A program made the translations under genes and the position numbers. The notes under the pieces were generated by a model. It made no database searches, was not told where the DNA came from, and saw nothing but the letters and a program-made list of their open reading frames with translations. From Selaginella moellendorffii (Eukaryota; Plantae; Lycopodiophyta), in contig NW_003314289.1 of the NCBI RefSeq assembly GCF_000143415.4, positions 1,110,787 to 1,174,786 of the forward strand: 64,000 nucleotides of DNA. The letters are read 5' to 3'. This document shows positions 1-64,000 of the stretch, in pieces. The first letter of the stretch is position 1, and the number at the start of each line of letters is the position of its first letter.

Positions 1-1
1 T

Positions 2-1387
2 TCCATACCCGAGAAGAATCTTACAAGCTGGAACACTATGGTGGCAGCATATGCCAAGAATGGGTATCTGGACGAGGCAGAAGTTTTGTTTCAAGAGATG
101 CCATTTCATGATGCCGTGTCATGCAACACGCTCATAGCTGCACACTCGCAAAGAGGGCATTTGGATACTGCAAAGGGGATCTTTGATGACATGCTTTTTA
201 AAACTCTACCATGCTGGAATGCCATGCTGTTTGCATATGCCACAGGTCGGGATCTTGTACAAGCAAGACAGACATTTCACTCAATGCCTGCTCGAAATCT
301 GATCTCTTGGACATCATTCTTAAACGCACTAATCATGGAGGAAGATCTTCAAATGACTAGAAAGTGTTTTAACGAAATGCCCTGCTGGAATCTGTTTGCC
401 TGTAACTCAGTACTTTCCGCATATGCCCGAAAGGGAAATCTTCTCGAAGCCACGCTAACCTTTGACACAATGCTCGAGAGGGATATAATCACTTACACAA
501 ACATGCTGGAAGCTTTCATCCACAACGGTTGCCTCTTTGAAGCCACCAATTTGTTCTCGCGGATGCCACAGCGGGATCTCGTGGCCTACACCGTAATGCA
601 ATCGGCCTACGCTCAAAACGGCGAGCTCGAGAGAGCCGAGGCCATCTTCAACTCCATGCCGCAGCGTGATCTCGTCTCTTGGAACGCCATGATCGGGGCT
701 TACTCCCAACACGGCCGAGTCGAGCAAGCAAAGTTTCTCTTTGATTCCATGGCCGAGAGAAACTTGGTCTCCTGGACCTCAATGCTCACGGCTTACACAA
801 TAAGTGGCTACTTCTCGCAAGCAAAGCTCGTCTTTCTCGACATGTCCGAGCAAAACTCCGTCTCGTGGAATGCAATCCTTTGCATGTATGCTCAGCACGG
901 CCATTTGAGCTCCGCAAGGAAGATTTTCAATGCCATGCCCGAGCAAGGAGTGGTATCATGGAGCGCCATGCTCGCTGCCCACGTAAGAAACTTGTCCTCT
1001 TCCCGTGCTCTCGAGCTCTTTGACGAGATGAAAGCTTTGCATTGTCCCGATGAAGCTTGCTTCTTCTCGGCTATGGTTTCGTTTGGGCAGCAAGGCTGCA
1101 TCTCCAGAGCCAAGTCTTGCTTTGGTTCCATGGTGGCCGACTATGAAGTGGCGCCATCAAAGCAGCACTACTGTTGCATGGTGGATTTGCTCGTTCGATC
1201 TGGGAGAAGTTTGGAGGCCGAGGAACTTGTGTTGGCCATGCCTTTTGAGCCCAGTAACTTGGAATGGTCGTGCTTGCTGCGTGAAAGAAACTCCAGCTCG
1301 ATGTTAATCACCAGAGGCAAGCATGCTTTAAGATCAAGTTCCTCGGATGGAGCGGTATACGTGCTGCTTGCCAATGCATTAACTTGA
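2..1387 (+). CDS. PLS-class pentatricopeptide repeat protein with short E-like tail, no DYW; probably 5'-partial
   Basis: Tandem ~31-aa repeats (e.g. FNSMPQRDLVSWNAMIGAYSQHGRVEQAK) and C-terminal HYCCMVDLLVRSG...MPFEP. The frame is open from position 2 (SIPEKNLTSWNT-M), so the gene likely starts before the window. Confidence 0.92.
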   Translation, partial: SIPEKNLTSWNTMVAAYAKNGYLDEAEVLFQEMPFHDAVSCNTLIAAHSQRGHLDTAKGIFDDMLFKTLPCWNAMLFAYATGRDLVQARQTFHSMPARNLISWTSFLNALIMEEDLQMTRKCFNEMPCWNLFACNSVLSAYARKGNLLEATLTFDTMLERDIITYTNMLEAFIHNGCLFEATNLFSRMPQRDLVAYTVMQSAYAQNGELERAEAIFNSMPQRDLVSWNAMIGAYSQHGRVEQAKFLFDSMAERNLVSWTSMLTAYTISGYFSQAKLVFLDMSEQNSVSWNAILCMYAQHGHLSSARKIFNAMPEQGVVSWSAMLAAHVRNLSSSRALELFDEMKALHCPDEACFFSAMVSFGQQGCISRAKSCFGSMVADYEVAPSKQHYCCMVDLLVRSGRSLEAEELVLAMPFEPSNLEWSCLLRERNSSSMLITRGKHALRSSSSDGAVYVLLANALT

Positions 1388-1447
1388 AAGCTAAATATGA
1401 AACCTGTAGATTAAAAAGATGGCTCATTTCAAGGGCTTTATTTCACA

Positions 1448-2812
1448 ATGGCACTTGAGTAAGTTCTGGTTTTGCTGCCTCTATGTCTCCTTCAGTTTGG
1501 GTTGCCACACAGATAGTCGATTGGCTTCCTGGTCAGCCCATGGTCAACCTTAATCAGTATGCTGGAAGAGGGCTGTGGTCTCTTCTACTGGTTCTATGAG
1601 GCCGAATGTTCTCCGCTTGCTCTTGCTCAATGGAGGAAGATAAACACATCTAATAGCACCTTTATACAAAAAGGTGCAACGATAGTTAAAGAAGCTAGTT
1701 ATTAATATTAGTGCTTCCAATAGAGACAACGATTTTTACATGGGAAAGCTATGCAGGTTTCTTTCCTTATGAAGTTGTCAAATTTGGTTGATTATTCATT
1801 CTGTAGGTCTTTATATTCCAACTTTTGGCACTGGAGATTTTGGCTAAAACCAAGCACCTATATCAACCTTAAGGGAATTGCTGTAAGTGCCAAATGATAG
1901 TTATCAACTTCTTTTATAATTGTTTTTGGGCTGTATAGATTGGAAATGTGTGGACTCATTCAACAAATTGATGGTCCTAGCATGTATGAGTTTTAATATA
2001 CCCATTCAGTGATCTCGGAGGAAACATAGAAGGCCATGGATTGTCACGACACGAAATCTTATGATAATGTAGAACAAAGTGTTGATTCGAGCAAGGAAAT
2101 ATAAATCTATACAACATTTTGGAGGACAATCTCCAGGACTGTGTCAAAAGCTCACATCAGTTCACTCTGAACAAGGTATGCAAAACCAGACTGAAAATTT
2201 TCCTACATTTTTACATTTAAGGTCACAACAGTTGCATCAAAATAAGATTGGTTTTGGGGAGAACTTTCAGTGCACAGACCCCATTGATTTCTACCTTAAC
2301 AGGGAGGCTGTAAAAATTGCCCTTCACACCTGCCACCCAAAATGGTGGTTGAGCTGCGCCAAGTAAGTCTTTATGTCAATCTTGCCTTTTGCTTTGGTAC
2401 TAAAGTTTAGATTTGTTTATATAGTATTCCATATAGTCAAAAGGACGTTGCAGCATAGATGCTGCCGCTATAAGAAGCTGCTCATGAGCCACCTGAAAAT
2501 CTAGAACTTTAGGCAAGAGAGTCATTTCATCTCTTTCAAACTTTCTATAATTAATTGAACTTTTGTTGTTGAGCAGTGGAGATATGGATAGTGTTGTCCC
2601 AACTTCCAGGACCAAAGCATAGCTGAAAGCTCTCAATCTCTCAGTGACAGTTTCATGGAGTGTTTCTATACGATAATTTTTTAAAAGGCCTTTTTTTGTA
2701 AATATTTCTAGGTGGGAGGATCGCTATCGTACGTGGGGCTGGGCATATGATACCTGTAAGTCAACCCTAATGAGGACTTGACTTATTCAAGGCCTTCATT
2801 GCTGGAAGTTTA
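1448..2812 (+). pseudogene. Serine carboxypeptidase-like (S10) pseudogene
   Basis: Fragments WLPGQPMVNLNQYAG (~1520-1565), LFYWFYEA, LNGG, ESYAG (~1745), INLKGIA|IGN and IVRGAGHMIPVSQP*xGLDLFKAFIAG (~2725-2810), broken by stops and frameshifts. Confidence 0.85.
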
Positions 2813-3266
2813 CTCATATTCTATCTAAAATATAAATGAAAGATTTATTATTTAAATTGAATATAATTTTTTCAATATTTTATTGACATTGTGTTCAAAG
2901 TGTTTGGGAGGCTTAAGGTCTAGATTATCTTTGTATAGTCCGTCAAAACATCTTTTGTATAAGCTCATATTAAACATGTATACATGTACACAAACTTATC
3001 CTTTGAAATGTATACATTCTATAAGCATAAGGCCTATTAAATCATATATATAATAAATAGCTTCTGGAAATAGGTAGGACAACATGCTTGTTTATTTTAA
3101 ATTGCTCAGTTGGGTGCCAAATGATTTAAAACATGTACAAATAATAATAAAACATTTAGAAAATTATACTACAATTTAAAATTGTCTTTTAAAGCCTTTA
3201 ATTGTATCATTAAAAATTTCCATCTGATTATTTATTTTAGTATTTTATTTTATTAATATATTCAAG

Positions 3267-3843
3267 TCATACCAAATCAGTTCTTGAAGAAGGTGGAGGG
3301 CAAAAGAATAAAGACCCAAAATGATTTTTTACCAGAAAGTTCAAATTTATAAATGATGTCTTAGGATAGTGTTTTGGAGTTGGACAGCTTGCATATAAAA
3401 TAGAACCAATTAATGTAATGGAGTTTATTTCACATGATATGGTGAAATCAGCTCCTCTATTTAACCTTCCATCAATATTTGATATACCATTTGAAAGATC
3501 AAGCATAACAATGCCAAATCCTCCATCCCCAGTTTTTGTAGTAGCAACGAGCATAACAATTTTAACATTTTTATATACCCTTAAAAATATATTTGAGGAA
3601 CTTGCTTCAAATCTACCACAAACATCCTGTAAAACAAAAAAAACATTATGACAACAATAAAAATAAAAGTCCTACATGTGGAATTTGTTCTACAGAAATA
3701 GTATCTGTAATATTCATCCATAATTTAGTCCTATTAGTACCAACAATCTTATCCATAGATTCACTTGAATTAAATCCATAAGTACTAAAACAAGCTATAA
3801 GTATTATTAGCAGTAGCAAACATATATTTGTGATATGTGCCAT
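3267..3843 (-). CDS. Secreted cyanovirin-N homologue (CVNH) lectin-like protein, 175 aa, 2 exons (3843-3676, 3626-3267)
   Basis: Signal peptide MAHITNICLLLLIILIACFSTYG. A 49-nt GT-AG intron (3675-3627) joins the exons in frame. Two CVNH-type half-repeats: GRFEASSSNIFL...LDLSNGISNIDGRL and ADFTISCE..ITLIGSILYASC...FINLNFLVKNHFGSL. Confidence 0.8.
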
Positions 3844-5465
3844 ACCTTTCCCATTAATACTTCTCGCTATATATAAATCAAAAGTTGGTGTTACTTTCTA
3901 TGTAATGTCATAGTTATTAATGAATGAAAACTAAATGAACCATAATATTCTTAGGGACCACAAAAAAAATATTCTTATTACCCAATAAAAGAAATTATTC
4001 TTCTTAAAGTGAAGCTTTTAATTTTTTGTGATCTCATTAATTCAAGAATTTTGGGAATCTACCTGTAGATTCTTATATCCAACTCGTAAGCATAAGCATA
4101 TTCTGTAAAAGATGCCATATTTCACATTTCCTTGCAAATTCAAGAATACATAGATCTATTGGCCTCATTAACCCAAGAGCTTAACTGTTCAAGTAGTGAT
4201 TATCCCAAACTCACTTAAGAACCAAAAAGGATTTGTCTACTATATGAATGTGCATGGTCACTGTTGACATCTAAGACATGACATTCTCCCCACATAAGCC
4301 TTGACTAGATGCCCTCACTTGATAATGAGGATTACATCATTAGCCCTTATGCATAATAAAAACTTCATTCTTGTTCACAAAGATAACATGGTAGTGATTA
4401 ACACTCCTTCTTGGGCTGGCTTGATGGCTTATCCTCTTCAGCCTCTGGAAACATCTAAAAAAAATCTATTTGCGGTTCATTCCTTGTAAACACACTTTCA
4501 ACTGATAAACATAATAGATTCTCACCTTTAATAGCTACTTTATTTAATATGCTATTGTACTATCTCATTCCAGAAATCGATAAAAACTAGAATAACATAG
4601 AAAGAACTTATCATTTCTCCTGTTTTGTACCTCGAGCTTATTGTACTTACAAATTCCTCTTGGAAATCTATAGATTAAATTTTTAATTTTTCTATATTGA
4701 TTCAAAACCAAATCCAAGTTAAAACTTGTTCTGTGATGCCTTCTATGTATAGTAAATTATAGGGTCATTCTAGTCCTACTATATTGGCTTTTATTGTAGG
4801 CAAACTTTACAAGTATTTTTCCAATTGCCCCTATTACTTAGAAATGCTATAATACAATATCTCCTCAACCACTTAGATAAGTTGTCTAGTCTAGCCATCT
4901 GCTTGAGGATGGTCATCACTAATCAGTGTAAGAAGAATTTTTGTGAGCTCAAAGAAACTCCTCTAAAATCTGCTTGTATAATTAAAATCTCTATCACTTA
5001 ATTATATTTGACATAATATAACTAGATTCTTATGCAAGGGAGGGATTGCCATGTATATTACTACTCATAGCCTCTAATTGATATTTTTATAATACTCCCC
5101 ATAATACTAATGTGTCTCCATTTCTGTCTTTACTATTTCAAAAAATATATCATGATTGTTATAAATGTGACTTTGGGTATCAAAAATTATCTATTGACTA
5201 GTCCTTTTAAATATTTTTTCGTTACTGCTACGACAGTAGGAGGTTAGTATTCTTGGACCCTTTATCAGTCCCTCTTATGCTAATAGAGCTAACTGGGCAT
5301 TTTGAGTATACTTAAATCAAACAAGTATAAGTATGGAATTCCTATGTGTTATTAACTAAGCATACTTAGCCTGGTAAAAAGTTTCTGTCTTATTATGTTT
5401 TGCACTGGCTAGTGACAATAACCCTTGTGTATTGAGACTAATCCCTCAATATTGCTAGATGATAG

Positions 5466-6613
5466 TGTAAGCCACAAATTTTTCCTTTTCAATTTGCCAG
5501 CTTACCTCGTCTATCCGTCCAACACTGCCTTGGCTTTTGTTAAGTTCCCTTGCCAAGGTTCTCGCTTATGGTACCAGCTCCTACTTGGTCTCAGCTACTC
5601 ACTGCACGAGCAACGGAGTGTTAGCCATCCATCCACGGATTCCCAAATCACTCCCAATCCCCCTCCCTAGGTTAGACTAGATTTAAGGTTCGGCTACACT
5701 CCCCGCAAGCACAACCAGCCAAGCACACCAAGCTTCCAGGTTCCTAACATCCTTTGGTACCACAAGACTTGATCATGGGACCCTCTAAATCCCAAGTCTT
5801 GAGTGCAACACTTGCTTCGGGACGCCGGGGCGAAACACCGTGGCCTAGCGGCCCAGTATGGGTACCTCTCGCCCCCCACTTCCATCCCGAAGGAAGGCCC
5901 AAGCCCCTAGGAAGGGCGAGGACCAATGAGCCGCATGGTACTCAGGTGGGGCACCACTCCACATGAGCCGGGAGCACCGCAATCGGTTTCCCTTTCGGGA
6001 GTGGGAGCTGCTCTTGAGCACTTCCTTGGATGGCCCCTTCGGCACCAACCAAGTCCATGCTCACTCCCACCCAAGGCCCCTCGGTCCCAGTCCCAACCTC
6101 AAGTCAGTTTGGGAGCCCCACTGGAGAGTCCCTTCTAAACTAGTTCCTGGACCTCACTATCCCTACTATACTTTTGGAACCCCCTGCAGCCCCCCCCCCC
6201 TGGGAGACGCACGCTTTGGGCTTTCACCCCTTGACCCGTATTAGTATTTGGACTTAGTCTCTGGCTCGATCTCGAACCCGATTTCGGATCTGACTTCGGA
6301 TTTGGTCTCGGACTCGATCTCGGACTCGATCTCAGACCCGATCTCGGACCCAACCTCGGACTCGACCTCGGACTCGGTCTCGGACCTGATTTCGGATCTC
6401 AGACTCCGTCTCGAACTCGGTCTCGAACTCGGACTCGAACTCGGTCCCCGAGTCGGTCTCGGACTCGATTCCGGACTCTATCTCGAACTCGGTCCTAGAG
6501 TCGGTCTTGGACTCGATCTTCGACTTGGTCCCATCCGATGAACTCTTTGTCATTTTGGTCATGCTTTCGGGGTTCCTTTAGCCTACGACACCTCGGCGAG
6601 TTGGTTCCTTACA
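5466..6613 (-). repeat. 3' LTR of element A
   Basis: Direct repeat of 16566-17715, roughly 97-98% identical by eye. Contains a degenerate TCGGAC hexamer array (~6250-6530). Confidence 0.97.
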
Positions 6614-7018
6614 ACTCCACTGTCAAGACCCCCAACAAGATCAAGACTGGAAAATGCTAAAGACAAAGAGAAAAAGCTAGTGAAAACAAAGAAGAGGCCT
6701 TAGACTGGTGTTGATTCAGATTGTGGAGAAATGGAACAAGGCTAACCTATATATACTATAGGTTGATGAAGCTCCACCACTCTTGGATCGAGGACGGCCT
6801 AAATACAGCTGAGGTCGAGGAGGCGCCACATCATCATCAGGAATGTGGCTCGAGACTCAGGAATCGGGAAGTGTCTCGAGAGTCAGGAATAGGGAAGTGT
6901 CTCGAGAGTCAGGAATAGGGAAGTGTCTCGAGAGTCAGGAATGTGGTCTGCAGGTCAGGAATCCGGTGAGAGTCAGGAATGTGGCAAGAATTGGGGGATT
7001 CCTGACAGCACCCCCTCC

Positions 7019-9253
7019 TCAAGAACGAGTGGAACGAGGATGTGAACGAGAACGAAGAGGAGGATGAGATGAGCGGCGAGGGATGGGAGATGGAGAAAAA
7101 GAATGAGGATTGGGACGAGAAGGATAGCGGCGGTGGAAGTCCTGAACAAGGTCAGGAGAATGAATCAGGTTGTCCGCAGGTTCCCAAGTGTGTTCCTCAG
7201 GTCCATAACCCTTCCAGTCCACCAGATAGTAGAGTTTAGATCGTGAAATCTTGGAATCAAGGATGTCCTGAACCTCGTACTCAGACCCATCCTCGAGCTG
7301 CACTGGTGGAGGCGGAGGAATGACCCGATTTGGAATAGGACTGGGAATATAAGGCTCAAGGAGAGAGGAGTGAAAAACGGGGTGAATTTGATATGAGGAG
7401 GGAAGTGCAAGGCGATAAGTGACAGGATTAATGATGGCAGTGATAGGGAAAGGACCAAGGCGTTTGAAATCGAGTTTTGGACAGGGCCTGGTGGTGGAGA
7501 TATTTCGCCTGAGGAGCCAGACTTTATCCCCGATATTGTAAGGGGGACAATCCTGACGATTGGCAAATGTTTTATGAGATTCCTGAGCACGATGGAGGTG
7601 GAAGGAGATGGAGTTGTGGATTTCCTGAAGGTTGGAGATAAATGATTCAGAGCGGGGATTTGAACGAGAGGATTCAGATGGAGAAGGAAGTGAGAGATTG
7701 AATCGGGGATTTCGGCCAGAGTTCGCAAAGAAGGGGGAAACTCGAAGAGAGGAGTGAACAGAGTTGTTATAGGAGAACTCAGCAAGGGGAAGGATATCGA
7801 ACCAGTTATCCTGATGATAGTTGATGAAGCACCTCAAGAATTGTTCCAACGTCTGAATCGTTCGCTCGGACTGCCCATCAGTTTGAGGATGATATGCCGA
7901 AGAGAGGTTGGCCTTCACTCCAAGCAGCTGCAAAAACCGTTGCCAGAAATGAGAGATGAACTGAGGCCCCCGATCCGAAACCACATCTGTAGGAATCCCA
8001 TGAAGTCGGAAAATTTCCCTGAATACCAGTTTCGCCATGTTCTCGCCCGAAAACTCCTTGGTACATGGCAAGAAGTGCGCCATCTTTGTGAAGCGATCCA
8101 CCACGACTAAAATGCTGTTGAAGCCTCCAGAACTCGGAAGATCACTTAAGAAATCCATGGAGATGGATTCCCAAGGACCTGAAGGGACCGGAAGGGAACG
8201 AAGCAAACCTGAAGGAAGGTGGCGAGGTACCTTATTCCGGGCACATGTGTCACAGGAGGTAACAAAAGCTTTGATGTAGTCGTCCATGTGAGGCCACCAA
8301 AAGTCCCGTGCAACTAGCTCATAGGTTTTCGCAATGCCGAAGTGACCAGCAGTCGGGCTATCGTGGCACGCCATCAGGATCAACCTTCGAGCATCACCTT
8401 CAGGAACGTAAAGCTGCTCCCCACGGTACAATAAGCCATCTAAGAACTCGAACTCGTCAAATCGCCGGCAGTCGGGAGTCACTGGGTGTCCAGCCTGAAG
8501 ATGGGGAAAAATGTCGCTAGCAAGATCATCGGATTGAAGATCGTTTCTGATTGCATCCATCAAGGAGGAGTCCTGAGGGGCCAGGGAAATTGCCATAACT
8601 TGAAGCCGATCAGGACCGAGGATAACTTGATCCTGTTGATCGAAGGCAGGATTACCAGGCCTGAGACTGAGATAGGAGCGCCTTGAAAGAGCATCAGGAA
8701 GGCCTTGAAACTTTCCAGGTCTGTACTTGATAACAAAGTCAAACCGACTCAGGAATTGTGCCCACCTTGCTTGACGACGGCTTAAAACTCGGGAAGTGGC
8801 AAAGTACTCGAGATTTTTGTGATCCGTCCAGACTGTTGTTTGATGGCTCGCCCCCTCCAAGAAACGGCGCCACTCTCTAAAGGAATCCACGATGGCAAGA
8901 AGCTCCTTGTCGTGGATTTCATAATTGATCTCCGCAGGCTGGAATTTCCGAGAATGGAAAGCGACCGGATGAAGTTCGTGATCCGCTCCGAGTTGAGATA
9001 GCACAGCACCAATGGCAAAGTCGGAGGCGTCAGCCTCGATGAAGAAAGGTTGTGAGGAATCAGCATGGATCAAGACAGGAGCAGAACTGAAGGCCGCCTT
9101 GAGTGTGTCGAAGGCCTGCTGGGCAGCAGCAGACCAAGAGAAGGGAACATCCTTGCGAGTGAGATGTGTGAGAGGAAGGACAATGTCAGAGTAGTGATCA
9201 ATGAATTTGCGGTAGAAGTTGGCGAAGCCAAGGAAAACCTGAACGTCTGACAT
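7019..9253 (-). CDS. RT thumb remnant-RNase H-integrase-chromodomain of element B
   Basis: VQVFLGFANFYRKFI, DASDFAIGAVLSQ, HHCC, SMDF, SDRGPQF, HPQTDGQSER and EYEVQDILDSK..YLVDWKGYGPEEHTWEP. No YxDD is present anywhere in the element. Confidence 0.92.
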   Translation of the reverse strand: MSDVQVFLGFANFYRKFIDHYSDIVLPLTHLTRKDVPFSWSAAAQQAFDTLKAAFSSAPVLIHADSSQPFFIEADASDFAIGAVLSQLGADHELHPVAFHSRKFQPAEINYEIHDKELLAIVDSFREWRRFLEGASHQTTVWTDHKNLEYFATSRVLSRRQARWAQFLSRFDFVIKYRPGKFQGLPDALSRRSYLSLRPGNPAFDQQDQVILGPDRLQVMAISLAPQDSSLMDAIRNDLQSDDLASDIFPHLQAGHPVTPDCRRFDEFEFLDGLLYRGEQLYVPEGDARRLILMACHDSPTAGHFGIAKTYELVARDFWWPHMDDYIKAFVTSCDTCARNKVPRHLPSGLLRSLPVPSGPWESISMDFLSDLPSSGGFNSILVVVDRFTKMAHFLPCTKEFSGENMAKLVFREIFRLHGIPTDVVSDRGPQFISHFWQRFLQLLGVKANLSSAYHPQTDGQSERTIQTLEQFLRCFINYHQDNWFDILPLAEFSYNNSVHSSLRVSPFFANSGRNPRFNLSLPSPSESSRSNPRSESFISNLQEIHNSISFHLHRAQESHKTFANRQDCPPYNIGDKVWLLRRNISTTRPCPKLDFKRLGPFPITAIINPVTYRLALPSSYQIHPVFHSSLLEPYIPSPIPNRVIPPPPPVQLEDGSEYEVQDILDSKISRSKLYYLVDWKGYGPEEHTWEPADNLIHSPDLVQDFHRRYPSRPNPHSFSPSPIPRRSSHPPLRSRSHPRSTRS

Positions 9254-9929
9254 TGATTGTGGAGATAGGAGGAGGGGTACGACTAAATAGAATGATGAGA
9301 CGAGGATACTGTCCAGTGTAAGATGGAAGAGAGGAAAAAGAAGAGGATGAAAACTGCGTAGAGTCAGGAACAGAACCCCAACTTGAGTTTAGGGAACTTT
9401 TCCTGATTCGGACTCGATGAACACCAGGGGAAGCCGTGGGAGATGGTGATGTGGGAGAGATGAGCTGTAAGTCCTTCCAACAAATCTGAGGCTGATGTAG
9501 TTGGAACCAAGGAAGACCGAGCACCACAGAGGAAGACTTGCTGTTGATGATGTTGAAGGCGATATCGGTGACAGTGGACCCGATGTGTACTCGAACGGGC
9601 AACGTTTCCCTAAGTCCAGAAGATGGAGACACAAAATGCCCGCCGATGCCTTCAACCCTCAGATCCCGTATGGTAGGAGAAAGAGGAACGTGATGTCGGG
9701 CAGCAAAGTCCGTGTCCATGAAGCAGGAAGTTGCACCCGAGTCCAGTAGCGCCAAAGCTTTGAGTCCTGATTGTCCGGTGAAAGAAAGGAGACATGGGAC
9801 GCGGAAGTTGCGGGAATTGGTGGTGGCTTTGATGAAAGGTGGTGAGGAGCTTGATAAGGAAGAAAAGTGATTTTTATTTGGGGAGTCCAAACAGACAGCT
9901 CCTACTCTGTTTGGACAGGGTCGTTTCCC
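9198..9929 (-). CDS. Aspartic protease frame of element B (-1 relative to gag), ending shortly after the RT deletion junction
   Basis: ALLDSGATSCFMD and VVLGLPWFQLHQPQICW. The frame is entered at slippery site GGGAAAC. Confidence 0.85.
   Translation of the reverse strand, partial: GKRPCPNRVGAVCLDSPNKNHFSSLSSSSPPFIKATTNSRNFRVPCLLSFTGQSGLKALALLDSGATSCFMDTDFAARHHVPLSPTIRDLRVEGIGGHFVSPSSGLRETLPVRVHIGSTVTDIAFNIINSKSSSVVLGLPWFQLHQPQICWKDLQLISPTSPSPTASPGVHRVRIRKSSLNSSWGSVPDSTQFSSSSFSSLPSYTGQYPRLIILFSRTPPPISTINVRRSGFPWLRQLLPQIH
9885..9929 (-). promoter_or_regulatory. -1 programmed ribosomal frameshift signal
   Basis: G GGA AAC (9929-9923), a 6-nt spacer, then a perfect 11-bp stem GTCCAAACAGA/TCTGTTTGGAC (9916-9906, 9895-9885) with a 10-nt loop. 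Confidence 0.88.
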
Positions 9930-10879
9930 GACTGCAACAGTGGTGGACTTTGAGGCAGAGTGAACTCGAGCAATCGGGGAGGCTTCCTGGGACACACAGC
10001 TGCTTTGTGATTAGGATCAGCACAGTAGAGGCAAAGATTATGAGATATTCGACGTTGCCTCTCAGCAGGACTCAACTTCCCTCTAATGAGTCGGGGAGTA
10101 CCAGAAATATCCATCGGGACCGGAGCAGTAGGTTCAGGACTATGCCCCGAAGACTCAAGCTGGGATTCCTGAGTCTGGGACGGAAAAACAGCGGCGCGGC
10201 GACTTTCCTGACGACGTTCAAAGAGACGATTGTCACATCGAACAGCTTTGTTGATGGCGTCCGACAGGTCCTTGGGATCCTCCATGGTGAGCAACAAATC
10301 CTTGACACCGTTGTTGAGGCCGAAACGAAATTGGTCAATCAGGGCCCGCTCATCCCACTGAGTGTCCAAGGCAAGGAGTTGGAACTCTGCAGCGTAGATC
10401 GAGGCAGGACGAGACCCTTGAGAGAGACGTCTCATCTTTGTGGTAGCAGCCCGAACCCGATCCGTCTCGCCAAAACATGCTTCGAGCTTCTCTTTGAACA
10501 ATTGAAGATCCATCAGCTCCGGAACCACGACCCCTTTCATGCTCTTCTCCAGAAGAGGAGAAAACCATGACAAAGCTGCACCCTCGAGCAACGTCCCAAT
10601 CGCGCCGATTTGAGACTCGGGAGTGGGGTACCGCCGATGTTGAAGTGCAAAGATCAGCTCCATTTGATTCAAAAATCCACGAAGCTCCGAACGCTTGCCT
10701 GAAAATTTCGCCGGGAAACTCACCTTCGGTTCAGGAACTTTGTTGGATCCTTGAGCCGAAAGTGAAGCAAGCTCCTGCTGCATGCGAAGAAGGGTCGCCT
10801 TCAGCTCGGTATTCTCAGACTGGATTTTTGCAAGGACTTCGGCAAAGAAATCAGGATGGCTTGGAGACTCCATTGGCAA
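9902..10879 (-). CDS. gag: Gag of element B (PEG10/Ty3-like capsid with CCHC knuckle)
   Basis: PEPKVSFPAKFSGKRSELRGFLNQ, LSQGSRPASIYAAEFQ, FRFGLN and CLYCADPNHKAAVC. Confidence 0.93.
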   Translation of the reverse strand: MPMESPSHPDFFAEVLAKIQSENTELKATLLRMQQELASLSAQGSNKVPEPKVSFPAKFSGKRSELRGFLNQMELIFALQHRRYPTPESQIGAIGTLLEGAALSWFSPLLEKSMKGVVVPELMDLQLFKEKLEACFGETDRVRAATTKMRRLSQGSRPASIYAAEFQLLALDTQWDERALIDQFRFGLNNGVKDLLLTMEDPKDLSDAINKAVRCDNRLFERRQESRRAAVFPSQTQESQLESSGHSPEPTAPVPMDISGTPRLIRGKLSPAERQRRISHNLCLYCADPNHKAAVCPRKPPRLLEFTLPQSPPLLQSGNDPVQTE

Positions 10880-10953
10880 GAAGAAAGAAAAGAAAAGGGG
10901 GAAAAGACAAAGGCAATCAAATAATCAAAACAAGCTAAAAGAAAAGCAAAAAA

Positions 10954-10968
10954 CACAATCTGAATCAA
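10954..10968 (-). promoter_or_regulatory. Self-priming PBS of element B
   Basis: 15-nt perfect reverse complement of LTR positions 11061-11075, which lie ~30 nt downstream of TATATATA (11105-11098). Confidence 0.85.
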
Positions 10969-11731
10969 ACTGTCAAGACCCCCAACAAGATCAAGACTGG
11001 AAAATGCTAAAGACAAAGAGAAAAAGCTAGTGAAAACAAAGAAGAGGCCTTAGACTGGTGTTGATTCAGATTGTGGAGAAATGGAACAAGGCTAACCTAT
11101 ATATACTATAGGTTGATGAAGCTCCACCACTCTTGGATCGAGGACGGCCTAAATACAGCTGAGGTTGAGGAGGCGCCACATCATCATCAGGAATGTGGCT
11201 CGAGACTCAGGAATCGGGAAGTGTCTCGAGAGTCAGGAATAGGGAAGTGTCTCGAGAGTCAGGAATGTGGTCTGCAGGTCAGGAATCCGGCGAGAGTCAG
11301 GAATGTGGCAAGAATTGGGGGATTCCTGACATCCACTACCCATAGAAGAAGTTCGATGCCCACATCGAACGTCTCGTTTTATCCTGCGACTTGTTGACCA
11401 TATCTCCGGGGGCATCCCCCCACTTAGCAGTGTGCCTAAGTTAGCCTCCCCGGCCAAGAGCCCATGACAACGGAATATAGGTGTCCCTATACTCCTCCCC
11501 TCACCACGCCCTAGTATGGGGTCGGGACTTGAACCTAGCCTTGCTTTACTAGGGGGTTGGGACTCAAACCCAACCTCCGTAGAATACGTCTACGGATTCG
11601 ACATCTTCGCAGGGAGTCGGGCATAGCTCCCTACACCTGGTCGACCTAGCTAACCCATGCTAATTAGCTTACCTTTGGCGCGCCTTCGGGTCCCAACATA
11701 TGCCACTTGCTCAACTTTGCAAATTGATATT

Positions 11732-14700
11732 TTAATTGAACTTTGCATAAGTACATAGAGTTCTGCCTTGCAGAAATTCCTCCACTAGATCTCGCGCGTT
11801 CGCTAGGTTCTCCTCCGGTTCCCATGTTGCTTCGCAGTGTGGAAATCCTTTCCACTTCACATGGAACTCTCTCACCTCGCGTCCTTGTCGCTTGCTCTTG
11901 CGCGCATTGAGGATGGCCTCGACTTCGTATTCCTCTTCCCCTTGGATAACCTCAAGTAAGGGTCTTACTTGGTCTTTGTGAAGCGGATCCTCAAAGTACG
12001 GCTTGAGTAAGTTCACATGGAACACTGGGTGCATCTTCCCCATCTCTCGAGGAAGTCGGAGTCGGTAAGCCACTTTACCGATTCGTGCCTCGATCTCGTA
12101 AGGCCCCGCGAACCTGCTTAAGGAACTCAAGATCAATTCATTTACAGGAATACATGCATTTTTACCTTTGGGTCAACTTTCGGCTGATCCCACTTGGTAG
12201 CCTGAGGTTCTTGGTGTTCAGCCACACCTTCTCCCCAGCTTGGAACTCTACATCCCGGCGCTTTAAGTTTGCGTACTTGGTCTGCCTTTGTTGAGCCCGT
12301 TCCAAAGAATCCCTCACTAGATTCCAAATGTTGAGTCTTTCCGCCGTGAATGCCTCCACTGCGGGTAGCTCTCCATGATACTCGGCCACGCCGAGTTCCA
12401 CAGGACCTTCAATAACTCGCCCATTGATGACTTCCCATGGACTCACCCCGATACTCGAATGTGGTGAGTTGTTATAACACATTTCCGCAAGTCCCAAATG
12501 ACTTACCCAATCGGTCTGGTCTCCCGAGACATAGCATCGCAAATAATCCTCCAGCTGCTTATTCACCCTTTCTGTTTGTCCGTTTGTCAAGAAGTGTTAG
12601 GGCCACCAAACTTGACTTAATACCCCATACCTGTCTGTGGGTGATAGGCTGTGCTGAATTTCAACTTGGTGCGATACTGTTCCAGGAGGGTCCTCCAGAA
12701 CCTACTAGTGAAGATCTTATCTCGATCTGAGATAATCTCTTCTGGCCTTCCTCGCACTCGAACCACTTGTTCGAAGAACAGCTTCGCCACACCTTCCGCA
12801 TCCACTTCCGTTGTGGTGGGTATGAAATGTGCCATCTTCGAAAATCGATCCACCACCACGAATATCGCATCGAACCCCTCGCTTGGGGGTAGTCCCGTGA
12901 TGAAGTCCATCGTAAGACATTTCCACGGACGATCTGGAATTGGGATGCTTTGCAACAAGCCCCCACTAGCCTTAGTCACGGCTTTGACCTGCTGACATGT
13001 TAGACATGTCTTTACATAGTCTTGGACGTCTTTAGCCATATCTGGCTAATGGTACTTCCTCTTGAGTAAGCCCATCGTCTTGGGCACTCCACCGTGTCCC
13101 GCAAGAGGTCTGTCATGACACTCTTCTAAGGCTACCTTCCTTAGTTCCCCTTCTGGAACATACACTCTCGTTTGCTTGTAATAAATGAGTTCGTTGAGTT
13201 CCGCATAGCCCGTTTTCTCTTCCGTCGGCAGCTCACCTCTCTGGCGAGCTTCCCGCGCCTCCAGATTCCTCAACAACACTTCTTGTGCTAGACCATCGTT
13301 CTCATATACTGTCCGCACATCGTCCCAGAAGGTTGCTGTTGCGCTGGAGATCGCCAACCTTAAGCTCGCTTTTCGACTTAGTGCATCTGCCACGATGTTG
13401 CTCTTCCCAGGCTTGTACAGAATCTCGCAATCAAACTCGGCCAAGGCATTGGCCCACCGACCTTGTTTCCCTCTCAGGTCGGGCTGTGACAAGAAGTGTT
13501 TCGTTGCCACATTGTCCGTGTAAACCTTGAAGTGTCTCCCAAGGTAGTGTCGCCATTCCTTGAGCGCCTTGACCACCGCAAACAATTCCTTCTCATGGGC
13601 AGGCCACTTCCGTTGAGCCTTGTCCAACTTCTTTGAGAAGAACGCTACTGGATGGTTGTCTTGCTTCAAAACTGCGCCCAACGCAAAGTCCGAAGCATCC
13701 GTGTCTACCTCAAAGTCCTTACCAAAATCTGGTAATGCCAACACCGGAGCCTTCCTCAACTTCCCTTTGAGGTGGACGAATGCCGCCTCGCATTCTGCTG
13801 TCCATACCATCTTCCCTTTTCCTGTTTGGTCCATTAAGGGCAGGGCTACTCTCGAATAGTGTCTGATAAACTTTCGATAGTAGTTGCATAGCCCCAAGAA
13901 CGCCCTCAACTCATGTACATTCGAAGGTCGCTCCCATTCCTGGATCGCTTGGACCTTCTCCGGGTCCACCTTGAGCCCGTCCTGGCCCACCACATGCCCG
14001 AGAAACTTTACCTCTTGTTGAGCAAAGTCACATTTGCTCTCTTTAGCATACAGTTTGTGTTCCCTTAGTTTCTCAAACACCTTCGCCAAGTGTTCGGCAT
14101 GCTCCTCTAGCGTCTCGCTATAGATCAGGATATTGTCGATATAGACGACCACGAAGTGATCCAGATAGGGTACAAAGATGTGGTTCATCAACGCCGAAAA
14201 CATTGCCGGCGCATTGCACAGCCCAAAGGGCATCACCAGAAACTCAAAGCTCCCATACCTTGTTCGACAGGTTGTCTTCTCGACATCTTCCTCAGCTACC
14301 CTGATCTGGTAGTATCCTGACCTTAGGTCAATCCTTGAGAAGTATTTTGCCTTTCCCAACCTATTGAACAGGTCCTCGATCCTTGGCAAAGGGTACTTGT
14401 TCTTCTTGGTATACTTGTTGAGCAACCGGTAATCTATGCACATGCGCATAGATCCATCTTTCTTTTTCACAAATAGCACCAGCGCCCCATACAGCGACTT
14501 GCTCAACCTAACATACCCTTTGTCCACCAACTCCTCTAGTTGGCTCTTGAGCTCCTTGAGTTCTTTTTCGTTCAATCGATAGGGTGGACGAACCACCGCC
14601 TCAGCACTCTCGACCAGCTCAATCTTATGTTCTATCGGTCGTGCGGGGGGCAACCCCGCCGGTAGCTCCTCCGGCATGGTATCCTGGAATTGGTCCAGCA

Positions 14701-16506
14701 CCTGCTGGATCACTAAAGGTACTTCTTCCATTCTTGTCTTTTTGTCACTCTTCACCGAGAGTAAGCACAAAAAGACTGCCTTAGTTCCTTTAGTGAGTTG
14801 TCCTCTCGTGGACACCAGGTTTAAGCATGACTCTTTGGCCTTGCTTTGCCCTACCTTTAGATCCTGGGCCTCCACCCTAGATCTTCTTCCTTGGGCATTC
14901 GCCAATACCACAAGGTTCCTACCTTGTCCATGCAGGGCTACCACGAACCGATTAAACCAATCCATTTCGAAGATCACGTCAAATCCCGCCATGTCCAAGA
15001 CGGTGAAATCCATGTCCACTTTCCATGTCCCCACTTCGACTCTCGCTTGTCGAAGTACCTCATTGGTGCTTTGGCTACCGTGAACAAACTCTATAGTCCT
15101 TGGTTCGCCTAGCCGCTGCACCGTTAGTCCGGCTTGCCAGACTATGTCTGCAGCCACAAAATTATCCGAAGCACCCGTTTCAATAAGGATCTTAACAAAG
15201 CTACCTCCGAGCTTCCCTCGGAGGGCTAGTAGATGTCGCGAACGACTCTCTACCAAAGTTGCTCGTGTAATGAGTAACTTTGAGTTAGGGACTGGATCAC
15301 ATACCTCAGTTTGGACTTCACCCGACTTGATGGCTATATTGGCTCTGGCCTTCTTTAGGTAGGGACATTCCCTCGAGAAGTGTCCCGCTTCGCTGCAGTT
15401 GTAGCATACGTTGTTTCCCACGCTGCTATACGACTTGACCTTCTTATCTATGGGTTTGTCTTTTTTCGCTTGACTCCCCCACGTACTCGCTCGCTGGCCA
15501 CCGGATTTGCCTTTTCGGAACCCCGAGGACTCATTCTTAGAGAAACTCTTTTTGAATTTCCCCTTGCTATACGTTCCCCTTGGTTTGGCCCCTTTGCTAA
15601 ATGTGGATCCCGACCCCGTCGTGTTCCCCTTTCGCAGATTATCGTTGAAATGCACCTTGATGGTCGCATCCAACGCTTCCTTGTAGTTGGTCGGGTTCCA
15701 CCGCATCACCTCACCGCGAGCCCAAGTTTGCAAACCTGATATGAAGGCATGGAACGCATCCATATCCCCCATGTCCGTGACAAGTATCCTCTTTGCCATG
15801 AACCCATTCACATATTCCTAGATGGTTCCAGTCTGCTTCAGCCTACTCAGCTCATCTCTCAGATGTAGAGTGGCATTCGGAGGAACGTATGTTGCGCGGA
15901 TCCTCGCCTTCATCATATCCCAAGTGGCCACTGGTCCTTCATTGGCCTCCGTCGTTCTCCACCAAGACTTGGCATTATCTGCCAAGTATGGTTTTGCACA
16001 TGGGACCTTCTCCGAGCTCGGTAATTGCAACGCTCGGAAGTAGTCCTCCATATCGTAAAACCAATCCTCCACCACTTTATAGTCGTTCACTCCCTTGAAG
16101 ACCGGTGGGGGCTTTGGTTTGTACTTGGGAACTGCCTGAGGGACTGATTCTACTTCAGTCTGTTCGACCTTGTCTGGTTTTGCCTCAGTCCCGGCCGAAA
16201 GATCCGCACCTTCTGCGCTGCCAGCATCCGCAGTCTTCCAATCTTTTTCTTCCGCCTCTCGTCACGCTTTAGCTTGCGTACGAGAGTTTCCAGCAGGGCA
16301 TTGGTCTGTGCCAACTGTCCTTCTAGCACGTCCAATCGAGCCTTGGACGACCGAACCTCGCCACCGGACTCCTGTTTGGAAGTTTCCTCACTAGAGTCCT
16401 CCTCATGCAAGGATTCCTCATCCATAGCCTCTTGTTCAACCGGAGGCTCCAGCTCCGACGGAGGTTCCGTCTCCGCCTGGGTTCGCTTACCCCCTGCCCT
16501 TGCCAT
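11732..16506 (-). pseudogene. gag-pol of element A (CCHC, PR, RT, RNase H, integrase, chromodomain), with two putative introns
   Basis: Motifs [19 protein letters not shown] (DTGAS in copy C), YIDN (mutated YxDD), DASD, HHCC, MDFITGLP and EYEVEAIL...VKWKGF..EATWEP. Lesions: frameshift ~16250, TAG at 15818-15820 and TAG at 13046-13048. Confidence 0.93.
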
Positions 16507-16565
16507 CTCCCAACAATCCGCCTCTATCCTTCGCTAGAATTGAGATAAAGGCTCCGATACCAAAT

Positions 16566-17715
16566 TGTAAGCCACAAATTTTTCCTTTCCAATTTGCCAG
16601 CTTACCTCATCTATCCGTCCAACACCACCTTGGCTTTTGCTAAGTTCCCTTGCCAAGGTTCTCGCCTATGGTACCAGCTCCTACTTGGTCTCAGCTACTC
16701 ACTGCACGAGCAACGGAGTGTTAGCCATCCATCCACAGATTCCCAAATCACTCCCAATCCCCCTCCCTGGGTTAGACTGGACTTAAGGTTCGGCTACACT
16801 CCCCGCAAGCACAAGTAGCCAAGCACACCAAGCTTCCAGGTTCCTAACATCCTTTGGTACCACAAGACTTGATCATGGGACCCTCTAAATCCCAAGTCTT
16901 GAGTGCAACACTTGCTTCGGGACGCCGGGGCGAAACACTGTGGCCTAGCGGCCCGGTATGGGTACCTCTCGCCCCCCACTTCCATCCCGAAGGAAGGCCC
17001 AAGCCCCTAGGAAGGGCGAGGACCAATGAGCCGCATGGTACTTAGGTGGGGCACCACTCCACATGAGCCGGGAGCACCGCAATCGGTTTCCCTTTCGGGA
17101 GTGGGAGCTGCTCTTGAGCACTTCCTTGGATGGCTCCTCCGGCACCAACCAAGTCCATGCTCACTCCCACCTAAGGCCCCTCGGTCCCAGTCCCAACCTC
17201 AAGTCAGTTTGGGAGCCCCACTGGAGAGTCCCTTCTAAACTGGTTCCTGGACCTCACTATCCCTACTATACTTTTGGAACCCCCTGCAGCCCCCCCCCCC
17301 CCTGGGAGACGCACGCTTTGGGCTTTCATCCCTTGACCCGTATTAGTATTTGGATTTAGTCTCTGGCTCGATCTCGGACCCGATTTCGGATCTGACTTCG
17401 GATTCGGTCTCAGACTCGATCTCGGACTCGATCTCAGACCTGATCTCGGACCCGACCTCGGACTCGACCTCGGACTCGGTCTCGGACCCGATTTCGGATC
17501 TCGGACTCCGTCTCGAACTCGGTCTCGAACTCGGACTCGAACTCGGTCCCCGAGTCGGTCTCGGACTCGATTCCGGACTCTATCTCGAACTCGGTCCTAG
17601 AGTCGGTCTTGGACTCGATCTTCGACTTGGTCCCATCCGATGAACTCTTTGTCATTTTGGTCATGCTTTTGGGGTTCCTTTAGCCTACGACACCTCGGCG
17701 AGTTGGTTCCTTACA
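16566..17715 (-). repeat. 5' LTR of element A
   Basis: Direct repeat of 5466-6613, with the PBS adjacent. Confidence 0.97.
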
Positions 17716-20700
17716 GATAGCTTACCATGTTTGCCAAACATCCTCTCTATCATGCACATTATATTAGTTTTATTTGGTCCTAATTGTTATTTATGTTGAT
17801 TGTTTAGATTTGCTAATTTGGCATATCTATGGAATGTAGAGATTGTTTTGAATACAATGGTGTTTGTCCCATGTCTAAATTCACAATCTAGTGCCATTCT
17901 ATATTTAGTAAGTCTTGAGTTAGTCCTAGAGACTAACTTCTAGTACTAAAGATGAGTAAGGGTGAAAGCCCAAAGCATACATTCCTTAAGGGGGCTTATA
18001 GGGGGTTTTAAATGTATAGTAGGGATAGTGGGTAGGTTAAGGATGGTTGACCAACCTGAGGCATAATCTAATTGTAAGGAACCAACTCCTTGAGGTGTCG
18101 AAGGCTAAAGGATCCCTGAGAACACAACCAAAATGATAAAGAGTTCATCGGATGAGACTGAGACTGAAATCAAGTCCGAAACCGACTCTAAGACCGAGTT
18201 TGAGACCAAGTCCAAGATCTAGTCCAAGACCGAGTCCGAGATCGGGTCCAAGACCGAGTCCGAGATAAAGTCCAAGATCCGGTCCGAGATCGAGTCCAAG
18301 ATCAAGTCCAAGACCGAGTCCGAAGTCGGGAAGGAAATGGGGGCCCACAGGTGGGGGGGGGGGGGGGGTTAGGCCACGGTGTTTCCTCTGGCGTCCCGAA
18401 GCAAGTGTTGCACCCAAGGCTTGGGATTTAAAGGGTCCCATGATCAAATCTTATTGAACCAAGGGATGTTAAGAACCTGGAGTCTTGGTGTGCTTGGTTG
18501 CTTGTGCTTGTGGGGAGTGTAGCCGAACCTTAAGTCCAATCTAACTTGGGAAGAGGGATTGGGAGAGATCTGGGAATCTGTGGATGGATGGTAAATGCTC
18601 TGTTGATCGTGCAGTGAGTAACTAAAACTAAGTAGGACCAAGTAGGAGCTGGTACAATAGGTGGAAACCTTGGCGAGGGAATTTAGCTAAAGCCAAGGTA
18701 GTGTTGGTTGGATAGACGAGGTAAACTGGCAAATTGAAAAGGAAAAAGTGTGGCTTACAATTTGGTATTGGAGCCTTTTCCTTAGTTCTAGCAAAGGATA
18801 GAAGTGCATTGCTGTGAGATGGCAAAGGTAAGGCATAAAAGAACCAAGGCGAAGATGGAACCTTTGCCAGAGCTAGAGCCTCCTATTGAACAAGAGGCTA
18901 GGGATGAGGAATCCTTGCATGAGGAGGATTCTAGTGAGGGAACTTCCAAACAGGAGTCCAATGGCGAGGCTTGGCTGTCCAAGGCTTGATTGGATGTTCT
19001 AGAAGGATAATTGGCACAGACCAATGCCCTGCTGGAGACTCTTGTACGCAAGTTAAAGCGTGACGAGAGGCGAAAGAAAAAGTGAAAGACTATGGATGTT
19101 GGTAGTGCAGAAAGTGCAGACCCTTCGGCAGAGACTGAGGTGGAACCAAACAAGGTTGAACAGACCAAAGTGGAATCCGTCTCTCAAACAGTTCCCAAGT
19201 ACAAACCAAAGCCCCCATCAGTCTTCAAGGGAGTGAATGATTATAAAGTGGTGGAGGATTGGTTTTACGATATGGAGAACTACTTTTGAGTGTTGTAGTT
19301 ATCGAGCTCGAAGAAGGTTCCATGTGCAAAACCATATTTGGCAGATAATGCTAAGTCTTGGTGGAGAACGACAGAGGCCAACGAAGGACCGGTGGCCACT
19401 TGGGAAATGATGAAGGCGAGGATTTGTGCGATTTACGTTCCTTTGAATGCTACTCTACACCTAAGGGATGAGCTGAGTAGGTTAAAGCAGACTGGAACCA
19501 TTCAAGAGTATGTGAATGGGTTTATGGCAAAGAGGATACTTGTCACAAATATGGTTAACATGAATGCATTCCATGTTTTCATAATAGGCTTGCAAACCTG
19601 GGCTCGAAGCGAAGTGATGCGTTGAAACCCGACCAACTACAAGGAAGCATTGAATGCGGCCATCAAGGTGCATTTCAATAATAACTTGCAAAAGGGGAAC
19701 ACGACAGGGTCGGGGTCCATGTTTAACAAAGGGGCCAAACCAAAGGGGACATGTGGCAAAAATAAATTCAAGAAGAGTTTCTCTAAGAATGAGTCATTGG
19801 GGTTTTGGAAAGGCAGATTTGGTGGCCAGTGAGCAAGTATGTGGGGGAGTCAAGCAAAATGAGACAAGCCCACAGATAAGAAGGTCAAGTTTGCTAGTAG
19901 CCTAGGAAACAACATATGCTTCAATTATGGTGAAGCATGACACTTTTTGAGGGAATGTCTATACCCGAAGAAGGCCAAAGCCAATATGGCCATTAAGTCA
20001 GGTGAAATCTAAATTGAGGTACGTGATCCAGTCCCTAACTCAAAGTTACTCATTACATAAGCAACTTTGGTAAAGAGTTGTTCTCGATATCCACTAACCC
20101 TCCAAGGGAAGCTCAGGGGTAGCTTTGTTAAGATCCTTATTGACACGGGTGCTTCGGATAATTTTGTGGCTGCAAACATAGTCCGGCAAGATGGACTAAT
20201 GGTGCAATAGTTGGGTGAACCAAGGATTATAAAGTTTGTTCAAAGTAGCCAAAGCATCAATGAGGTACTTTGACAAGCAAGAGTCAAAGTAGGGATATGG
20301 AAAGTAGACATGGATTTCACCATGTTGGACATGGCGGGATTTGATGTAATCTTTGGGATGGATTGGTTCAATCGATTCATGGTAGCCCTGCATGGACAAA
20401 GTGGGAACCTTGTGGTAATGGCGAATACCCGAGGAGAATGATCCAGAGTGGAGGCCTAGGATCTAAAGGTAGAGCAATGTAAGGCTAAAGACTCCTGCTT
20501 GAACTTGGTGTCCACAAAAGGATAACTCACTAAAGGAACCAAGGCAGTATTTCTGTGCTTACTCGAGGAGTGACAAAAAAATGGGATTAAAAAAAGTGCC
20601 TTTGGTAATCTAACGGGTGTTGGACTAATTCCAAGATATCATGCTGGAGGAGCTACTGGCGGGGTTACCCCCTGAACGACCGATAGAACATAAGATTGAG

Positions 20701-23700
20701 CTGGTCGAGGGTGCTAAAGTGGTGGTTCATCCCCCCTATCGGTTGAATGAAAAGGAATTTAAGGAGCTCAAAAGCCAACTTGAGGAGTTTGTGGGAAAAG
20801 GGTATGTTAGGTTGAGCAAGTCACTGTATGATACACCAGTGTTATTTGTGAAAAAGAAAGATGGATCTATGCACATGTGCATAGATTACCAATTGCTTAA
20901 CAAATATATAAAGGAGAAAAAGTACCCTTTACCAAGGATTGAGGACTTGTTCGATAGGTTGGGAAAGGCAAAATACTTCTCGAGGATCAACCTAAGGTCA
21001 GGATACTACCAGATTAGGGTAGTAGAGGAAGATGTTGAGAAGACAATCTGTCAGACAAAGTATGGAAGTTTCGAGTTTTTAGTGATGCCCTTTGGGCTGT
21101 GCAATGCACCAGCAACGTTCTCAATGTTGATGAATCATATTTTTGTACCTTATTTGGATCATTTTTTGGTCGTCTTCATTAACGACATCTTGATTTATAG
21201 CGAAATGCTAAAAGAGCATGCCGAACACTTGACGAAGGTGTTTGAGAAACTAAGGGAACACTAGCTGTATGCTAAAGAAAGCAAATGTGACTTTGGTTAA
21301 CAAGAGGTAAAGTTTCTTACACATATGGTAGGCAAGGACGGGCTTAAGGTGGACCCTGAGAAGGTTTAAGTGATCTAAGAATGGGAATGACTATCGAATG
21401 TACACAAGTTAAGGGCATTCTTGAGGCTATGCAACTACTCCCAAAAGTTTATCAAACACTATTTGAGAGTAACCCTACCTTTAACGGACTAAATGGGAAA
21501 ATTATATGTGAACAGGACATAGATGAGTTGTCCACTTAATTCCTCATAAGTGGCCTTTTATTCCAAGTACTACGCAAACCCTTCCACCATCATGACAGTG
21601 GAATGTGAAGTGGCATTCATCCACCTCAAAGGGAAGTTGAGGAAAGCTCCTATGTTGGCATTACTAGACTTTGGTAAGGACTTTGAGGTAAAAACAAATG
21701 CTTCAAACTTTGTGTTATGCGCAGTGTTGAAGCAAAACAACCATCCAATAACATTCTTCTCAAAGAAGTTGGACAAGGATTAGCGAAAGTGGCTTGCCCA
21801 TGAAAAAGAATTGTTTGTGGTGGTCAAGGTGCTCAAGGAGTGGCAACACTACCCTAGGAGACAGTTCAAAGTTTACATAGACAATGTGGTAACGAAACAT
21901 TTTTTGTCACAGCCTGACCTGAAAGGGAAACAAGGTCGGTGGGCCAATGCTTTAGCCAAGTTTGATTGTGAGATTCTGTATAAGCTTGGGAAGAGCAACA
22001 TCGTGGTGGATGCTCTAAGTTGAAAAGCGAGCTTAAAGTTGGTGATATCCAATGCGACAACAACTTTTTGGGATGATGTGCGGATAGCATATAAGAATGA
22101 TAGTCTAGCACAAGAAGTGTTACTAAGGAACCTAGAGGCATGGGAAGCTCATCAGAGAGGTGAGCTGCCAATGGAAGAGAAAACAAGCTATGCAGAACAC
22201 AGTGGACTCATATATTATAAACAAACAAGGGTGTACATTTCAGAAGGGGAACTAAGGAAGGTAGCCTTAAAAGAGTGTCATGACGGATGTCTTGTGGGAC
22301 ACGGCGGAATGCCCAAGATGATGGGTTTAATCAAGAGGAAGTATCACTGGCGAGATATGGCTAAGAATGTCCAAAACTATGTAAAGACATGTCTAACATG
22401 TTAGCAGGTCAAAGTCGTGACTAAGGCTAGTGGGGGTTTGTTACAAAGCATTCCAATTCTAGATTGTCCATGGAAATGTCTTACAATGGACTTTATCATG
22501 GGACTCCCTCGAAGCGAGGGGTTTGATGTGATATTTGTGGTGGTGGACTGATTTTTGAAGATGGCACATTTAATACTCATCACAACAAAAGTGGATATGG
22601 AAGGTGTGGCGAAACTGTTCTTTGAACAAATGGTTTGAGTGTGAGAAGAGATTATCTCATATCGAGATAAAATCTTCACTAGTAGGTTATAGAGAACTCT
22701 TCTAGAATAGTATCGCACCAAATTGAAATTCAGCATAGCCTATCACCCACAGATAGGTATTGGGTATTAAGTCAAGGTTGATGGCACTAATACTTCTTGA
22801 CAGATGGACAAACAGAAAGGGTGAATATGTAGTTGGAGGATTATTTGTGATGCTATATCTCATGAGAGTAGACATATTGGGTAAGTCATTTGGGACTTGC
22901 GAAAATGTGTTATAACAACTCATCATATTTAAGTATCGGGGTAAGTCTATGGGAAGTCATCAATGGGCAAGCTATTAAAGGTCCTGTGGAACTCGGCGTG
23001 GCCGAGTATCATAGAGAGTTACCCGAAATGGACATTCATGATGGAAAGGCTCAACATTTGGAATCTAGTGAGGGATCCTTTAGAACAGGCTTAGCAAAGG
23101 CAAACCAAGTATATGAACCAAAAGTGATAGGATGTAGAGTTCCAACCTAGGGAGAAAGTGTGGCTGAACACTAAGAACTTAAAGCTACCAAGTGGGATCA
23201 GCCAGAAGTTGACCCAAAGGTAAAAATGCATGTATTCATACAAATGAACTGATCCTGAGTTCCTTGAGCAAGTTCATGGGGTTTTACGAGATTGAGGCAC
23301 GAATTGGTAAGGTGGCTTACCACCTCCGACTTCCTCGAGAGATGGGGAAGATGCACCCTATGTTATATGTGAACTTACTCAAGCTGTACTTTGAGGATCC
23401 GCTTCACAAGGACCAAATAAGACCTTTACCTAAGGTTATCCAAGGGGAAGAGGAATACAAAGTCGAGACCATCCTCAATATGCGCAAGTGTAGCGCACGT
23501 GGTTTTTACCCTTTATCTTATGGTGATTTACCATAGGATAACACCATGGAGCAGAACCTAAACCCTCTATGTGCCATGTGACAGATCCCATGTGTCACAT
23601 GCCACATGTTCAAAGGAACGTGGTGTGGAACTTGAGTTTTAGGGCCTTGGGCCACTAAACGAAGGAATGGTGCCAAACTCTAAAGCTTGGAGCCAAGGAG

Positions 23701-23845
23701 CAATGGCACTAGGGCATGGAACGACTCCCAAGCATATAGCCCAAGGAGCGAACGGGCAGAAGCCCAGAACGACTTGGAACAGTCCTAAGGCAACCAGCAT
23801 CCCATTGCCAAGACTAGCACGCAAAACAGAGCCAAATGAAGTCTA

Positions 23846-26800
23846 TGTAAGCGACTAATTTTCCCATTCTACTTTAGTCACTTAACCACACCTCTGACCA
23901 CTTGGAGGAGTCTCATTCACAACCTCCATAAGTCCCATTCAGGACTTGGGACTTGTTAGTCCCAAGAATGGCATCCATGCCACTCAACACTTGCACCTGG
24001 TCCAAGTGCTCCACGTGTCCGGTCCCAAAACCGACACCCAAAGGTGCCACTGAAATATCGGCCCGTTACGCTAAGGCCATGCCCATTCACCTTTGCTGCA
24101 CTAGTGGTCCAATACCACTTGCATCACAATCCCGTCTCTCCAAGACTGGGCTATCCGTCCACGAGTGGTCATCCTAGATCCACTCCTTAGCATCCTTAGG
24201 ATGCCCACAGACATGGGGAATAGCCTTCCCCAATATCCCTCTGTCAGTCCCCACTAAGTCCCTTTCTGCCCCTGGCCGTGTTTGCCAACACTGCCACTGG
24301 ATCGAGACCCACAGGCCCGACCACTAAGTCCCATGGTCCTCTGGGACTTCCTCACCACACGACTGTGTCCTTGGTCACTACCCCAGAGGACTGCTCCTCT
24401 TCCTTTCCACAGTCTGGGCCTTTGGGACAACATTTCGGAACACCGTGGCCTTACGCGAGCCACCTGGGTACTCTCCTCGCCTTCTGCCCTTGGGTGCTCT
24501 AGCCATGGGCTTAGAGCGGGTTCCGTTGAGCCACACCAGGTATCCAAGTAGGTAGTGCCACCCACACTTGGACTGGGAGCATCGGCCAGTCGATCTCCCG
24601 GGGGAACTAGAGCCGGCTCTTGAACACTTCACCAAGCTACCCCGCTTGTCGGTCTGTGTTCACTCTAGTCTTGGACTTCCCAGTGGGCAGCTCATCACCC
24701 AACACTGGGTCCGGCCTTCCTGGGCCAAACTAGCCTTTCCTGGCCAAACTGGCTCCACTGCAGTCCTCCCCCTACTATACTTTTGGAGCTCACCAAACCC
24801 CCCAGGGTCTGGGAGACGAACGCTTTGGGCTTTCACCCTCTCGGACTCGGACTCGGACTCGGACTCGGACTCGGACTCGGACTCGGACTCGGACTCGGAC
24901 TCGGACTCGGACTCGGACTCGGACTCGGACTCGGACTCGGACTCGGACTCGGACTCGGACTCGGACTCGGACTCGGACTCGGACTCGGACTCGGGCTCGG
25001 GCTCGGGCTCGGGCTCGGTCTCGGCCTCGGCCTCGGTCTCGTTCTCGGCCTCGGTCTCGGCCTCGGCCTCGGCCTCGGTCTCGTTCTCGGTCCCGATCTC
25101 GGTCTCGGTCTCGGTCTTGGTCTCGGTCTCGATCCCGGTCTCGGTCTCGACTTCGGACTCCATCTCGGACTCCATCTCGGACTCCATCTCGGACTCCATC
25201 TCGGGTCCATCTCGGACTCCATCTCGGGTCCATCTCGGACTCCATTTCGGGTCCATCTCGGACTCCATCTCGGACTCCATTTCGGGTCCATCTCGGGTCC
25301 ACCTCGGACTCCATCTCGGACTCCATCTTGGACTCCATCTCGGGTCCATCTCGGACTCCACTTCGGACTCCAACTCGGGTCCATCTCGGACTCCACTTCG
25401 GACTCCAACTCGGGTCCATCTCGGACTCCACTTCGGACTCCAACTCGAGTCCATCTCAGACTTCACTTCGGACTCCAACTCGAGTCCATCTCAGACACTT
25501 CCACGTGTCATGTGTTGGTCCTTTTGGGTCCCTTTTTGGAGCCTCGCTTTTTGCTCGCTTCGTGCTCGTTCCTTGAGCACTTCGTTGGGAGTTCCACTCC
25601 CGCTCTTGACTTTTCAAGTCGGAGCTTTTGGTCCAAACGTGTTACGCTCGTTTGGCTCTCGCTTCAGCCACTACCACGTGGCACCCTTTCCGGCTTCACT
25701 TTGGGGCCTAGGGATTTTGTGTCTCACAACTCCACCACCCATAGACGAAGTTCGATGTCCTCATCGAACGGTAAACCATTTTGTAAAGTAACACTCGCAT
25801 GTGTTACCATTTCCATCCTTGGCACCTAGCCAATATTTGTCAATGGTTTGACATTGAAGGCTCACCATGCCTTTTGCATATGCCTCAATGGTTTGACACC
25901 AAAGGCTCACCATGCCTTACCTATCCTCTAAGGAGGGTAGTCTCTCCAACTTAGAGACTGATTGGACCACATGTAGTGGTTCTCTCCTTTTATTGGTTTA
26001 GTTCTCGCTAAACCTTTTAGAGACCCTTCTCTAAGTCAATCCCACTACTCCTTCTCGAGTAATCTCAATTTCCATCTATTGAATGTTTGCACCTTGGAAC
26101 TTTTACTCTTTTGACTTTTGGAAGTCAATTTCCTAGGCGTCTCCAACACCTTGCCTTGCACAGATTGTGCAACTCCACTTCCCTATCCTAGGAAGTTCAT
26201 TACTTGAGGGCACCATCATCCTCTCTTCTATTTCGTGCCACCTTGGGCACTAAGTTCCATTTATCACACTTTGTGCTAGGGTTGTCCATCGCCCTATCAT
26301 TTGGCTACCTTACCGCTCCCTCCCTTGGAGCTTCCACTTTTGCCAAATCGGAGCAATTCGGAATCCATCCTTGGAAACACACTTCCTTTCCCGCAATTTG
26401 TTAGCGTCCAACACATTAGTGTTCCTTGCCTAACTTTGTCACTTGGATTCCTTCCAAGGAATTCCACGGCCCTATCTTGGCCACTCATCTTTTGCTCTTA
26501 TCCATTGATTGTTGCACCAAGCAACATCGAATCTCTACCTCCCTTCTTGAGGTGTTCTTTTGATTCCATAGCAAAGGCTCTGCTTTGCCAAGACTAGGGT
26601 GTTCACCCCTAGTAAGTCTCTTTTAGCATCTTCTGCTGTGGGCTCTATCCTCGGCCCAACTTTGTGACCCTCTCATGGGTCTCTTTAGAGACTACTTTCC
26701 TTGGACACACTATACCATCGCAATGACATAGCTCATTTCCCTAAGGTGTTTTTCCCACTTGGTCACCTTGACCAAGCCACACCATCATCAATAGTTCAAA

Positions 26801-29800
26801 TCAACACTTTGAACTAGGAACCTTATTCCTTAACCCAAACAAGGACCTTGTCCTTATTTAGCCACAAGATCACCTAGTGATCTCACCTCGGCACCTTAAC
26901 AGGTTTGCCAATAGGTACTAGGTCTTCCAGACCTTTAACTTTGTTAACTACGACCCCGGGGGCATCCCTCACACTTGGCGGTGCGCCCAAGCCAGCCCTT
27001 CCGGCTAAGGGTCCATAGCAACTGAGATTAGGTGTCCCCATCTCACTCACCACGTCCTTGGTGCCACTTGCACCAAAGCGTTCAAGTTAGATATGCCGAG
27101 CTTTCACACTAAGCAATCTAACCGTGCATCACGACTCCGAGGCATCCCTCGTTTGGCGGTGTGCCCAAACCAGTCTCCCCACTGAGAGTCTATGACCACC
27201 GAAATATGAGTGTCCTCATATTCCAAACCATCACCACGCCCTAGTGATTTGGGACTCGAACCCAAGCACTAGAGGGTCGGGACTCGAACCCAACCTCCGT
27301 ATATGCATCTACGGACGGCATCACACAAGATGCCTGGCGTGACTCCCCACGCCGGTGCACCAACTTATATTTAAAGCGTGCTATAGATCACAGCTTAGGA
27401 ACCTAGTTCCTCCCCACTGCCAAGTCCTCTCACTTGACAAGCCTGTGATCATGCATGGACTCCTCCATGCTTGGCCCCATGGCCCACCCCTTTTTGAAGT
27501 TATCACCTTCAACTAGGGTATTTGTTCCCTTGACTTGCCAATCTCGCTTTGGCAAGTCCTCCGACCACTGTAACATGGTTCCTGCACAAGCGTGAAAGCC
27601 TTTGATCATCGACTTTCGTTCAAAGCCTTCTCTTTGAACACTCGGGAACTACTTCCCTAACCTTGATAGCCTTGCCTCATGGCAAGCTTCAAGACCACGC
27701 TTCTGCTGCGCCACTCTGATTTCGCGCATTCCTTGAACCATTTATGCTTGGCCTTTCTAGGTACTACGCTACCTAGAATCCTCTTTGGGAACCTTGAAGG
27801 AACTCTGTCCCTTAGCTTGCTAAGGCCCCCCCTTTTTGCAAGCTTTCCAATTACCATATAGTCTAACATGGACAATTCCATATTTTAGACTCTCCATGGC
27901 ATCACGGTTGCTAGCAGCAACACCCTCGAGCCCCCACTTGATTCTCCACTCCCAGCTAGCATAACCAACCTTGGTTATGCCCTTCAATTTCTATGGTTCG
28001 GTTCTATCCCCTTACTTTTTGCTTTTGGCTTCACACCTTTCCTTCGGTCATTCTCCTCCAGACCAGGAGGATAGCCTTTGCACTTTCTATCATGCCTTAG
28101 CAAGTATTCTTAGGGATGAACCTACCCGATAGCCTAGGGAGTGGTTCCTCAATCCAGGTATGCTCACCCTATAATCCCACACATCGGGATTATGTTGTTG
28201 CTTACGGGCCTTTGCATGCCCATCGCTAGCTTTGCCAAAATTCCATTTTTTGGCTTTGTCCAATTCGAGTAGACAGTCTTCTCCTGTTTCGCCACCTTGG
28301 ACATTTGGATAGCACCTACTATCCATCGTTCGCTAGGGACTTAGTCCCTTGGGCCTTATCTACTGCCCTCACGACATCAAACACCACCTCTTGGTGTTCT
28401 AGAGTGTTCGGGTGTCCCAATGACAGCTTCCTTGACAATGAGTATTTCCTTTTATGACATTGACTTATTATATCGCAACATAAGCAACTCATCCCCCATA
28501 AGGGTATATCCAACTTTCCTATGCCATTAAGAAGTCTTGGGTAGCTACCTTCTACCCGTTTAACCAATTATTTGGCACCTCTTGCTTAGTTGCCTCGTAG
28601 TTGTCAAGTCCTATAACTCATTGCTGGTGCTTCCACACCTCCATCATTATCTGGGTCACCACACTCCAACTGCATGCTCTGCAGCTTAGGTTATGTCATT
28701 CCCATTTCTATTGGGATTCCTTTGGCAAGGGGTTTTCATGAACCCACCAACATAGCCTCAAGGTATCACACCTTGGCACATTTGGTGTCTCCACACTATC
28801 GGCTCCACGAGCCTACCTCTATGACACTTCTTCTTTGTGTCTAAGTCTTTGCCAAGACCAATACCACGCTTTCTCATGCCAACCATCCGTTAGCACTGCA
28901 TCATAGAGGTCACACACAACTTTGTGTCAAAGTTGTTTTCTTTTTGGAAACACCTTTCCCACGACTTTAGCATGGCACATTTTGCCATCGATGAGATACC
29001 CTTTGCTCTCATCCTTGGATCCTATGATCCCCCCCCATCCTTTGTGGGGTACAACACACCTCAGTCCAAATGCTTCCATCGGTCCTTTTAGGACCATCCC
29101 TTGACTTTACTTGAGTCATCCAGCAGTTTTGGACTTGGTTAATCCACAGACCCGTAAGGTCCTACTTGTGAGGCACTAGCTCACTGGAATACACTTCTTG
29201 CATTCCTGTCCTACTCAAAAGGACTATTTTCACAAGTGTTACTCTGACACTTGATTTTGTTCTCTGGGGGCAACCTTTGCCCCTTAGGACTACTTGTCCA
29301 TGCGATGAGAATACCAACTCATCTCTAAGTACACCCCCCAACTCCTTGGGTTGTTCCAGCATTTATTAAAGGTAGCCCTGGCTACCATTTCAAGGACTTG
29401 AGTCCTCTTCCGTATTTGACCTCCCACGGTCATTACCTCTTGTCTCACATTCATGAGCACCAACCTCAACTATATGAGGATAATCTTGTGACTCCTTTAT
29501 TGTTTTGGAGTCTCTATCTTTCCCGTGATCCCAACTTTAGTTGTTTACCACAACAACCTTAGCCAATTTGCTGAGACAAATGCTCATCCAGATCACATCC
29601 TCAACTCAATGAGGAAAACCTTGCACTGTTCCCAAGATCCCAAAGTCGTTCCATTATTGGCCCTTTTCTATCCACCACCTCGTCTACAAGTTCACACATG
29701 AACTGTAATGGAGAGTCATGTCTTCCCGACTTGCTACTCCTCAAGGATAGGCCCACTCCTCGGACCTTCCGATGCCAACACTAGTGGTGATATACTTGAG

Positions 29801-31634
29801 CACCAATAAAAGTCGGACTAAGGAACAGCTCCGATACCAAATTGTAAGCGACTAATTTTCCCATTCTACTTTAGTCGCTTAACCACACCTCCGACCACTT
29901 GGAGGAGTCTCATTCACAACCTCCATAAGTCCCATTCAGGACTTGGGACTTGTTAGTCCCAAGAATGGCATCCATGCCACTCAACACTTGCACCTGGTCC
30001 AAGTGCTCCACGTGTCCGGTCCCAAGACCGACACCCAAAGGTGCCACTGAAATATCGGCCCGTTACGCTAAGGCCATGCCCATTCACCTTTGCCGCACTA
30101 GTGGTCCAATACCACTTGCATCACAATCCCGTCTCTCCAAAACTGGGCTATCCGTCCACGAGTGGTCATCCTAGATCCACTCCTTAGCATCCTTAGGATG
30201 CCCACAGACATGGGGAATAGCCTTCCCCAATATCCCTCTGTCAGTCCCCACTAAGTCCCTTTCTGCCCCTGGCCGTGTTTGCCAACACTGCCACTGGATC
30301 GAGACCCACAGGCCCGACCACTAAGTCCCACGGTCCTCTGGGACTTCCTCACCACACGACTGTGTCCTTGGTCACTACCCCAGAGGACTGCTCCTCTTCC
30401 TTTCCACAGTCTGGGCCTTTGGGACAACATTTCGGAACACCGTGGCCTTACGCGAGCCACCTGGGTACTCTCCTCGCCTTCTGCCCTTGGGTGCTCTAGC
30501 CATGGGCTTAGAGCGGGTTCCGTTGAGCCACACCAGGTATCCAAGTAGGTAGTGCCACCCACACTTGGACTGGGAGCATCGGCCAGTCGATCTCCCGGGG
30601 GAACTAGAGCCGGCTCTTGAACACTTCACCAAGCTACCTCGCTTGTCGGTCTGTGTTCACTCTAGTCTTGGACTTCCCAGTGGGCAGCTCATCACCCAAC
30701 ACTGGGTCCGGCCTTCCTGGGCCAAACTGGCCTTTCCTGGCCAAACTGGCTCCACTGCAGTCCTCCCCCTACTATACTTTTGGAGCTCACCAAACCCCCC
30801 AGGGTCTGGGAGACGAACGCTTTGGGCTTTCACCCTCTCGGACTCAAACTCGGACTCGGACTCGGACTCGGACTCGGACTCGGACTCGGACTCGGGCTCG
30901 GGCTCGGGCTCGGGCTCGGTCTCGGCCTCGGCCTCGGTCTCGTTCTCGGCCTCGGCCTCGGTCTCGTTCTCGGTCCCGATCTCGGTCTCGGTCTTGGTCT
31001 CGGTCTCGGTCTCGGTCCCGGTCTCGGTCTCGACTTCGGACTCCATCTCGGACTCCATCTCGGACTCCATCTCGGGTCCATCTCGGACTCCATCTCGGGT
31101 CCATCTCGGACTCCATCTCGGACTCCATTTCGGGTCCATCTCGGGTCCACCTCGGACTCCATCTCGGACTCCATCTTGGACTCCATTTCGGGTCCATCTC
31201 GGGTCCACCTCGGACTCCATCTCGGACTCCATCTTGGACTCCATCTTGGGTCCATCTCGGACTCCACTTTGGACTCCAACTCGGGTCCATCTCGGACTCC
31301 ACTTCGGACTCCAACTCGGGTCCATCTCGGACTCCACTTCGGACTCTAACTCGAGTCCATCTCAGACTTCACTTCGGACTCCAACTCGAGTCCATCTCAG
31401 ACACTTCCACGTGTCATGTGTTGGTCCTTTTGGGTCCCTTTTTGGAGCCTCGCTTTTTGCTCGCTTCGTGCTCGTTCCTTGAGCACTTCGTTGGGAGTTC
31501 CACTCCCGCTCTTGACTTTTCAAGTCGGAGCTTTTGGTCCAAACGTGTTACGCTCGTTTGGCTCTCGCTTCAGCCACTACCACGTGGCACCCTTTCCGGC
31601 TCCACTTTGGGGCCTAGGGATTTTGTGTCTCACA
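23846..31634 (-). mobile_element. Non-autonomous (LARD-like) LTR element D
   Basis: Near-identical LTRs at 23846-25728 and 29843-31634. TSD GTCTA at 23841-23845 and 31635-31639. Same PBS as A and same PPT as C. The 4.1-kb interior has no retroelement ORF. Confidence 0.93.
24838..25495. repeat. (GGACTC)n hexamer array and derived 12-mer repeats in the LTR of D; shorter copy at ~30836-31400
   Basis: About 25 perfect GGACTC units here versus about 9 in the sister LTR. Confidence 0.95.
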
Positions 31635-33733
31635 GTCTAGTGCTATTTCGGCATACCGGTGGCCTAACGCAAGGACATGGGTACTCCACCAGCTAGTATA
31701 GAATGGAACTTGGGCTTAGACCCAAGCCAGACGTAGAACAAAGACAAAGATAGACACATAAGTAAGAGCTAGACTATGCTTCAGGTTGGTCGGCCATGCC
31801 CAACCTACCCACTATCCCTACTATACATTTGGAACCCCCCACAACCCCCCCCCCCCCTAAGGAACAATCTTTACATTCCATAAATATGCTAAATGAGCAA
31901 ATTTGGACACTTTCCATAAATAATATTTGGGACCGGAATAAGACTAACACAAAGGGCATGATAGCAAGGGTGTTTGGCAGACACGGTAAGGTATCATTTA
32001 GCGAATATTGAGGGACCAATCTTAATATAATGAGGGTTCTTGATACTAGCAAGTGCAAACCAATAACACAAGTTTCTCAAACCAGGCCAAGTATGCTTAG
32101 CAAGAAACACATAGGGTTCCTACCTTATGTTTATCCAATTTAAGTCTATGTTCATTGACCAGTTTGTCAACTAGCTCAAGTGGGAATTAATAACGGGTCT
32201 AGCAATACTGACCTCTTACCATCATGGCAGTAAGGAAAGAGTGTCCATAAGGACTGGCTGACAAGTATCTTTCGATACTCGAAGTCACATTCGCGACAGC
32301 AAGAGCAAGCAACAAGGATGCGAGGTGAGGGAGTTCTATATGAAATGGAAAGGATTTCCACACTATGAAATGGGAACCAGAGGAGAACCTAGCAAACGTG
32401 TGGGATATAATGAAGGAATTTTTGCAAAGTAGAACTTTATGTACTTATGCAAAATTCAATTAAAGAATCTATTTTGAGAAATTGAACAATGTCATATGTT
32501 GGGACTTAAAGGCATGCTGAAAGTAAGCTAATTAGCATGGGTTAACTAGGTCGACCAAGCATAGGAAACTACGCTCGACTCCCTGTAGGGATGTCGAATC
32601 CGTAGACATATTCTACGGAGGTTGGGTTCAAGTCCCAACCCCCTAGTAAAGCAAGGCTGGGTTCAGGTCCCAACCCTATATTAGGGCGGGGTGAGAGGAG
32701 GGGTGTAGGGACACCTATACTTTGTTGTCATGGGCTCTTGGCTGGGGAGGCTAACTTAGGCATATCGCTAAGTGGGGGGATGCCCTCGGAGACATGGTCA
32801 ACAAATTGTAAAATTAAAAAGAGCCATTCGATGTGGGCATCAACCTTCTTCTATGGGTGGTGGAGTTGTAAGGAATCAACTCCCCGAGGTGTTGAAGGCT
32901 AAAGGATTCCCGAAAGCATAATCAAAATGATAAAGAGTTCATCAGATGAGACTGAGTTTGAGATCGAGTCCAAAACCAACTTTAAGACCGAGTTTGAAAC
33001 CGAGTCCGAGACTGAGTCTAAGACCGAGTCTCAGATCGAGTTTGAGATCCGATATCGGGTCCGAGATCGAGTCCAAGATCGGGTTTGAGATCGAGTCTGA
33101 GATCAAGTCCAAAACCGAGTCTGAGATCGAGTCCGAGATTGAGTCTGAGACCGAGTCCGAATACTAATATAGGTCGTGGGGTGAAAGCCCAAAGTGTGTG
33201 TTTCCCAGTCTCCTAGGGGGGAGGGGGGGGGGGGGGGACTGTAGGGGGTTCCAAAAGTATAGTAGGGGATAGTGAGGTCTAGAAACCAGTCTTGAAGGAA
33301 CTCTCTAGTAGTGCTTTTAAATTGACTTGAGGTTGAAACTGGGGCTAAGGGGCCTTGGGTGGGAGTGAGCATAAACTTGGGTGGTGCCAAAGGGGCCACC
33401 TAGAGAAGTGCTCAAGGGAAACTCGCACTCTCAAAAAGGTTGGAAGTGAGGGGGTAAAGGTACCTATACCATGCCGTTAGGCCACAATGTTTCCCCCCAG
33501 TGTCCCGAAGCAAGTGTTGCACCCAAGGCTTGGGATTTAGAGGGTCCCATGATCAAGTCTTATTGTACTAAGGGATGTTAGGAACCTGGAGGCTTGGTGT
33601 GCTTGGCTGCTTGTGCTTGCGGGGAGTGTAACCAAACCTTAAGTCCAATCTAACCCGAGGAGGGGGATTGGGAGAGATTTGAGAATCCGTGGATGTGGAT
33701 GGCTAACGCTCTATTGATCATGCAGTGAGTAGC

Positions 33734-35872
33734 TTGAATTTGGAATTGAACTCCAAGCCCATTGCATTACAAAATGAAGGTCTAGTACAATCCCACAAGC
33801 ACCAGCTCCCCGTATACAACACTTACACACAAAATGGTGTCAGATGGTGTTTGGCACGATTTTGGCATACCAGTGGCCTAAAGTGAGGAGGATCAACACA
33901 TAAGGCATGATAGTGAGGGTGTTTGGCAGATATGGTAAGCTATCATGTAGTGATATTAAGGGACTAGTCTCAATATCGTAGGGATTCCCAACATTAGCAT
34001 ATGCAAGTCAATTAATGGGTTTTTTTTAACTAGGTCAAGTATATTTGACTAATAGCATTCATAAATTTCATCCTTATGCTCATTTGGTCAAGTGCACACA
34101 TGATGACCAATTTCTCAACTAACTTGAGTAGAGACCATAAAGGCAACTTTCATATAATCATCTATGTCTGCTGCTATGAAATAGTTTTCTATATCGTAAA
34201 CCTAGTCTTCCAAAACTTGATAATCCCGCATACCTCTTGAAATTGGGTGGTTTTGGAGGCTTAAACTTTGAAATTTGTGCAACCTAGGGCAATTGTAGAA
34301 CTTTGTCATCCTTAGAACTTGAAGAGGAGTTTGGTTTCTTAAGTTTAGTTGGTTTAGTTGCTTTAGCTTCTTTCTTCCTCTTCTTGTTCTCCTTTTTCAA
34401 CTTGCGAACTTCCCTTCACAAATTCTAGATCTTAGTTTCCTTAGCCATATACTACAGTGACATAGCATTTGGCTCTTCCTCTTCTAACTCAGCGTCAACC
34501 TCTTCCCCAATATCTTTAAGTAGGAGTTTCTTCCTCTCAATTCACCCATCTAAAAGTTTTAGCATTGTCAATATGGTTCCTTTTTACTATCCCGCTAACT
34601 GCATGCATGCCTCTATTAGTAATTGAACATGCATATAACATTCTTACTAAATGGTGCAATCCAACTAATCTTACATAGGTCACTTTGGATCTACTAGAAA
34701 AGTCTTTGCGTATGCAACTTGAGTTAGAAAATCTGACAAAAGTTGAATAAGAATCACTGAGATAATTCCTCTAATACCAAATGTAGCATACTTGAATTTG
34801 GAGTTGAACTCCAAGCCCATTACACTACAAAACGAGGGTCCAATACAATCCTATAAGCACCAGCTTCTCGTATCTAGCATCTGAATGCAAAATGGTGTCA
34901 AACAATGTCTGGCACGATTTTGGTATACTGGTGGCCTAACGCGAAGAGGAGGGTACTCCACCGACTAAAGCAATATGGAGCTTGGGTTTAGACCCAATCT
35001 GAATGCAAAACAAGAAACGACATAACTTAGTGGAAGCTAAACTAATATCTCAAGTGGTCGGACATGCATTCTAACCACTATCCCTATTATACCCCCCCGG
35101 AGGAACACACACTTTGGGCTTTCACCCCTAGCCTCTTTTAGTACCAGGAGTTAGTCTCTGGGACAAACATGAAATTTACTAAATATAGAATGGTGTTAAA
35201 TCACAAATCCGGAAGTAGGAACAACATTATAAAGTTCAAGACACTTTCTACATTTTATACATATGCCTCTTGGATGGATTTAAACACTTACCATAAATAG
35301 CATATGGTTCTAGAACGGAACCAACATATAAGGCATGATAATGAGGGTGTTTGCTAGACATGGTAAGCTATCTATAAGCTTCTAAATTTGGACTTCCCGA
35401 AAGGTCACCTAACCCAATATTATTCAAACCCAAGGACACTTAACCCCAAATATCCCAAGACCCTTAACCAATTAGAAAAGGGGGTGCACTCTTATTCATG
35501 GGCCATTTCCCTTTATATTTGAATCCCATGGATTGTCTTTCGAGTCATTCCCTTTGGTTGTTTACACTATCATATAGCGATATTAAGGGACTAGTCTCAA
35601 TATTGTGGGGGTTCCCAACACTAACAAGTGCAAGTTAACGAATGAGTTTCTCTAACCAGGTCAACTATGCTTGATTAATAGCATTTAGGAATTTTGTCCT
35701 TATGCTCATCTGGTCAAGTGCACACGTAATGACCAGTTTCTTAACTAACTTGAGCGGAGATCATAAAGGGAAATAGCAATACTAACCTCTTGCTATTATG
35801 GCAATAAAGAGAGAGTGTCCATAAGGACTAGTTGACAAACATCTTTCGATACTCGAAGTCACATTTGTGACA
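33734..35872 (-). mobile_element. Deleted LTR element F (E-related LTRs)
   Basis: 5' LTR 34782-35872 with PBS tttggtattagag. A partial second LTR starts at ~33734. Gag-like remnant VRKLKKENKKRKK at ~34370-34410. Right flank is CTATC. Confidence 0.75.
35373..35566. mobile_element. 194-bp solo-LTR/TRIM-like insertion in the LTR of F
   Basis: Ends are TA(probably TG)TAAGC...TTTACA. TSD CTATC at 35368-35372 and 35567-35571. Absent from homologous LTR copies (33940, 55758). Confidence 0.8.
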
Positions 35873-38800
35873 CTATCCTTGTTCTACACCTGTTTTAGAT
35901 CTAAGCCCAAATTCCACACTATGCTAGCTAATGGAGTATTCATATCCTCATGTTAGGCCACCGGTATGTTAAAATAGAGCTAGACTCTATTTAGCTTCGT
36001 TTTAAATGAAGGAATGGAGCCAAATTCCTAAATATGGAGTTAAGGAGTGAAGGAATTGGAGCACGGAGGAACTTTTGAGCATACAACTTAAAGAGCAAAG
36101 GGATAGGAGTATTGAGCAACTTGAAACAATCCTAGAGCATTTAACATTTAATGTTAGGACTAGCACACAATGGCTCAATGCCCTAAAACTTGGGTTCTAC
36201 TCCCCTATCCTTGGACATGTGGCATGTGGCATATAGAGGGTTTAAGTTCCACTTCGTGGTTATCTTATAGTTAATCACTATGGGATAAAAGGTGAAAACC
36301 ATATATGCTACATTTGGTATCAAAAGATGAGTTTTAGCAAGTACTATCTAATGAGATGATTTTTTGGGTGATTTGTGACCTGTGCACTATGAGAAAGAAG
36401 TGATGATTCACAGAAGAATTCTAGAAACATGGAGCTCATGGGCAACTAATCTCATTACATACGCAGAAATGAAGATAATAATTTGAGTGGGTACACGTTT
36501 GGGTGCTAAGACTTCGCATTCATTCCTTGGGTATGGATTTGATTACTTTTTTGTACCATATTATATGAGCTTTTGCTTAGGCTCATAAGTTGGATTGAGA
36601 TGTTCCATTTACACTTGTGCTTGGGCTTGTGAGTGAGGTATATTAGCAATTCAATATTACACTTTGAGTTGGCAAGATTAATGTTAACATATCAGTGGTT
36701 ACCATGAGTTGAACTATGTACCATAGGTGAAAGTAAACATCCCCTAGGTTTCTAATAATGGCAAATAGGCTGGTCCATAGATGTTTAGCATAGCATTAAT
36801 GAATCCTTTCTATGCATGATTATAAGTGGATCAATCAAAACTGTAGGGATTAATTTATTGGTTCAAGTAGTCATTGCCGTGCTCTCTCATAAACTTTTCT
36901 TGGATTGAATTGAAGTAGTGCTAAGGTTTAATCAAGTTGAGTCCGAAAAGAGAGTTATCAAGGATGAAGGATCAATTATGTAAAAAAAAAATTTCTTAGA
37001 GAGATGATTTGCAACAAAGTGTTAACTCATTGCTCGTGTTTACATCATGCAATCAAGAGTCCCTCTATACAATTCCATTCTTACAGACTTAAACAAACAG
37101 ATCATTAAAAAGTATTAACTTAGGTGCATCTCCATTGTAGTCATGCAATCAAATTTTGTGGAAGGGAAGATAGCTTTGTCCTATCTACAACCCCCAACAA
37201 ACCATAAAACAAGAAGCAGGGTTCAAGATGGATCTTGAATCCCTCAAAACCTTCTCTATCAAACTTGCGAATGGATGGTTTTCCTTCCATAGCACTATCC
37301 CAACTCAAATACCATGAGATAAATTGGGGTCAAGCACACTGCACTAATGGACACAACAGAAAGCCCTAATATGTATGTGGCGAGGTGTGTCTCATAACAT
37401 CTTTAAGCTAGATGACTTAAAGGTATCCCCCTTTTGGAATGCAAAACACATTTATTCTGCTGCCTTTAGCATTGGGCTGTTAAATTAACCCATTCTAATC
37501 TTGCCAAAAACTTGAATTGTGTAAAACCAATATAGGTCAAATTTACCTTACTTTGATGCATGTTGGTTATAATGGTTTTACAAGTGGTGAATCATAAGAT
37601 AGATAGTGGTGAAACACTAAACCATTTTGTTTATGCTTACTATTGAAGACTTGGGTTACAATGCTCAATTTTTTTTTAGGGAACCTTGCTATTGCTCCTT
37701 GAATAGCTTGGTGTTAAATTAATGTTGAGTTTAGTTGGAAAAAGAGTGGAATAAACTTATCCATATTGTGAACAAAATTAGTGATGGTAAGTGTTGTAAA
37801 TCTCTATTGGTGAAGTGTGGTATTTATGTTGCATTTTGTCAAATAGAATTAGCATTTGATACTCATATAAAGTTTTAAAGTAATAATGTAGGCTTGCTCG
37901 TGGTGTTGTTCAATTGATGATCAAGTCATTGTGATTCTTTATATCATATTCATATGATAGTGAACAATGTGTTTATGAAGTTGCTTGGTTAAATGATAAT
38001 TAACCCCAAAGTGGTTGATGGTGAAGCTAGTCTATTTACATGTAGTAGTATTACAGTAACTTTGACTAGATTCACAATAGTTATCCATTATGCTAAACTT
38101 AAATTGGTATCTTGTTTCTTTACTCATAAAGTGTTGGAAACATTCACTTACTATGGCTTGTTGGTAAATCCATTACACTTGGAATAGATTATTGGATGGT
38201 GAAAGTGTGAAGTTAAGGCATTGGTATTGTTAACACTTGTGTTAGTGGAAATAGCATTACTATATTGAGTGATAAGGAATTTTCCTTAGAGCTTGATTAT
38301 CCATGTCATTTTTTTTGTTAATGTTTTAGCTTTATATTGGATCTTAAACGTGGTTGAAGAAGAGTGTTAGTGCAATATAAATATTCAAAAATTTGGTCTT
38401 TGTAATCAAGTCTTATATGTTCATTTTCTAATTTGCAAATATCGATGTTGAATGTTGGAAATATAGGCATGATGTTTGATGCTTAAACATACTATTGGGT
38501 CATAAGAATTTGTGTTGAAGTGAACATATGTGAAGTTATTAATAGGAGGAAGTTAATTGAGTTTTGAAAGTTTGTATTCTTAGATTGAGAGTTATTTTTT
38601 CTCTAGGATGGAAATTTTCCACAAACTTTGTTAGACTTTTTCAATAGCTAATATGTTAATCACTTTGCTCGAAAACCATTCTGTTTTTATAAGTCAATAC
38701 AAACTAGTGAAGGACTTTGATTAGCTTAGACCTTAGTTGGTAATTTGTATGATGCAACTTGAAAGGGATATTAACTTTTGAGTCTAAAGAAATTAAATTG

Positions 38801-39279
38801 GATAGAGTCTAGAGTTGGTGTAAAAAAGTGGCCATTAAAGCTCTATTTCGTTAAAGTGGGAATTGTCATTATCCCACTTGTAAAATAAGGTTTCCAAACC
38901 TTTATATAGTATATAAATATAACAAAATTCAATTGCATTGAGGCACATGCCATTTTATTTTAAACAAGGAAATGTCTACTCAATCACTTCTCCTCCCCCT
39001 GCCACTGCTTCACCTCTCTCTTCTCCTTGTCATCGTCGTCCAATTTCTTTCCATCCTTTTAATATTGGCTCAGTTGCTCCGAGTCTAGGTGGAGCCCAAG
39101 TCCCCATTCAATCTTTACTTTCCCCTTATTAATAAAACAACTTCGCAGACTTCCAATAACATGCTGTAACACTTCTAGTATAATGCAAATCCTCTCAAAG
39201 AATTGTCTTTTAATATTAATACAATGGCATGGAACCCCATGCCATAATAAGTTACATTTTTAAATAAATACATGCCATC

Positions 39280-42200
39280 TCAGACTATTATTTTTTGCCT
39301 CCAACGCCTATACAATAATCTTGGAATTTCATCACTCTCCACACTATCAGGATTTAAACCTAATAGTAATGCCATCTCTTCTCTAATACGTCCACGCTCA
39401 TGTTCAGTGGTCGAAGAACCCATCCGGTTGAGCAGATTATGGAGATGCGGATAGTGCTTGGCTAGACAATATACATGCCATAAATGATGACTGGTGTCTG
39501 TCCGATCAAATGGCTTCTGATATACCGTTCCATCTGCCATTTGGTTGATTTCTGCAGCCACCTCCTGGACTGGCCGGTTCTCTATCACCATCGCTTCAAG
39601 CCGTTTTGCAAGGTCCCCCAGAACATACGATTTCTTCTCCCTAGTTTCCATACTGCAAGAGATGGGGTGCACTGCATATGTGTGCGTGTTCGCTGCAGTT
39701 TTAATCGGCGAGTCATCGATGATGAGGATTTCACTTGACCTAGCAGTCCGGTTCATCACTACAGCCTTTGCCTTGACGAAGATGGGCTTGCTACCCCTCA
39801 CATGGACCATAGTCAAGCAATCCTCCTGCGTTAGGAGAAAGTCAAATGGTAATATTACTCGCGTCTGATCGTGCATCATCTGTAGCAACGTTAATGCATT
39901 GTGGCGCATCATGGATGTCCAAACTCCCAATTGCAAATTGAACCCGGCCCTCTGTTTTAAGTGTTGCATGGTCATTATTAGATCCCGCAGTTTCTCCCGT
40001 GTGATTAATGTGAATCTGTCTCTTTTGACCAACTTGCGACCGCAGGCTTTGGAGGGTGCAGTGACATTCGAGGACGAGCCACGCTCATGGGAGAAAAGGA
40101 CACCGTTCAGATCAAAAACGATACAGTACTTTCGCCGTGACTCTGAAATGAAATGCGTCAGCATAAAAAATGGTACAAGTCAATTTTACCATCTACAATA
40201 TTAGCGAATGGTGCTCCCGATGGTCGTTTAGAGGGTTTTGGTCGAGGAAACGTGAAGGGCGGAAATACTCTCCTCTGCAATGTGGGGTCAATCGCATCCG
40301 ATGGCGTGTGGGCACATGCCATTTCAGCTGTAGACTCTGGTACAACTGGCTCAACAGTGGCATGGGGTGGTTCCGATGGCGTTTGATCACACGCCATTTC
40401 AGCTGGTGCCTCCGTTGGCAAAGTGGACATGACCGAATAGGCAGCAGGGGCGGTGTAGGGAGGTTCCAACGGCGCGTAGTCAGACGATTGGGCACACGTT
40501 GGAAATGAGGATACGACCGGCTCGGTGGCTAGGGCGGCCTCATGCGGGTCCAATGGCGCCTGGTCACCGTCAGTTGGATACGTGGACAAGATTGACTCAG
40601 TGGTATGGGCAGCATCAAGTGGAGCGTGGTCAACTTGCTTGGCGTTGATATGGATAGTAGCCTCCACCAGCTCTGATGACTCTTGCAGGCAAGTAGAGTC
40701 CACTGGCGGATCCATATGCATGTCCAAATATCTCCCTTCGATTGAGATGGTATCCTCCCGTGCTACTAAAAACAAACTCATTAGCACATTGAATCGACTA
40801 TACTGTATTTACCATCAACTGCTATTGAGGAACTAGGACCGATATCACTTGGGCGCACTGCTGATTCTGAAGGATTGGACATACGTTTCGACCCTTACTT
40901 GGCACTATCCTTCCTCGACACTAAAGGCTAGAGTTTGTATCTTAATTCAACTGAATAATCTCTACTTACCATTTCTTCTGCGACCTACATGGACAATGTT
41001 AGAAATGGTAAAAGGTTAGGAATGGATGTACTATTATTTACCTGATGGTTTGTCTTGTATGACCTTCCTCCGCTGCTCTTTGGCCACCTTAGGCTGGCCA
41101 TCGTCGTCATCATCGTCATCGTCGTTATTGTGATCGTCACCATTGTGAGGACCATCCAAGTCCTCTTCGTCCTCCTCTTCTTCATCCTCCTCTTCTTCGT
41201 CCTCTTCTTCTTTGTCCTCCTCTTCGTCCTTCTGCTCTTCCTGCTCATTATCTTTCTCTGGCTCCTCATCCCCCTCTTGCATTTCTTCCATAGGCTACTC
41301 AGGCTGGATGGCTTGTTTTTCCAGGACCATCTTGGGAAAATCATCTGGCCGAGTCTCCATCTCAAAATACAAGACATCCATAGCCTGTTTTAGTGCGTGA
41401 CCTAGGACCGTATCCTCACCCGACTGTCTTAACATGGTTTCTGCACGTTCTTGCACCCTTCGAAGACGACGAGATGAGAAAAACGTGGCCCTGACTTGAA
41501 AAGCATCCCTCATCCATTGTACCTCTCCATTGAGATTGGGGAAGGGGAGTCCGCCATAGGAATCTGAGTCAGAAGGTGGTGACTGGCTCCTTTCACTCAG
41601 CCCTTGATCTGCAATGAATGGCATGAGCACACACGCCATAACCGCGAGGCATTACCTATCATCTTTTCGTTGCCCTTCTTCCTTTTCGAATCAAACGCCT
41701 CTGATCCCGACGACTGTCCAACATGCTTTCGCTTTTTATGACCACTGTCAGTTTGAGCTTGGCTGGTGCTTGCCTGTTTTGCCTTTGAAGAAGTGTCTCC
41801 TGCAAGGAATGGCATGAGACCACACGCCATTGCAAATATAATTTGTACCTCCTTTTTTCCTATTGCTTGTCTGTTTGTCCTTCTTCGACGCGCCACCAGT
41901 GCGCTTTTCAGTCCTCGTGTTTGAATATTCACAACGATCTATAATCAAAATGGTGTGAGGCCTCACGTGACCTTACCTTGTGCAGGTTGTGACCTCGGCC
42001 TAACATCAGTAGCTGTTAACGCCGTTTCAGCATCTGGGGGTGGCCACGCTCTTGCATACAGAGCTTGTGAGATAACATTTAAACTTAAAGTGCGTACTCA
42101 CCAGGTTCGTAGAGAAGATACTGTTTTTCTTTGGCAACTGTAATTATATGCTCCATTGAAGTCACCTCTTCAATGGAGTTTGTCACCGCAACACACGGGA

Positions 42201-44885
42201 CACCCTTGAGTAGTGCGGCTCGAAAGAATAGTCCGCCGCAGTTGTACTCGACAACGCATTTGCCCTTGGAGTCACCCGCTATTGCGTTGAAGACCCAGCT
42301 GAGCATTTCCCATGCTGCACCTAGAGCTTTCTTTGGATTCGAAAGCTCCATAGCCGTCTTCAGTTCCTCAGGCACGGGTAAATTGACCTCCCTCAGATCA
42401 ATTCGATCGGCTTTGTTGAACGAAGCTGGGAAGTCACTCTAGTCCCACTCTGCTGCAGGACCAATAACAAGGGCGAGTGTGAAGATGCGGATATTCGTCG
42501 GTATTTTCTTCTTAGCCATTATCCCATGGATCTCCCGCATCTCCTTGCCTTTCAACCGAGCCTTCACCTCGTTCAAGGCCTTCCAGAACTTGTGATAGGA
42601 TTCGGAGTCGTAGATCATATAGTGGACTGAAGATTCCACCTCCGCAAGTCCCACCATTAAGTCAATGATGGAGCTGACTTCGTCTGCATGAGTGATCTCC
42701 TCGTTTGTGAAGTCCATCACACAAAAGATGTTCTTGACCTGCTCATCTCCGCGGGAAACGATGCTCCTCCACCTTTGATCCTCATCCGAATTCACGTATA
42801 CCCGGTAAGGTTCTCGATAGGCCTCTGCTGCGGGGTCGAGCTGTTTCTGAAGCCGGCGGTCGACATCCCTCTTAATGAAATTTGGATACTGATCCAACTT
42901 CTCAGCTTTACTTTTCGTGGCATCCCGCAGCAGATCGATGAACTTGGGGGCCCCCTTCACGTACTCGTCGATGTCTTCATTTGACAAGTCCAGCTCTTCC
43001 ATCATCTCTTGCGTGGTGTCGATGCTCACCCTCGCCACGGCCACTTGCTCGAAGATCCAATCCTTCAATAGCGCACGAGCTCTCAGAGTCGTGCACAAGT
43101 CCTCGTATGTCACAATATGGCCGGGAGTCATTTTGGTCTTGTTGAAGACTACCTCACCACGTAGAAGAGCATTAGCCACTGTCAGAAGGTCGTCGTCGTC
43201 TAGAGACCGCGAGAAACGCAAGGCGTTGAGCTTCAAATCATTGGGCTTCCGGCCGTCCTCCACACCCATTGAGTTTAGCAACTCCCCGTCATGGTACCTC
43301 CTCAGCACATCTACCCATTTGTCAAAAACAACTTTTGTTGCGAGTAGAATGTTATGGATGCTGAGTGTGTCATTGACCCCCAGTGTTTTCGAGAGAAGAC
43401 TCAAGAATTCCTGCAATGGAAATGGCGTGAGGCCACATGCTATGCCACATGCAACGAGGCTTACCTACCAGGCGCTAGTTGCTAGTGCACGTCCTTGTCC
43501 TGGTTTTTGTGGCTTCTTCAGTTGAACCCAGAGCTTCCGTGTTCGTGCCAATGTCTCGTGCAGACCCGATTTGTAGCACGTTTCTTGCTTGACATTCTGC
43601 GCGTGGGAGATGTATATGATAGATCGGAGGGGCGAGTTGCCTTTTATCAGGCGGACAACTCTTGTCTTGAAGACTTTCTTCACCTCCTCGCCCACCATAA
43701 TACCCACAACTATCTGTTGCATCGCCAAGCTAGAATGCTGCCCGGAGACGGCATAGAACCGGATGTTCTGATCGTCCAAAACCTTCCTATTGATCAAGTC
43801 TGAAAACCTCGTCTCGCCCTTCATTGTTCGGTAGTAGGGGATCACGTCTGCGATGTCGGGTGTTACTGGACTTGCCAGCATCTTCTGCTTCAGTTTCTCC
43901 ACCCACTCATCAGATACTAGCCTGTGGTTGTATTTGCTTTGGATCTCGATACGGCTCACGTCGATTGTATATACTTTGTTGGAATAGTAACAAGTACTAT
44001 TATCTGCGACGATTTTTGTTGCCTCTTCTTGCTCTTTCTGCTCTTTGCGGCTCTTCTTTTTGGTGGGTGTAGTGTTCGAACCCGAGGCAATGGCATCACC
44101 GAGTAGCTTCTTTTTTGGAGCAGCAGAGTCGGACGTCGGCTTGAGCTTGACCACCCTTTTCTGCTTCGGGGTAGTATCCAGATCGACCCCTTTCCCCTTC
44201 GCTTCGCAAACTGGAGGCACTCTCAACGGCTCAATGTTGGAATATAGTTTTTGAACATCGCCGTAGGTGAGGTCCGTGGATTCCATGTGATCTTCATAGA
44301 CCCGCAGCGTCTTTGAAATTGTGGGCCTCCTGGACAACCTCTCCCTAGCTCCCTCTAGGAATTCCTCATAGCCGCTGCCCCCCTCCGGGAAGCCGCTAGA
44401 ATGTGCAAGGTGGATCTTGAAGGCGGACGCTGTCTCTACCACAAGTGCCAGTCCATATTCTTGCATGGAACTGCATGGAGTGTCTGTCACTTGGATGAGG
44501 ATCCCCATGCATTCTTTTCTCCCACCATCTGTGTTGTACAGCATCAGATCCTTGCCTTCCATCCCGAAAGTCCAACTGGTGAGCTCCTCCCCCTTCTCTG
44601 CATCCACATTGACAGTGGCTGGAAGAAGAACGCAATTCCTCGCCTGTTCAGAAATGCACAACAATTAGAGCTGACAGATGAAAAGCTAGCAGCTAGAAAT
44701 AACGTGAGGCCACACGCCATTCACCACTGCATCAGATGTCTTGAGGCTGCATCCTAAGATGGCGTGAGGCTACACGCCATCTGTAACCGGACTGCACTCG
44801 AGAGCCCAATCGGTGCATGCCAATGTTGCTACTGAATGGCATGTGGCCTCATGCCATTTTCTACTTGGTCTAAAAGACTTACCAT
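39280..44885 (-). pseudogene. Multi-exon transposon cargo gene: ParB/Srx-like + methyltransferase-like + acidic/basic linker + FCP1/SCP-like HAD domain; 3 in-frame TAG stops
   Basis: GT-AG introns join the ORFs in frame (e.g. 44882-44644, 43464-43411, 40189-40143). Motifs: RLVSDEWVEKLKQKM..FYAVSGQHSSLA; KGKCVVEYNCGGLFFRAALLKGVPCVAV; IVFDLNGVL..GVWTS..TQEDC..KPIFVK..IIDDSPIK. Small exons at ~40780-41040 are not fully resolved. Confidence 0.72.
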
Positions 44886-46482
44886 TTGAAGCCGAATGGA
44901 GGCCGTGACAATCGAGGCCGGACTCGCTGGCGAATGTGCACTGTGTGTGTAGCGGATCGTAGCAGCAAGGCTACTCTGCCACTTACAGTTGGAGAGTGGT
45001 GCTGAAATCTCCCGGGACGCCAAGTGGGCTGCGTGTGGGTGGCGGAGTGGGCGGCGGAGTTGGCGGCGAAGTTACAAACTGGGTGTGTCTTGAAGTGGAC
45101 GCCGATGCACACGAGCGCGATGCGAGCGCGAGTATGATGCAAGCGCGAGTGGACGCCGATGCACACGAGAAACCTGTAGAGAAGTGAGCGTGATCGCGAG
45201 TGGGAGCGCGATGCGAGCGGGAGCGCGAGTGTGATGCGAGCGCGAGCGCGAGTGTGCGAGCGCGAGTACAAAGCAAAATGCAAAACCTAACCTCACACGC
45301 GCGAAATGTCACAACGGTTGGTAATCCCACCACGTCATCATTCCTCGGACTTGGGCGCCACCATTAATTTCTGGATTGCCGCGCGCATGCAAGCACGCAA
45401 AATCCAAAAGAAATCCGCAACGTCATCATTCCTCAGACTGCATGCACGCGAAATCCAAAAGAAAGATCATGATTGGGATATCATTTAATACCCTCGCTAT
45501 ATTTATACCATGCATGATTGGATATTCCAAAGCATCTTGTATTTCCAAAAATGGCAGATGTTCAGCTAAATAAAGAAATTCTATCTGTTTCTATTTTTCT
45601 CTCAAATCAATATTATAGCGTGTGGGCTCATGCAATTTTGAACCAAAGAAACCCAAAAAACGTTAGACCCAAAATATTTTGAAAAAACCCAAAAAACCCT
45701 AATCATTTTAAACCCAAAAATCCAGGCGTCCTGTGGCGTTATTCCTTGAATGGCGTGTGGGCGCATGCCATTTTCAGGGCCAAATGCTGAATGGAGAAAA
45801 ATTCCCTTTCAGTGCAAATGCTGCAAGAGGCAGATGCCGAGCACAAAGGACTGTAACTACCTCACATGACACAGATAAACTTTTCTTTATTTGGCAAAGA
45901 TAAACTTTATAGCGTGTGGGCTCATGCAATTTTGAACCCAAAAAATGCACCAAAAAATTCTCGGCGTCATCTGGCGTTATCTCTTGAATGGCGTGGGGCC
46001 GCATGCCATTTTCAGGGGCACATAGGAGTATATTCCTAGGATATTCTGACACGTGCGAGATTTTTTTGAGTTTTCTGGAGATCCAACCGTTAGATCGCAA
46101 CTAGATTTTACAGAATGGTATACAATGTCTTTCTTGATGACCCTGCAAAGAAGCATCTCGATCGGACACTACATGAGACCACACGAGCCTTACAATGTTT
46201 CAGGGGCATTTGCCATAGATCCGACCGTTATTTTGCTCCAAGATTTTATAGTTTAGTGTGCATTGACCTTTCCATCGAAACTGCAAAGGGACATCACAAT
46301 CAGATGCGGGATCACAAGAAACTAACTTCACTAACTCTGGTTTCACCAATATCTACGTAAGGAGTTATGAAATGAAAGGACCCTCTCTATTGAAATGTGT
46401 TTATGGTCCTAGGGGCATTGTGACATATCAAAGGATTTTGCATCAAGTTCTGTATTTGCATGTTTATCAAGCTACTGAATTG

Positions 46483-46509
46483 CTAAACCCTAAACCCTAA
46501 ACCCTAAAC
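46483..46509. repeat. Interstitial plant telomeric repeat, (CCCTAAA)~4
   Basis: ctaaaccctaaaccctaaaccctaaac. Confidence 0.9.
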
Positions 46510-47839
46510 ATGTGGCAAATGCTGCGTGAAGAAAGATGCCCTTTCTGGGCAAATGCTGTAAGAGGCAGATGCCGAGCAGATGTATCTCAGGCTAGCGAAG
46601 GGGACAAACGAAAGCTAGCTATAAACATGACGGGATGCAAATAGATTACTAGGCTGGTCCTACGAAAATCAAAAACCATAATTGAAAACATTGAAAATGC
46701 AAAAAGAAAGGTTTATAATATTTTTGAATTTTAAGCAACCAAAGGAATGTAAGTAGGGCATGTGTTTGTAAGTTTAAAAATGCCTCAACCACTTAAATTC
46801 CCAAGTAAATAAAGCTGTTTCTATTTTTGGTACAGATAAACTTTATAGCGTGTGGGCTCATGCAATTTTGAACCCAAAAATGCACCAAAAAATGCTCGAC
46901 TAGCATTATTCTTTGAATGGCGTGTGGCCTTATGTCGAGCATTATTCTTTGAATGGCGTGTGGCCTTATATTGCCATAAATGGACGTACACACATAGCAT
47001 AATTATTCCTTTACACGGCGAATAATCTTGGCGCGGATCGCTGACATGGCATGGAAAAGTTCAAATCACTGACATGGCACAGCTGGATCGAGGCAAGGAC
47101 ATGATGTGACAAAGTTCAACCTCCGACAGCAAAGTCTAGAAGCTACTCAGTTTGAAATTTGTCAGAGGAGTCATAAGATCTGGTTTGTCAGAGGATTTGA
47201 TGTGACGTTCAAGCGTGTGTTATTTTTGAATTCTCGAACTCATTCCTAGATCTATCATTTTTGTGCGCCGTGTTCTTGGTTCCGCTGAGCGCAGTGAGCG
47301 CTGCTTGTGTAAGCGGCGTTGTGGGCTGTGGTTTATGCGTCTACGAGCGGTTGCGGCATTGCGAGCGCCATTGCGAGCGGCAGTTTATGCGAGTGGCAGT
47401 TTGTGCGAGCGGCGCTACGAGCAGTTGCGGTGTTGCGAGCAGCGCTACGAGTAGTTGCGGTGTTGCGAGCGGCACTGTCTTTGGTGTGGCTACCGCTTCC
47501 TCTTGATATTCGGCACTTGTGCTTCCTGGTATGTTCACCATAGAATGGCTTAGGACCACATTTAGAAATGGCATGAGGCCACATGCCATCTTGGGCCCTT
47601 GCAATTTCATGGCTAGCGTATTGTCATGTATGTTTTTACTTGCCTGCAGCTGTGTGTATATCAAGATGGCATGAGGCCTCATGCCAATTTTGTGAATGCG
47701 AAATTTCACGTGGGTGTCAATAGCATGTTTGAATAATGGCATGTGGCCTCATGCTATTGAGGTTGTTTGGTATGTTATGATTTAGGCCATTCTCCAATCA
47801 TTTTTTGTATGGTCTTAACTTCTTTTCTGCACTTTCAGA

Positions 47840-50800
47840 ATGGCCTTCAGGGTTGGGGAAAAGGTTTACATTTTGAATGGTGGGAAGAGAGTTGCAAAAG
47901 GGACCCTTGTGTCTATGGATCGGAACTTTGTTATACACTGTCAAAGGCTTGGGGAAGGCAATGCTGCTGTATCAGTAGAGACTGTCTTCGATGGGAATGT
48001 GGTCGCTATTGAACGAGGAGAGATGGTCGTCGGGGTAAATGTTGTTGTTGCCTTGAAAAATCTTCAGAAGAAAGCAGATGTTGGGGATAGCGCAAGTGTG
48101 ACGCATGTTCCCTCCGTGGATCTTAAGAACCGTGCTACATGGATTCAGGCAAAGGTGTTTCTAAACAACCCCGAGGGGGAGGTGGTAGCTGAGGGCTTAG
48201 CCACAGTTGTCGATCCAAGAGATGCAGTTGCTAATCAAGAATTGGGCTGGGATGATATTGGAGTTGCGATTTTAGAGGTTGTTGACACAGAAGAAAACAG
48301 TCTGACTATTGGAAGCATTGTGCGGTGGAAATTGAGGCACTTAGTGTTTGAGAATGTGAAGGATTCACAATCAAACACCACTACAACTGATGACAGAACA
48401 TCTCTTCATGGGAAAAGAAAGTACACTTTCCTAAAGCGCAGCCAAAGGGATCTGAGCAACGAACCGAAAAGGCAGAAAATGGCGATGGAGGTTCGAATGG
48501 TCTCGACAGTTGCTTGTTGCAAGAGGAGGTGCTGTCAACATGCTGATTGGGATGCTATTGAAGAGGAGAGAGCAAGATATAAGACATTGTCCTGGAAGGT
48601 AGCTCGCAATTTTGTGTATGAGGCATTACGGTCATCTATTGATGCTTCAGAACATCAGGTGGGGGGCATGGTCTTCTAGAGGGGTTTGGTCTGCATGAAG
48701 GCATGGAGAATCATTTATGGAGTCCCTCGAACCACATTCTACAGAATCAAAACTGAGTTCGAGGAACAAAGGGTTCAACAGGCAGTCCATGAGAACAACG
48801 GTACGCACAAAACCAGGGGTCATGTTGTATATGGAGAGGCAATCTTCAAGAGGTTTGTCGAGACATGTAGCGAGCAGCAACCACATAAAACCCGCCTCTT
48901 GGAAGATGGAACACGAGACACCCAACGAGTTCTCCCTTCCATGTATACCAAGGGGGCCATATTGGAAGATGTGAATCGGGAACTCCAGAGTAATGGCTAC
49001 AGGAAGCTGAGCCAATCTAGATTTAGTAGATTGTGGAGCAACAGGTTCAGGGATGTGAGTATAGGAAAGTACTCCAGCTTTTCAAAGTGTGACGAGTGCA
49101 CTGCTATCAAAATGGCTTTGTCGAAGAATTCTTGCAGCGCTCAAGAGCGAGAGACGTTGGTTAGAAAGCGGCTCGACCACAACATCGAGCAGAGAAGCTG
49201 CAGGACTGCATATTATCATAACAGGATTCTCTCCATGGAGAGACCTGACTCTTACCTCTGCATCATCCACGACAAAATGGACCAGAAAAAGACGTGCTTA
49301 CCTCGACTCAATCCTGCCCCCAAGGCAATCTCTTCATCCATGCAGCTGCCTGTGTCTCTGTTTGGCATAATCGCTCATGGGCATGGTGCCCAGAACTATG
49401 GGAACTTCTTTGTACCTCTATGGGGTGGCGGGGGTGCAAACATGATGATTGCGTCCCTAGCAAAACACTTAAGGTCTCTGCAAAGTGCGCAGACTGAGCT
49501 GAACGGCCAACCCTTGCATAAGGCCCTTGTCGATCGAACCCCATACAGGGTTCAGCTGGAGGAGGAGCAAAGGCTTGCAGTATCGCGTGGGGCCCCATGC
49601 CATCCCAGTGAATATGTTGGCCGTCAGATTGTAGGGTTATCACGTGAGGCCTCATGCCATTCCGACGAGGCTGGTCGCCCGGTGAATGCACAGCCTCATC
49701 CAAACGAAGCAGAATCTCAAGGAAGTTCTTGCGGCCGATGTGGCCTTCCACCCCATCTTCTGCTCCAAACAGACAATGCTGGCAGTGAGAACAAAAACAT
49801 GTACGTCTTCGCGTACTTGGCGATGCTTGTTGCCAAAGGCATATTTGAAACGGTTACACTTGGCTTTCTCATGGTTGGGCACACTCATGAAGACGTCGAT
49901 GCCATGTTCAGTCACCTGGCAGAGTCCCTCCGGCGATCCAATGTCCTCACCCTCCCACAACTCTACGATGAATTCCAAAATTGCATCAAAGGCATTGTTG
50001 AAGCTGCACTTCTGACAGAGGTTCCAGACTTTAAGGGGTTTGTAAGAGGCTACATCAGGGACGGATCCGAAACGCTGATTGGCCACTCCAAGCCTCTTCA
50101 GTTTCATTTCAACATGTGTGACGGTGCTCCAGTGATGAGGTACAAGATGAGAGAATGGGACACAGTGTGGCTGCCAGTGGACGGCATTGAACTCTTCAAG
50201 AGAGATCCCATAACTGGGGAACCTATGATTCCTCAGGGTTCCCCACGGCCGATGCACCCGGATGGACTCAAAGACCAGGAAAGTATAGTGGCCGGGATTA
50301 GACAGCATATTGCCTTCTGGAAGAGGGGGTTGGTGTTTGGTGGAGAATCCTATTTTCAGAGGTGCAAGCCTTTGCTCGAATACTGGGAGAAGATTATATC
50401 TACTATCCAAAATGGGCCGGTTGTATATGAAGAATTGGAAGAGTCCTTTTGGCCAAAACCTAGAGCACCAGATAGTAGCGGAACAATGTCCTCTGGAAAT
50501 GCAGTGACAGATAACAATGTTGAGGATCACTATTGTGGGCCGAGGAACAAGAAGCCGGATTCAACATTCAATCCAGTACAGGTTTGCAAAGGAATGGTCG
50601 TGCTTGTCAGACCCAGTAATAAAAAACAAATGATATGGGTGGGGCGCTGCATCACTGATGCAGAGGAGGACGCGGAAACTAACTCCTTCAATGTAACTGT
50701 GGAGTGGTTCAAGCCAAGTTCCGGATATACGAACGATTGCCTAGAAAAGAGATGGGTGCTGAATCCAAGGGATCCCAGCATGAGCATATCGGTGGATAAT

Positions 50801-50981
50801 GTTGTGCATGGTTGGATGCGGAAGCAGAGTGCCACCATCACCTTGCCAGACCATGCAAGAGATGCAGCAAGAGCATTCATAACCCGGGTTCAAGGTGAGA
50901 TTCATGAATATTCCTTTACTAAGTTTCTAATGTATTTTATTTCAAGGTGAACAATCCGAATCTGAATCAGAGGAGGCGTGA
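47840..50981 (+). pseudogene. Sola1-like DDD transposase (~1030 aa) with one in-frame TAG (48677-48679) and a terminal intron at 50895-50946
   Basis: CCKRRCC, VCMKAWRIIYGV, KCDEC, IIHDKMDQ and LQTDNAGSENKN...LGFLMVGHTHEDVDAMFS. The 279-aa and 754-aa ORFs are in the same frame. Confidence 0.8.
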
Positions 50982-53900
50982 TGGCATGTGGCCTTACGCT
51001 ATTCCTAGGTGAGATGATACAAATAACAAGTATAAATTCTTAGTTGTTCTAGCAAATCTTACTTAAAGTTCAAGGTGAACAAGCCGAATATGAATTCATC
51101 GGATTGTTATAACAAATTGCGAGGTGATGGCATGAGGCGATACGCCATTTGAGAGTGGTAACCATTCCTATATGAGGTGAGTGAAGTATTTATTAGAAAT
51201 ACCTCATTCAATTGTGCACTTCTAAGTCTTGGTCCACTTAGTACTGTTTGCATGTTTTTATTTTAATTCTTTCTCTAAAATGTTATTTAGCATGTGGCTT
51301 CATGCCATTGCTCTCCACAATCATGCATTGAATTTCTATCCTTGCATAATACTTCTCCATATATATAGCATGTGCGCACATGTGATATGGTTCATTAGGC
51401 CTGATATAGTGTGTGAGGTAAAACAAAGATGATGTGACATATGCATTTACCAATCACACGTGCATAAATCTAATAATATGGCGTGTGGCCCATATTAATG
51501 GCACATAAACCCATATTGTGGGCTTACGTGCTTTATGTACCATCATTCCCTTGCAGCGAGTGTGTTGGTTTCCTTTTATAACACAACGAACTCCATATTT
51601 TAGGGTGAAGAGCGTTCTCATGGCAAGCACAAAATCTGTAAGTGAGGCAGAAAAGGAGACGGAGAAGGAGATAGGTGAAGATGTAGAATATATAAGTCTT
51701 CCAAACTCCCCGTACTATACTCCAGGTGATCATTTTTCTGAACAAACGGCAACATTAACAACTATCGAGAACGCCCCAGTAACGTCAGAGATAACAATCC
51801 AAAGCAAAACAACTGACCCGGAGAAGGATGATAGTACCGCTGAGAGTACCAAAAAGGAGGTGTCCACTAGCGCTTAGGCTTATAATGGCGTGTGCCCTCA
51901 TGCCATTTACTTGATCACCAAATACCTTTTTCCCTTTGCACAAGTATATCTTAATACCGGTCTGAGAAATAGAATGGCATGTGCCCTCAGGCCTTTTACT
52001 AAATCACCTTTGAAAGAAATGCAAGCCTCTATGTCGTAAAAAAAAGGTACTAGAGAAATTCCTTAATAATATGAATGTTATTTAGTTTCATGAAAATACA
52101 CTAAGGGTCAAATGAGTTAAATGACTTCTCCAGACTAGCAATGCCTCTTGCTACACCTTCACAATTAGATTCGTTAGAAAAAGATAACATTGAATAATAT
52201 CTAAATGTTCTCACCATTAAGTTATATATCTGGCTAATAGGAATGACGTTCATCTTGGAAAGCTCACCACACGCTCAATGAACAAACAAATAGTGTGTGC
52301 GCGCATGCCATCGTTCTTCTTTAGCTTCAGATTCGGCTTGTTCACCTTGACAATGAGATTTATTATACAACCAGATGGACTCAGTCTGGACATAAAGTCA
52401 CCGCACTAGTCACCATGCCCCAGATATGTCTAGCCCCTGGACAAAAAACATATAATTTCACGTCATTTTCAAATACTTGAAAATTTGTACCTAGTCCCAT
52501 TTTACTGAATAAATCCCACTTTAACGAAATAGAGCATATTACCCTTTTCTAGAAAGATGACATTTATGCCTTTCTTCTATAATATTATGCTAGGTAGCAG
52601 TTTACACCTTGCATTTTGTTAAACTCTATAAGAGTAGTGAGCTCTTACTAATACTAACTTAGTCTTGATGGCCTTGCACTTTAGCTGAGGATGGTGATGT
52701 TTAGCCTAGTTGTTTGAAGTTGAGGTGTTAATACTTATATTATAGCTTTGTTTATGAGGAGGTTATGTACCAGAGTCTATCTCATAGTCTTTACTATAGT
52801 TTCAACTAAATGTTGATCATGCATAATTAGCATCTTCAAGGCATGCTCAGAGTTGTTAGCTAAATGCATTAGTGAGTTTATTGCAGTTGAGTTGGATTCA
52901 AGTGGTCATTTAGTTCATGCTTATCTATGAACCTTTATCTTATATCTAGGGTATTACATTCATATTGGACAAGTATATGACTCGATGGCATAAGTTTAGT
53001 GTTTGAGTTTTATGAAGGGCAAGTTAAAGAATGATTATTGGTTGTTTTGCAACTAGTAATTACTTGTAGATTTTGTCGAGGAACGTTAACACTTGCTTCA
53101 CTTGATGATGATTTAGTGGTGATAGGTTTACTTTACTGGATGGTGTTACGGAGGATCGTGTCATTAAACTTGCATAATTTTTCCATGTTAGCATATCGAT
53201 TCTACCTTTGTCGATATCATTTAGTTATGTTTAGTCTATGGTGTTAGATTTCATTGAGTTGTGGACATGGTGAATCACTCCTTGATGATGTGTTATTTAT
53301 AACTAAATATTGTTGAAGGATTGATTTTAGATACTGACTAAGGTATCTTCAACTTTTTGTAGCTTGATTGTTAGAGAGCTTTGAGTGATGATTCACTCTT
53401 GTTTTCTTTTAGCTTTATTCTAGTGTTGATGGTATTAAAGTGATTTTTTGTCATTGATATTATTGATGTGGAGATTCAAGTGAAATAAGATGTCTCTCTG
53501 TAAGATTGATATTAAGTTTCATTAGTCTTGATGCAAATAATATTAATACTTAGGCTATAGCTTTGTGTTATTAGCATTTGTGCAATTGCTAGTTAGCAAC
53601 TATATTGGCAATCAAACAAATTGAGTAGTAGTTAAGTTAATTGTATCTTAGAAAGTTGTTTAATAGAGGTTGAGTTTTAAGCTTTTCCTTGAAAAATGAT
53701 TCAATTATGGATTATACTAACTTTAAGAGAGGAAGAGTTAGTGATCGATAATGAAGATGTTAATTCCTTGTTGGATTTAAGTTAGGGATATATCAATCAT
53801 TGATGATTCTTTTCATGTTTGTTACAAGTGAGTTACGTTTGGTTGTAAATGAATTCATAAAGGATCGTTTGATGATCACTTGTTAAGCATATCTTCGTTG

Positions 53901-56900
53901 TGCTTAACTTTTGGATTGATGCAAACATATTTTTCATTAGCTTTGGCATTATGAAGTATAGCTTTTAAATGTGTTGAGAAGGATATTATGTTGTATTATA
54001 ATTTCTTCTTTAGTATTGAAGTTAGTTCATATGAGACTCATGATCATTGTTATGCAAGACTTGGCTATAAACTTCTTCAAACTTTTAGTTCTTTAAGTTT
54101 TATACTCATTGTTTCATTTGTTAAAAGTTGTTAGGGAAGGTATTTTAGTTTATTATCTTTAATGTTAAAGGTAGTATTTGCATCTAGCAATCATTGATGA
54201 TGGATGACTATCATCTTGGGATAGTTTATTGTTCTCGTTAAGAGTTTTACCTAGTTGTTGTTGGTGATGAATGATTTGCTATACTTTGGGATAATGGATT
54301 ATTTCTTTGATAATGATTATGCATGTTTCTAATGATGAGATGATTAATGATCTTTCATGATAGTTAGTTGTTCTCATTGATAGCTTTTGGCTTTTTGCAA
54401 TACCATATATTCTTGTGGTTTGCTCTAGATTGGTCTCTTGAGTTTGAGACATCGGTAGGATGTTACTGAAGTTTGTTTAAGCAACTTTAGTTCTTCATAT
54501 TATTGACCAAGATCTATTCAAATTGGCTAATGTGATAGTTAGCATGAACATTGTGTTTGTTAGTTTTTGCAATGTTTATTTTGTTCTATTAACCATTGCT
54601 ATAGTTGGTTCTGATAGATTGGATATTATTTCTTTTAGATGATAAATTCGTAAGTATTTGATTTGTCAGTCGATGATACTTTATGTTCTTTTAGATGTCT
54701 TTTATAAGTTGTTTGGTATGTTATTTGCAATCTTTAATAATTAAGTTTTATCATTAAGTTTTCTTTATGATACATTAGCTATTGAATTTGCTGGATGATG
54801 AATTCTAAGTTTTCCAATTATGATGATCTTGGCCTATACTATAATTCTCATCTATCAAATAATAACTTAGAATACTTTTGTGTTCTAATCTAAGATTTAT
54901 TCACTAATACTTAAGTCTCTAATATATCATTGTTTATGACTTTAATATTGTCCATCTATTGATCTTTGGGTTTAGGCCAGTATAAGCAAATTGGCTTCAA
55001 CACTTTGTGTTCATGGTAAAATCTTTAGTTATAGGGTTAGCTATTATCGACTGGTCACATCACCTACCTCTCTCTTGATGTTCTTTATTTTGTTAAAAAG
55101 GGCGTGATCATAATTACCTATTTATAATCTATTTAAACCTTACTGATAAGTTTGGTTTCTTTGCTCAACAGGGTTAGGGCCATGCCATATGTGGGTAAGG
55201 GCTATTACTCTTTTGTAAACTGGGTAACACCTAGAGCAGCAAAGGTGGCTAACTCTATTAGTCATTTTTTTGTCGGCAATGGCCAGAAGGTGTTTGAGTG
55301 TAGTGCATTTGCATCAGACAAAGAGGTTACCTTAACTTATTTAAATTGGTGTATTTCTCACAAAGTGTGAATACCGTGAACTTTTTCTAGAGTTATTTCC
55401 TTTGCGGTATTCTAAACTAGAGTATGTATTGACGAGAACGTCAATCTTCCCTGGGGGGAGAGTGTCGCAAATGTGGCTTTGGGTATTGAAAGTTATTTGT
55501 CCACTAGTTCTTTTGGATGTTCTATTACAATGGCAAAAAGTTGGTATTGCTGAACCCTTTATCAGTCCCTTTTGTGTTAGTGAAGTTAACTAGGCATTTT
55601 GAGTATACTTAGACCAAACGAGCATAAAGACGAAATTCCTACATGCAATTAGCTAAGCATATTTAACCTAGTAAAGAGTTCCCGTCTTATTCTATCTTGC
55701 ACTAGCTAGTGACAAGAACCCTTGCGTATTGAGACTAATCCCTTAATATCGCTAGATGATAGCTTACTGTGTCTGCTAAACACCCTCGCTATCATACACT
55801 TTGTATTAGTTTCATTTGGTCCCAATTACTATTTATAGTAAATGTCTAAATTTGCTAATTTCGTATATCTATGGAATGTAGATATTGTCTTGAACATAAT
55901 AATGTTTATCCCGTGTTCAAATTCACAATTTAGCACCATTCCATATTTATTAAGTCTTGAGTTAGTCCCAGAGATTAACTCTTAGTAGTAAGGATGGCTA
56001 AGGGAGAAAGCCCAAAGTGTGCATTCCTCAAAAGGGGGTTATAAAGGGTTTTAAATATATAGTAGAGATAATGGGTAAGTTGAGTATAACTAACTAACTT
56101 GAGGCATAATTTAGCTTCTGTTTACGTGCCTATCTTTATTTTGCATCAAACTTGGGTTTAAACCCAAATTTCACACCATACTAGTTGATGGAGTACATAT
56201 CCTTGCGTTATGCCACTAATATGCTAAAATAGCGTCAAACTCCATTTGGCTTTGTTTTGTATATTAATCCTAGCATTAGGATAGATATTCTAAGATTATT
56301 CCAAGTCACTCAATGCTTTTGTCCTTTTGCTTTTTAGGCTGTACATTTGGGAGTTGCTTTATGCTTCAGTTCCTTTGTTCTTTAACTCCATGCTTAATAG
56401 TTTGGCTCCATTCCTTTATTTAGTGGCCCAAGGCTTTGAAACTTAGGTTCCATTTTGCTATCCTTGGACATGTGGTATATAGCATGTGGCATGTGACATG
56501 TGGCACATAAAGGAGGGTTTAAGTTCCACTTCGTAGTTATCCTATAGTTAATGACCATAGGGTAAAGGGTAAAAACCACATATGCTACAATATTAATCTT
56601 TCAAAAGTATGATATTGTAGCGTGTAGCGAAAGTAATACATGGATTGTTATTTCTTGAGAGGAATTAATCTCTTAAACTTGGTTAATCAATTCACTCTGA
56701 CTTAAACTTCCTTTGAGTCTTTTGATAAATATGTAATTTTATTACTGTTGTGAAATAGATAAGTATAGCTTTTCTTTTGGAGCCTTCACTTGCTGATAAC
56801 TCTATATATTTGACAATACTCCAAAAAAGTTTCTTTATGAATTTTCAATAAAAGTTTATATTTTCCTCTTCAAAAGTGATTACCAGCCTCTAGGCAGAAT

Positions 56901-57269
56901 AATGGACAAGGCTGATTAACTTATCACCTTGATGAAGATAAATAACCATTTTATATATATATATATATATATAACCATACCATTATTGCAAAGATCCATC
57001 CAAATATAGTAATTGCTTACATCTTATCATAAATTAGTCACGAGCATTTAACCAAAAGACAAAGAATTTATGTTTGATTAGGGATTGGGAATTGGGAGTT
57101 TTTCCAAATTCCATAATCTTAAATTCAGCTAACAATTACAAGCACATTAACGCTACACAGAGTTGGAGTGCCCCCCCCTCCCCCCCCTCTTTTCTATGTT
57201 ATCTCGTACTATGCTCTTCTGCACTGTATTGACAAAGTAAGTTAGCCAACATTAATATGTACACCAGAC

Positions 57270-57870
57270 TTGAAGATGTTGCAGAAGAATGAGAGTAAGC
57301 AAAACGCTACATCAATAAGGTAATTTTACTTTCTAAAACTCAAACGGATTCAGAGTCCGTACAAGCCATATTACATGTTCTAAATCCATGGGAGTGGTCA
57401 GACTGCAGGTAAGGCCACCTTCTATGCTTATTTATACCAAACTTTTCTATTACCTTTGCAGCAATTATATCAGTCGAATCTACAGCATTAAAGATATTCG
57501 AAAATCCATGCTACCTTTGTACACGAAGCTAGTCACGGCCGCCTGAGTATTTGGAGCTTTGGTCTTTTATATCTTGTATTATAATTTCTTTTGTTCCTAA
57601 CAGTGGTGTTATTCCAACCATAGGCACTCGAAGATGGGTGAGGGCTCTCAATCTCACTATCTAAGTCCCTTGGAACTCCAAGGAAGAGTAAGTATAAGTT
57701 TCAAACATTAGAAACCAAACGTTAAGGTGGGACGATGGGCTGAAGTTTACGACGGTTTGACTTTCGCTGCAGTGCATCGAGCAGGACATATGGTACTGAG
57801 TACACAGTCACAACGAGGACTCGATTTTAAGGCTTTCTCTCTGGAAACCCACCACCGCGCTTTCACAAAC
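57270..57870 (+). pseudogene. Serine carboxypeptidase-like pseudogene, 3' half only
   Basis: ESVQAILHV..WSDC, KSMLPLYTKLV, GVIPTIGTRRWVRALNL and VGRWAEVYDGLTFAAVHRAGHMV, with stops and frameshifts. Confidence 0.85.
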
Positions 57871-57975
57871 AAGGATCTACGTAAAAAAACAACCTGCAAA
57901 ACTTTCTAAAGAATAAATTCTTGGTGCTGGGGTTTCATTCATAACGTTCTTCTAGCTACCAAGTATAGAGAACGT

Positions 57976-58620
57976 TTGGAGCTCAATCGACTTCTCCAGA
58001 TCTTGAGAAGCCATCAAGGAATCAGCAAGGACATACCAGGTGTGTTTTGGAGAGTTCTGCAACAAGCTAAGTTGTCTCAAAGACGGGAAATGGCTCCATG
58101 GTCTTGTTTCCAGTTCCCGCTTTTGGATTGGATCAAACACATTTTGGAAACACACTCTTAAGTCTATATAGCAAGTGTGGGGCGATCCAGGAGGCTTTAC
58201 AAGTTAGTATGGAGCAGAGAAATGTTGGTGATGATCTCGGCATTTGCCATTTGATGAGGCATAATTGCTTCACTCGGCTCTGACGTTCGTAGACACGGAC
58301 TTAGTCTTTGGAAACTTGCTCACCAACTTATGAGAAGTGTGGATGTCTCCGGAAAGTGTTTGAGCGGATGATCGTGTCTCCTGGACGTGGATGGTGGCCA
58401 TGCACGCTCAACACGGTGATTGCCAGAAATCGTGGTTTTTGGAAAGATGTAGCAAGGTGGCGTCAAGGCACTTTCACGGTGGTTTTGTTTGCATGTTCGC
58501 TGGAGCGAGTTTGGGATAGAACCCTCGAGAGATCACTACACTTGCATGGTTGATCTCTTGGGACGGGCTGGGAGAGTGTTGACGATCGAATTCCTCGACT
58601 AGCAAGCCGGATCTAGCTGT
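57976..58620 (+). pseudogene. PPR gene remnant
   Basis: FGNTLLSLYSKCGAIQEA, YEKCGCLRKVFERM, FTVVLFACS and HYTCMVDLLGRAG in different frames. Confidence 0.8.
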
Positions 58621-58942
58621 GCTCTTGAATTCGTGTAGGAGTTTTGCGGATTGAGGATAAAGGATTGCCGGCGGCGTGCTCGACAGCTACTTACAAATTC
58701 GCAACTTTAAAGTTTATTGTTCCATAGGATTGGTGTGGCGATCTACGGCTGTGGTAGTTTATCTATACGCCACGTGGCGGTTCCTTATTGGCATTATTTT
58801 GAGGAATCAAACGGATATGCTTCGCCATGGCGGAAGAATAGGTCGGTCTGGAGGAGACGCTGGTCATCCAACGCAATGCGCCCGTCTGGATTGAGGATCT
58901 ACCGGTAAGGAAGGATATCACAGCTCCCTCTTCGCGCCGACA

Positions 58943-61040
58943 ATGCTGCTGGAAGTGGGATCGCTGCGCAGCGCGGGCAATGGGAGCTACTGCCTGGCCA
59001 CATTTCCCGGCCGGAGTGCCAAGAACAGGCAATCGCGCGTAACGATTGTATGCGCCCGGGGCAAGGCGATTGATGGCAGCAGCAGCAGCAGCGGCACCAA
59101 GAGATTCCCTTTGGGTGGCACCAGAAAGAAGATCAAAGACGAGGAAGGCAGCGATGGCGAGCAGGAATCATCGAATGGCGCTCTGAATTTCGGGACGCAG
59201 CTCTTAAATCTCGCCTCCAGGAGGGACAAATCTTCTCCCCCGGCTAAGAGTGGAACCAAGAAAGAGCTCGCTTTGTCACTGGGTCTTCTTCGCCGAGCTC
59301 CCGACGCTAAGACAGTGTTTGTGGCTGGAGCAACTGGTCAGATCGGCGCTAGAGTCTCGCAGCAGCTACTCCGGAGTGGATTCACAGTCCGTGGAGGTGT
59401 CCGCGATCTCTACTTCGCCCAGCAGCTCGCGGAGTTCGCTACGCAGTATGGGGTGAGTGGAAAGATAGTTTGGTTTATATCCGTTGGAGGAGATTTCTCA
59501 CAGTGTTCTCCGGCGCGCAGGTGATCAGCAGGGACGAAGCACGGAAGATCAACGCAGTGGAATTCGATTTCAAGGACGTAGAGTCGATAGCAAAGGCTAT
59601 AGGGAACGCAGGGAAGGTGGTGGTGACGGTCGGTCCCTCGGAGGATGGTCCTCGGGGGAAAGTCTCGGCAAAGGATGCCCTCCAAGTTCTAGAGGCGGCC
59701 AGTGTAGCACAGGTGGGGCATGTTGTGGTGGTGGCCGAGGCTGGCGGTGTGTCGAGCAGCGGCGGCGGTCCGCTGGCCTTGATCACGGATTTCTTCAGTA
59801 AGTTGTTCAGCAAGGGTGCAGAAGTCTCGACTGATTCGTTGCTCGATAGTGTTGTGGACACGGAGCTGAGGTTTACGTTTGTCAAGGTGAGCTCCACCGA
59901 GGGTGTGGATGATTTCAGCCCCGACGGAGAGAATGTAGTGCTGCTGTCTGAAGGGACGTATAACCAAGGCACGGGAAAGGTACCGATCGAAACAGCTTGC
60001 TCCTTTTCTCTTCTTACGCATTGGAGTTTCTTGTGTTCCAGGTATCGAAGTCTCAACTCGCGTCTGTTGTAGCGGGGATCTTTGCAAACATTGCCATAGC
60101 AGAGAACAAGGTTAGTTCCCGTTCCCATGCACGTAATACGTAAAAGGGGAGTTCGTTACAAAGTTTGGCTTTGCGTTTTAGGTGGTCGAGGTTGCCACTG
60201 TTGAACCTGGAGCATCCAAGCCCATTGAAGAACTACTAAGGTGCTCAAGTTATCTTTTCCTTCCTCTGTATGATTCTTCTAACCCGCGCCCGTGCCAGTG
60301 CTATACCAGAGGATGGAAGACGAGCTGCATTGGCGGAGGCGCGAGACAAAGCGGAGGCCGAAGAGCGGCAGAGACAGCTTCGGGAGCAGGCAGAGGCCGA
60401 AGCCAAGAAAGCGCTGGAAGAAGCGAAGGATGCCGCTGCTCTCGCCAACGAGCTGGAGGAAGAGGCAAAGGAGCTGGCTAAACAGGAAGCACAGGCGGTT
60501 GCCAACGCTCAAAAAGCCAAAGACAAAGCCAAGGCCGCGGCAGCGTCGCTGGAAGCTCTGGGGGCAAAGATGAAGGATATTGGAGCTTCCATCAGCGAGA
60601 CATCGCAGAATGGCTTCGGTGGTTTCTTCAAGCGAGGCACAGTGGCTGGTCCTCCGGCCGAGGAAGAAGACGATTTGGAGAGCAGCGGGACATCCCAGAA
60701 TGGCTTCGGTGGTTTCTTCAAGAGAGGCACAGTGGCTGCCAAGAAAGAAGAAGAGAGTCAGGAGGAGGAAGAAGAGAAGCCAAAGTTTGGTCTGGGAAAC
60801 TTGTTTAAGAGGAGCAAGGACACAGCATCATCAGCCGAGACTCCATCGCCAGCAAAGAAAGTTCCTTTTTCCAAAACGAAGACCCCAAGTCCTCCAAAGA
60901 GACGATCGCCACCACCGCCACCACCGCCAGCGATGAGGACGAAGGCTCCGAGAGAGACGAGCAAGGCTCAAAGCTCGGCAGGAAAGAAGAGTGTGCTGGG
61001 AGGATTGTTCAAGCAAGACACGATATATATCGACGAGTAA
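58943..61040 (+). CDS. PTAC16: Plastid transcriptionally active 16 homologue (NAD(P)-binding Rossmann fold + coiled coil), 5 exons
   Basis: TVFVAGATGQIG, NAVEFDFKDVESIAKAIGNAGKVVVTVGPSEDGP, an Ala/Glu coiled coil and C-terminal GGLFKQDTIYIDE. Short GT-AG introns. Confidence 0.9.
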
Positions 61041-61140
61041 CACGATAGTATATTGTACAAACCATGATATCGTCTGTAAATCAATCAAAAAGAGATATTT
61101 TGCGTTGTATGCTTTTGTGTGGAGGAAGTTGCTTGCTGCT

Positions 61141-62961
61141 ATGGCGCAAAGTGGTGTGTGTGGGATTGAGAGAGCAAGGCTGTGGAGAGATGGAGGAGGA
61201 GTTTGTGCTTCTTTGAAGAATCGACCATGGCCATTGTCTCGTTTGAGAAGATTTAAGATTTCTTTGGTAGCAGCAGCAGCAGCTACTGGCGAGGAGGCCC
61301 TGATTGATGCGTTGGTTGGAGTTGGAGGGCGAGGCCGGAGTGCAAGCCAAGAACAACTCAAGGTGAATTACATCATTGTTCGTTTTTTTTTACCAAAACT
61401 ATATTTGAATTATACTGTATTTTTTGGCCAGGCAATTGCGAATGCTGTGACAGCACTTGAGTCGGAAGGAGGCATCGAAGAACCTGTGAGTGATTCGAAG
61501 AAAAGAGTGAGATTTTGATGATTTGATTTGTGCAGACAAAGTCGGAGTTGATCGAAGGCCTATGGAGATTAATGTACACAACAAGGCCCAGCACTGCATC
61601 CCCGATTCAAGTTAAACCTTCTACTACAACCATTCGTTCATTTTATTCACTGCCTGGACTTTTTTGTAGAGGACTTTTGTGGGAGTGGATGCATTTACAG
61701 TTTTCCAAGACATCAAACTCAGCGATCGCAGTGATCAAAGAGTGTCAAACACTGTAAAGTTTTCTGAGAAAATTGGTGAGCTCAAAGTGGAGGTAAGCAA
61801 ACATAGTCTGCTCGTTTCTTTAACTTTGGAGAAATCTTCCAGGCCGAAGCCTCAGTTGCTAGCTCCAAAAGGATCAACTTTCGTTTCGACCGGGCCGCAT
61901 TCTCTTTCTCGTTCCTTCCATTCAAAGTTCCATACCCGGTTCCTTTCCGTTTGCTGGGCGACGAGGCCAAAGGATGGCTCGACACAACTTATCTCTCTCC
62001 CTCTGGAAATATTCGAATCTCAAGAGGCAACAAGGTACACAATTAGACAATTAGTATATCACTATCACATTGGTTTCTCCAGGGGACAACCTTTGTCCTG
62101 CAAAAGACCTTGGACCCTCGACAGCGGCTGCTTGCAGCTATATCCTCAAAAAAGGACGTTGAAAAGGTCTAAGAAACGAGATCTTAGTTTCTTTCAAGAC
62201 TTGTATTTGTTTGATCTTGAAGGTGATTGAAGAGCTGGTTGAGCTCAACTCGACCGAGTCCCCGGCAGAACTGGATGCATTGGCAGGGAAGTGGAGACTA
62301 GTTTGGAGCTCACAAGTAACTCACAAATTACTTTCACACCTTTTCTAAAATACTTGGCAAGTTTTGTAACAGGGCAGCGACGCAAACTGGCTGCAAAAAC
62401 TCACGTCGGGCCTCCCAAGCTGGCAAGTAAGTTTTGAGTGTTGATGCTAATTTAAGAAGACGAAAAGATCTATAGGTACAAAGATCCATACATATTTACA
62501 TAAAGAATGTGGCTGCAGATTGTTAAAGCAGCAAGCGGCGATCTCGAAAATCTGGTAGAGCTGCTGCCCGGATTTCTGAGCCTGAAAGCCAGAGCAACGT
62601 CAGAGTAAGCACTTTGTCTTCCATTCATAATTACGATTAGATTACCATTAACGTGCTAAATCCAGAGCCACCTCCAAAACGCGGCGTCATGTACGGATAC
62701 AAGGCGCGGCCGTACAGCTGTTGGGCGGATCGGTTTCGGTTCCTCTCAACATCGAAGGCGCCGGCTACGTAGAGCTGACGTAAGCATATTCTGTCACCTC
62801 GACAGATATTCTGCCACCACCCGCGGCATATTCTGTCTCTTTGACGTACATTCCGTCACCACCTTTTTTGTTCTTTCAGGTATCTGGACAAGAGGATGAG
62901 AATTAGCAGAGGGAACAGAGGGAGCACATTCGTGCACGTCCGCGACGACGACCAGAATTGA
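61141..62961 (+). CDS. Plastid lipid-associated protein / fibrillin with two PAP domains (PAP12/FBN10-like), multi-exon
   Basis: LIDALVGVGGRGRSAS, LIEGLWRLMYTTRPSTASPIQ, FVGVDAFTVFQDI, LAGKWRLVWSSQ and YLDKRMRISRGNRGSTFV*. Confidence 0.88.
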
Positions 62962-63333
62962 TCCATTATATGTTTTTGATTGATTGATTGAATTGATTGA
63001 CAACAACAACGAACGACGATGTAAAATTATGCATGTTCCCCTTCCCCTCCTCCTATAATAATAAGTATTGTTCATACAAGCCCCCGCCCATCCCCGTGTG
63101 ATCTTATATAAAACTTGGTACAAATACTGTTACTTGGACCTCCTCGTTTTTTTTTGGGATGTTTTTTCCTTCCATAGCTTCGAATGTAGCAACTTTTGTG
63201 TGTCAGATGTGCGGCCTGTGACTGATTATACATGCCCGACTCCAAAGTGAAAGAGGAAAGAAAGACTAGAGCTGAGTGAGAGCGTTCGTAATGTACCTCG
63301 CGCGCGAAGTAGCAAAGTCCCCGAGCTTTGCTC

Positions 63334-64000
63334 TCACCTCTTGTTGATGTTAGCCCGGGAAAGAATGCGCTTCCCGAAAGGGCTGCTGCGTAGCACTGGA
63401 ACGTGTGGGCGAATAGCGTCCACTAACGCCGTGTGTAAAGATCCCTGCAAACGTTTCCAAGCACGAGATGGAGCAAAAATCGCTTTTTTCTTTGAGGTAC
63501 CTTTGCGACAGAGAGAGCACACTGGATGACGTAGTTCGCAAAAGGATCCTGGAGCAGCTGGCTCAGCAGGGAGCTGGTGATGATCTCGCGAATGATCAGA
63601 GCGCGCGAGTCCTCGGACGACTGCTTGAGGCACTTCTCCACGACATTGCTGCTAAACTTTTGCATGGCGAGCAACGCGAAGTTCCCTTCCAGCCTGTAGA
63701 TGACGTCCAGAGTTATCCAAGATTGTTCGAGGTCGAGGATGTACTGAACGACATAGTTACTGCAAAAGGGAAAGGACGGCGTTTAAAGTTAAGGCAAAAC
63801 CCAAGTGTAAGTGCTGTACCCGTATTGGTCTTGCGAAAGAATCAGAGCATTTGCGGCGATCTCGGAAACAAGAAAATGGCACTGTGTTCCCGAGGCAAAG
63901 TCAATACAGCGCTGGAGTACGCAGCAGCCATGCCTGTGTGTACCAATATCCACACAGTGCCGTGCCGCCGCATCAATAATAAACTGCGATCAGAGAGTTG
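63334..64000 (-). CDS. Pumilio/PUF RNA-binding protein, 3' exons (5'-partial)
   Basis: HRHGCCVLQRCID, LSQDQYGNYVVQYIL, QKFSSNVVEKCL, LLQDPFANYVIQ and LRSSPFGKRIL. Confidence 0.92.

What the first reader, a model, noticed from the sequence alone, without database searches (positions are those of the whole stretch)
39280..44885. Hidden multi-exon cargo gene fusing ParB-like, DNA-methyltransferase-like and FCP1-like phosphatase domains
Seen: about ten ORF fragments on the minus strand splice into one frame (ATG|GCG across 44882-44644; G|AG across 40189-40143 fuses the HAD domain). A ParB-type motif (R.V....V..LK..M / F.AVSGQHS..A) lies at ~43700-43990. A segment at ~42170-42340 resembles the SAM-binding end of beta-class N6/N4 methyltransferases but is degenerate (VVEYNCGG in place of VLDPFxGSG), and I found no DPPY/SPPY motif. 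The HAD motif I reads DLNGV rather than DxDxT/V. Inference: a prokaryote-like ParB-MTase module, possibly catalytically dead, joined to a CTD-phosphatase-like domain that could act on chromatin or Pol II.
Basis: partly seen in the sequence, partly recalled or inferred. Interest (0 to 1): 0.85.

Follow-up and report, generated by a model that had tools for sequence, protein, structure and literature searches.

The report
Plant transposon's ParB pseudo-enzyme accessory gene
This is a broken copy of the second gene of a many-copied plant jumping gene; the gene is predicted to encode a bacterial-style palindrome-binding part joined to a methylase-shaped part and a phosphatase-like part that both lack their usual active-site motifs, and it likely binds about 29 palindromes scattered along its own element to help keep it active, a variant of a design already reported from seaweeds.

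Summary
The gene is real, and it is not a host gene. It is the head-to-head second gene of a 13.7-kb Sola-like DNA transposon (38838-52537; 25-bp inverted ends, 4-bp target duplication, DUF7869 transposase). Eleven GT-AG exons give 1617 codons. Its three stops are private to this copy; other copies read through them. Predicted structures support a ParB/Noc-like domain plus DNA-binding region and a beta-class amino-methyltransferase fold. Pfam confirms a NIF phosphatase domain. The degenerate motifs (no DPPY, no FxGxG, GQHS for GxxR, DLNG for DxDxT) are family traits, shared with lycophyte, fern or liverwort relatives, not decay. Best reading (about 50%): a non-catalytic, self-targeting accessory protein that loads on these palindromes and protects the element from silencing. 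A ParB-methyltransferase gene on a Sola transposon is already published (Ectocarpus), as are ParB genes beside inverted repeats (red-algal Plavaka). The pseudo-enzyme form with a fused phosphatase was not found in my searches. Splicing, the phosphatase fusion, DNA binding and any action on Pol II are untested. Verdict: new variant of a known kind.

The parts
38838..52537 (.). Sola-like cut-and-paste DNA transposon, 13,700 bp
   Evidence: Inverted ends; contigs of runs X4 and X6 start at 38838, an X4 contig ends at 52537, and 2 contigs of X1 join 38833 to 52538
38834..38837 (+). Left target-site duplication ATTA
   Evidence: Sequence read against the empty-site joint
52538..52541 (+). Right target-site duplication ATTA
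38840..38864 (+). Left terminal inverted repeat, 25 nt, 96% complementary to the right one
   Evidence: pair I4
52511..52535 (-). Right terminal inverted repeat
   Evidence: pair I4
39280..44885 (-). Accessory gene, predicted 11 exons: 44885-44883, 44643-43465, 43410-42102, 42033-41977, 41938-41849, 41799-41656, 41608-41042, 40984-40970, 40866-40813, 40762-40190, 40142-39280; 1617 aa
   Evidence: Splice model; no RNA evidence
43570..44001 (-). ParB/sulfiredoxin-fold domain with GQHS in place of GxxR
   Evidence: AlphaFold model; fold searches; alignment
43005..43569 (-). Helical region that superposes loosely on the DNA-binding domain of ParB/Noc/KorB; spans intron 2
   Evidence: 187 residues aligned to Caulobacter ParB 6t1f (Z 8.8, rmsd 5.1), 203 to pNOB8-like ParB 5k5a (Z 8.8, rmsd 4.9)
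42103..42828 (-). Beta-class amino-methyltransferase fold lacking DPPY and FxGxG
   Evidence: Model (pLDDT 58); top 11 VIA rows are DNA methyltransferases; homologue in the Atlas
41095..41285 (-). Acidic Asp/Glu tract inside a long low-complexity linker
39636..40142 (-). NIF/HAD phosphatase-like domain: motif I DLNGV, then GVWTS and IIDDSP
   Evidence: Pfam PF03031 E 2.3e-6, 27.8 bits against a cut-off of 21.8; positions
43465..43467 (-). Stop private to this copy (Gln codon in other copies)
   Evidence: 99.6% of X1 depth, and X6, X5, X9
42439..42441 (-). Stop private to this copy (Trp codon in other copies)
   Evidence: 99.7% of X1 depth, and X6, X5, X9
41295..41297 (-). Stop private to this copy (Gln codon in other copies)
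   Evidence: 99.8% of X1 depth, and X19, X6, X4
47840..50950 (+). Transposase reading frame (DUF7869, candidate DDD triad), one internal TAG at 48677-48679
   Evidence: Pfam PF25273 E 6.1e-42; translation
38932..52311 (.). 29 dispersed copies of a 22-bp palindrome, consensus ATGGCRTGNGGCCNCAYGCCAT; 25 non-coding, 4 in coding sequence
   Evidence: 24 matches at up to 3 mismatches, all inside the element, 0 expected from shuffles; 29 of 30 matches at up to 5 mismatches lie inside

Best explanation
This is a stop-broken copy of the second gene of a 13.7-kb Sola-like plant DNA transposon, and its product is likely a non-catalytic accessory protein that binds the element's own palindromes and likely shields the element from silencing. 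Shown: the element, its multiple near-identical copies with these stops absent, the palindromes confined to it, and the NIF domain. Predicted from models: a ParB/Noc-like domain with a following DNA-binding region, and a beta-class methyltransferase fold. Inferred steps: (1) the ParB-like part recognises the 22-bp palindrome as ParB recognises parS; (2) the site accepts CA or CG at one step, which would let binding survive host CG methylation, since 5-methyl-C mimics T on the opposite strand; (3) the methylase-shaped part, lacking its catalytic motif, would act as a DNA-binding or dimerising scaffold instead of writing a mark; (4) the acidic tract and the phosphatase-like domain would recruit or oppose host chromatin or transcription factors, keeping the transposase gene expressed, as VANC proteins do for VANDAL elements.
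For: Element. Intact codons in other copies. Of 36 displayed places where this copy differs from the X1 majority, 33 are C-to-T type, and 23 of those 33 are in CG or CHG context, which make up 32% of the element's cytosines: the family lives under 5mC silencing. ParB fold: the top 6 of 48,161 chains are PadC, KorB, pNOB8 ParB, SerK, sulfiredoxin and SbnI (Z 9.5-7.0); the top 14 rows are ParB/Noc/KorB/PadC (Z 11.0-8.4), several spanning the DNA-binding domain; 4 of 5 viral matches at E<=0.001 are named ParB/Spo0J/partitioning. Methylase fold: the top 11 rows are DNA methyltransferases, covering the whole domain (Z 8.9-7.2, 146-183 residues); the Selaginella homologue aligns to PF01555 clusters in 8 of 10 Atlas rows. 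Dead motifs are inherited: no majority difference falls in motif IV or motif I; 10 of 11 rows of A6 keep the Asp and none has PP after it; the fern protein MCO5596946 has DLNG too. That protein also joins ParB-like, helical, methylase N-half and NIF parts in one annotated gene. RefSeq XP_024528744 reads WQ-EF across the position of intron 2. Palindromes; among 58 half-sites the variable step reads CA 33, CG 22, TG 2, which neutral CG decay would not give. Precedent: PMC12477816 and bioRxiv 2025.02.11.637652 (passages); PMC5735166 (abstract and section 8).
Against: No binding, expression or methylation data. No profile-level ParB hit in any of 21 family members (Pfam, NCBIfam, PHROGs), and PF01555 is hit by only 1 of 21, below its cut-off (E 0.021). 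Foldseek gave no PDB match at E<=0.001 for either model; for the methylase model its top 3 rows were unrelated enzymes and CcrM ranked 4th. The methylase model is low-confidence (pLDDT 58) and its Z-scores stand little above the first unrelated row (7.1). Only 1 of the 8 Atlas rows met the bar for naming the family. The DNA-binding-region superposition is loose (rmsd about 5 or more). The Arg of ParB's GxxR motif is missing in the window and in all 17 stored homologues that hold the motif, so clamp-like CTP chemistry is doubtful. The palindromes could be read by the transposase instead. This copy decayed by methylation-type changes despite carrying the sites. The half-sites are not independent, and the search pattern favours C at that position slightly.
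Confidence: 0.5

Rival explanations
1. Transposition cofactor: the ParB-like protein would load at the palindromes and bridge or compact the 13.7-kb element so that the transposase can pair distant ends, or would tether the excised piece; no anti-silencing role.
For: ParB-like genes recur on unusually large elements: 21.5-kb Sola1-1_Ec32 and 17-19-kb Plavaka. The ParB-like region of a liverwort homologue is nearest by features (0.96) to fungal DUF3723, a conserved gene of giant Starships (PMC9156397, passages). Palindromes run from end to end of the element. DNA bridging by ParB is recalled knowledge.
Against: It does not explain the methylase fold, acidic tract or phosphatase domain. The GxxR Arg is lost. 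The DUF3723 link is a language-model resemblance: PF12520 was not hit by any of 21 members.
Confidence: 0.2
2. Active, non-canonical methyltransferase: the conserved Asp and an altered SAM pocket would suffice to write 6mA or 4mC on the palindromes (CATG or CG), alone or as a heterodimer with an active relative, marking the element as active chromatin.
For: The motif IV Asp is kept in 10 of 11 rows, and an acidic residue plus GG at motif I is kept (LDFFSGG in a Riccia protein). The Ectocarpus authors propose self-modification. DAM-carrying retrotransposons show raised 6mA (bioRxiv 10.64898/2026.05.21.726589, abstract). Unchecked notes on other genomes infer active versions.
Against: No [DNS]PP[YFW] motif in the window protein or in any of 31 stored homologous proteins, of which about half cover this domain. 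The known plant 4mC enzymes keep TSPPY (bioRxiv 2021.02.12.428880, passages). The residues after the Asp vary freely among homologues.
Confidence: 0.12
3. Two genes, not one: the NIF domain would be a separate gene started at the ATG at 40164, and the three-way fusion an artefact of the splice model. This concerns architecture and is compatible with the other mechanisms.
For: The ATG at 40164 is in frame and opens 294 codons (frame; sequence). The linker exons are low-complexity and without homologues. An unchecked note describes a liverwort element with a separate phosphatase gene (e1-10632387). Riccia and Selaginella models P0014, P0033 and P0002 end without NIF.
Against: Exon 10 is open right up to a GT donor 47 nt from the AG acceptor, in the right phase, leaving no promoter space. 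Other copies remove the stop inside the linker. A fern gene model fuses the parts, though it too is a prediction and lacks the methylase C-half.
Confidence: 0.2
4. Neutral passenger: a captured gene without function for the element, carried along as in Pack-MULEs.
For: This copy is broken by three stops, and all three catalytic motifs deviate from canon.
Against: The stops are private; about 4.8 kb of frame stays open in the family; protein conservation reaches lycophytes, ferns and liverworts; the same layout is in a brown-algal Sola element.
Confidence: 0.05

Closest known systems
Sola1-1_Ec32 of Ectocarpus (PMC12477816; passages and rows of supplementary files 1, 2, 3, 5 seen; its FASTA supplements and figures could not be read)
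   Same: Large Sola element; second gene on the strand opposite to the transposase; ParB-like plus N4C/N6A methyltransferase domains; 4-bp TSD biased to end in A (ATTA here).
   Different: 21.5 kb with 282-bp TIRs and AACCG-CGGTT termini, against 13.7 kb with 25-bp TIRs; 1104 aa against 1617 aa; the word 'phosphatase' and the stem 'palindrom' do not occur in its main text; its methylase is presented as predicted active. Sequence homology to it could not be tested.
Plavaka accessory genes PAG2/PAG3 of red algae (bioRxiv 10.1101/2025.02.11.637652; passages; supplements closed)
   Same: ParB-like accessory protein with adjacent inverted repeats, proposed to bind and modify its own element; an N6A-methylase gene in the same cassette.
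   Different: EnSpm-type transposase; ParB is fused to a 2OG oxygenase and the methylase to SET, in separate genes; repeats are in tandem arrays, not dispersed through introns.
VANC anti-silencing proteins of Arabidopsis VANDAL elements (PMC5735166; abstract and section 8)
   Same: Element-encoded accessory protein with a short motif concentrated in the element's non-coding DNA. A functional analogy.
   Different: Mutator-type host; a 9-bp non-palindromic motif; no ParB, methylase or phosphatase relation was tested or is implied.
Bacterial and phage ParB/Noc/KorB and ParB-fused PF01555 methyltransferases (PMC4738411 passages)
   Same: Fold and domain order: ParB N-domain, helical DNA-binding region, beta-class methylase; palindromic target-like sites.
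   Different: GQHS/T replaces GxxR; DPPY and FxGxG are absent; intron-containing; eukaryotic acidic tract and NIF domain added.
FCP1/SCP/NIF CTD phosphatases (PF03031)
   Same: Pfam match above cut-off; first Asp of motif I and the later HAD motifs present.
   Different: Second Asp is Asn (DLNG), also in the fern homologue; no BRCT hit; substrate unknown. From memory, DLNG marks a wider plant and fungal subgroup of NIF proteins; not checked.
Eukaryotic 4mC methyltransferases: Marchantia DN4MT1 (bioRxiv 2021.02.12.428880, passages) and bdelloid N4CMT (PDB 8s9n row; papers seen as search listing only)
   Same: Prokaryote-derived beta-class fold in a eukaryote.
   Different: DN4MT1 is an active host enzyme with TSPPY; 'ParB' does not occur in that preprint.

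Membership tests
Sola DNA transposons | Terminal inverted repeats (11-1124 bp per PMC10741241) | tested here: met
   25-nt TIR, 96%; ends match contig ends
Sola DNA transposons | 4-bp target-site duplication | tested here: met
   ATTA on both sides; empty-site joint 38833-52538 with 4 shared letters, in 2 contigs of one run
Sola DNA transposons | DDD transposase | tested here: inconclusive
   DUF7869 hit and candidate Asp motifs HDKMD, QTDN, GHTHEDVD; linking these to Sola is recalled, the triad was not verified on a structure
Sola DNA transposons | Sequence kinship to Repbase Sola1/2/3 transposases (subgroup) | not testable with these tools
   No Repbase; original paper not held
ParB/Noc CTP clamps | ParB/Srx N-terminal fold | tested here: met
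   (Z up to 11.0; 7bm8 Z 10.5, rmsd 2.3, 98 aligned)
ParB/Noc CTP clamps | Helix-turn-helix DNA-binding domain after it | tested here: inconclusive
   Helical region superposes at rmsd about 5 (6t1f, 8qa9, 5k5a); no HTH profile hit for the window protein
ParB/Noc CTP clamps | GxxR nucleotide-binding motif (recalled) | tested here: not met
   GQHS in the window; GQHS 14, GQHT 2, GLHS 1 of 17 homologues with the motif
ParB/Noc CTP clamps | Clustered palindromic loading sites on the same replicon | tested here: met
   Palindromes present and confined to the element; binding itself not shown
ParB/Noc CTP clamps | CTP binding, hydrolysis and spreading | not testable with these tools
   Needs biochemistry
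Beta-class N6A/N4C DNA methyltransferases (PF01555) | Beta-class fold, catalytic half before SAM-binding half | tested here: met
   Top 11 VIA rows (M.MboIIA Z 8.9, rmsd 4.2, 168 aligned; CcrM 8.6; M.BceJIV 8.5); low-confidence model; Foldseek weak; homologue support
Beta-class N6A/N4C DNA methyltransferases (PF01555) | Catalytic motif IV [DNS]PP[YFW] | tested here: not met
   Asp only; absent in the window and all stored homologues; not due to decay of this copy
Beta-class N6A/N4C DNA methyltransferases (PF01555) | SAM-binding motif I FxGxG (recalled) | tested here: not met
   EYNCGG here; EYGCGG, DINTGG, DIFSGG, DFFSGG in homologues
FCP1/SCP/NIF phosphatases | NIF domain profile above cut-off | tested here: met
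   PF03031 27.8 bits against 21.8
FCP1/SCP/NIF phosphatases | DxDxT/V motif I | tested here: not met
   DLNGV; DLNG also in P0017 and P0021
FCP1/SCP/NIF phosphatases | Activity on phosphorylated Pol II CTD | not testable with these tools
   Needs an assay
VANC-like anti-silencing proteins | Induces loss of methylation on its own element in trans | not testable with these tools
   No methylome or expression data
DUF3723 (Starship accessory) relatives | Profile match to PF12520 | tested here: inconclusive
   Feature score 0.96 for part of P0033; no Pfam hit in 21 members at E<=1

The most novel reading that the evidence does not exclude
Land-plant Sola elements run a parS/ParB-like system inside the nucleus: a transposon-encoded ParB loads at methylation-proof palindromes built into its own introns and delivers a pseudo-methylase and a CTD-phosphatase-like effector to rewire chromatin or Pol II on the element, and the same ParB-derived domain is the unexplained DUF3723 gene of fungal Starships, making ParB-type loaders a shared device of giant eukaryotic transposons.
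Probability: 0.2. Interest if true: 0.85.

Novelty: new variant of a known kind. Interest (0 to 1): 0.5.

Why it matters
[quoted passage not shown] The algal ParB-methylase accessory genes are proposed but untested cases. This element offers a compact testable one in a land plant: a many-copied family whose other copies lack the stops, a defined 22-bp candidate site, and a protein whose enzyme-like parts look repurposed as non-catalytic effectors. If it works as proposed, it is a second, independently evolved anti-silencing system built from bacterial chromosome-segregation parts, and a possible sequence-specific chromatin tool. If DUF3723 is the same fold, it would assign a mechanism to a core Starship gene of unknown function.

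Tried and rejected
Word-index protein searches found nothing for the 633-aa query or the 21-row alignment, and one protein for the ParB alignment among longer proteins. Of 16 phmmer hits I dropped 1, P0003, a repeat-rich bacterial-type protein matching 56 low-complexity residues. Sequence and profile searches of the PDB gave no relevant match. Phage tblastn with P0030 and P0033 gave nothing useful. Scans for related loci confirmed none: metagenomes (0 of 83 stretches), viral contigs (0 of 1 and 0 of 11). A metagenome scan for the palindrome gave 3 loci, each with a single site, 63-66% GC and no homology to the element; treated as chance. So I could not test whether homologues in other species sit beside a transposase or palindromes. 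No whole genome is held, so copies were not counted; read depth is not a copy number. No RNA holder was listed; the guessed-RNA run X19 has contigs running unspliced through introns 1 and 10, so it may be DNA and says nothing on expression. A two-copy complex prediction of the ParB domain gave no answer (score 0.00, alignment not used). No Rfam match. The weak SLT hit on the methylase C-half (E 0.004, below cut-off) was rejected in favour of the fold result. Alignment A5 was misaligned and replaced by A6/A7. Whether other copies lack the transposase stop at 48677 was not among the 40 of 192 rows displayed. The N-terminal 215 residues and the NIF domain were not folded. Rejected readings: a host gene (it lies between TIRs and a TSD), and degeneracy caused by decay of this copy.

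Full report
1. The observation. The minus strand of 39280-44885 holds a chain of open frames. Taking GT-AG junctions in phase gives 11 exons and a 1617-codon frame with three internal TAG stops; the other five frames hold 42-98 stops. Introns are 38-239 nt. The splice model has no RNA support: no listed run is on record as RNA. Indirect support: a RefSeq Selaginella moellendorffii protein reads WQ-EF across the position of intron 2, and several unspliced gene calls of relatives break off at the same point.

2. The setting. The gene is one half of a transposon. A 25-nt inverted repeat pair lies at 38840-38864 and 52511-52535. Contigs of public runs start at 38838 and end at 52537, and two contigs of run X1 join 38833 to 52538, an empty site that defines a 4-bp duplication, ATTA. 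Head to head with the gene, 47840-50950 encodes a DUF7869 protein (E 6e-42) with candidate catalytic aspartates. TIRs, a 4-bp TSD and a DDD enzyme are the features given for Sola (PMC10741241, passage); the subgroup could not be tested. The family is many-copied and young by inference: 63,822 contigs of run X1 were laid on it, 39,102 of them at least 99% alike, and long contigs of X4 and X6 differ from this copy at under 1% of places. The host is a plant (TTTAGGG-type repeat, chromoviruses); short introns and the best named hit fit a lycophyte, as an unchecked note on this genome also says. I did not establish the species.

3. This copy is broken, the family is not at these places. All three stops are read as Gln, Trp and Gln codons in over 99% of X1 depth and in every other run laid. 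Of 36 displayed places where the X1 majority differs, 33 are C-to-T type and 23 of those lie in CG or CHG context (these 36 come from the 40 of 192 rows shown and the 13 rows). None of the 13 differences in 42040-43560 falls in the methylase motifs, so their odd form is inherited.

4. The protein family. A full phmmer scan gave 16 hits, 15 kept. Named members come from S. moellendorffii, Riccia sorocarpa, Calypogeia fissa and Adiantum nelumboides. No profile library names the ParB part in any of 21 members. Structure does: the 633-residue model (pLDDT 67) finds ParB-superfamily chains as the top 6 of 48,161 and the top 14, several alignments running on through the helical region onto the DNA-binding domain at rmsd about 5; Foldseek's best PDB row is Noc at E 1.8e-3 and its best viral rows are ParB/Spo0J proteins. 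The Arg of GxxR is replaced in all 17 homologues that hold the motif. The methylase region folded alone (pLDDT 58) finds DNA methyltransferases as its top 11 rows, over the whole domain; Foldseek is weak here, with CcrM fourth at E 0.01 behind three unrelated rows. The Selaginella homologue's Atlas model aligns to PF01555 clusters in 8 of 10 rows, one meeting the naming bar; 3 of the 10 clusters carry ParB_N. The motif IV Asp is kept in 10 of 11 aligned rows but never followed by PP. The last exon is a NIF domain above Pfam's cut-off with DLNG; the fern model MCO5596946 has the same motif and joins it to the ParB-like part, though it lacks the methylase C-half and three other models lack NIF.

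5. A 22-bp palindrome occurs 24 times at up to 3 mismatches, all inside the element, none expected by chance; at up to 5 mismatches 29 of 30 matches are inside, 25 of the 29 in non-coding DNA. It fills most of introns 2, 4, 5 and 6, ending 10-12 nt before the acceptor. Among 58 half-sites the variable step is CA 33 times, CG 22 and TG 2. Neutral decay of CG should give CA and TG alike, so the site looks constrained, with the caveats that copies are not independent and the pattern slightly favours C.

6. Mechanism. Inferred: the ParB-like part binds the palindromes; CA/CG tolerance would make binding survive CG methylation; the methylase fold serves as a scaffold (beta-class enzymes work as dimers with split roles, recalled); the acidic tract and NIF domain engage host chromatin or transcription factors to keep the element expressed. 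I give this 0.5. Rivals: a transposition cofactor that pairs distant ends (0.2), an active non-canonical methylase (0.12), a neutral passenger (0.05). Separately, there is about a 0.2 chance that the NIF exon is its own gene from the ATG at 40164.

7. Comparison with what is known. Ectocarpus Sola1-1_Ec32 carries an opposite-strand gene for a ParB-like plus N4C/N6A methylase protein, proposed to bind and modify its own element, with a 4-bp TSD biased to end in A (PMC12477816, passages and supplement rows; FASTA supplements unreadable). Red-algal Plavaka elements carry a ParB-like gene beside inverted repeats (passages). VANC is the functional model. I reached the Ectocarpus paper through unchecked notes of this scan, which report similar elements in other plant genomes; these are leads, not support. 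The element works like those systems; by the motif tests it is not a member of the CTP-clamp ParBs, the active amino-methyltransferases or the DxDxT phosphatases as defined. A land-plant version with dead motifs and a NIF domain did not appear in paper searches, and 'phosphatase' is absent from the two algal papers' main texts; none of these searches targeted NIF directly, the library lacks most subscription journals, and the 2011 review cited there as reference 50 was not read.

8. A lead. The ParB-like region of a Riccia homologue is nearest by language-model features (0.96) to fungal DUF3723 clusters. DUF3723 is a conserved Starship gene of unknown function, and 'ParB' does not occur in that paper (PMC9156397, passages). 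No alignment supports the link.

9. Verdict. Observation confirmed; interpretation partly supported; new variant of a known kind; interest 0.5.

Noticed in passing
P0033 residues 290-500 (homologue of window 43570-44001): Nearest Atlas clusters by features are fungal DUF3723 proteins (0.96, 0.95), a conserved Starship gene of unknown function; suggests DUF3723 may be ParB-like. No Pfam support.
   Followed up: partly
window 43411-43464, 41939-41976, 41800-41848, 41609-41655: Introns 2, 4, 5 and 6 consist largely of the palindrome, at 10-12 nt from the 3' splice site; introns 2, 5 and 6 resemble each other. Intron 4 is only 38 nt.
   Followed up: partly
window 49470-49750: An apparent in-frame insert of about 90 codons inside the transposase core holds two palindromes (49582, 49639); it may hide an intron.
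   Followed up: no
window 47840-48330 and 50570-50850: The transposase has two similar beta-rich N-terminal repeats (weak Transposase_23 hit, E 0.012) and a beta-rich C-terminal part without a Pfam hit.
   Followed up: partly
window 46483-46509: Telomere-type repeat (CTAAACC x 3.9) inside the element, between the two divergent genes.
   Followed up: no
window 42272, 42006, 40496: In-frame length variants in other runs: 15 nt just before methylase motif I and 12 nt in exon 4 (X6), 9 nt in exon 10 (X6, X19).
   Followed up: no
window 51509-51877: A 122-codon open frame on the + strand near the right end, no Pfam hit; a later transposase exon or a third gene.
   Followed up: no
window 50942-51003 and 52289-52350: A 62-nt internal inverted pair, 76% complementary, in the 3' part of the element.
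   Followed up: no
window 5400-23500: Nested and inverted Gypsy-type LTR retrotransposon copies with RT, RNase H, integrase and chromodomain hits.
   Followed up: no
window 23846-25830 and 29843-31700: Two near-identical repeats about 6 kb apart with 12-bp and 35-bp tandem arrays, probably LTRs.
   Followed up: no
window 58895-60072: NmrA / NAD(P)-binding fragments on the + strand, probably an ordinary host gene.
   Followed up: no
window 38600-38837 and 52538-52800: The flanks are themselves covered by many contigs and joined in an empty site, so the element likely landed in another repeat.
   Followed up: partly
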